DNA of 64,000 bases from Raja brachyura. Taxonomy: Eukaryota. Positions 1 to 64,000 of this stretch are shown piece by piece (position 1 is the first letter of the stretch; the number at the start of each line of letters is the position of its first letter). The position numbers and the translations under genes were made by a program. Where the stretch lies: assembly GCA_963514005.1 (NCBI GenBank), contig OY740793.1, forward strand, positions 44,578,001 through 44,642,000, written 5' to 3'. A model generated the notes under the pieces. The model searched no databases. It was not told the origin of the DNA and saw only the letters and a program-made list of their open reading frames with translations.

Positions 1-253
1 CCATAGCCCTCGTGACAGCTTAAGCTGTGAAGTCAGATGCTGCACAGCCAATCTATCAGGACTCTGCACCATCGGAACAGCTGTCACCTCAGGAGTAATG
101 AAAACTCTACCTCCTGCCAAGTCATTCCCCAAAATCACAGAAACTCCCGCAACGGGAAAACACGGCCGTAACCCACCAATTACCCGTCCTGAAACCAACT
201 CTGACTCGAGACTCACGGTATGCAAAGGCACTACCATGTCCTCCAACCCGAAT
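1..253 (-). mobile_element. Gypsy LTR retrotransposon, internal region downstream of the protease active site; continues beyond the window edge
   Basis: The minus strand reads FGLEDMVVPLHTVSLESELVSGRVIGGLRPCFPVAGVSVILGNDLAGGRVF and, after a frameshift, AVTRAM. It joins in frame to ...VPVVG at 3570 once the Rex1 insertion is removed. Confidence 0.85.
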
Positions 254-3200
254 TTGTTAATTTGTTAAGATGGCGCCTGCCTGCGGCGACTTTTGCGGAG
301 CACCAGAACAGAAAAGATTTAACTACAACTTCTATCAACTTACCTGCATCAGGGAAACGGCAGTAATCGGTGCCGTTTCTGACAGGCTGCTTGTGCAGCT
401 GAAAGCGCTGGAAATTTTGCAATCTCCTGCAGCTGCGGGAGCACCGGACTTTAAACTTTCCCACACTGGCTGTGAAATTCCCGACCCGACTGAAGAACCC
501 AGGTACGGCACCTGGAAACCCTGGGATGACCTCCAGAGCCGACAAGCTGGATATCCCAGAAGAAATGAAGCTGGAGCTGCTGATTCTGAGGGAACCCCTG
601 TTCGTTACGGAGCTGGAGCTGCCGTCTGTGAGGGAATTCCCGTTCCAGCGAAGGTCCGCAGAAACAGCAGGTACAGGAAACAGTACCTGGAAACAAAGGG
701 GAAGCCTCCATTGTGTCCGGAAATGTGGTCGATGGGCAGGACTTCAGGTCAGAATGAAGCGCAGAGGACTTCGGCCCCCTCTCCCTACTATCCTACTGGC
801 CAATGTACAGTGCCTTGAAAATAAATTGGAGGACTTAAGGGCAAGGCTGCTTTATCAAAGGGAGCTGAGGGAATGCTCTGTGTTCTGTTTCACAGAGACA
901 TGGCTCACCCCCAGCTCCCCAGACTCAGCAGGCCAGCCTGAAGGCTTCTCCATCCACCGCATGGACCGTACACTGGCATCGGGGAAAGGGAGAAGAGGGG
1001 GTGTCTGCCTCATGGTCAACTCTGCGTGGTGCTCAGACGTGGTAGTCCTGTCCAACTCCTGCTCTCCACACTTCGAACATCTGGCGGTGAAGTGCCGTCC
1101 CTTCTACCTACCGAGGGAATTCACCTCCATTATCCTGACCGCGGTCTACATCCCACCCCAGGCAGATGTCCGTCTGGCACTGGAGGAGCTGCACGCCGTG
1201 GTCAACAAACACCAGACGTCTTACCCCGAGGCATTTACCACCATTGCTGGGGACTTCAATAAGGCAAACCTAAAGAAATCACTCCCCAGCTTCCACCAAC
1301 ATGTCTCCTGCTGCACCAGAGGACCAAACACCCTCGACCACTGCTACACCACCATCAAGGATGCCTACTGCTCTATCCCTCGCCCCCACTTCGGTAAATC
1401 CTACCATACCGCGGTGCTGCTTCTTCCTGCCTACAGGCAGCAATTAAAGAGTGCACCCCCAGAGGTGAGGACAGTACAGAGCTGGTCGGCGGGGGCAGAA
1501 GAACAACTACAAGACTGTTTGGAGTCTTGTAGACTGGGCTATGTTCAAGGACTTGGCAACGGACTTGAATGAATATGCCACTGTCGTTACAGACTTCATA
1601 AAGAAATGTGTGGAGGACTGCATCCCTACAAAAACCTTCCGAGTGTTTCCCAATCAGAAACCTTGGATGAACTGTGAGATCCGCACTCTTCTGAAGACCA
1701 GACACCGGGCATTCATGTCTGATGACACAGTGGTCTATAAGAAGTCCAGATACGACCTTGGTAAGGCCATCAAAAAGGCCAAAAGGGAGTTCTGCTCCAA
1801 GCTGGAGGATGAGACAGATGTTCGGCAGCTGTGGCGGGGACTGAATGCAATCACCTTTTACAAGGCAAAACCAGGAGGCAGCTCGGATGTCGGCGATACA
1901 TCACTCCCTGATGAGCTCAATGCATTTTACGCACGCTTTGATAGTGAGAACACCGATGTGCCTTCCGAGCCCCTATTCGCTGTGATGGTATTTCAGTCTC
2001 ATTCACAGAGGCCGACGTCAGGAAATCCTTCAGAGGGGTGAATCGTCGAAAAGCATCTGGACCTGATGGCATACCTAGTCGTGTCCAAAAAACTGTGTGG
2101 ACCAACTGGCTGGAGTTATTACGGACATTTACAACCTGTTACTTCTGAGGTCTGAGGTTCCCACCTGCTTCAAAAGGGCATCAATAATACCGGTGCCCAA
2201 GAAGAGCAAGGTGATGTGCCTCAATGACTATCGACCTGTGGCACTAACGCCTGTGGTGATGAAGTGCTTCGAGAGGTTGATCATGGCGCAAATCAACTCC
2301 TCCCTCAACAAAAACCTGGTCCCACTGCAGTTCGCTTACCGCCACAACAGAGCAACGGTGGACGTGATCTCGCTAGCCCTCCACTCCGCTCTGGATCACT
2401 TGGACAACAAAAACTCATATGTCAGGCTGTTATTTATCGATTACAGCTCGGCATTTAACACAATCATCCCCTCCAAGCTGGTTAACAAACTCGCAGAACT
2501 GGGTCTCTGCGCATCTCTCTGCAATTGGATCCTCGACTTCCTCATCCACAGACCACAGTCTGTTCGTATTGGTGGAAATGTGTCAGACTCGATAACAATC
2601 AGCACGGGAGCACCTCAGGGTTGCGTGCTCAGCCCCCTGCTGTACTCACTCTATACTCCTGACTGCGTAGCCGGTCATAGCGTGAACTCCATCATCAAGT
2701 TCGCTGACGACACCACTGTTGTGGACGGATCACTGATGGGGATGAGTCGGAGTATAGAAGAGAGATCGAGCGACTGTCCATATGGTGCCAGCACAACAAC
2801 CTGGCCCTCAGCACCAGCTAAACCAAGGAACTGATTGTGGACTTTGGAAGGAGTAGGATGGGGACCCACAGTCCTGTTTACATCAACGGGTCGATGGTTG
2901 AAATGGTCAAGAGCTTCAAATTCCTGGGCGTGCACATCTGTGAAGATCTTTCCTGGTCCGAGAACACAGATGCAATTATTAAGAAAGCTCATCAGCGCCT
3001 CTACTTCCTGAGAAGATTACGGAAAGTTGGTCTGTCAAGGAGGTCTCTCTCTAACTTCTACAGGTGTACATTAGAGAGCTTGCTGACTAGTTGCATTGTG
3101 GCTTGGTTCGGCAACATGAGCGCCCTGGAGAGGAAAAGGCTCCAAAAAGTAGTAAACACTGCCCAGTCCATCATTGGCTCTGACCTTTCTTCCATCGAGG

Positions 3201-3567
3201 GGATTTATCACAGTCGCTGCCTCAAAAAGGCTGGCAGCATCATCAAGGACTCACACCACCCTGGCCACACACTAATCTCCCTGCTACCTTTGGGTAGAAG
3301 GTACAGGAGCCTGAAGACTGCAACAACCCGGTTTAAGAATAGCTACTTCCCCACAGCCATCAGGCTATTAAACCTGGCTCGGAACTCTGAACATTAATAT
3401 CCCTCCATCTGTTATTTGCACTTTATTAATTTATTAAGTCATGGGTGTATTTATGTATAGAATTGTAGTCAATGCCTTCTATGTTCTGTTGTGCTATGCA
3501 AAGAAAGATTTTCATTGTCCTGTCAGGGACACATGACAATAAACTCTTTTGACTCTTTTTGACTTTA
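254..3567 (+). mobile_element. Rex1/Babar-clade LINE, apparently full length, inactivated by frameshifts and a stop
   Basis: 5' AAGATGGCG (YY1-like) at 267-275. APE endonuclease ORF 472-1572 (FTETW, GDFN, LDHCY). RT pieces at 1541-2041, 2097-2834 ([21 protein letters not shown]) and 2837-3397. The 3' tail is AATAAA followed by TTGACT-like repeats. AAT is duplicated at 251-253 and 3568-3570. Confidence 0.92.
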
Positions 3568-5109
3568 AATCCTACCACAGGGACACTGGACCCAACTGAT
3601 GACTCCCCAGAAAACGGCAGTACACTATCCAATATAAAGGACTGAGTAGCACCAGTATCACGCAAGATGGATACTGGAACTCTATGACCCCCATCCTCTA
3701 GAGAAACAAAACCTTTTGTGATAAATGCAGAATAATTCCTACACTCATCGGACGCAGGCATCACAGGAACCACAGGTGCTTTTTGTGTACCCACCAAAGC
3801 CACAGGCTTTGCATTTTTCTTGTGCAGGACGGGACACGACTTTAAGATGTGCCTGCTCCCTTTACAATAGTAGCACACAGGACCTTCCTTAGTCTTGAAA
3901 TCTCCATCAACCTTATCAGCTCGGACCTCCCCCTGTATCAATGTGCTGACACTGAAACAGCTTTGACACTGCCACCGGCGACACCACCGTGATTAAACAG
4001 CCATGCACCAAAACTATAGGATCGCCCAACAAACTCAGTTTTATGAGTCAATACATACTCATCTGCTAACACCGCAGTGTTAGACACCTCCATCACCTTC
4101 TGCTCATTAAGGTAAGTAGCAACCCTCTCAGGGAGACAGTTCTTAAAGTCTTCCATAATCATCAAGGCCCACAGCAGCTTAAAATCCTTCACTCCTTGAG
4201 AAGCGCACCACCTGTCAAAAAGTGCCTCCTTCTCTCAAGCAAACTCCACATAAGTCTGACTATCAAACTTCCTAAAGCGCTGGAACTTCTGCCGGTACGC
4301 CTCTGGAACTAATTCATAAGCCCTTAATACCGTAGACTTCACACACTCATAGTCCCGACTGCTGTCAACAGATAAAGACAAGCACACCTCCCGTGCTTTA
4401 CCCACAAGGACACACTGCAATAGCAAGGACCACATGTCCCTAGACCACTTCAAGGACGAAGCCACCCATTCAAACACTGCAAAATACTTGTCCACATCCT
4501 TCTCTTTAAATGGGGGAACCAGGTGGATGTTCTTGCTCATATCAAACTCCCTTTCCCCAGAAGAAACTCGGGAGGCATTCAATTCCTTCTCCCGCAGCTC
4601 GAGGTCTCATCTCAAGCATGAGCTCTTTCTCTCTTAAGGCCCTCTCCTCCTTTTTCATTTCAAGCTCCCCTTTCTCATTTCAAGCTCTAACTCCCTCAAT
4701 CGAATGAGGTCCTCCATTTCCTGACCCGGCTGTGTAGAAGATAGAGGACTGTCTGCAACAGCAGGCAATACCCCGCTCCTCATCAACGCAGACCATAACA
4801 CCGACTTTATAGATTCTTTCTTCAAATGCTTATCAATGGGCACCTTATAGCTCTCTGCCAGCACAAACAAATGCTCCTTCGTACATTTGTCAAACAACTC
4901 CCGACTAGGAGCCTCAGTAAAGTCCTCCACTTTAAACTCTATATCAAATGTAGGACCAAACCACCAGCCATACCCTGGGCACAAATGTTACCACAAACGG
5001 AAGAAGAAAAAAATCCCCTCACAACACAGACTTCCTCAGTCACCAGAAGCCTACCAAAAAAACACCAAAACTGTCTAGGGTCCTCAATGCTTAGGACGAG
5101 CCCGCATTT
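3568..5109 (-). mobile_element. Gypsy (SCAN/Gmr1-like) gag-protease region, degenerate
   Basis: Gag fragments in ORFs 4655-4984, 4235-4582 and 3938-4192 (LVPPFKEKDVDKYF, VLRAYELVPEAYRQKF). ORF 3426-3941 contains the zinc knuckle CYYCKGSRHILKSC and the protease motif LRDTGA. Confidence 0.9.
5093..5106 (-). promoter_or_regulatory. Primer binding site of the Gypsy element, tRNA-Pro type
   Basis: Minus strand TGCGGGCTCGTCC lies 3 nt after the LTR end ...CGTAACA and resembles PBS-Pro TGGGGGCTCGTCCGGGAT. Confidence 0.75.
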
Positions 5110-5663
5110 TGTTACGACTCCCGAATGCAGGTACTTCAGAGTTGCGTAACATAGTCAAACACCAGGTTCAAGTTCAAGAAAATATTGTTTAATTTAGTTA
5201 AGAGAAGACAAAAACCCAAACCTGATTTAAACAACAGTCAGGGACAAGAATAGACTAACAAACAAATATAACAGTGCTCCAGCCAGCCTCGCAATGGACC
5301 GTTGAACTAGAGTCTCTAACCTGCCTAAATGGAGATAACCCTGAAACAAAATACACGAAAACCCTCTGGTCAACCCTTATCCATCCCAATTCAATATTAA
5401 ATGACAATTTTAGGTAACAATACGCAAAGTTCTATGCCATGTGGCCAGGCCTCCTGCAGCTCACACCAGCAGCCTGTTCACTAGTCAGGGTCGATGAAGA
5501 AGAGAGAGAGAGTTCTGGGAGCCTCCTGGTATTTAAGCTTCCGATGAGTCACCCGTCACCTGATGCAGCTTGGCCAATCAGGTACAAGAGCCCTAAACCC
5601 CTTGATTCCTGACTCCCAGCCATGGGGCCTGCACTCAGGAGAGAAACAGAAAAGGTAACTACA
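5110..5663 (-). mobile_element. 5' LTR of the Gypsy element
   Basis: TGT...ACA termini, CCAAT-like site (~5574), TATA-like CTTAAATA (~5530), ATTAAA (~5188-5193 on -), adjacent PBS. The outer boundary is less certain. Confidence 0.7.
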
Positions 5664-5696
5664 TAGCATTCACAGGGGGGGGGGGGAAGCGCCTAA

Positions 5697-8600
5697 CAAG
5701 GGGAAAAGAGTAGCAAAGTCAAATGTGGGTCCCTTGAAGGCAGACACGGTTGAAATAATTATGGGCAACAAGGAAATGGCAGAAGAGTTGAATAGGTACT
5801 TTGGATCTGTCTTCACTAAGGAGGACACAAACAATCTCCCAGATGTACTGGAGGACAGAAGATCTAAGGGGGTAGAGGAACTGAAAGAAATTTTCATTAG
5901 GTGAGAAATAGGATTGGGTAAGAATGGGACTGAAGGATGATAAATCCCCTGGGCTTGATGGTCTGCATCCCAGGGTCCTCAGGGAGGTGGCTCTGGAAAT
6001 AGTGGACGTATTGGTGATCATTTTCCAATGTTCAATAGATTCAGGATCAGTTCCTGTGAATTGGAGGATAGCTAATGTTATTCCACTTTCCAAGAAAGGA
6101 GCGAGAGAGAAAACGGGGAATTACAGACCAGTTCGCCTATTTTCGGTGGTGGTAAAGATGCTGGAGTCAATTATTAAAGAGGTAATAATGGAGCATTTGG
6201 ATAGCAGTAAAAGGATTCGTCCAAGTCAACATGGATCATGCTTGACTAATCTTCTGGAATTTTTTTGAGGATGTGACAAGTAAAATGGATGAAGGGGTGC
6301 CAGTGGATGTAGTGTATCGAGACTTTCAGGAAGCCTTTGATAAGGTCCCGCATGCGAGAATGGTGACTAAAATTAGAGCACATGGTATTGGGGGTAGGGT
6401 GTTGACATGGATAGAAAATTGGTTAGCAGACCGGAAGCAAAGAGTAGGAGTGAACGGGTCCTTTTCAGAATGGCAGGCAGTGGCGAGTGGAGTGCCACAA
6501 GGCTCTGTGTTGGGGGACTGCAACTGTTTACCATATATATAAATGATTTGGAAGAGGGAATTAGGAGCAACACGAGCAAGTGTGCAGTTGACACTAAGCT
6601 GGGTGGCAGTGTGAACTGTGAAGAGGATGTTAGGGAAGCAGAAGCGCGGCACTCGCGGGGGGCTAACGGCGAAACTGAAGGCTAACCCCTGCAGGACACC
6701 ACTTCCATCTATTCTGCTCGCCAACGTCCGCTCCCTGGAGAATAAGCTGGACTACCTGAGGCTGGACCTGGTAACCAAACGGGAGGTGAGGGATTGCTGC
6801 GCCCTGATTCTAACAGAGACGTGGTTAAACTCCTCTGTTCCCGACGGCGCCATTAGCGTGGAGGGGTTAACAGCATTCAGGTTGGACAGAAGCTACGCTC
6901 TCAGTGGGAAATCCCGGGGTGGTGGTGTGTGCATTTACACTAATAACAGCTGTTGTAAAAATGCCACAGTGGTGTCAAACTATTGCTCCCCAGACATTGA
7001 GTTTTTGACAATAAAATGCAGACCCTTCTATATGCCCAGGGAATTCACCATTATAACCATCACAGCCATGTACATCCCACCCAGTGCAAACACTAAGGAG
7101 GCCCTGAATGCTCTTTATTGTTCCATTAGTGACCTACAATCTACACATCCAGATGGTGTCTTCATTGTTGCTGGGGATTTTAACCAGGCCAACATGAAGA
7201 CTGTTCTCCCACATTACTACCAGCATGTAGACTTTGCAACCAGGGGAATCAATACACTGGACCTAGCCTACACTAACATCAAGAAGGCATTCAAGGCAGT
7301 CCCCCGCCCCCACCTTGGCTCATCAGACCATATCTCTGTGATGCTAATTCCTGCATACAGGCCCCTGCTGACCCGAGAAAAACCTACTGTGAAGCAGGTT
7401 AGGGTCTGGCCAGAGGGAGCTATGGCAACACTACAGGACTGTTTTGAATGCACGGACTGGGACATGTTCAAGAAGGCTGCAACTGTCAGCCAACACATCA
7501 ACCTGGAGGAGTATGCTGCGTCCGTGTCTGCTTACATGGAGAAGTGCATTGAGGATGTCTGTGTCACCAAGACCATCACTGTACGGGCCAACCAGAAACC
7601 CTGGGATGACCACAGAGGTACGTGGAATGCTGAGAGCATGTAATGCCACGTTTAAATCCGGCGACGTGGTGGCACTCAGATCCGTAAGAGCCAACCTGAA
7701 CCGAGTCGTCAGGCTGGCCAAGCGTGCCCATGGTCAGAAAATCCAGAGCTTCTTCCATGACCCCAAGAACACCAGGCACATGTGGCAGGGAATCAAATCA
7801 ATCACGGACTATAAGACTGCTTCACCACCCTGTGATGACAACATTGAGTTCCTCAATGAACTCAACAACTATTTTGGTCGAGGCATTAAATAACACACCT
7901 GCAAGCAAAGGTATTCCTCATTGTGAGGAAAAGGCACTCAGTCTTGACATAGTGGATGTTCGGAGGACCCTAAAAGGAGTGAACGCGTGAAAGGCGGCAG
8001 GCCCTGATAACATACCAGGGCGGGTGCTCAGGGAATGTGCTGATCAGCTGGCGCATGTCCTTACGGACATATTTAACACCTCGCTGAACCAGGCTGTCGT
8101 CCCATTATGTTTCAAGACTGCCACCATCATACCTGTGCCAAAAAAATCCAACATACAATGTCTCAATGACTACCGCCCTGTAGCACTCACCCCCATAATG
8201 ATGAAGTGCTTCGAGAGGCTGGTCAGGGACCACATCACCTCCAGACTCCCCTCCACACTCGACCCATACCAGTTTGCTTACAGGCCAAACCGCTCCACAG
8301 AGGACGCTATATCCTCCGTGCTCCATCTGAGCCTGGAACATTTAGAGGAGAAAAAAACCTATGTGCGAATGCTGTTCGTGGATTTCAGTTCAGCATTCAA
8401 CACCATTATCCCACAGCACCTGATAAGCAAACTGGTTCCATTGGGCCTCGGCACCCCCATGTGTAACTGGCTACTGGACTTCCTCACTGACAGACCTCAG
8501 TCTGTGAGGGTTGGAAATAATACCTCCAATACCATCTCTCTGAGCACCGGCTCCCCTCAGGGCTGTGTACTGAGTCCACTGCTGTTCACCCTGATGACTC

Positions 8601-10339
8601 ACGACTGTTGTGCCAGGTTTAGTACAAACCACATCATGAAGTACACAGATGACACAACAGTGGTGGGCCTCATCAGGGACGACAATGAGCTGGCTTACAG
8701 GGAGGAGGTGAAACAACTGGCGGACTGGTGCAATACGAACAACCTGATCCTGAATGTCGAGAAAACAAAGGAGGTTATCGTCAACTTCAGGAAAACCCGG
8801 CACAGTCCCACACCACTTCACATCAACGACAGCGATGTGGAGGTGGTCAGTAGCACAAAGTTCCTGGGGGTGCAGATCACTAACAGTCTGACCTGGTCGA
8901 ATAACATCTCATCAACTGTTAAGAGAGCGCAGCAGCAGTTGCACTTTCTGCGCCGGATGAGAAGAGCTCATCTCCCCCATCCCATCCTCACTACTTTCTA
9001 CAGGGGCACCATAGAGAGTATTCTGACCAGCTGTATCTCTGTCTGGTTTGGGGACTGTAGAGCCTCCGACTGGAAGTCTGTGCAGAGAGTGGTGAGGACA
9101 GCGGAAATAATCATCGGGACCTCTCTCCCCCCAATCGGGGATATTGCGACCAAACGCTGTGTGTTTAAGGCCAGCAGTATTATAAAGGACCCCACACATC
9201 TCCATCACGGACTGTTCACTCTGCTGCCCTCGGGAAAAAGATACCGCAGCATAAGGAGCAGAACATCAAGGTTCCGCAACAGCTTCTTCCCACGAGCCAT
9301 CAGACTCCTGAATGCCATGTAATGGGCTGCCACCATTGTCTATTTATCCTTTTCATCCATGCCTATCCTTCGGTTAATTTATTGTGTTGCACAGGGAGCC
9401 AAATGCAACGTAATTTCGTTTGGAACTGCATATATCAATGTATTTCTAAATGACAATAAAGTTTGTTTGACTTTTTTTTACTTTGAGGAGGTTGCAGGGG
9501 GACCTGGACAGGTTGAGTGAGTGGGCAGTGTAATATAGATAAATATGAGGTTATCCACTTTGGCGGCAAAAACAAGGGGGCAGATTATTATCCCATTGGG
9601 GTTAGGTTAGGTAAGAGGGAGGTACAGCGAGACCTGGGTGTCCTTGTACACCAGTCTCTGAAAGTTGGCATGCAGGTACAGCAGGCAGTGAAGAAAGCTA
9701 TTGAAACGTTGGCCTTCATAACAAGAGGATTTCAGTACAGGAGTAAAGAGGTTCTTCTGCAGTTGTATAGGGCTCTGGTGAGACCACATCTGGAGTATTG
9801 TGTACAGTTTTGGTCTCCTAATTTGAGGAAGGACATCCTTGTGATTGCAGTGCAGTGTAGGTTCACGAGATTGATCCCTGGGATGGCGGGACTGTCATAT
9901 GAGGAAAGATTGAAAAGACTAAGCTTGCATTCACTGGAGTTTAGAAGGATGAGGGGGATCTTATAGAAACATATAAAATTATAAAAGGACTGGACAAGCT
10001 AAATGCAGGAAAAATGTTCCCAATGTTGGGTGAGTCCAGAACCAGGGCCCACAGTCTTAGAATAAAGGGGAGGTCATTTAAGACTGAGGTCAGAAAAAAC
10101 TTTACCCAGATAGTTGTGAATTTATGGAATTCCCTGCCACATAGGGCAGTGGAGGCCAAATCACTGGATGGATTTAATAGAGAGTTGGATAGAGTTCTAA
10201 GGGCTAGTGGAGTCTTGTATGGGGAGAAGGCAGGCACGGGTTATTGATAGCGGATGATCAGCCATGATCACAATGAATGGAGGTGCTGGCTCAAAGGGCC
10301 GAATGGCCTCCTCCTGCACCTATTTTCTATGTTTCTATA
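5697..10339 (+). mobile_element. CR1 LINE (RT to 3' tail), split by a Rex1 insertion at 6635-9485
   Basis: CR1 RT motifs [51 protein letters not shown], and the 3' tail TTCTATGTTTCTAT. The halves 5697-6634 and 9486-10339 rejoin as GATGTTAGGAGGTTGCAGG. Confidence 0.9.
6635..9485 (+). mobile_element. Rex1/Babar-clade LINE, second subfamily, 5'-truncated, nested in CR1
   Basis: APE ORF 6618-7643 (LTETW, GDFN, SDH) and RT ORF 8024-9322 ([21 protein letters not shown]). The tail is ACAATAAA...TTTGA. AGG is duplicated at 6632-6634 and 9486-9488. Confidence 0.92.
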
Positions 10340-10469
10340 TAAGGAATTCATAACTAGTCAGTGTAAAAACAAATTGACAAAGAATTCATAACTCGTCAGT
10401 GTAAAAACAAATTGCACACTAATTATTTAAGCTAATTAGAAAAAGTAACAGCGCCCTCATGCTCAATAA

Positions 10470-11910
10470 TCTATATTACTAAAAGTCTGATCTTGACCAC
10501 TTCTTGTTGTTCTGTATATTGATTTTTTTTTAAAACGCTGTCACTTACGGCTGTGATTTTTGGCCACCTTACTCACAGTCCCCCTCCGCTGCACAGGACA
10601 AGAGGATTTTTCCCATTGATGAAAAATAAAAGAGTTATTAGTGTTTAAAATATGTTGAGATTCTCTCTCCTGAAGGCCACACCCCTTCCGGAGGGACTAT
10701 AAAACCCAGAAGTGTTGAGTGCCTCAGTCAGTCTCTGCAAGATGGGCGAGCGAGAGGGTCATGACTCTCAGTCTGAGCTGTGAATAATACTGAACACATA
10801 TCTACTAACTGTGAGAGTTTTTGCTGTCCATTTAGTGCCCTTAATGTGGTTTGAAAATATAGTTTGGAAATGCCACAGCTTTGTTGCCTTTGGTTTGGAA
10901 ATGCTAAACCTGGGTGTCCTTGTACACCAGTCACTGAAAGTTGGCATGCAGGCACAGCAGGCAGTGAAGAAAGCTATTGAAATGTTGGCCTTCATAACAA
11001 GAGGATTTCAGTACAGGAGTAAAGAGGTTCTTCTGCAGTTGTATAGGGCTCTGGTGAGACCACATCTGGAGTATTGTGTACAGTTTTGGTCTCCTAATTT
11101 GAGGAAGGACATCCTTGTGATTGCAGTGCAGTGTAGGTTCACGAGATTGATCCCTGGGATGGCGGGGCTGTCATATGAGGAAAGATTGAAAAGACTAAGC
11201 TTGCATTCACTGGAGTTTAGAAGGATGAGGGGGATCTTATAGAAACATATAAAATTATAAAAGGACTGGACAAGCTAGATACAGGAAAAATGTTCCCAAT
11301 GTTGGGTGAGTCCAGAACCAGGGTCCACAGTCTTAGAATAAAGGGGAGGTCATTTAAGACTGAGGTCAGAAAAAACTTTACCTAGATAGTTGCCTTTCCT
11401 AATTAAAGTTGCCTTGCCTAATTAAAGTTGCCTTGCATAATTAAAGTTGCCTTGCCTTCTATATAATTCAAAGTCTAATCTTGACCACTTCCTGTTTGTG
11501 CTTTATATTAATTTTAGAAAAAATGCTACCACGTACGGCTGTGATTTTTGGCCATCTTACTCAGAGTCCCCCTCTGCTCATCAGGGGCTGAGGATTTTTC
11601 CCATTGATGAGAAATAAAATAGTTATCAGTATTTTAAAAATGTTGAAATTCTCTCTCCTGTCAATCACGCCATGAAGGCCACAGCCCTTCTGGTAGGAGG
11701 GAGGAAGGACTATAAAACCCAGAAGTGTGGGCTCGGCTCAGCCTCTGAAAGTTGGAGGAGGGAGAGGTCATGACTCGCTGTCTTTAGTGGCCATACCCCC
11801 CCCCCCCCCCACTGGCGGCCAATATTGGAATTGGTGGAGAGGTGGAATATTGCATTGGGGACCAGCAGTCCCGTGTGATGCTGGGACCCAACGGGTTCCA
11901 CTTAGTCTAG
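10470..11910 (+). mobile_element. Non-autonomous Helitron carrying a CR1 fragment
   Basis: Inserted between A and T. Starts TCTATATTACTAAAA and ends with the hairpin TGGGACCCAACGGGTTCCA followed by CTAG. Contains an AATTAAAGTTGCCTTGC minisatellite (~11390-11460) and a second copy of its own 5' module (~11458-11780). Confidence 0.8.
10908..11392 (+). mobile_element. CR1 fragment inside the Helitron, a near-identical copy of 9632-10116
   Basis: Direct alignment by eye. ORF 10811-11242 ends with almost the same peptide as ORF 9517-9966. Confidence 0.9.
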
Positions 11911-12170
11911 TATATAGCTGTATAGTACTCTATGGAGAGCTGGATTCCATTCGAGTGTTCAGTGGTAGCGTCGAGACTCAAATGGGAACATTGAATATGG
12001 GACTGCCGCAGAGGACCGGGGTTTCACCTGCACCTGCCTAATTAATGGGTGAGGGCAGATCCTGTGCGTCCCCCCGTTTATTGAACCCCACTGACTGCCG
12101 ATGAGCAGAGTGGTGGTCATGGCCATGGTGGGACTGGGGCAGTGCCACGCTGGGGGACAGACCTATAAGG

Positions 12171-12933
12171 CAGGGATCGGCAACCTTGTTCTGCATTGGG
12201 GCCAGGACCCATGTCTGTGAGCGAATGACGGGCCACATCTATCGCCATCACTAATAAATAGAGGTAATAATAGTCCTAGTTTTGTTTTGAAGGTGCTGTG
12301 CTTAGAGGATGGAGAGGGAGAGGGAGCCCGGTCAACACCAGCCTCCCCTTGCCTCCCCGAGTCTTGGGTGCCCCCAGTGAGGGAGGGTGAGGCATGGGAG
12401 GCTGGGGCCAGGAGGGCGGCTGCCTGCTCGGAGTGTTGGGACTACCACCTGCCACTGCTCGCTATCAAGCCGCCCGACTTCTCGGCGGACATGAGTGACC
12501 GGTCTGCGGGGCTCGCTGGGACGGCAACTGGGCTACGAGGTAGAGGCCCAAACCCCCGCCTCCCCTCCCCATCCACCACATCCCTCCTCCACCCCTTCGC
12601 CTCCCCGCCCGCCACCCAGAAACCCCCGGCGAGGCCAGTCGCAACTGCAAGGCAGAGGCCGAGCTGTCTGATGGGGACAACAAGAGTCTTGAACAGCATG
12701 CTCAACTACAACGCAACCATCAACTGCAACACGAACTCTTCGTCCCTGGACAGCCTGCCCAAGGCACCCTCCTGCCCCCAGACCTACCTGCGGGAAACAC
12801 GTCACAGCTGGGACTCCCCCACCCTCAACAACAACGGCTTCCAGCGGCGGCAGTGCCACATCGGACTAACAAAAACGCTGCCGGCCGGATGATTTCGGGT
12901 TACGGCCCATGGGCGGTAGGTTGCCGACCCCTG
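12171..12933. mobile_element. Non-autonomous hAT (Charlie-like) element carrying a host gene fragment
   Basis: TIRs CAGGGATCGGCAACCT and AGGTTGCCGACCCCTG. 8-bp TSD CTATAAGG (12163-12170) / CTGTAAGG (12934-12941). GGGCC-rich subterminal motifs. Confidence 0.88.
12290..12870 (+). pseudogene. IQSEC2: Captured fragment of an IQSEC (BRAG) ArfGEF exon, most like IQSEC2
   Basis: Translates as HLPLLAIKPP-DFSADMSDRS ... ELSDGDNKSL / NSMLNYNATINCNTNSSSLDSL ... [32 protein letters not shown]. This matches recalled IQSEC2 [21 protein letters not shown] ... [27 protein letters not shown] ... [32 protein letters not shown]. Frameshifted, with strong C-ending codon bias. Confidence 0.8.
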
Positions 12934-13149
12934 CTGTAAGGCATCTTGCACTGAGATAAAATGGCTAATCCTAATACTAACCCTGACCATGACCCTAACC
13001 CTAAATTTTATTTATCATTTTTATTTCACGGTTCACAACATCATATCTTTACATTGATAAATCAGTTGTAAAAAACAAAATTATGAGCAAGTGGTTAGCA
13101 TTACCTTTCTTTCTTCGAAACCTTGCTATAGGGCGATTTATTGTTGTTA

Positions 13150-13722
13150 AACCTGGTAGACTGGTGCTCAAATAACAACTTGTCCCTAAACACCTCTAAG
13201 ACCAAGGAGCTGATTATCAACTTCAGAAGGACAACAATGGGGAATACGCCCCAATCTCTATCAACGGGGACAGTGTGGAGAGAGTGTCCTGCTTTAGGTT
13301 TCTGGGCACACACATTTCAGAGGACCTCACATGGTCCACCAACACAGCTGCGTTGGTCAAGAAGGCACAGTAACGACTGTTCTTCCTGAGAACACTGAAA
13401 AAGACCGGCCTGCCCCAACATCTGCTGACGACCTACCGCTGCACCACAGAGAGCATCCTAACATATGGCATCTCTGTGTGGTATCTGAGCTGCATGGCGG
13501 CAGAGAGGAGAGCTATTCAGCGGGTTGTCCACAGAGTTCAGAAGATAATTGGGACACAGCTCCAGCCATGGAGGGCATCTACTACACACGGTGCCTCAGC
13601 AAGGCAGTCAGCATCCATAAAGACTCCTCACACCCTTGCAATAGTCTGTTCGAACTTCTACCATCCGGCAGACGTTACAAGGCCTTCTAAGCCCGCACCT
13701 CCAGACTTAGGAACAGCTTCAA
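13150..13722 (+). mobile_element. Degenerate Rex1-type LINE 3' fragment
   Basis: [23 protein letters not shown] and [16 protein letters not shown] motifs across frameshifts. Confidence 0.8.
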
Positions 13723-13779
13723 GCCTGTTGAGTGATGGGAAGGGTGCAAGAGGAGCAGGAGGTTCGACCTATTTAAAAA

Positions 13780-13960
13780 AAACACTCACCTGTATCCAAC
13801 TATCACTTGCCAGGCTTTTCCCGCCCCCTCCTCTCTTCCAGCTCCTCCTGCTCCCCCCAACTATCCATGTTCTCCAGAGATGCTGCCTGATCTGCCGAAT
13901 TACTCCAGCATTTTGTGTCCTTTTTTTGTAAACCTGCATCTGCAGTTCCTTGTTTATCTG
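13780..13960 (+). mobile_element. Penelope 3' repeat fragment, hammerhead core missing
   Basis: CTCCAGAGATGCTGCCTG...TTACTCCAGCATTTTGTGTC...CATCTGCAGTTCCT, shared with the other Penelope ends in the window. Confidence 0.65.
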
Positions 13961-14240
13961 ATCCATAAGAGCTGCTGCCTCAAAAGCAGCCAATAGCATC
14001 AAAGACCACACAACGCTGGCCACCCACTCATCTCACTATTCCAGTATCATCAAAGGCAGGAGGTAAAAGAGCCTGAACATCATGACTGCCAGGTTCAAAT
14101 ACAATGTCTTCCCAACGAACATCTTGAATACTGAGCAACACTAACTTCTGCAACTATGATCTTCTGCGGACTGTGTCTTTGGTTTCATTACAGACTTTGT
14201 TTTTTTCACTATTATGGTTAACTTGTATTATCACATTATA

Positions 14241-14975
14241 CAGAGCATTCAGAAAGTATTCAGACCCCTTCACTTTTTCCACATTTTGTTATGTTGCAGC
14301 CTTATTCTAAAATGGATTCAATTCATTTTTTAAATCATAAATCTAGTCACAATACCCCAGAATAAAAACAGATGTTTAGAAATGTTTGCAAAGTAATTGA
14401 AAAGAAATAACTGAAATATCACATTTACATAAGTATTCAGACCTGTTACTCAATGCTTTGTTGAGGCACCTTTGGCAGCGATTATAACCTCAAGTCTTCT
14501 TGGGTATTATGCTACAAGCTTGGCACTCCTGTATTTGGGTAATTTCTCCCATTCTTCTCTGCAGATCCTCTCAAGCTCTGTCAGGTTGGATGGGGAGCAT
14601 CGATGCACAGCTATTTTCAGGTCCCTCCAGAGATGTTCGATCTGGTTCAAATCCAGGCTCTGGCTGGGCCACTCAAGGACATTCACAGACTTGTCATGAA
14701 GCCACTCCTGCGTTGTCTTGGTTGTGTGCTTAGGGTTGTTGTCCTGTGGAAGGTGAAACTCCGCCCCAGTCTGAGGTCCAGAATGCTCTGGAGCAGGTTT
14801 TCATCAAAGATCTCTCTGCACTTTGCTCCATTCATCTTTCCCTCAATCCTGACTTGTTTCCCAGATCCTGCCACTGAAAAATACCCCCACAGCATGATGT
14901 TGCCACCACCATGCTTCACCGTAGGAATGGTATTGGCCAGATGATGAGCGGTGCCTGGTTTCCCCCAGACATTCG
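14241..14975 (-). mobile_element. Truncated Tc1 transposon (3' ITR and transposase C-terminal part)
   Basis: TA followed by the ITR CAGAGCATTCAGAAAGTATTCAGACC. ORF 14683-15006 contains [14 protein letters not shown] and IEGKMNGAK. Confidence 0.88.
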
Positions 14976-15007
14976 TATCCTTCGAGCCAGCACCGCCAAT
15001 GATCACA

Positions 15008-16442
15008 TAAAGGGCACTGAAAGGACAGTAAAACCACTCACAGTTTAGTAGATATGTGTTCAGTATTATTCACAGCTCAGACTGAGACGTGACCCTCTCG
15101 CTCCCCCATCTTGCAGAGACTGACTGAGGCACTCAACACTTCTGGGTTTTATAGTCCCTCCGGAAGGGGCGTGGCCTTCAGGAGAGAGAATCTCAACGTA
15201 TTTTAAACACTAATAACTCTTTTATTTTTAATCGATGGGAAAAATCCTCTTGTCCTGCGCAGCGGAGGGGGACTGTGAGTAAGGTGGCGAAAAATCACAG
15301 CCGTAAGTGGCAGCATTTTAAAAAAAAATCAATATACAGAACAACAAGAAGTGGTCAAGATCAGACTTTTAGTAATATAGATTATTCAGCACGAGGGCGC
15401 TGTTACTTTTTCTAAATAGCTTAATTAATTAGTGTGCAATTTGTTTTTACACTGACGAGTTATGAATTCCTTATCAATTTGTTTTTACACTGACTAGTTA
15501 TGAATTCCTTATATAGAAACATAGAAAATAGGTGCAGGAGGCCATTCGGCCCTTCTAGCCAGCACCGCCATTCATTGTGATCATGGCTGATCGTCCCCTA
15601 TCAATAACTCGTGCCTGCCTTCTCCCCATATCCCTTGACTCCACTAGCCCCTAGAGCTCTATCTCGTGAATCTACGCTGCACTGCCTCAATCACAAGGAT
15701 GTCCTTCCTCAAATTAGGAGACCAAAACTATACTCCAGATGTGGTCTCACCAGAGCCCTATACAACTGCAAAAGAACCTCTTTACTCCTATACTGAAATC
15801 CTCTTGTTATGAAGGCCAACATTCCATTTGCTTTCTTCACTGTCTGCTGTACCTGTAAGCCAACTTTGAGTGACCGGTGTACAAGGACGCCCAGGTCTCG
15901 CTGCACCTCCCCCTTACCTAACCAAACCCTGTTGAGATAATAATCTGCCCCCTTGTTTTTGCCACCAAAGTGGATAACCTCCCATTTACCTATATTATGC
16001 TGCATCTGCCATGCATCTGCCCACTCACTCAACCTGTCCAGGTCACCCTGCAACCTCCTAACATCCTCTTCACAGTTCACACTGCCACCCAGCTTTGTGT
16101 CATCCGCAAATTTGCTAGTGTTGCTCCTAATTCCCTCTTCCAAATCATTAATATATATGGTAAACAGTTGCGGCCCCAACACTGAGCCTTGCAGCACTCC
16201 ACTCGCCACTGCCTGCCATTCTGAAAAGGACCCGTTCACTCCTACTCTTTGCTTCCAGTCTTCCAACCAATTTTCTATCCATGCCAACACCCTACCCCCA
16301 ATACCATGTGCTTTAATTTTAGTCACCAGTCTCCCGTGCGGGACGTTATCAAAGACTTTATGAAAGTCTCGATTCACTACATCCACTGGTACCGCTTCAT
16401 CCATTTTACTTGTCACATCCTCAAAAAATTCCAGAAGATTAG
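15008..16442 (-). repeat. Inverted duplicate of the CR1 + spacer + Helitron 5' segment (6246-6634 and 9486-10843), lacking the Rex1 insertion
   Basis: The reverse complement matches across the CR1 tail/spacer/Helitron junctions. ORF 15709-16530 has an uninterrupted CEEDVRRLQGDLD. Confidence 0.85.
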
Positions 16443-16907
16443 ACAATTCCAGAAAATTCGACAGTGTCATTTTTGACACTGGACTCATATAATCGTTGAT
16501 GGAGCTCGCTAAGGTTGGAATAGCATACAAACAGGCCCTTGAGGATTGCTTTCATTTCTGTCCCCACCACCTCCCCAGGCAGCGTGTTCCAGGCATTCAC
16601 CACCCTTAAAAATCACCTTTAAACTTTCCCCCTCTCACCTCAAAGTCCGGTAGAGTTGTGTCTATTGTCATTTTCACAAGTATGGCGAGGCCCAATGAAA
16701 ATTTTCCTAGCGGCATCATCACATGAACATACATTCAGACAACACACAAAAACATGAACACTCTTCAAGACAGCAAAACATCAAATAAAGACATTTATGC
16801 AAAACACAATGAGATGAGAAAAACGATGCCGGCTAGTATTTGAGTATTTGACATTTCCAGCAAGAGAAAAATGGTTCTGTTGCATACCCTATCTCAGTCT
16901 CTCTACA

Positions 16908-17960
16908 TCTCTGCAACTGGATTCTCGACTTCCTGATCAACATGTCCAAATCCGTGAGGATAGGGGATAAACCATCTTCCAAGGTAATTTTCCACACTGG
17001 TGCTCCACAAGGATGTGTTCTCAGCCCTTCTTTACACCTTGTGCAGCCATGTACAAATCCAATTCAATTTACACATTTACAGGCAAAACCGCCATGGATC
17101 TTAAATAATGATGAGACGGAGTACAGAAGCAGATTGAGAACCTTGTGTCCTGGTGTGGAAACAACCTTCATCTCAATGTCAGCAAGGCACACGAGATAAT
17201 GATTAACTTCAGGAAGTAAAATGATACATATACCCTAGTTTGGATTAATGGTGCCGAAGTAGTGATGCTTGAACTCTTTACATTCCTAAAAGTAAATATC
17301 ACCAACAACTTCTTCTGGACCACCCATATTGAAGCAAAGGCCAGGAAAGCGCCAATGCCCATACTTCCTTAGAAGGCTTAGGAATTCAGCATGTTCCCAA
17401 AATCTCTCACCAACTTCCACAGATGTGCCGTAGAAAGCATTTTATAGGGATGCATCACAGCTCAATTTGGGAACAGCTCCATAAAAGACGGCAGGAATTT
17501 GCAGAGAATTGTGAACGCAGCTCAGACCATCACACAAACCAACCTCCCTTCCATTGACTCCGTTTATACCTCACGCTGCCTCGGCAAGGCCAACAGCATA
17601 ATCAAGGACAGGTCGCACCGTGGCCACTCCTGCTTCTCTCTTATCCCATCGGGTAAATGGTATATAAGTGGGAAAACATACACTTCCAGATTCAGGGGCA
17701 GTTTCTTCCCAGCTGTTATCAGGTACCGAACCATCCTACCACTACTAGAGCGCAATCCTGAACTACTATCTGCCTCATTGGAAACAGTCAGACTATCTTT
17801 GATCGGACTTTACTGGCTTTATCTTGCACTAAACGTTATTCCCTTATCATGTATCTGTACTCTGTGATTGCTTGATTGTAATCACGTCATTCTGATGGCT
17901 AGTTAGCACGCAACAAAAGCTTTTGACTGTACCTTGGTACACTTGACTATAAGCTAAACT
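16908..17960 (+). mobile_element. Degenerate Rex1-type LINE 3' half
   Basis: [11 protein letters not shown] and LPSIDSVYTSRCLGKANSIIKD motifs, with many indels. Confidence 0.8.
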
Positions 17961-17964
17961 CATT

Positions 17965-20340
17965 TTGTCAACTACTATCAGGTCTCCTCTCAGCTTCTGA
18001 TGCTCCAGAGAAAACAATCCATTTTGGTCAACCTTTCCTTATAGGTAATACTTTCTAATCCAGGAGCTTTCTGGAAAACCTCTTCTGCACCCTCTCCAAA
18101 GCCTCCGCATCCTTCCTGTAATGAGACCAGTGCACATAATATTCCAAATGCAGCCTAACCAAATTCCTATAAAACTGCAACATGTTTCTCCAACTTTTAT
18201 ACTCCATTCCCTAATCAATGAACCATGCATATCATATGCCTTTCCTTAACCATCCAATCAACATGTGTGGTTACCTTCAGGAAGCTAGGTACCTGGACCC
18301 CAAGATCCCTCTGCACATCATTGCTATTTAAGGTCCTACCATTTATTGTATACTGTTCGCTTACATTTAAACACTCATAGTGAAACACCTCAGACTTGTC
18401 CAGATTAAATTCTGTCATCTCTCTGCCCATATTTCCAGCTGATCTATGTCCTGCTGTACCTTACCACCTTCCGCACTGTCTACAACTCCACCAATTTTCA
18501 TGTTGTCTTCCAACTTTTATGCACGCTTTGATAGGGAGAACACTGATGTGCCTTCCCGAGTCCCCATTCGCTGTGATGGTATTTCAGTCTCAGTCACAGT
18601 GGCCGATGTCAGGAAATCCTTCAGAGGGGTGAACCCTCGAAAAGCGCCTGGACCTGATGGTACACCTGGTCGTGTTCTAAAAACCTGTGCGGACCAATTG
18701 GCTGGAGTTTTTACGGACATTTTCAACCTCTCACTTCTGAGGTCTGAGGTTCCCACCTGCTTCAAAAGGGCATCAATTATACCAGTGCCCTAGACGAACA
18801 AGGTGACGTGCCTCAATTATCAACCTGTGGCACTAACGCCTGTGGTGATGAAGTGCTTCGAGAGGTTGATCATGGCGCAAATCAACTGCTACCTCAACAA
18901 AAACCTGGACCCACTGCAGTTCGCTTACTGCCACAACAGATCAACAGTGGATGCGATCTCACTGGCTCTCCACTCCGCTCTGGACCACTTGGACAACAAA
19001 AACTCATATGTCAGGCTGTTATTCATCGATTACAGCTCGGCATTTAACACAATCATCCCCTCCAAGCTGGTTACCAAACTCGCAGAACTGGGTCTCTGCG
19101 CATCCCTCTGCAATTGGATCCTCGACTTCCTCATTCACAGACCACAGTCTATTCGTATTGGTGGAAATGTGTCACTCTCGATAAAAATCAGCACGGGAGC
19201 ACCTCAAGGCTGCGTGCTCAGCCCCCTGCTGTACTCTCTCTATACTCATGACTGTATAGCCGGTCACAGTGCGAACTCCATCATCAAGTTCGCTGACGAC
19301 ACCACTGTTGTGGGACGGATCACTGATGGGGATGAGTCGGAGTATAGAAGAGAGATCGAGCAACTGTCCGTATGGTGCCAGCACAATAACCTGGCCCTCA
19401 ACACCAGCAAAACCAAGGAACTGTTTGTGGACTTTGGAAGGAGTAGGATGGGGACCCTCAGTCACGTTTATATCAACGGGTCGATGGTTGAAAGGGTCAA
19501 GAGCTTCAAATTCCTGGGCGTGCACATCTCTGAAGATCTTTCCTGGTCCGAGAACACTGATGCAATTATCAAGAAAGCTCATCAGCACCTCCACTTCCTG
19601 AGAAGATTACGGAGAATCGGTTTGTCATGGAGGACTCTCTCTAACGTCTACAGGTGCACAGTAGAGAGCTTGCTGCCTGGTTACATCGTGGCGTGGTTCG
19701 GCAACTTGAGCGCCCTGGAGAGGAAAAGACTACAAAAAGTAGTAAGCACAGCCCAGTCCATCATCGGTTCTGACCTTCCTTCCATCGAGGGGATTTACCG
19801 CAGTTGCTGCCTCAAAAAGGCTGGCAGTATCATCAAAGTCCCACACCATCCTGGCCACACACTCATCTCCCTGCTACCTTCAGGTAGAAGGTACAGGAGC
19901 CTGAAGACTGCAACAACCAGATTCAGGAATAGCTACTTCCCCACAGCCCTCAGGCTATTAAACTGGCTTGGACAAAACATTAATAACCCATAATCTGTTA
20001 TTTGCACTTTATTAGTTTATTTATTCATGTGTGTATATATTTATATAATGGTATATGAACACACTGATCTGTTTTTGTAGTCAATGCCTACTATGTTCTG
20101 TTGTGCTGAAACAAATCAAGAATTTCATTGTCCCATCAGGGACACATGACACATGACAATAAACTCATTTGAACTTGAATTTGAACAACCTGAAATAATC
20201 AGACCTCCACATTTTCATGCAGGTACATTTTTACCTTGATGAAAGTCTTGAGGTAGACGATAGTCCCTGGCCATCATCTATTGGACTTGACTTGCACCAA
20301 GACTTTCTCTCTTTATAGACCACTATCTTTACCTATAAAG
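17965..20340 (-). mobile_element. Old CR1 fragment, split by the Rex1 copy at 18515-20186
   Basis: Degenerate CR1 RT motifs at 17965-18514 (EFNLDKSEVFH, VQRDLGVQV), continuing at ~20187-20340. Confidence 0.65.
18515..20186 (+). mobile_element. 5'-truncated Rex1 copy of the same family as 254-3567
   Basis: Colinear with ~1925-3565. RT ORF 18803-19993 with KFADD. (TTGAAC)n tail. (C)AAC duplicated at 18511-18514 and 20186-20189. Confidence 0.92.
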
Positions 20341-20744
20341 GACAAAGGTTTTCACTGCACCTCGGTACACGTAACGATAAACTCAACTTAAACATCCGTC
20401 CCATCAGAGAAACCAGTTCACATTCCACCCAGATTCTCCCATCACCCACTGTGACTCTGGCCGACAGTTGCATGGTACACGAAGAGGCCATTCTGCCCAT
20501 TGTGGCAATACCAGGGGTTTTGAGCCCAATCCAACTGGGAGCATTGTGGACACCAGCTCATGTAGGAGCTCGTTCATGCATATCTTCTGGCTCCCCCTTG
20601 GGGAAAGAAACAAACACAACACTTCCCAATCCCTTCATCGGTTTGCCCTCATTACTGGCCTCTCCACCTGTGGGAGACAGTCCTTGGCCTGTAGCTGTTT
20701 TCGCAGGTTGGGGTGTTGGTCTGGGACAGGACCAGATATTCCAA

Positions 20745-21000
20745 GGTTTAATGTGAAAGAGGAAAGATTTAATGGGAACCTGAGGTGCAACTTTCACTCA
20801 GAAGGTGGTTGGTACATGGACTAGAGGAGGTAGTTGTGGCAGGTACTACAACATAGTTTAAAATATATTTTTACATGTAAATGGATAGGAAAGGTTTAGA
20901 GGCTATGGGTCACCCACAGGCAGGTGAGAAGTAGATGGAGATATTGGTCGGCATGGACAAGCTGGCCAAAGGGCCTGGTTCCATGCTGTATGACTCTATT
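20745..21000 (+). mobile_element. Old CR1 3' end
   Basis: KEERFNGNLRCNF motif and the 3' UTR GGCCAAAGGGCCTGGTTCCATGCTGTATGACTCTA. Confidence 0.65.
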
Positions 21001-21108
21001 TCCTCGGTGATTGGAGGGTTTTCGTGGGTGGTGTTCATGCCTGAAGATTTTGAAGAAGGGTCCCGACCCAAAATGTCATCTGTTATTCCCTTCACAGATG
21101 CTGCTTTA

Positions 21109-22781
21109 AGGGCCTGTCCCTCTGACGTGACTTAATTCGCGACTTTAGAAGAGTTTGCCCTTGACTCATACACGCAGCATGATCGGCACGAGGTCCTAGG
21201 AGGTCATGCTTGAGAGTAGTCCCCGTGTACTCGAGGCCTCAGTTAGGTTGCGCCGTTTTTTCAGCAAGCTGAAAAATGTCCTTGAGTAAAAAAAGATCGG
21301 AAAATGGAAAATTTCAATATTTTTTCACTCGTAGGCTTAGTCGAGGTAGGTTGCAGTAAGTCGTAATGCTATCATAGGTAATCAAAGGAGTCGAAGGTAA
21401 AGCTCGTTGAGAAAAAAAAGGTAAGGAAACCGGCCAGTAATGTTAAATGCCCGCTAAACTTTATTAAAAGTTGTCTAGCTTCTTAAAAGTGTATCCACTC
21501 CTCCCCCCCCCCCTTCTACCCCCTTCTCTGCCCCTCTCTCCCCTTCTCTCTCCGCGCTCTCTAAAGGACTTACCATAAAGGGGCTGTCCCATTGCCGCGA
21601 CCTAATTGACGAGTTTAGAAGAGTTTGCCCTCGATTCATACTCGCAGCATGGTCGACACGAGGTCCTAGGAGGTCTTTGTAACTCTCCTTCATGCTCGAG
21701 AGTAGTCCCAGCGTATTCGAGACCTCAGCTAGGTCGCGGTGTATTTTTCAACATGCTGAAAAATGCCCGCGAGTAAAAAAACGTCACCAAGGAAAAAAAA
21801 TCGATATTGTTTTTACTCGTAGGTTTAGTCGAAGTAGGTTGTAGTAGATCGGCATGTTATTCGTAGGTAATTGATGGTAGTCAAATGTAATCGAAGGTAG
21901 TCGAAGGTAGTCGTAGATAGTCTTCAACATAGTCGAAGTGAGGTTGAAGGAGATCGAAGGTCGTCTCCACTCTCCACTATTCGATTTTCCCGAAGCTAGT
22001 CGAAGCTAGTCTTCAACATAGTCGAAGGAGGTTGAAGGAGGTCTTATACATTGTCGAAATAGGTCTTCAACATGACACTTTTTCAAACTCTCCTACACTC
22101 GCCAATTAGGTGGCCGCAGTGGGACAGCCCCTTTAAGGAGCTGTCCCACTGCGGCGACTTAATCCGCGAGTTAAGTAGAGTGCCTTCGACCTTCAAGCTC
22201 AAGGGCACTCGCCTGGAAAACCTCGAGCTAGATCAACGATCCGCGTTGAAGTTTCTCCATTCCTTCTTCCCGCCATTCTTTCCTCCTCTCCCCCCCCCCT
22301 CCCGTTGGGGGGGGGGGGGGATGGGGAGGAAAGAATGGGGGGAAGAAGGAATGGAGAAACTTTTAAGAAATATAATCAAGTTTAGCGGGCATTTTACCTA
22401 CCTGGGTCCTGTAAACTCCAATGAGCCAATCAAAATGCCAGGTCAGCGAAGGAGATTGCCTACGGCTGCCCTTGTCTGCCTGTAACTAAATAGCCACGCC
22501 ACTCCACTGCACTACGAGTCAAAAAGAACCATGCCGACCAAATTTTACTCGTGGAAAAAATGTTGAACATGCTGAAAAGGTGTCCGCGACCTAGTTGAGG
22601 TCACAAGTATTCGGGAACTTCTCTCGCACATGAAGGAGAGTTCCAGTGACCTCATCTGAACTCGTTTCGACTATGCTGCGAGTTTGAGTCCGCCTTTGCG
22701 ATGTGTCCGTGTGTGTGCTTGCGTGTGTGTCCATGTGTGTGTGTGCACATGTGTGTGTGTGCGTGTTCGTGTGTGTCCATG

Positions 22782-22818
<37 letters not shown>

Positions 22819-22905
22819 ACGGTTGATCCGGCTCGCGGTTTCATCGCAGACGGTCGATCCAGCTCTTTCAGGCGAGTGCCCTCGAGCTTGAAGGTCGAAG
22901 ATAGT
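21109..22905. mobile_element. Cluster of PIF/Harbinger-type non-autonomous elements upstream of GPR101, including a (GT)n tract at ~22709-22815
   Basis: Repeated TIRs AGGG(G/C)CTGTCCCA...TGGGACAGCCCCT next to TAA/TTA at ~21109, ~21579-22132 (complete) and ~22136. Internal (AGTCGAAGGT)n repeats and the inverted block TTCGACCTTCAAGCTC-AGGGCACTCGCC (22186 vs 22870-22899). Confidence 0.7.
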
Positions 22906-23688
22906 CGCGTGTTTTGCTCCAGATTCCAGCATCTGCAGTTCCTTATGTCGCCTCTTCGGTAGATATCGAGAAGCGACAGGCGGGCAGGGGGGGGAGGGGA
23001 GATGATGGGGGGGGGGGGGGATGGCGCAGATGCCGGAGAGGGGAGAGATGAAATGGGAGCGGGGGGGGGGGGTAGGGCGAGTGACGGGGTGGGATGATAG
23101 GGGGGCAGATGCTGGGCGGGGGAGAGATGACGGAGGGGGAGACGGCGGGGGGTGAGGTGACTATGGAGGGGGGTGGTGACAGGGGGAGGGTGACAGGAGC
23201 CTCAGCCCCTCCCTCCGGGGCTCGGCGAATGCAGGGCGGGTGAGGTGATGCTTCGCGGTGGGAGGACGGGACGGCGCCGTTCGGGGGGGTCGCTGACTCG
23301 GTGAGAGCTCTCGCTTCCCGGGCCGGACCTGGTGCGGCACCGGGCGCCGGGAATGGATGCGGGGTCCGGACCACACACACACTCGGTGTTGCGAGCGGAA
23401 TCGCTGCAGATCCGGGCCGCCTGGGCCGCCCGTAGTGCAGCGGCGCGGGGGAAGAGAGAGAGGGAGAGATGAGGAGCGGGGTGGAGTGGGGAGATGGTTC
23501 GGGTAGAGGGAGCCGAGGCCGTGGGAGTGAGAACCGGGAATCTGAAGGATCCGGCCGCGGGCATGCACCTTGCAGCGACCGCCGCATCTCCCTCAGCCTG
23601 GGCTGCCCTCACCCCCGGGGCCTCCCCCCTCCGCTCTCTCGGTTCTTGACCCCCGCCCGCCCCCCGGGTGGACCCTGGACCGGACCAG

Positions 23689-24325
23689 GTGCGGGGCTCG
23701 GTGCGCGGTCCCGCGGGGCCGGAGCAGGCGAGGGACTGGGTCACGGAGACGGAGCCTGCGGGGCTTCTTCACCTGGGATTGGGGAGGAGCGAGGGTGGGA
23801 GGAATGGAGGGATGGTCGGCGATCAGTAACCGGGGGCGAGGGCGGCGGTGCTGGGAGACAGGCTCGCTGCACACCCGGGAGTGTGAACCGAAGCGAGGGT
23901 GGGGAGGAGAGGGTTGGATGGGAGAGGGTTGGAGGGATTGGAGCTGGAGGAGATGGTGCGGTAGAGGATTGGAGGGAGGGGAGGGGGTGGTTTGGGGGAG
24001 TAGGTGCTAGGGAAAGAGTTGAGGTGGTGGGAGAGAGGGCGCAGAAGTGAGTGGGGACGGGTGGAGGTCCGGGGTAGTTAGAGTGAAATAAAGAAGAACG
24101 GGGGAGAGGCGTGAGGAGCGGGAGCGCTGGAACTGGGGGGGGGGGGGGGGGGAGAGAGAACTTGAACCGGTGTTAGAGCAGAAGGTCGCGGGCGCCGGGT
24201 GAGGGGCGAGGGGCGAGCGGGAGCTACGGGTCCGGGGTGATTGGTCCCCAGGAGGAGACTGTGTAACTGCGGGATCCCGGGGATTGAGGGCCGTACTCTG
24301 CTGACCGCGCTGTGTGTGTTTGCAG
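23689..24325 (+). other. GPR101: Putative intron in the GPR101 5' UTR
   Basis: Candidate donor CAG|GTGCGG at 23689. Branch-like CTGAC at 24301 and acceptor TGTGTGTTTGCAG ending at 24325, 152 nt before the ATG. The donor choice is an inference. Confidence 0.5.
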
Positions 24326-24477
24326 GTAAATCCTGGCGCGGACGGTGCGAAGCCCACGGGGCAGCGAGGCGAAGCTGCGGACAGGAGCGGAGCGGGGCTC
24401 GGATCACCCGGGAATGAGCTGCTGGCTGCCCGGCCCCGGGACTGACCGACAGGCGTCTCCACCCCGCCGGGTGGGGA

Positions 24478-25638
24478 ATGTCCGGCCTCGGTAACGCCAC
24501 CAGCCCCTGCCTGGAGTCAGCGACCCGGGGCGCGACCGCCGCCGCTCTGCTGGAGCTGGGCTTGGGCTCGGCCGTGCTGTGCGCCTCGCTGCTGGGGAAC
24601 GGCCTGGTTCTGGCGGTGTTCCGGAGCAGGCCGCAGCTGCTCCACGTGGCCAACCGCTTCGTCTTCAACCTGCTGCTGGCGGACCTGTTGCAGACGCTGC
24701 TGGTGATGCCGCTGGCGGTGGCGGGCAGTGTGCCCGGGCTCCGACCCCTCGCCGGCGGCCTGTGCAAACTGCTGGTGGTCTCTCTGCATCTGTTCGCCTT
24801 CGCCGGCGTCCACAGCACGGTGCTGGTGTCCATCGACCGCTACCTGGCCATCATGCACCCCTTGTCCTACCCCGCCCGCATGACGCCCCGCCGGGCATCC
24901 AGCCTGATCGCGCTGAGCTGGGCGCTGGGCGCTGCACAGAGCACGCCGCCGCTCTACGGCTGGGGCCGGGTGGCCGCTGACGGCTGCTCCTCCTGCCGCC
25001 TTCTCTGGGCCTCCAGCCCCTCCTACACGCTGCTCACCGCGCTGCTCGCCTTCTGGCTGCCGGCCGGCATCATGCTCCGCTGCTACTGGCTGGTGTTCCG
25101 GGCGGCTCGGCGACAGAACGCCCGGGTGCAGCCGGCGCTGGCCCGGAGCCCGGGCGGGGAGAAGCGCCGGGGTCGGGGCCCGCCTCGCCGCTCCCATTGC
25201 AAGGCAGCGCGGGTGGTGTTCGTCACCGTGGCCTCGCACCTCCTAGGCATGGGCCCATACAGCGTCCTGGGCACCGTGTCGGCGGCCGGGGCCCAGCCAC
25301 CCGCACCCTGGCTCGGCGCCGCCGCCCTCATCCTGCTGCATTCGCGGTGCTGCGCGCACCCCTACATCTACGGGTACCTCCACCGGGGCATCCGCCGGGA
25401 GCTGCTCCTCCTCCTGCCCGCCGCCTGCTGCCGCCCACCGGCGCCCGGCCTCTCGCCCTCCACCCCGACCGGCGCCAGGGCTCCCCGGGCCGCTCCCCGC
25501 GTCTCTGCCCCGACATCCTGGGCAGAGGCTTCGGTCACTGCAGCCGCGGCCACTGGCGGCCGCAGGGACACCGTGTCGACCAGCTGCAGCTCAGACAACG
25601 AGCTGCACCTCCTGCCCGGTCACAGGGCCGACCGGTGA
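24478..25638 (+). CDS. GPR101: Orphan class A GPCR GPR101, single coding exon, 386 aa
   Basis: Seven TM segments with GPR101 signatures: RPQLLHVANRFVFNLLLADLLQ, HLFAFA, SIDRYLAIMHPLSYPARMT, QSTPPLYGWG, W..SPSYT, AARRQ, HCKAARVVF, GPY, CCAHPYIYGYLH. N-glycosylation site NAT. Confidence 0.95.
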   Translation: MSGLGNATSPCLESATRGATAAALLELGLGSAVLCASLLGNGLVLAVFRSRPQLLHVANRFVFNLLLADLLQTLLVMPLAVAGSVPGLRPLAGGLCKLLVVSLHLFAFAGVHSTVLVSIDRYLAIMHPLSYPARMTPRRASSLIALSWALGAAQSTPPLYGWGRVAADGCSSCRLLWASSPSYTLLTALLAFWLPAGIMLRCYWLVFRAARRQNARVQPALARSPGGEKRRGRGPPRRSHCKAARVVFVTVASHLLGMGPYSVLGTVSAAGAQPPAPWLGAAALILLHSRCCAHPYIYGYLHRGIRRELLLLLPAACCRPPAPGLSPSTPTGARAPRAAPRVSAPTSWAEASVTAAAATGGRRDTVSTSCSSDNELHLLPGHRADR

Positions 25639-25979
25639 CGGGACCGGGGATGGGGCAGGGACCGGGGATGGGACCCCCGACCGGCGACAGGACACAGACT
25701 GGGGACGAGACCGGTGACATGACCCGGGCCGGGGATTGGACCTAGACCGGTGATGGAACCAGAACCAACGAGTGACCCAGACCAGGGCTGGAACTATGGC
25801 CCAGGGCCTGGACCGAGAGCGGGACCGCAGTAGGACCAGGGTGCAGGGTCCGTGTCATCGCCAGCCCTGGCTACACTCGCTGTTTACACCTGTGTAGTTT
25901 GTTGTCATTTAAATGTTGCCGGTATCCGTGAGAACTTATTTTTATGGATAGTACGTCATAACCTTTCTATCAATGCTGG

Positions 25980-25985
25980 AATAAA
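25980..25985 (+). promoter_or_regulatory. Candidate GPR101 polyadenylation signal
   Basis: First AATAAA after the stop codon, ~340 nt downstream. Confidence 0.45.
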
Positions 25986-26241
25986 TCGGGGCAGCTGTGC
26001 GCGGTTAAAGTTCCTGGGACGTCTGATCCTGAACTACCCGGTACTGACCCGAAGGGGGGGGGGGGGGGGGAGGAGAGTTGACCTGTGTGAAGGTGCTCGT
26101 GTGACAGAAGGTGTTCTGTTTTGGTCACCCTGTCATAGGAAAGATGCAATTAAACCGGGAGGTGTATAGAGAAGATTTATGAGGTTGGTGCTTGCACTGC
26201 AAGGAGATGTTGAGTGGGCTCGGACCGAGAGGAGCTTTGTT

Positions 26242-26677
26242 AAAGAAGGAACTGCAGATGCTGGAGAATCGAGGGTTACACAAAAAGCTGGAGAAACTCA
26301 GCGGGTGCAGCAGCATCTAAGGAGCGAAGGAGATAGGCGACGTTTCGGGTCGAGACCCTTCTTCAGACTGCTCTTCGTAGGGAGGAAGAGAACTTCTTCA
26401 AAGTAGGCATACCTTGAGGAGATATCGCACTGGAGTAGACAAATTGTTAAAGAAGGAACTGCAGATGCTGGAGAATCGAGGGTTACACAAAAAGCTGGAG
26501 AAACTCAGCGGGTGCAGCAGCATCTAAAGAGCGAAGGAGATAGGTGACGTTTCGGGTCGAGACCCTTCTTCAGACTGGGCAGTCTGAAGAAGGGTCTCGA
26601 CCCGAAACGTCGCCTATCTCCTTCGCTCCTTAGATGCTGCTGCACCCGCTGAGTTTCTCCAACTTTTTGTGTAACCC
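26242..26677 (-). mobile_element. Non-autonomous Penelope insertion: two tandem terminal repeats plus an inverted copy, with three hammerhead motifs
   Basis: 17-bp TSD CCGAGAGGAGCTTTGTT (26225-26241 / 26678-26694). Repeat period 207 nt. Core CTGAAGA-AGGGTCTCGACCC-GAAACGTC. Confidence 0.82.
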
Positions 26678-26779
26678 CCGAGAGGAGCTTTGTTGCCAAT
26701 TCTTACCGCCTGAGGTCTGCCGGTGATGGAGGATCCTGTTGCGGAGCGACGAGCAGAGAGCCAATTTCCTGAGTTTATT

Positions 26780-27400
26780 CCTTAGAGCGCAGGAGGATGA
26801 GGGGTGATCTTACAGAGGTGTATAAAATCCCGAGAGGAATAGATCAGATTGCCCAGCGTAGGTGAATCGAGGGCCAGAGGACAGAGGTTTATGGTGAAGG
26901 GGAGAAGATTTAATAGGAATCTGAGGGGTAACTTTTTCACACAAAGGGTGGTGGGTGTATGGAACAAGCTGCCAGAGGAGGTAGTTGAGGCTGGGACTAT
27001 CCCAATGTTTAAGAAACAGTTAGACAGCTACATGGATAGGTCTGAAGAAGGGTTTCGGCCCGAAACGTTGCCTATCTCCTTCGCTCCATAGACGCTGCTG
27101 CACCCGCTGAGTTTCCCCAGCATTTTGTGTAAACCCTTGATTTTCCAGCATCTGCAGTTTCTTCTTTAACACATGGATAGGACAGATTGGGAGGCATACG
27201 GACCAAACGCAGGCAGATGGGACTTAGAGGTTGGGCAGACTAGGACTTTATTCATTGGAGTACAAGAAGCTGTGGGGTGATCTTACAGAGGTGTATAAAA
27301 TCATGAGGGATATGGATACGGTGAATGCAGTTTTTCACCCAGAGTATAGGAATCATGAATTAGTGGACATACGTTTAAGGGGAGAGGGAACAGATTTAAC
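26780..27400 (+). mobile_element. CR1 3' fragments, the first interrupted by a Penelope mini-insertion
   Basis: [38 protein letters not shown] and RLGLYSLEYKKLWGDLTEVYKIM. Confidence 0.75.
27035..27076 (+). ncRNA. Type I minimal hammerhead ribozyme motif at the 5' end of a 130-bp Penelope insertion (27041-27170)
   Basis: Helix I GAUAGGU/GCCUAUC, core CUGAAGA, helix II GGGU-UUCG-GCCC, GAAA, palindromic AACGUU with a GUU cleavage triplet. 11-bp TSD ACATGGATAGG (27030-27040 / 27171-27181). Confidence 0.7.
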
Positions 27401-28851
27401 AAGAATTTTGTTCCATCATGTTAGAGGCTACCCGCCAGGGACATCACCCATTGCCTTGCGTCACATTCTGATATGGTCTCAATCTTCATTCTGCTCACGG
27501 ACACGGTGTGGTCTCTGGGATGGTACAGTGCACCAGCCCAATGCTGCAGAATGTTTGTGAAACTGCTGCTGCAGCGAAGGAAGGAGGTTGACATAAACGG
27601 GCAACACACTGACCACTGGGATTATCACAGAAGTATTGGTCCGAAGGCTGCAGTCACAAGTCGGGAATAGACATGTGGCAATAGGCATTACATCCCACAG
27701 TGCACGGGGTGATCTGTTTACCCCAAGAGTGCAAGGTTATGTCCTGTCATTTTTGATACTCTTATTGAAAGATAGCTATTATTAAAAGTAAAATTCAACA
27801 AATGCTTCGGGGGGAAGTGTCATTAATTAATTGACTTACCTGTAACAATATTGAAGCATCATGTGGCTAATGTTTTGGTGGTTGGTGAAATGGTGCCTGA
27901 TAATGGCTGAGAAAGACAGAAGAGGGCCAAGATAGACAGGAGCGGAGCGAGTAGTTCAAAGTCAGGATACGACAGGACTGTTGTCTGGGAATGAGAGGAT
28001 AAAGATCAGCAGGAGATGGCAACAGTGGAGCACAGCTGGTGCAGGGACATGCCGCCAATAGCAGCACATGACCCATGTTGTACCCATGGACTGCAGGGTG
28101 TAAGAGGGGGGCAGTCTGTAAGCAAATACCAGATGTGCTCATCTTCCCTTCCCCCAATCACAGACTGACTTGCTTGACATTCCCTACATATCTGCTTTTT
28201 GCAGCTTTCACTTTCCTTTGTACTTTTTGTAGTGGCCATTTGGCTTGTTTTGCATGTCATTGATGATGGCGTGGGTCTTTAAATTTTAGACTGCCCGTTA
28301 TATTGAGGGTGGGATTTATGGCGTATTTCTGGGCGTGTTCTGGACTATATCTTGCGCAGAAGGTTAGTTTTTAGTTTAGTTTGGAACAAGCATGGAGAAG
28401 GTTTACCCTTCAACCATGCGAAGTGTAACGAGGAGTTTTCTAATGTTTAAAGCAATAAGCTGGAGTTCGATGAAGATTATAGTAACGTCTCGGAAGAAGT
28501 TTGGATGTACCTTATTGTTTTCATCAATGAATAAAGAATTTATTAATCAAAAGACTGTGTTTTTGAAGACTTATCTGTGAAGAAGCTCGGAATGTCTCAG
28601 ATGGTGAGCTCGTCCTGATTGAAATCTACTTGCAAGGGTGTAGATAATAGACATGCGAGATCCCTGGTCCTCAGTAGACACACACAAATAACAACTGGCC
28701 TCGGGTTGTTACCTTGCACCGGTCGCTGTTCACCACCTGAGATGTGATTATACAGGTTAATAAAACATAATATTGTGTAATCGAATCAGCATCAATTAGA
28801 TGAAACAGTAATGTTTAAGAACTGCACACGTGATAAGTGATTCATCTCAAG

Positions 28852-28857
28852 TTTATT
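28852..28857 (-). promoter_or_regulatory. Candidate polyadenylation signal of the TM9SF gene; a more proximal AATAAA lies at 29598-29603
   Basis: AATAAA on - at the end of an AU-rich, repeat-free stretch of ~870 nt after the stop, containing TGTA motifs. Confidence 0.55.
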
Positions 28858-29718
28858 GAACAAATATTGGTACATTTTCAAGACATAATCAGGCACTGCG
28901 GAGATAAAGCCACCAATCCGTGCTACCCAGCACTACATACACAACCCTTTGTTCAAAATGATGTGAATTTGGGAATATTTACAAAATGTCACAGTACAAG
29001 AAAATACCAATAAAAGCTCAAATCCTTGCTGCTGTCGGGAAACGGGAACAAAGATTTAACTGAGGGGTTGGGCAGGGCATGGGTTAATGCAGTTCCATAT
29101 ATTTACATTACAAAGGTGAACGAGCTGTTTATGTACAAATAATTAATATTATTGCAATTGTTTTAATGTAGCACTTGAAAATCCACGTTCAGTCAAATTA
29201 TTCAAATTTCTTTTGAGCACATACTTTGAAAATAAAACCACAAGAGCACAATGACCAACATTGGATTCACCAGAGCGGGTTCACTTCACCACCTTCTGCT
29301 TCCAAAGGAAAGTGCACACTGCAAGTCCAGCAATGGTGCTGTTCTGTGGTTCTCCTACAGTTCAATGCACTTGAGAAAGGGGCCCAGATATTGAAATACT
29401 ATCTAGTGGGCTGGCAGTTCTGCCAGTGGCACGGAATCAGAGAGCAAACCCTAAGCATGCACTACAAATCAAACGGGAAGAACTCTATGCACTGAATGAG
29501 ACGACTAAACATGGAATGAACAGTCAAGTCTTTCCTGACCTGTCACTAACCATAATTACATGATTGCAAAATGTGAGAGACCATCAACGAATCTATTTTT
29601 ATTGTTGCAATTATTCTAGATTTGCAATTAAAAGTGAACAGTGTTTAGGGTTAAAGCCATGATAAATATTTAAATGCAAAGATAAAGAAAATACACATCA
29701 TATATGTGGAGGCCGTTA

Positions 29719-29786
29719 TTAATCTACCTTCACAACACTGTAAATCTTGTTAACAAACCAGAAACAGGCGAAAAATCCAACTGTCC
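29719..29786 (-). CDS. TM9SF5: TM9SF2-like/TM9SF5 last coding exon
   Basis: tttcag|GG ACA GTT ...; [22 protein letters not shown], ending in a KxD/E Golgi-retention motif. Confidence 0.93.
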
Positions 29787-32700
29787 CTGAAATAAAAGAA
29801 AGCAGCATTAGTTAATTACCTAAGATAGCACTGATGATGCTTTTCCCCCCCAATATCTTTACAATCTCCCGTGAACGGTAGAACCAAGATTTCAAATTGT
29901 ACCAGCGGTACTATTGGCAACTTGATCACATGGCTGGCTTGGAATAAGATTGCATTTTATGAGCAAGTGAAAAATACTGTTCACAACTGATTTTGTCAAC
30001 AAATATTTGAACCATCATTTCTTTGATCCTTCACTTAATTTCTTACTGTTTGCAGGACTATTTTCACGTCAGCACAATGGACGAGCAATATTCTGCTAAT
30101 GTTGAACTATTTGTGTTTTACTTTCAGAAGGTCCTCAAGTGTAAAGTTTCTAATAGGTTCCTTCAGCCAGTGTTTGGAGGGAGTGCTGCAGTGTCCCAGC
30201 TACAACACTTCAGATGAAAGGTTCAGGTTGTCCTCTCCACTATACAAGCAGAAAGTCGTCATACTACCAAAGAGTATAAACACACATGTAATTTCGACAT
30301 GGTGAAACCAAAATGTATAAAAATACCCTTTAATAAAATCTGACAATGTGCACTTTAACCACATGTGAGTTTTATTTTCTATTACAAATCTCAAATCGTG
30401 GAGTACAGATGCAAATAAATAAATGATGGGTCTTTGTCCCAAACATTATGGAGGGCACTGTATCAGTGACCACCTTAGTTGGGATTATAGATGGTGGTGA
30501 AGCCAGATTCAGGCAATGGTCCACAGATGCCCAGTTATCATCTAACTCGGCACAATGGTAGTAGCAGACAACAAGGAGGGGTCTTCACCAGGACAGTGCA
30601 ACGGTCACTTCTGCTGCTGTGGTCATGGACATGTGTATCAACAGCAGGAAAGTACAAGATCCAGCACTTGTCCCTTGTTTCACATCACCGCCAGGGGTCC
30701 AGCTCTACTCTTCAGGGGTTGGCCACTGACGGACACAAAAATTCCCCCCTAATCCCACTACATTTGCCTGTGCTAATCTTTCTTGTTGGTCCAAATAGCA
30801 AACTGGAGGCCATAACTGATAATGAAGTTTTTGTCCATGTTGGAGCCTATCCTGCGAGAGCTGAGCGTGGAGGATTCTGAATGCCACACCATGCACACTG
30901 CTCCCTTGTACTCGAGAGGTCTGTCCTGCACTGGAAGAGGATATCATTACAGCGTAGGATGAAAGAATGCCTGGCACATTACAACTATGATCACAAGTTC
31001 CAAGACATGCTGTTTGGCTAATTTGGAATAGTTGAATGTCAGGAAGTGTTCATTACTGCAGTCTGAGAATAGGATTGGTTTGCTAGGCCATGTCATCGGC
31101 AGCCTGTAGCTCACATTCACCCAGATTTATTTCCAAAAAGCTCTTGTAGGCCAAGGGATTGTAAACAACCAACCATTGGTTAACATATGCCTTTTCTGAT
31201 GTTGGCGTTTTATTCCACCACACAAGTGACTGAATCTTATTTCTGCGACTGCTGTGGTGGGATCCGAACACATCTTTAGCACAGTTCCTCAATGATTAGA
31301 CTACTGGTAAGTCACAATGCACGAAATCTACTCAGGAAGACAATGCTGCAGTGTGCATCATCATTCAATCAGTATATTCATGGTTGAGAGAAAGATTACT
31401 GGCCAGGGAAAGAATGGAGGAAGAGCATAAATGTGCCGTAGAGACAAATGTTTTGCCAAAATCTTATTGATTGTTGAACCAGGCTAGAAGTGCAGAGTCT
31501 ATTGTTGCTTTGTTTCAATATTGATGCACGACTGTAACCTTACCACTGCCTGACAATTTGCTCCAGACTGTCAATTTTTGTACAAGCAAACTATATTCAA
31601 CCCAACTATTGTAGCAAGATAATCACCTTATCTTGTAGCAAGATAACCATAGCGTCTCTTCAGTAATTATCTATTTGCTGCAAGAATTATCAGTCAACTC
31701 TATTCATTCCAGGAAAGTCTCCATATTTCTTGGACATCTATCACAAACATGTTATGACATTTTGTTGTCTTCTGCAACAGCACCATTCAGTTGGGCTGAT
31801 TGCAATTAGACTAAGTAATTGAAGTGTCTGGGTGTTTCAAAGGTCAGCTATCATGTGAGAGATTCTGGAGAAGGATCACAGTGGTGCTGCAGTTAGTGTT
31901 GTTGCCTCATGCACCAGGGTTTGATCCTGACTTCTGGCAGTGCCTGCAAGAGGTTTGACTCTGTGGGTTTCCAACAGAATACGCACGTCACAAAGGATAT
32001 GCTGGTAGGTTAACTGGCTGCTGCAAAAGTGACAAAATAGTTAAGGGGTTCTAATGGGTACGTGAGGAAGGAAAACCCTCAGGAGAATACGAGATCGAAT
32101 GGGACTTTAGCTAGAACCTAATATGGACCCAATGAGCTGAATGGCCATAATAAGAACCTACATTTCCTGCTGATAGAATATTTGTCACCTTCAGCAACAA
32201 ACCTGGAGCCACTAACCTGGAGCCACTGTCCCCAGGTGGAGTAGGGATCAAACTTCCCTGCAAATCACCGGGCTTTCTGTTGCAAGTTGGATAAGTGCCC
32301 ACCTTATTATACCCGAATTAAGCAACACTTTAATAGTTCAGTAAACAACAGTGTTTGAATGGATGTGTTTGTATGAAGCACAAGGGCTGAGTTGTCAAAT
32401 ACTGCACAAATACTCAATTAGATGAGAAACTAATTAATTTATCAGCCTCAGTTGTAACTCAGATTTAACAAAATAAATATGCTGCAAGGATAAAAATTGT
32501 TTGCAAGCAATACAAACTGAATGTCAGACAAACACTTATTCCCATGACAGTCTGACTTGTGGCAGAAATTATATCATCTTTCCCACATTAAATGAAAGCC
32601 AGATAACTCTTGCAACTCTGCTTTGGCTTTAACACACAACTGATGTCCGCAGCCGATTCTTGGGTAATCTCATCTCCTCCAACCTTATCTATTGCATTCG

Positions 32701-35700
32701 CTGCTCTAGGTGTCAACTGCTCTACATCGGTGAGACCAAGCACAGGCTTGGTGATCGCTTTGCCCAACACCTCCGCAAAGTTCGCATTAACGAACCCAAT
32801 CTCCCGGTGGCTCAGCACTTCAACTCCCCCTCCCATTCCGTAACCGACCTTTCTGACCTGGGCCTCCTCCATGGTCAGTGTGAGTCTCACTGCAAATTGG
32901 AGGAGCAGCACCTCATATTTCGCTTGGGTATTGTACACCCCAGCAGTATGAAGTCATTCTCCAATTTCAGGTAATCCTTGCTTTCTCCCTCCTTCCCCTT
33001 CCCAGCTTTCCCACAGCCCACTGTCTCCGCCTCTTCCTTTCTTCTTCCAGCCCCCCCCCCCCCCACCACCACCCCTACATCAGTCTGAAGAAGGGTATCA
33101 ACCCGAAACGTCATCCATTCCTTCACTCCGTAGATGCTGCCCCACCCGCTGAGTTTCTCCAGCATTTTTGTCTACCTTGGGTAGATACAGTGCCCTCCAT
33201 AATATTTGGAACAAAGACCCATCATTTATTTATTTGCCTCTGTACTCCACAATTTGAGATTTGTAATTGAAAAACTCACATGTGGTTAAAGTGCACATTG
33301 TCAGATTTTAATAAAGGCCATTTTTATACATTTTGGTTTCACCATGTAGAAATTACAGCAGTGTTTATACATAGTTCCACCCCATTTTGGGGTACCGTAA
33401 TGTTTGGGACACAGCAATGTCATGTAAATGAAAGTAGTATTTTGTATTTTGTTGCATATCCTTTGCAAACAATGACTGCATGAAGTCTGCGATTCATGGA
33501 CATCACCAGTCGCTAGGTGTCTTCTCTGGTGATGCTCTGCCAGGCCTGTATTGCAGCCATATTTAGCTTAAGCTTGTTTTGGGGGCTAATCCCCTTCAGT
33601 TTGCTCTTCAGCATATAAAAGGCATGCTCAATTGGGTTCAGATCGTGTGATTGACTTAGCCACTCAAGAATTGAACATTTTTTGCTTTGAAAAACCCCTT
33701 TGTTGCTTTAGCAGTATGTTTGGGATCATTTTCTTGTGGTAGAATTAACTGTCAGCCAATGAGTTTTGAGGCATTTGTTTGAACTTGAGCAGACAGGATG
33801 TGTCTATACACTTCAGAATTCATTATGCTACTATCATCAGCAGTTGTGTCATCAATGAAGATAAGTGAGCCAGTACCTTCAGCAGCCATACATGCCATAA
33901 CACCCCACCACTGATTCACAGATGAGGTGGTGTGCTTTGGATATTGGGCAGTTCCTTCTCTCCTCCATACTTTGCTTTTGCCATTACTCTGTTATAAGTT
34001 AATCTTCATCTCATCTGTCCACAAGACCTTTTTCCAGAACTCCAGTTGCTCTTTTAAGTACTTCTTGGGAAACTGTAACCTGGCCATCCTATTTTTGGGC
34101 TAACCAGTGGTTTGCATATTGCAGTGTAACCTCTGTATTTCTGTTAATGAAGTCTTCTGCAGACAGAGGCCATTGACAAATCCACACCTGACTACTGAAG
34201 AGTGTTTCTGATCTGTCGGACAGGTGTTTGGGGATTTTTCTTTATTAGGGAGAATTATTCCATCATCAGCTGTGGAGGTCTTCCCTAGCCTGCCAGTCCT
34301 TTTGCGATTATGAGCTCACAAGTGCTCGCTTTCTTCTTAATGATGTTCCAAACAGTTGATTTTGGTAAGCCTAAGGTTTGGCTGATGTCTCTAACAATTT
34401 TATTTTTGTTTCTCAGTCTCATAATGGCTTATTTGACTTATATTGGCACAATTTTGGTCCTCATGTTGATCAAAAGCAATAAAAGTTTCCAAAGGTGATG
34501 GAAAGACTAGGTGCTGAGAACTCCCCTATACTCAGGAGGCAATTAAACACACCTCAGCAATTACAAATGCCTGTGAAGCCATTTGTACCAAATATTATGG
34601 TGCCCTGAAAGGGGGGGGTGGGGGAGGGGGGGGGGGGGGGGGGAGGGATGGACGGACTATGTATAAATACAGCTGTGATTTCTACATGGAGAAACCAAAA
34701 TGTATGAAAATGCGCTTTAATAAAATCTGATAATGTGCACTTTAACCACGTGATTTTTTTTTCTATTGCATATCTTAAATTGTGTAGTACAGAGGCAAAT
34801 AAATAAATGATGGGTCTTTGTCTCAAACATTATGGAGGGCACTGTAACAACCCAGGGGCCAGCAGAACAGGAGCATTGGGGATATAATATCAAGTTTTCA
34901 CTGAGGAGAAAGAATCAGGAGCAAAGATTCATTAAATCATCTCTGGATTATGAATGAATGAAAAAGTTAATTGGCCAAGTATTCACATACAAGGAATTTG
35001 CCTTGGTGCTCCGTGCGCAAGTGGCAACATGACATACAGTGACAGTTAGGAATGACACAAAACAATAAACATTAATAATAAATTATTTAAAAAAAATTCT
35101 TGCGTCACATCCTACTGAGTACACAAATAGGAGGATAGCAGGCCAGGTGATGCAAGAGGAATGCCTTTACATTCGCGGCCATTGGGAAAGGCTCTGGGAA
35201 AAGTGCCAGCTGCATGACGCCATCAGATTTCCCCATGACAGGACTGGGATCAGTATCCTCATCGTCAGGCTTCAGGCTTGCTTGTGCGGTTTGAGTAGAG
35301 TTCAACATGCTTGGTAGGAAAACCGAGTGCAAATTCAAAAGAGAAAAGCAATACTGGAAATGGATGGCACAGCAAACAATGAATAGAAAATAGGCAGAGT
35401 GACCTTGTGGTGCTTGGTTGTATAAATAAATGCAAATGCATGTAAATGCAAAGTACTGATGGTGGAAATCTGAAAATCAACAATTATAGTGTATACTCAG
35501 AACATCAGGTAGCAGCTGCCGAGAAAAACAGGGTAGCATACAAACATAGAGGAAACATAGAAAATAGGAGTAGGCCATTCGGCCCTTCGAGTCAGTAGCG
35601 CCATTCAATATGATGACGGCTGATCATCCAAAATCAGTAATGCGTTCTGGCTTTTTCCCCCAGATTCCTCGATTCCTTGCGCCTTAAGAGCTAAATCAAA

Positions 35701-38700
35701 CTCTCTCTTGAAACCATCCACTGCCCTTTGTGGCAGATAATTCCACAGATTCACAACTCTTGGGGTAAAAAGGTTTTTCTTCATCTAGGACCTAAATGAC
35801 CTAACCCTTATTCTTAAACTGTGACCGTACCCCTGGTTCTGGACTCCAACATCAGGAACATATTTCCTGCATCTAGTCTGTCCATTAATCCATTCCTTTA
35901 AGAATTTTATATGTTTCTATAAGATCCCCTCTCATCCTTCTAAATTCCAGCAAAACAAGCCCAGTCGACCCATTCTTTCATCATACTTCAGTCAAACCAT
36001 CCCGGGAATTAATCAATATTCCAGATTAATCCTCCTCAATAGCAATAATGTCATTCCTCAAATTAGGAACCCAAAATTGCACATAATACTCCAGATGCGG
36101 TCTCACCAAGGCCCTGTGCAACTGCCGTAGGACCTCCTTGCTCCTAAACTCAAATCCTCTCACAATGAAGGCTGCCATGCCATTGGCTTTCTTCACTGCC
36201 TACTGTACCTGTATGCTTGCTTTCAGTGACTGAGGTACAAGCATACCCAGGTCTCATTGCACATCCCCTTCTCCCAATCTGATATAATTCAGATAATAAT
36301 CTGCCTTCCTGTTCTTGCCACCAAAGTGGATAACCTCACATTTATCCACATTATACTGCATCTGCCATACTTATGCCCACTCACCCAACCTATCCAACTC
36401 ATAGCATCCTCCTCGCAGCTCACAGTGCCACCCAGCTTTGTGTCATTTGCAAACTTAGATTTAATTCCCTTGTCTAAATCGTCAACAAATATTGTAAACC
36501 ACTGGAGTCCCAGCACCGAGCCTTGTGGCACCCCACAAGTCACTGTCTGCCATTCTGAAAAGGACCCGTTAATTCCTCCTCTTTGCTTCCTGTCTGCCAA
36601 CTAGTTCTCCATCCATGTCAACACCCTAACCCCAATATCATGTGCTCTAATTTTGCACACTAATCTCGTGTGGGACATTGTCAAAGGCTTTTTGAAAGTC
36701 CAAGTACCACATCCCACTGGCTCCCCCTTATCCATTCTACTTGTTACATCCTCAAAAAATTCCAAAACATTAGTCAAGTATGATTTCCCTTTCATAAATC
36801 TGCGCCGACTTTTGATTGATCCCATCACAGCTTTCCAAATGCACTACTATAACATCTTTAATAATCGACTCCAGCATCTTCCCCACTAACGATGCAAGGC
36901 TAACTGGTCTATAATTCCCTGTTTTCTCTCTCCCTCCTTTCTTAAAAAGTGGAGTTACATTGGCCACACCTCAAGTCCACAGGAACTGATCTAGAGTCGG
37001 GAGAAAATTGGAAAATGATCACCAATGCATCCACAATTTCTAGGACCACCTCCTTGAGTGCTCTGGGATGCAGACCATTTGGCCCTGGACATTTATCTGC
37101 CTTCAGTCCCAACAGTTTACCTAACACCATTTTCTGAGTAATGTGGATTCCATTCAGTTACTCCCTCCCACTAGATCCTCGGGGCCCCTAGTATTTCCGG
37201 GATCTTGTTTGTGACTTCCTTAGTGCTTTCCTTACTTCTCCGTGGATTGTCACCTTGTCGTGGTGGAGAAGCCGATATGGACCTGAGATCCTGAGACCAA
37301 TGTCATCTGGAGCTCTGCTCCTGGTAGGGTCACCCATGGCGGTAAGGTCGAGGGGGAGGTCTCTGACAAAGAATAATCCAACCAAGACCTCAATGGTGGA
37401 ACAAGCGAAGGACGATGGCTGACCTTAGTGGAGCGTCACAACGGCTGGGACGGCGATGAAGGCTGCAGCAAAAAAGGGTCTCTGGTCGTCTTGGAGTCCA
37501 TGCCACTGAATCCTGACCCTGATCTGTCAAGGACCGTGGGGTGACTGTCTGTGCACCAGTCTCCCCATGTTAAATAAAATCACGCACTGGCATCCTCCAT
37601 AAAGGAAATAGCACCCTAGAGACATCCATGGTCAACCATGACCGAAGGGGGCTTAAGAAGACTTCCTTAGTGAAGACAGAACCAAAGCACTTGTTCAACT
37701 GTTCTGCCATTTCCTTGTTTCCCATTACAAATTCACCTGTCTCTGACTGGAAGGAACCTATATTTGTCTTCACTAATCTTTTCCTTTTTACATGCCTATA
37801 GTAACTATTAGTTTTTAATATTTCCCGCAAGCTTTCTTTCAAACTCTTCCCCCCCTCTTAATTAACCCCTTTGTCCTCCTCTGTTCAGTTCTAAATTTCT
37901 CCCAGTCTCCCGATTTGCTGCTTCTTCTGGCCTCTTCCTTGGCTTCAACACTATCCTTAACTTCCCTCATCAGCCACGTTTGTGCTGCCTTTCTAGGTTT
38001 TTTTTTGGCCAGACAGACAAAAGACAATTCGGTCATTCAAACCAGCACCGCCATTCACAGTGATCATGGCTGATCATCCACAATCAGTACCCCGTTCCTG
38101 CCTTCTCCCCACATTCCTACATCTTTAAGAGCTCTAACTCTCTCTTGAAGGCATCCAACGAATTGGCCTCCACTGCCTTCTGAGGCAGAGAATTCCACAG
38201 ATTCACAAATCCCTGGGTGAAAAGGTTTTTCCTCATCTCTGTTCTAAATGGCCTACCCCTTATTCTTAAACTGTGGCCCCTGGTTCTGGACGCCCCCAAC
38301 ATTGGGAACATGTTTCCTGCCTCTCGCAAGTCCAATCCCTTAATAATCTTACATGTTTCACTAAGATCCCAGTCGCTCCATTCTATCAACGTATGACAGT
38401 CCCGCCATCCCGGGAAACAATTTTTGGAGTTCATCCATGCAGCCTTTACATCTTTGCCATTGCAACTACACTGTCAACCCTTTAAATATAATTTGTCAGT
38501 CTATCCTGGCTAATTTCTGTCCCATATCTTCAAAGTCTCCTTTATTCAAGTTCAGGACTCTAGTCTGAAACAACCGTGTCACTGTCTATCCTAATGCAGA
38601 ATTCCACCATATTATGGACACTGTTGCCCAAGGGGCCTTGCACAACAGGTCTGAAGAAGGGTTTCGACCCGAAACGGTGCCTATTTTCCTGCGTGATGCT

Positions 38701-41700
38701 ATCCCCAACCTCCCTACTGCTGTTTGGTGGTCGGTTTACCACTCCAACAAATGTTTTTTGCCCTTGGCTATTTCGCAGTTCTACCCATACCGATTCTGCA
38801 GCATCCAAGCTAATGTCTCTCCGTGCTATTGCATTAGCCTCCTCTTTAACCAGCAATGCCACTCCAGCTCCTCTTCCTTTCTGTCTATCCTTCCTGAATA
38901 TTGAATACCCCTGCATGTTTAGCTCCCAGCCTTGGTCAGCCTGGGGCCATGTCTCCGTAATTCCATCTATATCATATCCCTTAACTACTAACTGCACATT
39001 CAATTCATTCACCTTATTTCGAATGCTCCTCGCATTCAGGCACAAAACCTTCAGGTTAGTTTTTCTTATCTCCCTTCTACCTTTTGCTTCTGTCCTCCTT
39101 TTCTGTCTCCCTGCATTGGGCCCATCGCCCTGCCCTGTTAGTTTAAATGTGACCTTTCCTACACTCTCTTTCCGGTTAGCAGCACGGGTACATGACTCCT
39201 GGTTCTCTCTCAGAAATGGCCCAATTTTCAAAACACTTGCAACTTTTTTTTGTTAGCAAATGTCTTGTGATCCAGTCCAGGAGTCATTCGAACCATAAGG
39301 AAAGAGGAGAGTTTGAGTTTTTTTAATGAAAACTCTGGCGTCCTTTGCCCTTTCCCACATCTATTGCTGCCTCGCTGTGAGAATTTATTTGCCAATAATA
39401 ATCCATGGCACAGTGCTTCTCCCTGATCCGCATAGTGAGGGGGCAGACTATGTCCACTGTTCAGCCAACAATCGCTCAGCATTCTCCACCTTGATGATAG
39501 CAGTATTCAAAAACTCTAATGAAAGCATGTGCTGTTTATCTATATCAGATTACATTCTCACCAGCTTACAAAATCAACAAATACATTTTTCATTATTCAA
39601 AAAAAACAGCAAGAGAAAATGAATTCCACTTTAAGCATTTCTTCTAGTTTTTGATAATGTCTATTTGGCTACCACTTCATTTTCTTATCTGCATATAAAA
39701 ACTTGAATTTCTAAATGAAATGTGCTTTTTATTAACAGGCTATCATTTGAAGTTCCCAAGTTACCATAACAGCCATAACCAGAAATTCAGAAGCATCTAT
39801 TATTCCCGTTGGTGATTAAAATGTATTAACATTACACATTGAATTTTCAAAGGCATTGTGTCTGAAAATTAGCATTTTTTTTTTGAAGTCCTTCCCACCC
39901 CTGTTGGTTTGAGCCCTTATTAAATGCACAAAGTGAAAGAAAATGCAGCCCTGTCTGCTGAGAGCTCCTCTTTAATTTACTCAGCCCACAGGGTGCTTTA
40001 TGACTTGACCTCCCTTATGGCAAGAGGTACTGGTACCAACACTGCATTTGTTTGCTGCAAATCTATCTTCCTGGGCCGAGTGGCATGTCGTCATCTACCC
40101 AAGCCATAGCTTGCGTTGCTTTCCTGATGAGGCGGATCGCATACTAGAGTCTTTCCCCAAACCATGAAAGGACCAGGGGGCAGCTGGAAAACTGAACCAG
40201 CACCACTGGATCAGCAGCAGCGACGTTTCCTTAAATAGGCCCAAACTCATCCTCTGCCCACATTCAGTAACATCTTCAGCAGGAGGTAGACAAAAGTGCT
40301 GGAGAAACTCAGTGGGTGCGGCAGCATCTATGGAGCGAAGGAAATGGGCAAAGTTGCCTCTTTCCTTCGCTCCATAGATGCTGCAGCACCCGCTGAGTTT
40401 TTCCAGCACTTTTGTCTACGATTTTCCAGCATCTGTAGTTCCTTCTAAAGCATCGTCAGCAGATATTTTCCCCTATTAAACATCTCAATCAATTCTGTGA
40501 TCTATTGGAACAGGACATCAGTCAAAGCACCATGAAGTACCTTCTGCAGGAAGAGTTGGTGTTACTCAGATTAGCTTAAAGCTGGATTGAAGGCAATTCG
40601 TGCTCAGGGTGCTCAACAGATGTGGGGTCAGAGACATATCAAAATTGGAAATTTTGTGGAAAAAGATGCATTTCAAGATAAATAGTCAATTGCAATGGGA
40701 TGAGAAGAGGTGTGGCCTGGCCAAACTGGTATCAAAGCTGGCAGGCAGAATTGTAACTGAACAATCAAAGACCTTTAAAGTTTAGACCCAAGTTTGCATC
40801 AGGGTCTGGAAATTCAAACCAGCGTTTCTTGGCTCCATAAATGACCAAAGGAAAAAAAAAGATTGACTTTAGAGATCCTCAAAAATATGATGGGCATGGA
40901 GAGAATAGTCAGTCTTTTTCCCCCAGTCTAAAGCCAGATCAGTTTAAGAGGAAAGATTTAAAGGAGACACGAGGGGCAAGTTTTTTCACAGAGAGTGGTG
41001 GATATGTGGAACAAACTGCCAGAGGATGTAATAGATGAAGTTAGCTTAAACTGTGCAGGGTAAGTTCAAGAAACAATAATTTGGGACAGAATTAGCAGGC
41101 ACTGTGGCTTTACCAATATGATCTTGTTAAGTTGTGCCTCGTTCGAGTGTTTTGATTAAACAACAGTATCGATCAATGGTGGAAACATAACTGACCAGTA
41201 TATACCAACCTCAAAACAAAACATCGACTAAACCGCTCCAAAATAAGTCTTCCTGAGGAATAAAAAGCCTTTTACAGCAAATTGTCTCACAAACCAGAAA
41301 TAGCAAAAGGTTGTTTTCCCGACTGGAGGGAAGTGGACAGTGAAGTTCCCTTGGAGTCAGCACAAGGACCACAGATTATTTTAATATGTTAGTGATTTAG
41401 ATGTACATGATATATCCATACTTAATGACAAAACGTGGAAGGTTATCGAACATTGTTAGTGGCATTATTTGTAAAGTACTCAAAAGATGGTACTTTTTCT
41501 AAAACAACTTGTTTTCTTGACTCCTATAAATAATTAAATGTTTAATCCGATTAAAATCAAGAAAACGATTGGAATTTGGTGGAATAATGAAGCTGTGGAA
41601 CAGGGAGGAGGAGATTTCCATGCTGGGGTTTGTAGTCTCCTGCACTCAGTTGTCTTGCCCCGTCCGAAGTGGACAGCCGAGCTCACTCTGATGATGCAGT

Positions 41701-44700
41701 GAGCTTACCAACACCAGAAGGACAACAAACTGATGGCAGCTTTCAAAAATGTTATGGAGTATCATTGCGTAGGATAACCTGATACAATTAGGCCAAGTGG
41801 CAAAAGTATGAGACAAAATAAAAACCTAGTCTATGGAATCTATGATGTTTTATAAACTGAATCAACTCAGTTGTGTGACAATATTGCTCACTGCAAAGCC
41901 AGCTTGTGCATGGACACCAGGGAACCACAACTCAACAAATGATTCTAATCAATCTTTAATTCAGCATACAAATAAGTGGCCACATCCAGCAAACTAGCAC
42001 AAAATCAATGTTGGTATTTAATAGCTTCTATGAACTGATTTGTTCGGGAGACAAACGCATGACACTGAATAAAACACAAAGTGCTGGCGAACTCAGTGGG
42101 TCAGGCAGAATCCGTGAAGGGAATGGACAGATGGCATTTCAGGTCGGGACCCTTCCACAGATTCAGTTCTTCTGTACCCTCTTTTGTCTGCGAGTCTGAA
42201 AGGCCCCGACCTGAAACATCATGTCCATTCCCTCCACAGATGTTTCCACCAACACTATCTTTTGTTCAAGAATCGAGCATCTTCAATCTCTTGCATCTCC
42301 AAACACACAAGACTACTCGCTGCAAAACACTTTTTCCCCGCACAACATCAAAATCAGAAAGTAGTCCATTGTTGAAGCTTCTGCTTGGCTCCAGAATGCC
42401 AGTGTGAACACCCACCTATATTCCTCCTGCATGAAGCTCGGCTCACACTGAGGCACCCAGTGGTAATGTGTTAGCAAAGGGAGCCAATGTGCAGTTCATA
42501 AGACCCTGGAACAGAATTAGGCCATCCGGCCCATTGAGCCAGCTGCGCCATTCTATCATGACTTATCTATTTTTCCCCACTCAACCCCATTCTCCCGACT
42601 TCTCCCCATAACGTTTGACATCCTTACTAACCAAGAACCTATCAATCTCTGCTTTAGAAATCCCCAAAGACGGACTCCACCGCTGCCCATGGCAATGAAT
42701 TCCATGGATTCACCACCCAGTGGCTATAGAATTTTCCCCCTCATTCCAGTCGCATGAAAACCCTCCTAAACACTAAATTCTCGGCTAAATTGGCTCAGAG
42801 TTGGCTCAGAGTTAGAGCGTTCATACCATCAGATCAAATGAGTGGAGTCGCTCACAGACACCAACACCTGTCAGAAGCAATCAGCATTTAATCAGTCTCA
42901 ACAACATGGACCCATTACACATTTGAACCTGAAATGAATAAGCAGGAGTGATTTTTACCCAACCACCTGCTTCAGTGAAGTAGTTTCTCTGCAACAATCA
43001 GCGGCAGAGATTTGACAGCACTGCAAAATCCTCCGATGTGCTTTCAGCTGCTACGTAATGTTCCTGTGCTCATCCAGTCTTTCCTCAAACCTGCTTTTAA
43101 TTCATTGAGCCAAGTCAAATCCCCCCCCATCGGTAAAACACAACCTTTATGAACAGATGCAAACTACATTTGTAAAAATTAGTGGAAACACTCTAATGAG
43201 AAAGGGGCTTGACAGGGTAGATGTTGAGATGTTGTCACTAGTAGGGCAGTCATGAACAAGGGAGCATAATTACAATCAAGGGGCAGTCAATTAAAATTGA
43301 GGTGCGTAGAAATTTCCTTCATCTGAGGGAGTTGATTCTTTGTTTAGTTAAGATTAAAGATACAGTGCGGAAACAGGCCTTCAGCCTACCGAATTAGTGA
43401 TGACCAGCAATCCCAGCATATTAACAATATCCTACACAAACTGGGGCCAATTTACATAAACATGTATGTCTTTGGAATCTGGAAGTCTCTGACCCCCGGC
43501 AGTTTTGGAGCTGTCCACCAGAGCGGTGGATCATCGGATATATTTACGGCGGAGAGATCATGGAACTGAGGGTGAAGGGGAAGTGATGCAGAGGAGTGGA
43601 GGGCAGAGTAGATGAGTCATGATCACATTTGAACAGTGGGGCCCAGCACCCTGTTCCTGCTCTTGTTTTCTGGCGGCCCTAGTTCAGTTAAGTGCACACT
43701 TTCATGTAACTGTAAGAACGAGCAGGCATTCAAAGCACGGCAGCTGGAAATAAGGGACACAGAAGGGCTCCAACCCCAGCTGCTACTTGAAGCTCTCAAT
43801 CTCTTCTCAGTGTGGGTGCTGCAGCAACCCTCCACGTACAAATCACATGTTCATAATAGACCAAATCACACGCTGACAAAAGGATCACTCATGCAGCAAT
43901 GCTGAAGAGAACTGCACAAAGATTAGTTTCTCCCAGTTATAACTGCATCCCACACAGTTTTAAACACTTCTAACCAGCAAAGCCTCACCAATATATCTTA
44001 TTGGAGTGAATTAAATTTCAAATCCCACTCAGTCATTTCGGAAATGGTTTTCAATTATTTTAATAAAAAAAGGAAATAAAAAGCCAGTCTTATCACAAAT
44101 GATTCTGAAGGAGTTTCGAACTCCCAGCTCCTTTCAGGAAGCTAATCTGTCACTCTAGGGCTGGAGTTGACTCGGCAACCTGTTCAGTGCCCTCTGACAT
44201 AGTCGAAAGAAAGCTTGTTGTTTCAAATTCCCCACCACTGGTGCACGAAGGCAGCCCACTTTCTAGGCAACAATGTCTTAAGGGCCTTTCCCACTTGGCT
44301 GTCATTTGCACGCCATTTACGTGATCTGGTTGCGTGTGGGCAGCATGTGGGTAGCGCGGGACGGGCACAAGGAATGGCGTGGAGGTGTGTGGAGATGCGC
44401 GCGGTATCGTGCAGCGCTCCAGGATTTCGTTCTGCGATTCCAGAATTCTTCGTGCGCCACCGGCCTGTCGCGTAAATGACGGCCAAGTGGGACACTCTAG
44501 CACGGCGCAATGTCTCACCTCCAACAGCAGCAGATGCAGGCAAGCGATCGCCAAGCTCGGTCTGGGGCTCACAGCCGTTGCAGATCCAGATCCGCCCCCA
44601 CTCCTACTCCCAGAGCGGGGCCAAGACGATTGGAGATAGGCACAAAATGCATGAGTAACTCAGCGGGACCGGCAGCGTCTCTGGAGGGAAGCAATGGGTG

Positions 44701-47700
44701 ACGTTTCGGGTAGAGACCCTTCTTCAGACTGAAAAAGAGTCTCGACCTGAAACATCATCCATTTCTTCTCTCCAGAGATGCTGCCGGTCCCGCTGAGTTA
44801 CTCCTGCATTTTGTGTCTATCTTCAAATGACGTCACGCGCTCCAGACGGCTGTGCGGACGCATGATGATGTGCGCGAACGTCGCACGTCAGTCGCTACCG
44901 GCCTGTCACGTCAAGTGGGACAGGCCCTTTAATTTCAGAAAAGACATGCAGCCACTCTAAGCAGCATTACCGCCCTAAATGTCATATTAAATCTAATCAA
45001 CAGTTTGCATTCTTTGATCGAACAGGATAACATTTCATGCTACGTGTTTGTTTTAATAAATGGCAAATACAGCTGAACATGTATATTAATGTTTCAATCT
45101 TACCTGTAAAGAGAAAGAAAATCAAGACCATGATGAGCGTGTAGCCGAAGTATAATATTGTGCTTGCGGCCCCAGAAATTTGAAGCTTGGAGAAGAAGTA
45201 ATGAACAGCGTATACAAAGAAGTACACGGCTGTAAAACCACTCGTCAGGAATGACCTCCACCACCAGTGATAATCCTACAGAGGAAGGCAGTGCCAAGAA
45301 TAGTTAATAAGGAGATCTTCCAAAACTGAACACGTACAATGACATGATAAACACTAGCATAAACCCAGCATTTTTGTCTACCTTCAATTTTTCACGCATC
45401 TGCAATTCCTTCTTAAACGTACAATGACATGATAAACACTAAAAAAAATAACGGTGTACGATTATCAAATTAGAATGGATTCTCCATGGGCATAATTAAA
45501 AATTGAAATTTCAGGTATCTGCAAAGATTTCTCTGTTGAATTTAGGGTAGGTCTAGCAAACAAATGGATGTCACTAGATGGGAAATGGGAGTATGTTCTG
45601 TTGGCAATTGGAATTGAGATAACTGGAACAAAATGTTGATTATAGCACTAACCACAGTGGCTGTTTTGTGTAGGAAGGAACTGCAGATGCTGGTTTAAAC
45701 CGAAGATAGACACAAGAAGCTGGAGTAAATCAGTGGATCAGGCAGCATTTCTGGAGAGAAGGAATGGGTGACGTTTCGGGTCGAGACCCTTCTTCAGACA
45801 AACCAGTGGCTGTTTTCCTCATTTTTCACTAAAGGATATGGTCCTTGTTGGGGTATAGCGCTGCTGAAAGATGGCACTCTTCAGAACTGCCCCACATGAC
45901 TAAGCTTCTAAGACAGAAAAAAAACAGTCAAACTAATCCTTCATTTGTGCATAGACTGCGTATGCACTACATGCAGCAGCCGCCAGGTGGCAGCCAGAAT
46001 CAGGGCCATTATCAGTTTCCTGTTAACATCCAACCTGAAGCACTTACATGACACATCTTGCTCTTTTGTCATCATAAGAGCTCTGGGTTGTACAACCTCA
46101 CCTGTCCCCATGCTGCACCTGAACTATACCTGTTTAAAGGCTACACATTGTTCCACTGCAACTTTACCAGTTGATTTCACAAGGGCCAAATCAATTTGAT
46201 TGAAGAGTCATCATACACCTTCACTCCAGAGCTCTTTGAAGTATTTTCCAACACTTATAACAATGGTGAACACTTCAACCAGTGAAGTGGTGACAAAAGT
46301 CAGGGTGTGCAGGGAAATAGGAAGTTAAATGTTGAACTGTCAGGTAAATATCTCCATTTAGCACAATAGAACAGAGGATACACTTCTCTCAAAGACACAT
46401 ACCGAACCACACAAGGGGAAAAGCAAAGCAGTAAAAATAGAAAATATCAATCTAGGTCCAATGGAAGCTCGTGATTCAAAACAAAAAAATCAGTAAGATG
46501 CTGTGAAAATTGAACAAATCATTCAGAACAGAACAAGAACAGGCACTTCGGCCCATATGCTGAACCAGATGTCAAGTTAAATTAATCTCCTCTGCCGCCA
46601 CGTGAACTATATCGCCCCCCCCCCCATTCTCTGAAGGGACTAAACTACCAGAAAATAATCCACACACTTAGCCTTGTGCAGGCCGCGGGCTCTCCTGGCA
46701 TTCCCTTACCCCACAGCACGACTCAGTCCCCACAGCCTGCTCACAGCCAACATTCCCATTTGTTCAGCCTGGGATTCACACATGCCTCCCACGGTTAGTA
46801 CAGCCAAGCCCAGCACCCTAGAAGCTGCATGGAGCTTTGGGGCCAATCCCTCCCTGATGACTACCCAGGAACAACTGGCCAACTACTGTCGACCTAGCCA
46901 TAACATACCACTCAGTGATAAAGCAGCTAACATATTTAGAATAAATTCTGGAATGAATCCGAAGAGCCATAGAATAGAGATGGAATGTCTGTGCCGGTTC
47001 AAGGCAGAATATTCAAGCATGACGAGAGGTTTTGTGCAGTCACATTTCAGTATTGCATGCTGCAATTTTAACAAGCACCAACTGGAGCTGGAAGTACGCA
47101 CCTCTGCACAAAGGTGGAAGTAACACAGGAGGATGGTGGCTTCTGAGCAAGTGATGAGGAGAATGATGAACACCAAGAACAGGAAACCAAACATGTAGTA
47201 CATCTGGTGAGACCTGCAATGAAATGTGTACAGTTATACGTGCTATGTGTACATAGCTGATGCTGAAAGTACCACTCCTCCCATCAAGTCATCTTTAACA
47301 ACACAATCAGGCACAAAAACAATTGCAATGAACATAATGTAGAAACAAGAACTGTAGAAGCTGGTTTACCATGGAAAGACACAATACTGGAGTAACTCAG
47401 CAGGTCAGGCAGCATCCCTGGTGTCCCAACTTGAAATGTCAACTATCCATGTTCTCCAGCGATGCTGCCTGACCCGCTGAGTTACTCCAGCATTTTGTCT
47501 TGCAATGAACATAACTACTGATACTGGAAATCTGAAATAAACCTAGGAACACTGGCCAGATTGTGCATTTAGCACATCAAGCTTGTTCTGCAGAAAATGC
47601 ACAAAGATCTCCACAAGCGAAGTAATATCTTTACAGAAAAAAATATAATGCTTCATTTATGACCTTTCAGACAATTCTAATGCAAAGGCACTAACTGCCT

Positions 47701-50700
47701 CAGTCAAAAAATACTGAAAAAAGTCAACTGCAAGGGTAAGCTTTTAAAGAGGCTGCAGCAAATACAGTTCTTGTGTCATCGTCACAGAACAGAAACATGC
47801 CCTTCAGCCCAACTCGTCCATGTTGACCAAGGTGTCCCATCTAAGATGGTCCCATTCTGGACTAGAGATAGTGCACATCTCTAGCACATATACCCCTTAA
47901 CCCCTATCCATGTATCTGTCCAAATATATTTTAAATGTCGTTACTGTAACTGCCTCAACTACCTCCTCCGGAAACTATTTCCATGTACCCAGCACGCTCT
48001 GCATAGAAAAGTTTTGAATTCCAAAAGTGTGGCTGTAAACGTGTTGCTCTCCATGCTTACTGAAATGTAGTTTGTTCCTGCAACAAGTTGTATGAAGCAT
48101 CAATCTTGTTCGTGGTGAGAGGTTACTAACAGATGCAGTGCTGACATACTGAGTATTTCCAGGGTTTCAGGTTTTTAAGCTTCTGTCGTGTTTAACTTTT
48201 CAGAAAGTATGATATTAAAATAGGACAAGGAATTAGGGAAGAGAGAATCTAGGGCAAATGGATTAGTAGGGCAAATGGACAAGTCCGGTTGGTACCATTG
48301 ACTCGCTCGTTAAGGCTTGCATCCAATTTATGGCCTCGGGTTCCCCCACACAATCTCACCTCTGCAGTGCCATACTCTGAGAAACAGCCGCCCCTCATTC
48401 TCATACACTGGTTTACTCCTAGTGATGATGACTTCCCATTTGCAAGTGACTGCTGCATTCCCCCACACACCGCACTGACAGTATTTGGCCGATTCTCACA
48501 AGCCAAAATACTATATTTTGGTATTTTTAAATTTCTCACAAGCCAAACTACTAAACCTGAGATAAGAACTCTTTTGCTGTTTTTGAGCAATTGAAAAAAA
48601 ATTAGCCTGAGGATTTGAAGATTTTTCTTAACACAAGAACCAATACAGATATTTTTGTTTGTTGTGATAGACCTGGAAAAGACAGCAAATGTCAAGCAAC
48701 CATATCACAGGTGGACAAGCCTGAAAAATCAAGGCATTTTATAGGTATTAAGGGCAGGAGGACACCCAGGGAATGATTTAAATCTTTCATAGATTGATAT
48801 TATCAATGTGCTCGTGCAACCAGAGGATAAAGATAAGGATTAAATGAATACTCATTTGCAGTCACAGTATATTATACTCAGATTTCAGGAAGGTGGACAA
48901 TGACATTCCAGAACAATTTACCATAAAAAAAGAAAAGTTATTACATTTGTTACTGGGCTTAAAGATGAATAAATCCTCTGATAAGATGCATCCCAAGCTG
49001 CTGTGGAAAGCAAGGGGGAGATTACTCTGGCTCTGACATCCCTCCTGAGAAATTGGTCTAAAATGCTTCGGCTCACGAGTTTCTAGGGCAAGTTTAACGA
49101 ATGGATTTCATTATTGAAGGCAGAGAGTGATATATTGTTTCTGCGATTGGAACCTTGTGAGCAGGGGGTGTTCAGAGGAACCAGCACCAGGCCCAATACC
49201 GTCCTATAAATAAAAGGCCAGATGCAAATTTAGGAGGCATGACTTGTAAGTTCACAGATGAAACAGAAATTGGTAGCGGTGTTGTTAAAGTGGGCAGAGC
49301 AATGGCAGATGGAATTTAATACTGAAAGAAGCAATACACTATGTGTATTGTGGAGGACCAGCACAACAGCGAACAGTAGAGCTTTGAGGAACAGAGTAAC
49401 ATAGGTGTTCAAGTTAGAGGATCCCTGAATGTGGCAGACGCAGATAAGGTAGTTAATGTGGTTGAAGGGACCCGAGCTACAGCCGGGAAACAGCTCTCAC
49501 AACATTTAAGTACCTAGACGAGCCGATCATCAAGGTTAAGATGTTTTAGATCATTTCAATGGCAGGCGAGTCCTCCATTCAAATTATCAAGTGAAAAAGA
49601 GAACAGATCCAAGAATGCAGAGAGTCCATCCTATCAAACGGATGGAGGAGCCATGAACACATGATTGGGAACTCCAGACTAATCGGAAACCATAACCTGG
49701 TGACTCAGTGTTTCTAAGAAGGCTTGTCCAGAATTTGAATGATTTCCAGCTTAATTTTATACATACCAAATGTAGTAAAGACACACTGGATAGGTACAGA
49801 GTATGTAACACTACCAAATAGTTATAAATCCAGAATAGATCGTCAAACACAGGGAACCGCAATCCGTACAGAGTGCAAACCACAGATCTGAAAACTAGTA
49901 TCACCCACAAAATGCACCAATATTCATTCAAGCCTTTCTTTACGAGTTGTGTGAGGCACAATGATGGGCCCCATATCTGAGGAAGGATGTGCTAGCTTTG
50001 GAGGGTCCAGAGATGTGTACAAGAATTATCCCAGGAATGAATACGTTAACATACGAGCATTTGATGGCATTGGTTATCGACAAGCTGGAGTTTAGATGGA
50101 TGAGGGGGCACATCATTGAAACTTACCGAATAGTAAAAGGCCTGGATAGAGTGGATGTGGAGAGGATGTTTTCACTAGTGGGAGAGTCCAGGACCAGAGG
50201 TCATAGCCTCAGCATTTAAAGACGTTCCTTTAGGAAGATGAGGAATTTCTTTAGTCAAAGGGTGGTGAATCTGTGTAATTCATTGCCACATAAGGCTGTG
50301 GAGGCCAATCGATATTTTTAAGGCAGAAATACATAGATTCATGATGAGTACGGGTATCAGGGGTGAGAGGAAGGAGGCAGGAGAATGGTGTTAGGAGGGA
50401 GAGATAGATCAGCCATGATTGAATGGTGGATTAGACTTGATGGGCCGAATGGCCTAATTCTGCACCTATAACATATGAACAGTGTCTTAGTACAGCTGGT
50501 GCCTTCAACCAGTTCATTGGCTGTGACCCTTGAGTTAAGAATGGATGGCACTGCTCATGAATCCAGTGTGTATTTAGTTCCTGTACACAAATGTCATTGT
50601 GCCTGGAAAATTAGCTTCTCCAGGTATTGCTTTATTTGAAATTAATACTTGCATCACTATCCCATCATCACAGATCTGCATAATTCAAACTGTAATATTT

Positions 50701-53700
50701 AATCTAAAAGAAAAATAAATTGATTTATTAATTCATTTTAACTCACCAGATGCTGTTCAAAATAAAAAAAAGTTGAATGAAAATACAGCCAAAGGGCAAG
50801 ATGCCGCCCATGACAATGCCCGGCAGCGGCTTGGTGAAGAAGGACTGCTCTGGGATTTGACGTGGGATCTGATTTGTCCGGACCGGATGATCAATGGGCT
50901 GAAAACAAAGCACACCAAATCAATTACAAAAAATCTCTGACAAATTATTACTCTTCAGATTTAACATTAAACACAACGGAGATAGGCACAGTAGAACTGG
51001 AAAATGCTTCAAACTTTAGTCAAGGTTTCGATGTGGGATGAATCTGACTTGATTCAACCAGAGTCATGCACATGCTTATTCTCCCATTCTTTTAGAATGA
51101 TTAGACAATATTTCATCGTCTGCTGGACAGGGGAGAGAGGGGGGAACAAAGAGATATAGAAACATAGAAACATAGAAATTAGGTGCAGGAGTAGGCCATT
51201 CGGCCCTTCGAGCCTGCACCGCCATTCAATATGATCATGGCTGATCATCCAACTCAGTATCCCGTACCTGCCTTCTCTCCATACCCTCTGATCCCCTTAG
51301 CCACAAGGGCCACATCTAACTCCCTCTTAAATATAGCCAATGAACTGGCCTCAACTACCCTCTGTGGCAGAGAGTTCCAGAGACCCACCACTCTCTGTGT
51401 GAAAAAATTCCTTCTCATCTCGGTCCTAAAGGATTTCCCCCTTATCCTTAAGCTGTGACCCCTTGTCCTGGACCTCCCCAACATCGGGAACAATCTTCCT
51501 GCATCTAGCCTGTCCAACCCCTTAAGAATTTTGTAAGTTTCTATAAGATCCCCTCTCAATCTCCTAAACTCAAATAGTATAAACCGAGTCTATGCAGTCT
51601 TTGTTCATAAGACAGTCCTGACATCCCAGGAATCAGTCTGGTGAACTTTCGCTGCACTCCCTCTATGGCAATAATGTCCTTCCTCAGATTTGGCGACCAG
51701 AACTGTACGCAATACTCCAGGTGTGGCCTCACCAAGACCCTATACAACTGAAGTAGAACCTCCCTGCTCCTATACTCAAATCCTTTTGCTATGAAAGCTA
51801 ACATACCATTGGCTTTCTTCACTGCCTGCTGTACCTGCATGCCTACTTTCAATGACTGGTGTACCATGACACCCAGGTCGCGCTGCATCTCCCCTTTTCC
51901 TAATCGGCCACCATTTAGATAGTAGTCGGTTTTCCTATTTTTGCCACCAAAGTGGATAACCTCACATTTATCCACATATATAGAGGCAGTTACTGAATAA
52001 AAGAATGCAGGAATTAGTTATATTACATCTGGAACTTGGTTTTCATTGACTGCAACAATTTAAATCAGTCAGTCCCCCACAGCAGCATTCAATAGCCGAT
52101 TCCTGGCTCTCCCACTGACTGACCTCCATCACAACTCAAATTACAAAGATTCACTTTTCTAAAAGATTGAACATTTTGGGTAAAAGATACAAGGGGGATG
52201 ATGCAAAAGTCAAGTGGAGTTTTTGTTATATGCACTCAGTGAGGTGTAGGTGCAATGGAAATCTTGCTTGTTGCATCACATATAGACTCAGACCACACAC
52301 AAAAGCAAATTATACATAAATGACACAATATTTCCAAAGGTCAGAAAAAATAAGACACTCATGCAAAAAGTTAATTAAATTATTTTTCTTGGTGGTTAGG
52401 ATCTAGAGTTCACTGCCTGTCACGTAGGCGAAGACCGAATAAGGGACAGGTTTAGGAAGGAAGTCGTTAAAAGCTCTGTGCGAACTAATTACACACCTGA
52501 TGAAGCAGCATAGATGGCTGCTCAGATTTATCATATTGATAAAGAATTTAGTTTTTAAAATAATACCTGGTTGGTTTTCCTGCAACCTTTATCATTTTGT
52601 TTTTTTATATGTCAATACTGGGAAAACCAAAATTCAAAGACAGCTTCTGACGAAAAGGATTCTAGCGGTCAGTCCCGTAATTTTGTTGGAGATTTTGTGT
52701 CCCGACTACGAACATCCTTCCAACAAACGTGTGTAATGACTGGTAGACACAAAATGCTGGAGTAACTCCAGGCAGGCAGGCAGCATCTCCGGCGAGAAGG
52801 AAAGGGTGACATTTCGGGTCAAGGTCAGGGGAGTGGGCAGGACAGAGATAGAATGTAGTCAGAGACAGTAAGACTGGTGGGAGAACTGGGAAGGGGGAGG
52901 GGATGGAGAGAGGGAAACCAGGGTTATTTGAAGTTGGAGAAGTCAATGTTCATATGGGTGTGGCGTAAGCTTCCCAAGCAAAATATGAGGTGCGAATCCT
53001 CCAATTTGCGCTGGTTCTCACTCTGACAATGGAGGAGACCCAGGACAGAAAGGTCAGATTGGAAATGGGAGGGGGAATTAAAGTGCTGAGCAACCAGGAG
53101 ATCAGGTAGAGATGGGAAGATGTGGCCAGTGGTGGGATCCCATTGGAGGTGGCGAAAATGTTAGAGGAATATATGCTGCATGCGACCACTGATGGTGTGG
53201 AAGGCGAGGACAAGGGGGACTCTGTCCTTGTTACGAGTGTGGGGGGGGGGGGGGGGGGGGGGGGAAAGGACGACCCTGGTGAGAACCTCATCTATAATGG
53301 AAAACAGGAAGCTCAACACTTTAACTCCCCCCTCCCGTTCCAAATCTGACCTTTCTGTCCTGAGCCTCCTCCATTGTCAGAGTGACATCCAGCGCAAATT
53401 AGAGGAACAGCTCCTCATATTTTGCTTGGGCAGCTTACACACCAGCGGTATGAACATTTTCTCTAACTTCAAATTGTTAATTAAACTATTTTGCTTTCCC
53501 TCTCTCTCTATCCCCTCCTCTTCCCAGTTCTCCCACCAGTTTTATTGTCTCCGACTACATTCTATGTCTGTCCCGCCCACTCACCCGACATCAGTCTGAA
53601 GAAGGGTGTCGACCCGAAATGTCACCCATTCCTTCTCTCCAGAGATGCTTGCCTGTCTCGCCGAGTTATTCCAGCATTTTGTGTCTACCTTAGATGTAAA

Positions 53701-56700
53701 CCAGCATCTGCAGTTCTTTCCTACACATTGTGTAATGACTGCCTATCTTAATCTTAATGTAAAATATTTCCTTCGCAAACCTGGTTTCATCTTTGGTCTT
53801 AAGTCCATATAAATGGATCCATCAGAATTTATCTTTCCCAGGTTTGCAAATGCATGCACGGACAATACATCATTGTTTAATTTGAAAGAACACTTGTATT
53901 GAACGTTTGGAGACTCACCCTTTTTTTAAATCCAAAATAAGCACCAACAAATGTGAGCGGGACTGAAATTCCAAACCACATTGCCAAAATTGCTACAAGA
54001 GTCCCAAAGGGAATGGCAGCAGATGATCCTTCAACCCAAAGGATGAGGTTTGTGATAAAGAAATCAATGAAGACGATTCTGTGAATGAAAGTAACAAATC
54101 GCAGTCTTAAATGTGGCAGAGCAGAGGATTCATTAGCTAACTGAACATGGGACCAAAGGTTTCACAGTTACATCTTCGCCACTTTTACATTCATTTAAAC
54201 TGCTATTAGTGAATGGGATTAATTCAGGATCCCACATTAAATCAAGAACGTACTATCAGCAAGGTAGCAACAAAACCTTAGCTTGGTCAAATTCTAACTT
54301 ATACTTAACCGGAGCACAACAATAAGGCACAAGGAAGCTCAAGATTCTTTGTTTTAGTCTTAAAAACAGATTAAAGGTGATGGAAAGATCATCATCAGAT
54401 CAATACAAAGGTATTACTGTCGTGCATGGCACTTCTCTGTTTAAACGTTCATGTGCATTAAAATAAATTGGGATAAAAGAATGCCTGAAAAATTTAGAAT
54501 TGCACTTTCGTGTATCTGAGGCACCACCTTAAGTTGGTGATCATGGTCTGGCATTACTATGTAATGTTACACAACATGAATGCAGCCAACTATTTACACA
54601 AAAATGCTTCCGTAGTCAAAAACAGAGCAGGGATTTGTGCAAGGAATCCAAACAAATAAGACCTAATGCTCAGAACTCTGCACATTAATCAGGAATAAAT
54701 TAGGTTTCCATTTTTTTTCCAACGGGATCAAACCAATTAATATATATATACACGCATATACATATCATCATACACGTGCGTGCGTGTTCATTTGGTTGTG
54801 TATGATCACATCTTCTCAAAAAAAACAACACGCTATGGGTAGAAAATTCCATATTTTCCCACTGCAGTTCAAAATCGCCTTATCTGAAAAATTCATGCCT
54901 TATTTCTCGACATTAATGGAAATGTTCAAAAATCAGAAAAAACTTTGGGGGAAAAAAATGCCTCTTTTCCTGCGTCACTCCTGCAGTGAGTGACGCCACA
55001 CCCCCCCGGCGTACTCGGACCCTGCCTGGAGCGAGGGAGTATTGCGTTCGGGAGCCAGCCCTCTCCTGTGACTACGTGCCCCCCGCCCCTCAAACTCTAC
55101 CCCCTCCCTGCCCCCCCCTCCCTGCCCCCCCCCCCCCCCCGCTCGCTCTCTGCCCACCTCCAGCTCTCTCTAGGGGACGGGTGCATTGGGGGAGAAGACC
55201 CAATGGGTGTGTACTTGGTCTAGTATATATTAAAAATACCTGCATTCAATGCATCCAACATATGTGCTTTAAAATATAAAAGCAAAAGACAGATTTTAAT
55301 AAATTAGAAAACGATGGTAAGTACTAACCCAGGGCAAAGAAAAGAAGTCAAGAGAACATTGGTTTTCCACTTCTCACCACCGAATGCTAAGGAAGGAACA
55401 AAACGACTAATCAAAACACTGGTAAAGATCATGTGAAACCTGGCTCCTTATATTGCCTTGAGCACCAGCACTTTCCGAATGTCCAAGACAACTACTTCAT
55501 TGGTTACTTTTGAAGTTTGTTTTGGGGAATGGGGTTCTTCCCATGGTCAATGTTTAATACAATGAACAGTGATCAATTTTCAATTCAATACTGCTGTGCA
55601 CGAGTTTGTTGCTTTTATGGGGCAGTGATCAATTGCTGAATGAAGCTCTACCCCCACACACCATTTCCATGGTCCAGCATTGCTCTTCCAAAATATATTT
55701 CTTTCAAATAGGTCCGCAATGTCAAAGGGGATGACCCTATAGACAAAACATGTTTCACCTCTGGGTTCAAATGCAATAAGCTGCATCTTATGGAAACAAC
55801 CCCATTGCACCAGCACGGTCATATTTACCTGGACTGAATGCAAGGGAGCAATCTCGTCAGGCCTCTACACTCAAGTCAGGCAGCAGTGCATAGAATTTAA
55901 CTAGGTCTCAGGCAGCTCAGTTCAGTGCACCAGTCACTGTGGATTATGCCACAAAGTTTCAATATTTGACTGGTTAAGACTTTAGACTTGAGATACAGCA
56001 CGGAAATAGGCCCTTTGGCCCACCGAGTCAACGTCAACCAGAGATCACCCCATACACTAGCGCTATCCTACACACAAGGAACAACTTACAATGTTACCAA
56101 AGCCAATTAACCTACAAACCTGTATGTTCTTTGAGTGTTGGAGGAAAACAGAGCACCCGGAGAAAACTCACACGGTCACAGGGAAAACATACAAAGTCTG
56201 TACAGACAGTACCCGTAGTCAGAATCGAACCCGGGTCTCTGGTACTGTAAAGGGCCTGTCCCACTTGCCGATTTTTTTCAGCGACTGCCGGTGTCATTGA
56301 CTGATGTATCAGGGTTGCCAAAAGATTTTGAACATTTCAAAATCCAGCGGCAATAAAAAAAAATGTTGCGACACTTGAGGAAACACCGCACGTCAATACG
56401 TCATTACGCCACAACTTTTTTGGTAACCTGATACATCAGTCACTGATGTCGGCAGTCGCCGAACAAAATCGCCAAATGGGACAGGCCCTTAAGGCCTCTA
56501 CTGCTGCCCCACCATCAGAAAGTTTTAATTTTAAATAAACAAGTTGAAATGAGGAAAAATGAAGACATCACACGTGGCCAAACAAACTGAAAGCAGAGCA
56601 GTAAACCAAACCCTAATAATGGACGACCCTTCCCTTCTACATTGCAGACCAAGAATCACTTTTGAAATCAACAACATAGCAAATCACGTATGAACTGAGA

Positions 56701-59452
56701 CAAATCCCCATTATAACGCTGCAGAAGAAAACCAGGACGCTGAAGATTCTCAATGGAATTTGAGATCTTGGACACCAGGAACAAAACGAACATGGTGAAG
56801 AATAAAATGAACTGCAGACCATGACCATTTGAGATAGAATGAGTTAGTGCAATGTTGGGGAAAAAAATATTCTTCAAAGCTGCCCGATGTCTTGCTACAC
56901 TTGTGAAGAAGTCGCACATCTTGTGTGTCAAAGCCTTACTCCCGAGAATGGCTGGGTGCTGGCTCTTCTAGCAAGATTCAGCACAGGATTTATCAATGTT
57001 TATCTGTAACATAGATGGCTTCAAAACCTTTTCATCGTTCATTCACCACAAAGTCTGATTAATTCATTGCAATATCAAGATAAATAAGGACAAGTAGCCC
57101 AGTGGAGCATTACTTACTCTTGTACATTCGAGCAGAAACATATCCTGCAGGTGTTCCTAGCAAGACCCAGAGGACAACGGCACAGGTCATCAGTGCTCCT
57201 CGGTTTGCAGGCGAAAGGAACCCAAGGCAAGCAAGGACTATAGGGTGAGAGAAAGAGAAATATCTCAACGTTTCATGTCTCTATCGGGCAAGAGCTGAGC
57301 ACTTTAAAGGAGTGCTCAAGTTTGATTCATCGATTATGAACGATGTCAAGCAACAATGTGACTCACCACACACCCTATCACCCCACCCCCCCCATCACTT
57401 TCATCAGTAAGTGAAATAATCATCATGACTTTTCCGTGAACTTGTTGGATTATTACACACTTAATAAAATTATAAACCTCCCATTCAACACTGGCTGTGA
57501 TGGTGAAAGCATCCAGAAGTAACTATAGAGGTAACCTTTTCACGTGGACCACGCCCCTTCATGGGTAACACTTAGCTACATTTTACACTTTATGGAACTG
57601 CCTACAATATTTTGAAGATAAATGCAATATAGTCAATCTTATGAAACGTTCAAAAGCAAAAGCATTAAAAGCAATATATGAACATCACAAAACGAACTCA
57701 CACCAATCTCTTGGCATTAATGACACTTTAACACTTACAAAGAGTGATAAACATCATAATGAAGATCTGTGTTCCTTGACCGAGGAAAACAGATAATAGC
57801 ATTCCTTTCCTGGGGGGTCTGAAGATATCTCCGTGCACCAATTTCCAACCAAATTCTTCCTGGGCATCCTCCTGCAGAGACATCATGTGCATTGGTGTTA
57901 GAGAAAAAATAAATACCTGCATTCATTTACAAAAGTTGGGCAGGGCTTCAGAAAGTAAATCATATCACAGTGGAGTTTTTACGTGTACTAACTCCAAAGA
58001 TGGAATTTAGCAGCTTAGTTTGTATATTCAGTAAAATCTCACATTGGAATCTGGCTTCATGGTGAATTTAGATGTTCCCCACAGCTTTAAATGTTGGAAA
58101 ATTTAGACATTTCCTCAAACTGACACCATAGATATGCAGAATCATTCCAAACGGGCTTAAAATTATAGTGCTGCAGATATTGGAAATCCGAGGTAAAACT
58201 AAAAATGCTGCAAATTATGATCAAGTTGTGGAGATCAGAATTTCAGCTCAATAACAAGCTGCTCTCTGAAAAAATCAGTTGGGTTTCTCTTTCTCATGAT
58301 ATTGCCTGACCTTTTTGAATGTTTCTCGCATTTTCTAAGAAAATGTCATGCTACAAGAAGTTTAACAAGTGTGGGAGAAAAATTAAAGGACTAAGAGATG
58401 ACAGTGCCTCTGGGAGTAAGGGATGCAAAGCCTGGTCTCTCCAGTAACTACAGGGGGGAAAGTCAGTTTTACTATCCTGACAAATTAGAAATTACAGAAA
58501 CAGCTGAGAAGGAAGAGGAAAACATGACACTTTGGAAACCAATAATGAATCAATGATAAGATCCAATGGAAAACTGATCTTTGTATAAACGGGACTGGGA
58601 GCATGCTTACAATACATTGGTCGAACCACTACTAGTAGTACTTGTCAATGCATCGGATTTCAAATATTAATTTAGAAAAGGATGACGTGTTGTATTCCAC
58701 ACAAGGTGCTTTGAGGTTTTCAAGACATTGCAGCGAAGTAAAAGTGGATTGTAAAACCACCAGTAGTCAAGTAGTCTAGAACAAGGAACAATGTCCAAAA
58801 AATGAGAGCAAAGCCTTAAGCAAGAGCAAGGATGAGCCCACACTGACCGTTGCCCACATACAAAAGCACAAGTCAACTGCAGAATTTTGGAATACCTGCA
58901 AACAGCAAATAAGGCAAAGTCATTGATACATTTTTAATTAACATGAAGGGATATGAAGGATAGCTTGGTGGAGCTTTGCGAGTCAAATGAGGTTAACGAA
59001 CCCTGTAAATCATTCCTTTAATTTAGAAAAGTGACAGAAGAATCACAGGGGAGATCAAGATGCAAGCGTAGAGGGAAATAAGAGGAATGATAATGAAAGG
59101 ATTGCTCCCAAGGAGCTGGCATAAACCAGAAGGGCTGAATTGTCACATTCTGTCATAATAAATAATTGTTGTCGGAACACAAGAATAAAATAGGGGAAGA
59201 AGTGAATCAAAGACTTATTCATGTGATAATGATTAACTGTAGCAAAGATCAAGCAAGCATTGTGCGGGGAAGAACAAATTAAGCCACATTGCATTGTCTC
59301 CAAGACATAATTATCACCACCGTTTAGCCACAATAGTACATACCGCTGAGTCAATCTGATTGTATCTAGCAATATCTTTGTGTAGAGTCCGCAGCATAAT
59401 CATTGCCACCATTCCAGACAAGAAGAGGACAATCACAAGGGAATTCATAATA
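29719..59452 (-). CDS. TM9SF5: Transmembrane 9 superfamily protein, TM9SF2-like, probably TM9SF5; 3' part with 9 coding exons, 5' exons outside the window
   Basis: Exons 59344-59452, 57739-57871, 57118-57237, 55329-55386, 53919-54078, 50747-50898, 47102-47213, 45104-45275 and 29719-29786. All are GT-AG and splice in frame, from [32 protein letters not shown] to IYSVVKVD*. Confidence 0.9.
30275..30460. mobile_element. Solo Tc1 ITR of the same family as 33188-34844
   Basis: Ends ...CAAACATTATGGAGGGCACTG followed by TA. Confidence 0.8.
31877..32160 (+). mobile_element. Degenerate tRNA-derived V-SINE
   Basis: A/B-box-like head CAGTGGTGCTGCAGTTAG...GGGTTTGATCCTG and GTAGGTTAACTGGC core. Confidence 0.5.
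32660..33178 (+). mobile_element. Penelope element 3' part: GIY-YIG endonuclease and terminal repeat with a hammerhead motif (~33081-33120)
   Basis: [30 protein letters not shown]...PVAQHFN...EQHLIFRLG, followed by CTGAAGAAGGGTATCAACCCGAAACGTC. Confidence 0.9.
33188..34844 (-). mobile_element. Tc1 transposon with both long ITRs and a degenerate transposase
   Basis: TA-CAGTGCCCTCCATAAT ... ATTATGGAGGGCACTG-TA. ITRs are over 200 bp. Transposase remnants on - start near 34465. Confidence 0.9.
35545..39147 (-). mobile_element. Long degenerate CR1 (APE endonuclease to 3' tail) with nested insertions
   Basis: [20 protein letters not shown] (ORF 38560-39231), [30 protein letters not shown], and a CATAGAAA tail. 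A second CR1 3' fragment is inserted at ~38030-38415. Confidence 0.88.
37226..37659 (+). mobile_element. Non-autonomous bipartite RTE-derived element (RTE 5' UTR joined to a 3' tail)
   Basis: 13-bp TSD GACTTCCTTAGTG (37213-37225 / 37660-37672). The 5' part CACCTTGTCGTGGTGG...CCTGGTAGGGTCACCCATGGC...CTGACAAAGA resembles Expander/BovB 5' UTRs. TAAGAA tail and no ORF. Confidence 0.72.
40283..40450. mobile_element. Fold-back mini-Penelope insertion
   Basis: Inverted terminal-repeat halves. TSD CATC(T/G)TCAGCAG at 40271-40282 / 40451-40462. Confidence 0.7.
42070..42300. mobile_element. Older fold-back Penelope remnant
   Basis: Degenerate inverted pair of terminal repeats (GCTGGCGAACTCAGTGGGTCAGG... 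/ GTCTGAAAGGCCCCGACCTGAAAC). Confidence 0.55.
44281..44928. mobile_element. PIF/Harbinger-type non-autonomous element with a nested fold-back Penelope (~44635-44826)
   Basis: TIRs AGGGCCTTTCCCACTT / AAGTGGGACAGGCCCT and TTA TSD (44278-44280 / 44929-44931). Confidence 0.78.
45104..45275 (-). CDS. TM9SF5: TM9SF2-like/TM9SF5 exon, 172 bp
   Basis: ag|[57 protein letters not shown]|gtaaga. Confidence 0.93.
45668..45800 (-). mobile_element. Penelope terminal-repeat insertion with a hammerhead motif
   Basis: Flanked by a CAGTGGCTGTTTT duplication. Contains the reverse complement of GTCTGAAGAAGGGTCTCGACCCGAAACGTCACC. Confidence 0.75.
47102..47213 (-). CDS. TM9SF5: TM9SF2-like/TM9SF5 exon, 112 bp
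   Basis: ag|[37 protein letters not shown]|gtgcgt. Confidence 0.93.
47338..47499. mobile_element. Fold-back mini-Penelope insertion
   Basis: 15-bp TSD TTGCAATGAACATAA (47323-47337 / 47500-47514) and inverted halves. Confidence 0.72.
48900..50478 (+). mobile_element. Old CR1 fragments (~48900-49530 and ~49965-50478)
   Basis: [32 protein letters not shown] and a CR1 3' UTR. Confidence 0.7.
50747..50898 (-). CDS. TM9SF5: TM9SF2-like/TM9SF5 exon, 152 bp
   Basis: ag|[50 protein letters not shown](W)|gtgagt. Confidence 0.93.
51156..51977 (-). mobile_element. Young-looking 5'-truncated CR1
   Basis: ORFs 51556-51975 and 51254-51559 give a well-preserved RT C-terminus. (TTCTATGT)n tail. Confidence 0.92.
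52743..53728. mobile_element. Penelope insertion with internal inversion (- strand part ~52743-53300, + strand part ~53305-53728); hammerhead motif at ~53592-53630
   Basis: 13-bp TSD TGTGTAATGACTG (52730-52742 / 53729-53741). GIY-YIG C-terminal motifs on both strands. Confidence 0.85.
53919..54078 (-). CDS. TM9SF5: TM9SF2-like/TM9SF5 exon, 160 bp
   Basis: ag|[53 protein letters not shown]|gtgagt. Confidence 0.93.
54740..55223 (+). mobile_element. Probable short non-autonomous Helitron
   Basis: 3' end AGACCCAATGGGTGT...TTGGTCTAG|T resembles the Helitron end at 11910. The 5' boundary is uncertain. Confidence 0.55.
55329..55386 (-). CDS. TM9SF5: TM9SF2-like/TM9SF5 exon, 58 bp
   Basis: ag|(T)[18 protein letters not shown](G)|gttagt. 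Confidence 0.92.
55980..56515 (-). mobile_element. tRNA-derived V-SINE (HE1-like), interrupted by a MITE
   Basis: B-box GGTTCGATTC, V-domain GTTTTCCTCCAACACTCAAAGA...GTAGGTTAATTGGC, and a CR1-like 3' tail. Confidence 0.8.
56251..56489. mobile_element. Palindromic PIF/Harbinger MITE
   Basis: TIRs AGGGCCTGTCCCA / TGGGACAGGCCCT and TAA TSD (56248-56250 / 56490-56492). Confidence 0.85.
57118..57237 (-). CDS. TM9SF5: TM9SF2-like/TM9SF5 exon, 120 bp
   Basis: ag|(F)[39 protein letters not shown]|gtaagt. Confidence 0.93.
57739..57871 (-). CDS. TM9SF5: TM9SF2-like/TM9SF5 exon, 133 bp
   Basis: ag|[44 protein letters not shown]|gtaagt. Confidence 0.93.
59344..59452 (-). CDS. TM9SF5: TM9SF2-like/TM9SF5 exon, 109 bp
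   Basis: ag|[36 protein letters not shown]|gtatgt. Confidence 0.92.
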
Positions 59453-60599
59453 CTAAAAAAAGAGAAATAAGAACATTAACTTTAACGTTTCAAATAACCA
59501 TGCCATAATTTGTGGCCGACCCTTTCTAATTCTCACTAGGCGCCATCAGGTTAGCTATCTGCATTGTTTAAAGGAGATAATGAATTAAACACTTGTGTTC
59601 AAGTGTTGACGGAGTTTCAAGCATACTATTGTAATGGGGACAAATCAAATTTTTAGTTAGACAATATGTTCACGTTCACGAGTCCTTCAAAAAGATAAGC
59701 CATCCACAGCAAGGCAAAATGACCTTGTTATGAATGCCCACAACCTACCTTTTCCCTTGGTATGAAAGGCAAATTCAGAGGCATTGCCATGCCGTGGAAA
59801 TCCAAGATGAATTGCAGCAATCTTGCTATTATCCAAATTATTGTTGCACTGTACCAAGGTAGCTGCATTCGCTATATGTATCCCAATCTATAAAGCACAT
59901 TTCTGTACTCTTCTGCGATATGGATCCATTGCCTCGACAGAAATAAAGTTCCCCTAAAATCAGGTAATCCTGTCCAAACAATCTACTTGACGAATTCAAA
60001 GAGCTTTAAATCTGAATGCCCCCTAGTAAATGCCACACTGCTAACATTCAGGTCGAATAAACAAGACATTTTCACACATTTTTTCACAGAAAGCAGATTC
60101 CAAGAAATGTGCGTTATAGGCCAATCCTTTTGGTGTTTATTCCAGAGAAAGACTGCCATTATGTTTATTTAATTATCGTAAATCCCATCCCCCCCCCCCC
60201 CCCCCCCCCCCCCGGTACCAATGAACAATGTAGCAAACACCAATGTGTCAGCCACTCCATGCATGTAATTCCACTCCACCTCATTTACCAAACCTTATCA
60301 ATGTATTTCATACGTTTATCATTCTAAGTAAATTCCTGATGTCATAAAATCTCAAGAACAATTCTCATCTGACTGCTTAAGAACAATTCTTACCCTGGGG
60401 ACCACGGCTGTAGCACCTTCAGCGAGTGCTCCATTTGCACAGACCAAGCTTCCAACATTCCTTGCCATGTCCGTGACCCCAATTATTAAAGGCTTATACA
60501 ATCCATTCAGAACTTTAAAAAAGTACATTCCAACCAAACCAACAAGCTGAAATAGGTCAAGCCACGCCAATCCCCATGCAAGTTATTTCTCAGGACTAA

Positions 60600-60777
60600 A
60601 TGTGTAGGAAGGAACTGCGGACGCTGGTTTAAACCAAAGATAGACACAAAAAAGCTGGAGTAACTCAGCAGGATAGGCAGCATCTCTGGAGAGAAGGTAT
60701 GGGTTCCTTCTCATTCTCATTCCTTCATTCCAGAGATACTGCCTGTTCCGCTGAGTTACTCCTATATTTTGTGTCTA
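60600..60777. mobile_element. Fold-back mini-Penelope insertion
   Basis: Inverted halves flanked by ATTTC(T/A)CAGGAC. Confidence 0.65.
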
Positions 60778-61009
60778 TTTCACAGGACAAGTCTTGCAAG
60801 GCTTCAATCTCTATTAACAACCGTCACCTCACTTGCAGGTGCTTGGTAAAATGAGTGGTGGGTTAAACCACTACTCAACTAGTTAACTGAGCATGTGATG
60901 GGATAGGTCATATGCTGATGGATTGAGAAAATCCTATTGGACAGAAAGCAAACAATGTTATCAGATCTTTCTCAGGCTGTTACTGGTCAGGCATTATAGG
61001 GATTGAAAC

Positions 61010-62400
61010 TTAGAACATAGAACAGCATAGCACAAGACAGGTCCTTAGTCCCTCAATGTCTGTATCGAACATGATGCTAAGACCATCTCTTATCTGCCCG
61101 CACAAAATCGATATTCCTCAATCTCCTGCATCCATTGGCCTATCTAAAAGTATCTGAAAATCTCTTAAATTCTATCATCGTACCTGCCCCCAATACTATA
61201 CACAGCAGCAAGTTTCAGGCACTCAACTGTAAAAAAGTTGCCCCTCTCACCTTAAAGCAATGTCCTCGAGTATTTGAAATTTGCATCCTGTGAAAAGAGT
61301 GCTTGCTGACTGACTATTATATCGATCTATGCCTCTCCAAATATTATATACTTCTATTAAGTCTCTGTGCAACCTCTGATGTTCCAATGAAAATAATACA
61401 AATCTTTCCAACTTTTCCCCTGGCTAATTAATTGCCTCTAATCCAGGCATCATTCTAGTAAACCTCATCTGCACCCTTTTCAAAGCCTCTACATCCTTCC
61501 TGCAACAGAGCGACCAGAAGTGCACACAATTCTCCAAATGCAGCCTAACCGAAATCAAAAAGTTGCAAAATGACTTCCTGACTCTTGTGCAATGCCCTGA
61601 CCTATGAAAGCAAGCATACCACACACCTTTCAGGAAGTATGGATTAGACCCCAAGACCCCCGCCCCCCCCCCCCCCCGTACATCAATGCTGTTCACGGTC
61701 ATGTCATTAATTGTACATTTCCCCTTAAATTTGACCACCCAAAGTGCAACACCTCACACTCGCATGGATTAAACTCCACCCTCCATTTCTCATCCCATTA
61801 CTGTACCCCATCTATATTGAGCCGTACACTTTGATAGCCTTCTTCACAGTCCACAGCCCTAACAATCTTGGTGTGAACTGTTTACTTACCAACCAACCTG
61901 TCTGTGTTTATGTCCAAGTCATTTTTATATATCACAAAGGTCCTGGCACAGATCCCAACAGAACTCTAATGGTCACAACTACAACCTTCTGTCTTCTATC
62001 AGTAAGCCAATTCTGAATTCATATGATTAAATGACCGTTAATCCCTCGCATTTTAATTGTTTGGAATATAATTACTTCATTTATATCAGCAATTTGGCTG
62101 ATGGGATCAAATATAATTTCCATGATCGTTGATGATATAAAACTAGACGGTATTATGAGGAGGGAAGAGAATGCAAAGATACTTCACAGGATAAAGACAA
62201 GCTAAGTGAATAGGCAAATACAATATGATGTGGAGAAAAAGTGGGGTCTTTACGTTTTATGTAGAAAACAGAAGAGCAGGATTTTTTTTAAATGGCAAGA
62301 GACTGGGCAACAGACACGTTCAAAGGGATCTGGATGCCATTGTACACAAGTGACTGAAGCCAACGAGATGTATCATGCAGTTAGAAAGGCAAATTTTAAA
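61010..62400. mobile_element. Old CR1 fragments (- strand ~61010-62050, + strand ~62070-62400)
   Basis: VRLHLENCVHFWSLCCRKDVEALKRVQMRFTRMMPGL and related motifs. Confidence 0.65.
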
Positions 62401-62404
62401 ACAC

Positions 62405-63785
62405 AACTACCCTGGCAGACTCATTGTTTCTGCCTGCACCCTGTCCCACTGAAATGATTTCCACATACCTCGACTCCATCCTATCCCCCCCCCGGTCTAA
62501 TCTCTCCCAACCTCTGTCCACGATACCTCACATGCCCTTCGTCTCTTTAATGACTTCCGCTTTCCGAGCCCCCATTCCCTCATCTTTACTACGGACGTTA
62601 ATCTACACCTACATCCTCCACCAAGAAGGCCTTAAAGCACTTGGTTTCTTCCTCGACCGCAGAACCATCCAATTTCCCTCTACTAACACTCTACTCCCCC
62701 TATTGGTACTGGTGCTCACCCTTAACAACTTCTTTGAATCCCACTTCCTCCAAGTCCAAGGTGTAGCTATGGGCACCCGCATGGGCCCCAGTTATGCCTG
62801 TCTCGTTGGAGCGTAGGTTGAACAGTCCCTGATCCAGACGTACACTGGCCCCATCTCCAAACTCTATCTCCATTACATTGACTGCATTGGTGCTACCATC
62901 TGCACCCATGCAGAACTCATGCACTTCACCACCAATTTCCATCCTGCACTCAAATTTACTTGGACCATCTCAGACACCTCCCTCCCCTTTCTTAATCTCA
63001 CAGTCTCCATCACAGGAAATACACTATCGATTGACGTCTATTACAAACCCACTGACTCCCACAACTATTCTCGACTACACATCTTCCCATCCTGCTTCCT
63101 GCAAAGACTCTATCCCCTACTCCCTATTCCTCCATCTATGCCGCATCAGTGCCCAAGATGAGGTGTTCCATACCAGGACATCCAAGATGTCCTCACTCTT
63201 TAAGGAATGGGGATCTCCTCTCCCATCTTGGATGAGGCCCTCACTCGTGTCTCATCTTTACCATGCAGCTCCGCCCTTGCTCCCCTCCCCCTAGTCACAA
63301 CAGAGACATAGTTTCCTTAGCCCTTAACTTTCACCCTATGAGTTGTCGCATACAACACATAATCTTACAACATTTTCGCCACCTCCAACGGGATCCCAAC
63401 ATTAGTCACATCTTCCCATCTCCACCCATTTCCTCCTTCCGCAGAGACTATTCCCTCCGCAACTCCCTGGTTAACTCATCCCTTCCCACCCAAACCACCT
63501 CCTTCTCAGGTACCTTCCCCTGCAAACACAGAAGATGTAACACCTGTCCGAAGACCTCCTCCTTCGACTCTGTCCAGGGACCCCGACAGTCCTTTCAGGT
63601 TAGGCAGAGGCTCACTTGCACTTCCGCCAACCTCATTGTCCTTTATGTCTCTACATAATCGTCTATATCTCTCATTTCCCTTATCCCTAACCAGTCTGAA
63701 GAAGGGTCGAGCCAAAACGTCACCTATTCATTCGCTTCAGAGATACTGCCTGTCCCACTGAGTTACTCCAGCTTTTTGTGCCTAT
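62405..63785 (+). mobile_element. Penelope element (RT to terminal repeat), degenerate, internally deleted
   Basis: LQVQGVAMGTRMGPSYACL, SLPFLNLTV, DVYYKPTDSH and PCKHRRCNTC motifs. Hammerhead-like CTGAAGAAGGGTCGAGCCAAAACGTC at ~63695. Confidence 0.88.
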
Positions 63786-64000
63786 TATTACAAAAAGATT
63801 GAGTGCAGATGCCTGGCTGAAATTCTATATTGCCTTGGCAAGACTTTTCCTGGAATATTGTGTACAGTTTTGGTTTCCTGATCCAATAACAAAAGGTATC
63901 CTTGCCACTGAGAGAACGTAATTTAGATTTACATGGCTGGTAGTTTCCGTGGTGTACTATGATCATCTATGAGAAGCCTAGTTGACAAGTTGAGAACTGT

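What the first reader, a model, noticed from the sequence alone, without database searches (positions are those of the whole stretch)
12171..12933. Pack-TIR: a hAT element carrying a captured IQSEC2 coding fragment
Seen in the sequence: a 763-bp element with 16-bp hAT TIRs and an 8-bp TSD, whose interior (~12290-12870) is GC3-biased coding-like DNA rather than transposase. From recalled knowledge, the peptide blocks HLPLLAIKPP/DMSDRS, SDGDNKSL-N...TINC...SSSLDSL and [14 protein letters not shown]...NN...QRR..HIGL match the region just before the Sec7 domain of IQSEC2. [10 protein letters not shown] favours IQSEC2 over IQSEC1 or IQSEC3. Inference: a DNA transposon picked up part of a large exon of a synaptic ArfGEF gene and moved it. 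Pack-type capture is well known in plants but much less documented in vertebrates. If the element is multicopy, it is a gene-fragment-carrying MITE family and a possible source of antisense or small RNAs against IQSEC2.
Basis: partly seen in the sequence, partly recalled or inferred. Interest (0 to 1): 0.85.

Follow-up and report, generated by a model that had tools for sequence, protein, structure and literature searches.

The report
Transposon carrying an IQSEC2 exon piece
In what is likely a skate or ray genome, a decaying cut-and-paste transposon carries a 570-base piece of the synapse gene IQSEC2 at 22 places, likely picked up during DNA repair, and the source gene is missing from the assembly, likely because its GC-rich region was poorly assembled.

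Summary
Confirmed. Window 12171-12933 is a 763-bp non-autonomous hAT element (TIRs 15/16, TSD 7/8). About 570 bp of its interior is the 3' part of the large IQSEC2 exon: the best hits are shark IQSEC2 proteins, and a tree groups it with them (99/96). The same cargo lies at 22 loci, from at most 19 independent insertions. The copies form a star-like tree, are about 10% from their column majority and decay neutrally. I found the autonomous partner, a 2.4-kb Buster-type element with the same ends and an open 599-aa transposase frame. The element consists of 102 bp of partner end, a 24-bp patch of the transposase gene, the cargo, and about 80 bp of partner end (65 bp in the window copy), the pattern expected from template switching. 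The same ends carry other multicopy interiors. No IQSEC2 gene is in the assembly. Its presumed neighbours sit on 37-kb and 65-kb GC-rich scraps, so an assembly gap is likelier than true loss (about 25%). Pack-TIRs, including multicopy hAT cases, are known (Tan 2021). This is an unusually large coding-exon case in a cartilaginous fish, with no evidence of function.

The parts
12163..12170 (.). Left target-site duplication CTATAAGG (centre TA, Buster-type)
   Evidence: 7/8 match to the right copy
12171..12272 (+). Transposon end, 102 bp including the 16-bp TIR (12171-12186); it is the 3' end of the autonomous partner
   Evidence: 92% to the partner's column majority over 102 bp; cargo-family majority 98%
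12272..12295 (-). 24-bp patch copied from inside the transposase ORF (partner positions 783-806)
   Evidence: majority of copies identical to the partner majority at 24/24, E 7e-8; present in 3 of 5 partner copies by exact-word look-up
12296..12868 (+). Captured 3' part of the large IQSEC2 coding exon, from the LYLEE motif to the RIGL motif, stopping about 15 bp short of the exon end; antisense to the transposase; window copy has 4 frameshifts against the majority
   Evidence: exon end read from the paralogous IQSEC1 exon
12869..12933 (+). Transposon end (about 80 bp in the majority, 65 bp here) including the 16-bp TIR (12918-12933); it is the 5' end of the autonomous partner
   Evidence: majority 90% to partner over 80 bp
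12934..12941 (.). Right target-site duplication CTGTAAGG
12221..12892 (+). 223-codon stop-to-stop frame through the cargo; mixes in-frame and out-of-frame IQSEC2 blocks and is likely a by-product of high GC, not a gene
   Evidence: other copies have open frames of up to 212 codons
11908..12162 (+). Flank shared (about 81%) with the copies on C7 and C9, which also have the same target site; the three are likely one insertion copied inside a larger unit

Best explanation
This is a dead, non-autonomous Buster-type hAT transposon that carries about 570 bp of the large IQSEC2 exon at 22 genomic places; it likely arose once by template switching during repair of a broken element and was then likely spread by the partner transposase, and its donor gene likely lies in an unassembled GC-rich region. 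Shown: ends shared with a full-length partner that has an open transposase frame; a three-part interior (end, transposase patch, exon piece); distinct target-site duplications; neutral decay; no IQSEC2 in the assembly. Inferred: repair synthesis ran 102 bp in from one end, jumped to the middle of the transposase gene for 24 bp, jumped to the IQSEC2 exon for about 570 bp, and rejoined about 80 bp from the other end. The product kept both ends and was cut and pasted in one burst before the three organisms whose runs were laid diverged. It has no function today.
For: 22 loci on 14 contigs, with 23 of 23 candidates scored. Ten copies with both ends have 10 different TSDs, 8 of 10 matching at 7/8 or better. 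TA sits at the target centre in 30 of 37 family flanks, the Buster consensus (PMC3517528, passages). Partner L181 is 2419 bp with TSD 7/8 and an open 599-aa frame; it has a Spin-doc zinc finger and a sub-cut-off DUF4371 match, and its nearest clusters are GTF2IRD2/FAM200-like at 0.98. The 24/24 transposase patch is at the left junction. Top hits are shark IQSEC2-like proteins at E 1e-26. The tree puts the cargo with shark IQSEC2 at 99/96 and on the IQSEC2 side at 100/100. Copies form a star-like tree, with N/S rate ratio 0.84, 57 frameshifting indels and 13 stops in 21 copies. IQSEC exons occur only at C16 and C20. SMC1A-like and KDM5C-like exons lie on 37-kb and 65-kb contigs with GC3 0.89 and 0.86, like the cargo's 0.84-0.89 and unlike single exons of their paralogs at 0.35-0.49.
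Against: The donor DNA is not in hand, so microhomology at the two cargo junctions, the capture date and DNA versus RNA template are untested. No IQSEC2 exon was found on any contig, scraps included, and no ray or skate IQSEC2 was among the 120 listed hits; both fit true loss too. The KDM5C-IQSEC2-SMC1A neighbourhood is recalled from mammals, not tested in sharks or rays. The cargo branch is long (0.78) and the tree tool flags long rows as unsure. Mobilisation by this transposase is inferred from shared ends only.
Confidence: 0.72

Rival explanations
1. Same element and mechanism, but IQSEC2 was truly lost in this lineage and the transposon cargo is its last trace, frozen while the gene was already drifting.
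For: No IQ, Sec7 or PH exon of a third IQSEC gene in searches where all candidates were scored (49/49, 29/29, 16/16). No batoid-named IQSEC2 among the 120 listed of 974 hits, although ray IQSEC1 proteins are in that database. The cargo majority differs at positions nearly fixed in 239 IQSEC1/2 proteins: K to P (K in 235 of 239), Q/H to L and A to T (L and T in 0 of 239).
Against: Both presumed neighbours are themselves broken on small GC-rich contigs. Several shark IQSEC2 records also sit on short contigs (247 kb, 110 kb, and a 5-kb partial), and only four shark species appear in the list. The majority keeps its frame through both alignable blocks (90 and 79 codons, no stop), so the donor was still coding. 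Proline-rich shifts are what GC-biased evolution would give (my inference).
Confidence: 0.22
2. One or more copies were co-opted as a source of antisense or small RNA that regulates IQSEC2, or as an exon of a host gene.
For: The cargo lies antisense to the transposase direction. The window copy has a 223-codon open frame. The L007 copy is nearly unchanged in runs of two other organisms (4 differences in 418 bp; 3 in 184 bp).
Against: Neutral substitution pattern and many frameshifts. Only about 80 of the roughly 320 bp upstream of the transposase start are kept. Copies are only 77-86% identical to the three copies they were compared against, poor for small-RNA pairing. No Rfam match in 6 loci.
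Confidence: 0.04
3. The cargo was copied from an IQSEC2 mRNA or is a retrocopy that landed in the element.
For: The fragment lies wholly inside one exon, so it has no intron to prove a DNA template.
Against: No exon-exon joint, no poly(A) of its own, and no internal TSD seen on reading the junctions. The fragment ends mid-exon, far from the mRNA 3' end, and is fused to a transposase patch, which fits repair synthesis.
Confidence: 0.02

Closest known systems
Multicopy Pack-TIRs of frog and alligator, e.g. Pack-hAT-N8_XT (Tan et al. 2021, PMC8277862; read: abstract, Results sections 6-9, supplement word search)
   Same: A non-autonomous hAT carrying a host fragment, spread by repeated transposition with distinct TSDs to distant sites; template switching proposed; GC-rich donors (their Supplementary Fig. 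17 legend).
   Different: 22 loci against three in their example, which carried 291 bp of 5' UTR; here about 570 bp of coding exon. Only 4 of their cases were multicopy. Their one cartilaginous fish row seen (elephant shark) had 0, and IQSEC does not occur in their 12 supplementary files held. The parent copy, which their pipeline requires, is missing here.
[quoted passage not shown]
   Same: 8-bp nnnTAnnn TSD, 14-16-bp TIRs, about 2.4-3 kb full length, one ORF of about 600 aa related to GTF2IRD2-like proteins.
   Different: Mar MITEs are deletion derivatives; this family also swaps its interior for foreign DNA, in at least three multicopy types.
Plant Pack-TYPE elements (Pack-MULE, Pack-hAT; PMC8903248, search listing only) and maize Ds gap-repair derivatives (recalled)
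   Same: Shared ends, varied captured interiors, patchwork fillers.
   Different: Vertebrate host; no sign here of chimeric multi-gene cargos or of expression.
Shark IQSEC2-like proteins (XP_078061365.1, XP_041035586.1)
   Same: 77-79% identity over the 78-aa C-terminal block, against 60% for IQSEC1; shark-like motifs in the N-terminal block.
   Different: Only the disordered pre-Sec7 stretch is carried, with no IQ, Sec7 or PH domain; several otherwise fixed residues differ.

Membership tests
hAT superfamily, non-autonomous element | Short TIRs (5-27 bp) | tested here: met
   16-bp TIRs, 15/16 in the window; range from PMC3517528
hAT superfamily, non-autonomous element | 8-bp TSD, different at each insertion | tested here: met
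   10 different TSDs in 10 two-ended cargo copies, 8 of 10 at 7/8 or better
hAT superfamily, non-autonomous element | Autonomous partner with the same ends encoding a hAT transposase | tested here: met
   L181, 2419 bp, open 599-aa frame; ends 98% and 90% to the cargo family. PF05699 itself was not matched on this protein.
hAT superfamily, non-autonomous element | Mobilisation by that transposase | not testable with these tools
   needs an excision or integration assay
Buster family | nnnTAnnn target consensus | tested here: met
   30 of 37 flanks against 5% background; consensus from PMC3517528
Buster family | Transposase falls in the Buster clade | tested here: inconclusive
   nearest clusters are GTF2IRD2/FAM200/ZBED5-like and it has a Spin-doc finger, but no tree with named Buster and Ac transposases was built
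Pack-TIR (Tan 2021) | Non-transposon host sequence between the TE ends | tested here: met
   IQSEC2 exon piece
Pack-TIR (Tan 2021) | Parental copy identified in the same genome | tested here: inconclusive
   no IQSEC2 in the assembly, but the presumed neighbourhood is fragmentary; orthologues in sharks identify the gene
Pack-TIR (Tan 2021) | Microhomology at breakpoints | tested here: inconclusive
   a 3-bp overlap fits the end-to-patch junction on reading; the two cargo junctions need donor DNA
Multicopy Pack-TIR | Several distal copies with distinct TSDs | tested here: met
   22 loci, at most 19 independent
IQSEC2 (versus IQSEC1/3) | Orthology of the cargo | tested here: met
   best hits and tree; the host's C20 paralog exon did not align to either cargo block and was left out of the tree

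The most novel reading that the evidence does not exclude
Skates or rays have truly lost the synaptic gene IQSEC2, and a plant-style Pack-hAT family, which repeatedly swapped its interior for GC-rich host DNA and amplified each version, preserved 22 copies of one of its exons: a transposon-borne fossil that dates the loss and records the gene drifting before it vanished.
Probability: 0.2. Interest if true: 0.7.

Novelty: new member of a known kind. Interest (0 to 1): 0.42.

Why it matters
It extends transposition-driven gene-fragment capture to cartilaginous fishes, where the one survey read here listed none. It does so at a scale (22 loci, several cargo types, partner with an open frame) closer to plant Pack elements than to the four small vertebrate multicopy cases in that survey. 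The three-part interior is a clean record of multi-step template switching. Practically, the cargo reveals a gene that the assembly lacks and gives probes to settle whether IQSEC2 is hidden or lost in this lineage. It also warns that these copies can be mis-annotated as IQSEC genes. There is no sign of a new function.

Tried and rejected
The window peptide alone found no homolog at E<=0.001 among 1618 candidates and no Pfam family; a profile of 11 copy pieces was needed. A 17-row alignment mixing both cargo blocks misaligned and was dropped. IQSEC1 as donor was rejected: 61% DNA identity over 193 bp, GC3 0.40. The copy on C1613 as the parent was rejected because it continues into the transposon end. 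The 30 best hAT dimerisation-domain loci (of 150 scored, 1667 candidates) had none of this element's ends within 1.5 kb; the partner was found through shared ends instead. Contigs C1422 and C242 hold no IQSEC match. Laying four runs on the L007 copy to catch the parent exon as a loose end gave no answer: only 24 of 385 loose ends were shown, all at the transposon ends. No RNA holder was listed, which says nothing about expression. Whole-protein searches of the genome returned no result, so domain-sized queries were used. No PDB relative of the transposase at E<=1. No Rfam match in 6 loci. The wider protein library gave 27 hits, none closer than known IQSEC2 proteins. Literature: 'Pack-TIR' occurs in 3 papers. 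'IQSEC2' with 'shark' gives 10 papers, none on this by title or abstract start. None of the 15 listed of 117 holds IQSEC2. IQSEC2 has 0 hits in the 4 supplements held of PMC10208646 and in the text of PMC12954441. Subscription papers and repeat libraries (Repbase, Dfam) were not searchable, so the family may already be catalogued there.

Full report
Observation. The window holds a 763-bp element at 12171-12933 with 16-bp terminal inverted repeats (15/16) and flanking 8-mers matching at 7 of 8. Random window 8-mer pairs do as well at 0.00046. It lies among LINE-like debris about 11.5 kb upstream of an intronless GPCR frame. The host is a cartilaginous fish, likely a skate or ray: its IQSEC1 exon region is 96% identical to two ray proteins and 94% to a shark's.

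Copies. A genome search with the element found the interior at many sites at 72-90% identity. A second search with another copy's interior scored all 23 candidates and gave 22 loci on 14 contigs. Ten copies keep both ends; their TSDs all differ and 8 of 10 match at 7/8 or better. The window copy and those on C7 and C9 share flanks and target site, and the C21 pair is nearly identical, so at most 19 insertions are independent. The tree of copies is star-like. Mean K2P distance to the column majority is 0.104, or 0.077 without CpG sites; the window copy is at 0.12. In the coding blocks, 21 copies (one of the C21 pair left out) show an N/S rate ratio of 0.84, 57 frameshifting against 33 in-frame indels, and 13 new stops: neutral decay. 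The L007 copy is nearly identical in runs labelled as three organisms, so at least that insertion predates their split. I have no calibrated rate and give no date.

Cargo. The column majority reads as an open IQSEC frame in two blocks of 90 and 79 codons, with one slip in a C-rich run that aligns poorly. A profile of 11 copy pieces found 974 proteins among 8000 scored candidates. The top four are from sharks, two named IQSEC2-like, E 1e-26 to 1e-25. The C-terminal block is 77-79% identical to these and 60% to IQSEC1. In a 19-row tree the cargo joins shark IQSEC2 (99/96) on the IQSEC2 side of a 100/100 branch; its branch is long (0.78) and flagged, and IQSEC3 was left out as unalignable. The piece is the 3' part of the large exon, ending about 15 bp before the splice donor seen in the IQSEC1 exon. 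It has no IQ, Sec7 or PH domain.

Autonomous partner. The same ends recur widely: 1888 and 2450 first-look candidates, which are not copy numbers. Among 32 such loci examined, 13 share interior B, 4 interior C, 5 type D, 2 are short and near-empty; the other 8 were unassigned or had no left end found. Type D is the autonomous element. L181 is 2419 bp with a 7/8 TSD and an open 599-aa frame. It has a Spin-doc zinc finger above cut-off and DUF4371 below it, and its nearest clusters are GTF2IRD2/FAM200-like at 0.98. Target sites have TA at the centre in 30 of 37 flanks, the Buster consensus given in PMC3517528 (passages read). Size and TIR length match Buster elements in PMC12637253 (passages read).

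Mechanism. Aligned to the partner, the cargo family consists of 102 bp of one end (98%), then 24 bp identical to positions 783-806 inside the transposase gene, then the IQSEC2 piece, then 80 bp of the other end (90%). That much is shown. I infer that repair synthesis across a broken or excised element switched templates three times, and that the product, keeping both ends, was spread by the partner in one burst. A 3-bp overlap fits the first switch; the two cargo junctions cannot be read without donor DNA. The A-run at the right junction belongs to the transposon, so there is no poly(A). The cargo is antisense to the transposase, but most of the partner's upstream region is gone.

Missing donor. 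Searches with the IQSEC1 exon (49 of 49 candidates scored), the shark IQSEC2 Sec7 region (29 of 29) and the IQSEC PH family (16 of 16) found IQSEC genes only on C16 (IQSEC1) and C20 (read as IQSEC3; label recalled). In mammals IQSEC2 lies between KDM5C and SMC1A (recalled). An SMC1-type gene and a KDM5-type exon, which I read as SMC1A and KDM5C from recalled motifs and elimination, sit broken on unplaced contigs of 37 and 65 kb. Their exons have GC3 0.89 and 0.86, like the cargo (0.84, 0.89) and unlike single exons of their paralogs (0.35-0.49) and IQSEC1 (0.40). An assembly gap is therefore the likelier reading. Against it: no IQSEC2 exon turned up on any scrap, no ray or skate IQSEC2 was among the 120 listed hits, and the cargo differs at residues nearly fixed in 239 relatives. 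Laying reads did not settle it. I put true loss at about one in four to five.

Comparison and novelty. Tan et al. 2021 (PMC8277862; abstract, Results sections 6-9, supplement search) report 370 Pack-TIRs in 100 animal genomes, 208 of them hAT, only four multicopy. Their frog example has three copies of a 291-bp UTR piece, elephant shark has none, and IQSEC does not appear in the supplements held. This element works like their multicopy class and meets its tests, except that the parent copy is not in the assembly. It is a new member of a known kind, notable for copy number, coding cargo, sister cargos and host group. Earlier scan notes showed three other Pack-type cases in other genomes and none like this sequence. 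Repeat libraries and subscription papers were not searchable.

Verdict. Observation confirmed; interpretation supported except for any regulatory role. Interest 0.42; the bold reading (a fossil of a lost IQSEC2) has probability 0.2 and would merit 0.7.

Noticed in passing
L181:106-2524 (G000:C8:53813305-53815723): Full-length Buster-type hAT with an open 599-aa transposase frame, although partner copies are only about 89-91% identical to each other; L179 and L180 are further near-full copies.
   Followed up: yes
L027, L149, L153, L155, L157, L161, L162, L164, L165, L167, L168, L170, L172: Interior type B, in 13 of 32 sampled end-sharing loci: a CT-rich tract plus a CpG-island piece (GC 0.71, CpG o/e 0.85) that reads like a captured promoter and first exon with start codon and splice donor (motifs recalled). 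Donor not searched.
   Followed up: partly
L029, L150, L171, L175, L177: Interior type C, multicopy, AT-rich with an AC microsatellite; origin unknown.
   Followed up: partly
window 9929-10475 and 11908-12162; L192, L194: The window copy and two others share several hundred bases of flank and one target site, yet are no closer to each other than to other copies; a larger unit was likely duplicated around the time of the burst. The window's flank is split by a later insertion of about 1.4 kb whose end looks Helitron-like (recalled).
   Followed up: partly
G000:C1422 (L114-L117) and G000:C242 (L211-L217): SMC1A-like and KDM5C-like genes are broken on small GC-rich unplaced contigs, suggesting a poorly assembled GC-rich chromosome region.
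   Followed up: partly
window 24418-25638 (+): Intronless GC-rich rhodopsin-family GPCR frame (Pfam 7tm_1, E 4e-45) in a CpG island; looks like GPR101 (label recalled).
   Followed up: partly
window 58990-59005 (-): A 3-mismatch match to the TIR, within chance expectation (0.52 expected).
   Followed up: no
L130, L132, L135, L136, L145 and others: A separate hAT family with several open frames of 530-790 codons and near-equal scores, possibly recently active; it does not share this element's ends.
   Followed up: no
P0125: A catshark protein named IQSEC1-like groups with IQSEC2 in the tree; likely misnamed.
   Followed up: partly

What the first reader, a model, noticed from the sequence alone, without database searches (positions are those of the whole stretch)
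26242..26677. Retrozyme-like tandem hammerhead unit (207-nt period) with an antisense third copy, just 3' of GPR101
Seen in the sequence: one insertion with a 17-bp TSD. It holds two head-to-tail Penelope terminal repeats on -, each with CUGAAGA-A-GGGUC(UC)GACCC-GAAACGUC and spaced 207 nt apart, plus an inverted copy on +. It has no ORF. Established: Penelope-like elements encode minimal type I hammerheads with a palindromic helix III that can cleave as dimers, and non-LTR retrozymes are short tandem units of this kind that produce circular RNAs. Inference: a transcript could be cut into a ~207-nt monomer, and the inverted copy would form a long hairpin. Caveat: helix I here is only about 2 bp (GU with GC or AC), so activity is uncertain.
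Basis: partly seen in the sequence, partly recalled or inferred. Interest (0 to 1): 0.7.

Follow-up and report, generated by a model that had tools for sequence, protein, structure and literature searches.

The report
Truncated Penelope retrotransposon insertion, not retrozyme
The repeat cluster beside the GPR101 gene is a young, heavily shortened insertion of a Penelope-type jumping gene, made of three copies of its end sequence and the first few codons of its own gene, and nothing shows that it is a separate family of circular self-cutting RNAs.

Summary
The structure is real: a 17-bp duplication flanks two direct terminal repeats (207-nt period, − strand) and an inverted third copy that lacks the 35-nt 'tail'. 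This is the published layout of Penelope-like element (PLE) insertions, and 4 of 5 other inverted pairs in the window follow it. The 'spacer' is the element's own leader plus the first 13 codons of its ORF (10 of 13 residues match a PLE protein N-terminus; 0 of 2000 shuffles as good). In contigs of four public runs the repeat and the spacer are both abundant, but only about 1–8% of spacer depth reaches the spacer-to-hammerhead junction, so no large amplified 207-nt family is seen (a small one is not excluded). Copies begin 1–4 nt before the hammerhead core, not at its cleavage site. The minimal hammerheads have a 2-bp helix I, are not predicted to fold, and one is trapped in a ~100-bp hairpin on read-through. 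Most likely an inert product of two-ended priming plus a template jump. The scan has noted this hammerhead repeat before in another ray-like genome. Retrozyme/circular RNA reading: unsupported, untested in RNA.

The parts
26225..26241 (.). Target-site duplication, left copy (last 5 nt shared with the element's tail)
26238..26370 (-). Direct copy 2 of the PLE terminal repeat with tail (3'-most copy in element sense)
26238..26272 (-). 35-nt tail of copy 2 (presumed outer reverse-transcription start)
   Evidence: absent from the inverted copy; tail concept
26339..26366 (-). Minimal hammerhead core of copy 2; putative cut between 26339 and 26338; helix I 2 bp
26371..26444 (-). 'Spacer': element sequence that follows the tail, i.e. 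leader and ORF start
   Evidence: high-copy and contiguous with the tail in public contigs; not elsewhere in the window
26372..26410 (-). First 13 codons of the PLE ORF, cut off at the junction
   Evidence: 10 of 13 identical to residues 1-13 of P0087; 5 of 8 common variants synonymous
26445..26577 (-). Direct copy 1 of the terminal repeat with tail; 2 substitutions against copy 2 (26545, 26528)
26546..26573 (-). Minimal hammerhead core of copy 1
26578..26579 (.). 2-nt head-to-head junction between copy 1 and the inverted copy
26580..26677 (+). Inverted copy 3, without tail; hammerhead core 26584-26611; 1 substitution against copy 2 (26662)
26678..26694 (.). Target-site duplication, right copy
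24481..25641 (+). Neighbour: GPR101 coding sequence; AATAAA at 25980 lies upstream of the insertion
62390..63780 (+). Context: decayed PLE reverse-transcriptase and linker remnant that runs into the same kind of terminal repeat at 63692
   Evidence: tblastn E 1e-59 with P0016
32636..33174 (+). Context: GIY-YIG endonuclease remnant followed by the terminal repeat at 33081
   Evidence: Pfam PF01541 above cut-off

Best explanation
A single, young, abortive insertion of an endonuclease-bearing Penelope-like retrotransposon (Neptune/Nematis-type linker) in what is probably a skate or ray genome. Shown: the three repeats are the terminal repeat of an RT- and GIY-YIG-coding family, the spacer is that family's own ORF start, and one duplication flanks the whole. 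Inferred mechanism: the endonuclease made a 12-17-nt staggered cut; each 3' end primed reverse transcription inside the element RNA, one at the end of the tail and one 35 nt further 5' (hence one tailed and one tail-less arm); both cDNAs ended at the family's shared 5' boundary just before the hammerhead core, which looks like the transcription start; the tailed cDNA jumped once onto element RNA 73 nt past the tail (codon 13) and ran to the same boundary again, giving the 207-nt tandem; the two cDNAs were joined head to head. The product codes for nothing, its hammerheads are passengers, and any read-through RNA would mainly form a ~100-bp hairpin.
For: [quoted passage not shown] 4 of 5 other inverted pairs in the window have one tailed arm and a 12-15-bp TSD. 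RT and GIY-YIG remnants lead into the same repeat. Spacer peptide scores 51 at position 1 of P0087, next best 25 of 50,748 positions, 0 of 2000 shuffles; P0087 was found through the PLE core, not through the spacer. Common variants in these codons: 5 of 8 synonymous, 1 of 8 and 0 of 8 in the other frames. Depth at the junction is 1.7-8.2% of that at 26387 in 4 of 4 runs. All three copies start at the same base, where about 2,000 contigs of run X1 have loose ends; 13 of 23 window matches start within 6 nt of it, none at the cleavage site. Two internal RT starts a tail apart and extension of both strands were shown in vitro for an anole PLE.
Against: No host genome was held, so the junction was not counted in the window's own species; none of the four runs spans the stretch (best share of words 0.61) and the tool warns that contig depth is no copy number. 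The residual depth at the junction leaves room for a small subfamily. Copies 1 and 2 differ at 2 sites, one of them a common family variant, which could mean different template RNAs or an older master. One inverted pair in the window (44641-44816) has no tail and no TSD. The template jump, the two-ended priming and the transcription start are inferred, not shown; Arkhipova et al. favour self-priming on an antisense template for inverted junctions. The synonymous excess is modest (P = 0.03, 8 variants).
Confidence: 0.7

Rival explanations
1. The 207-nt tandem was copied whole from an existing internally deleted, non-autonomous PLE (terminal repeat - 73 nt - terminal repeat) that the autonomous element moves in trans as a linear RNA; the hammerheads play no part.
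For: One pass of RT from the second tail to the 5' end of such an RNA gives exactly this arm. Residual depth with the window's letter at 26374 exists in all runs. Non-autonomous PLEs with head-to-tail copies and mobilisation in trans are described.
Against: The junction is at most 1.7-8.2% of spacer depth; no displayed contig piece crosses it (32 of 226,524 pieces shown); the spacer has no second copy in 64 kb that holds 23 matches to the repeat. It only moves the template jump back to the birth of the master.
Confidence: 0.17
2. A non-LTR retrozyme: the two hammerheads cut as a dimer, release a 207-nt monomer that is circularised and reverse-transcribed by PLE enzymes.
For: Two intact cores in tandem, 207 nt apart, palindromic helix III; all 16 pairs of a double hammerhead can be written. 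Size, GC 48% and long TSD fit metazoan retrozymes. Vertebrate retrozymes derive from pLTRs. A PLE hammerhead that was silent alone cleaved when the PLE protein was added. A 2-bp helix I has a precedent in D. virilis.
Against: Only 1.65 units; TRF finds no array. Cores are minimal, without tertiary loops; such motifs cleaved poorly even as dimers, and 1 of 9 Xenopus dimers cleaved. Stem II probability at most 0.04 in every context; the dimer fold lies 21.7 kcal/mol above the minimum. The circle is no more structured than shuffles (41 of 200 as stable). Rolling-circle RT gives no reason to stop at the same base as the solo copies. Junction rare.
Confidence: 0.07
3. A longer PLE inserted here and later lost its interior by deletion.
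For: Internally deleted and rearranged PLE remnants occur in the window (52747-53720, 62390-63780).
Against: The break falls exactly on the family-wide 5' boundary, removing the whole natural upstream tract, and the insertion is young (3 substitutions in 364 nt).
Confidence: 0.05

Closest known systems
Endonuclease-bearing Penelope-like elements with tandem/inverted pseudo-LTRs and tail (Craig et al. 2021 PMC8557442; Arkhipova et al. 2013 PMC3846280)
   Same: Two direct and one inverted terminal repeat inside a TSD; tail on one arm only; RT then GIY-YIG order with a cysteine linker in the window's remnants.
   Different: Only 13 codons of the ORF lie between the direct repeats; in this family the start codon lies 34 nt after the tail, whereas in the rotifer and anole elements the pLTR and tail include the ORF start.
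[quoted passage not shown]
   Same: Core with extra nucleotide before stem II, G-C closing pair, palindromic CG at 15.2/16.2, no loop 3; dual motifs on opposite strands 100-700 bp apart were reported.
   Different: Stem II 4-5 bp and helix I 2 bp here, against 7-8 and 4-5 bp in the schistosome families; no chondrichthyan entry in the one supplement that could be searched.
Non-LTR retrozymes (Cervera and de la Pena 2020 PMC7229834; Li et al. 2026 bioRxiv 10.64898/2026.07.22.740005)
   Same: Short non-coding unit with a type I hammerhead in each of two tandem copies, PLE-derived, long TSD.
   Different: Minimal rather than canonical hammerheads, under two full units, no amplified junction seen, inverted arm, no evidence of expression or circles.
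Poseidon element PAc of Anolis (Frangieh et al. 2024 PMC11167929)
   Same: Two internal RT start sites that bound the tail; both target strands cut and extended.
   Different: In vitro work on another clade; here only the genomic footprint is seen.

Membership tests
EN+ Penelope-like element insertion | Terminal repeat belongs to an element coding RT and GIY-YIG | tested here: met
   RT remnant 62390-63637 and GIY-YIG remnant 32636-32974 run into related copies of the repeat (81-87% alike)
EN+ Penelope-like element insertion | Partial tandem plus inverted copy at the 5' end | tested here: met
   pattern
EN+ Penelope-like element insertion | 30-40-bp tail on one arm only | tested here: met
   35-nt tail on direct copies, absent from inverted copy
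EN+ Penelope-like element insertion | Target-site duplication | tested here: met
   12-17 bp; an empty allele was not seen
Neptune clade | Zn-finger-like linker between RT and EN; clade placement by RT tree | tested here: inconclusive
   CxxxxCxxC linker in the window remnant and in relatives; this is shared with Nematis; no tree was built
min-HHR of PLEs | Conserved core, bulge before stem II, palindromic helix III | tested here: met
min-HHR of PLEs | Self-cleavage as a dimer | not testable with these tools
   folding argues against spontaneous activity; no Rfam hammerhead match up to E 5
Non-LTR retrozyme | Tandem array detected by TRF with a hammerhead in at least two consecutive units (Li et al.) | tested here: not met
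   TRF with their settings: 14 rows in the window, none with period 40 or more; two cores are present but only 1.65 units
Non-LTR retrozyme | Canonical type I hammerhead with 6-bp helix I and loop 1/loop 2 contacts (Cervera 2020) | tested here: not met
   helix I 2 bp in all three copies
Non-LTR retrozyme | Unit amplified as a family | tested here: inconclusive
   junction at most 1.7-8.2% of spacer depth in 4 runs of 3 coded organisms; own genome not held
Non-LTR retrozyme | Expressed as linear and circular monomers | not testable with these tools
   all 23 runs offered were contigs, none raw reads; contigs cannot show ends, strand or circles

The most novel reading that the evidence does not exclude
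The insertion is a snapshot of how a non-LTR retrozyme unit is born in one reverse-transcription step: RT starts inside the 5' terminal repeat, stops at the RNA's 5' end (an initiator-like TCAGT directly before the hammerhead core, which would make the mass of solo repeats in these genomes 'strong-stop' cDNAs), jumps back onto RNA just past the tail, and so builds a hammerhead dimer that, helped by the PLE protein, can release a 207-nt circle.
Probability: 0.1. Interest if true: 0.55.

Novelty: new member of a known kind. Interest (0 to 1): 0.2.

Why it matters
As it stands it is one more truncated Penelope insertion, useful mainly as a clean footprint: two RT start sites, a shared 5' stop and one template jump can be read from 436 bp. 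How PLEs form tandem and inverted copies is an open question, and the sharp 5' boundary before, not at, the hammerhead cut site argues that cleavage does not define the template ends in this family. If the dimer did release a circle, it would show the step from PLE to retrozyme that Li et al. infer from phylogeny.

Tried and rejected
Rfam scan of 25000-28000 gave only microRNA-type matches to the perfect hairpin, all below gathering score, and no hammerhead family: rejected as artefacts of the inverted repeat. Pattern scans found nothing: spacer and repeat in metagenome contigs, repeat in viral contigs. No whole genome. Look-up of earlier findings by sequence and by place: nothing. The first row of alignment A1 was translated in the wrong frame and is ignored; only the other five rows are used. 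Expression: run X16 holds repeat and spacer, but it is only guessed to be RNA and is contigs, so it is not used as evidence of transcription; the thin cover of 26205-26230 is not used as evidence of an empty site. Role in GPR101 mRNA: copies 1 and 2 are antisense to it, copy 3 is paired in the hairpin, and an AATAAA lies 245 nt upstream of the duplication; not tested further. A splice-acceptor reading of the 5' boundary (pyrimidine tract + CAG) was considered: loose ends there share no common upstream exon (agreement 0.31-0.40), so spliced templates are not supported. Paper searches for a description of this family or of the 5' boundary gave no such paper in their listings; most subscription papers and Repbase are not covered, and the supplements of Li et al. 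2026 (chondrichthyan retrozyme families) and file 1 of PMC4209133 were not seen.

Full report
Observation. The 17-bp match is beyond chance (300 random flank pairs scored at most 10). The last five letters of the element's tail equal the end of the duplication, so the cut stagger is 12-17 nt. The three copies differ by 3 substitutions in 364 nt: a young insertion. Each copy has the minimal hammerhead core with a 4-5-bp stem II, the palindrome ACGU in place of helix III, and a 2-bp helix I. The neighbour is GPR101, ending at 25641, with AATAAA at 25980. The host is probably a skate or ray: the best named relatives of a window endonuclease fragment are Leucoraja erinacea proteins, 71% and 66% identical; this is inference.

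What the repeat is. It is not special to this site: 23 blastn matches to the 133-nt repeat lie in the window, and 76,256-78,892 contigs per DNA run were laid on the 386-nt stretch 26075-26460, nearly all on the repeat. Related copies follow a GIY-YIG remnant (32636-32974, Pfam above cut-off) and an RT remnant with a CxxxxCxxC linker (62390-63637, tblastn E 1e-59). So the repeat is the pseudo-LTR of an endonuclease-bearing PLE with a Neptune/Nematis-type linker; I built no tree. The layout is the one that Craig et al. (PMC8557442, passages) give as typical: partial tandem, inverted 5'-truncated copy, and a 30-40-bp tail on one end; Arkhipova et al. [quoted passage not shown] In the window, 4 of 5 other inverted pairs have exactly one tailed arm and a 12-15-bp duplication (40287, 47349, 52747, 60608; two of them with one mismatch); the fifth (44641-44816) has neither.

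What the spacer is. The 73-74 nt between the direct copies carry an ATG at 26410 and 13 codons. A search seeded only with PLE core sequence returned P0087, whose residues 1-13 match this peptide at 10 of 13 positions; score 51 against a next best of 25 among 50,748 positions of 156 proteins, and 0 of 2000 shuffled peptides reached it. P0087 matches all 25 proteins of 750 aa or more in that set further in; one of them, P0016, bears RT and GIY-YIG matches (the GIY-YIG score is just below cut-off) and has a similar MPTLK start at residue 25. Of the 8 common variants that one search lists in these codons, 5 are synonymous (expected 26%, P = 0.03), against 1 of 8 and 0 of 8 in the other frames. In public contigs the spacer is itself abundant (0.5-3.2% of peak repeat depth) and contiguous with the tail (X4 record 32). 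The spacer is therefore the element's own sequence after the tail, cut at codon 13.

Is the unit a family? Summed contig depth falls from 100,781 at 26387 to 2,254 at 26374 in X1, and most of the remainder reads another letter; the ratios are 2.2, 5.7, 1.7 and 8.2% in X1, X4, X11, X16. No displayed piece crosses the junction, but only 32 of 226,524 pieces were shown. Limits: depth is no copy number, counts were saturated in X1 and X11, I laid 4 of 23 listed runs, and none is shown to be the window's species (best share of words 0.61). A large amplified 207-nt family is thus unlikely; a small subfamily is not excluded. TRF with the settings of Li et al. finds no tandem here.

Where copies begin. 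All three copies start at the same base, 4 nt before the core. Loose ends pile up there: 298, 479, 412 and 814 contigs at 26367-26370 in X1, with similar rows in X4, X11 and X16, and little agreement among the loose letters (24 of 1,252 rows shown; the 26370 row includes copies that run on into the natural upstream tract). No displayed row marks a 5' end at the cleavage site. In the window 13 of 23 matches start within 6 nt of this base (3 of them continue into the element's own upstream sequence) and none starts at the cut site. The natural context reads TCAGTCT, which fits the initiator consensus YYANWYY (recalled); an Inr-like motif and an internal promoter in pLTRs are reported (passages). 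A transcription start is my inference; an RT stop at this near-palindrome is an alternative.

Would it cleave? On read-through from either side the inverted copy forms a ~100-bp hairpin (z = -21.8) that swallows one hammerhead. Even without it, stem II has probability at most 0.02, because the core pairs with the 3' arm; forcing the double hammerhead costs 21.7 kcal/mol (the model ignores core and protein contacts, so this is overstated). The 207-nt monomer is no more structured than shuffles (linear 32 of 200; circular 41 of 200). Published tests agree: min-HHR dimers cleaved weakly (PMC4209133, parts 1-2 of 4), 1 of 9 Xenopus dimers cleaved (Li et al., parts 1-3 of 5). Against my reading: the anole PLE hammerhead cleaved once the PLE protein was added (PMC11167929, parts 1-2 of 4), so activity in a ribonucleoprotein is not excluded. 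Expression, cleavage and circles could not be tested: every run offered was contigs.

Mechanism. Frangieh et al. showed that a PLE protein cuts and extends both target strands and starts RT at two internal sites that bound the tail. Applied here (inference): one nick primed at the tail end, the other 35 nt further 5'; both cDNAs ended at the shared 5' boundary; the tailed one jumped to element RNA at codon 13 and ran to the boundary again; the heads were joined with 2 extra bases. A circular template would not explain why copy 1 stops at the same base as solo copies. Rivals: a pre-existing deleted master (0.17), a true retrozyme (0.07), a later deletion (0.05).

Comparison and verdict. It meets the structural tests for a PLE insertion and for the min-HHR motif, and fails two tests for a non-LTR retrozyme (canonical hammerhead per PMC7229834, part 2 of 6, passages and Discussion; TRF array per Li et al.). 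PMC6155905 and PMC6431247 were seen as passages only. Searches listed no paper on this ray family or on the 5' boundary; coverage is partial and the supplements of Li et al. were not seen. Earlier notes of this scan reached the same kind of verdict for this repeat in another genome; they are unchecked and add no independent support. Verdict: real, ordinary, a new member of a known kind; interest 0.2.

Noticed in passing
window 27030-27181 (+): Solo tailed copy with an 11-bp TSD; the duplicated target letters give it an 8-bp helix I and its minimum-energy fold is the hammerhead shape. It is the best-formed motif seen in the window, sense to GPR101, 1.4 kb after its stop; still lacks helix III as a monomer.
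   Followed up: partly
window 26367-26370 and equivalent sites; runs X1, X4, X11, X16: Family-wide sharp 5' boundary 1-4 nt before the hammerhead core, in an initiator-like context, rather than at the cleavage site.
   Followed up: partly
run X4 joints 26364-26371 to 26325-26339; run X11 joint 26370 to 26243: Contigs show ~38-nt head-to-tail repeats of the hammerhead alone and spacerless head-to-tail repeats of the whole terminal repeat; these may be better retrozyme-like candidates than the finding.
   Followed up: no
window 26330-26378, 26537-26577, 26580-26620, 53580-53632, 63680-63732: In 5 of 7 folded copies the core and 5' strand of stem II pair with the 3' arm, an alternative hairpin that may be a conserved off-state.
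   Followed up: no
window 52730-53741: Inverted PLE insertion with 13-bp TSD, endonuclease-end coding on both arms and one tailed arm.
   Followed up: partly
window 44641-44816: Inverted pair whose arms overlap on the near-palindrome before the core, with no tail and no TSD found: the exception to the one-tail rule.
   Followed up: partly
window 403-3397, 6615-9322, 15709-16551, 18794-19993, 38560-39252: Open frames that look like LINE endonuclease and reverse-transcriptase pieces (identity recalled, not tested).
   Followed up: no
window 24481-25641: GPR101 here has a short third intracellular loop and lies in a GC-rich island (69% GC); the match to human GPR101 covers residues 31-216 best.
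   Followed up: no
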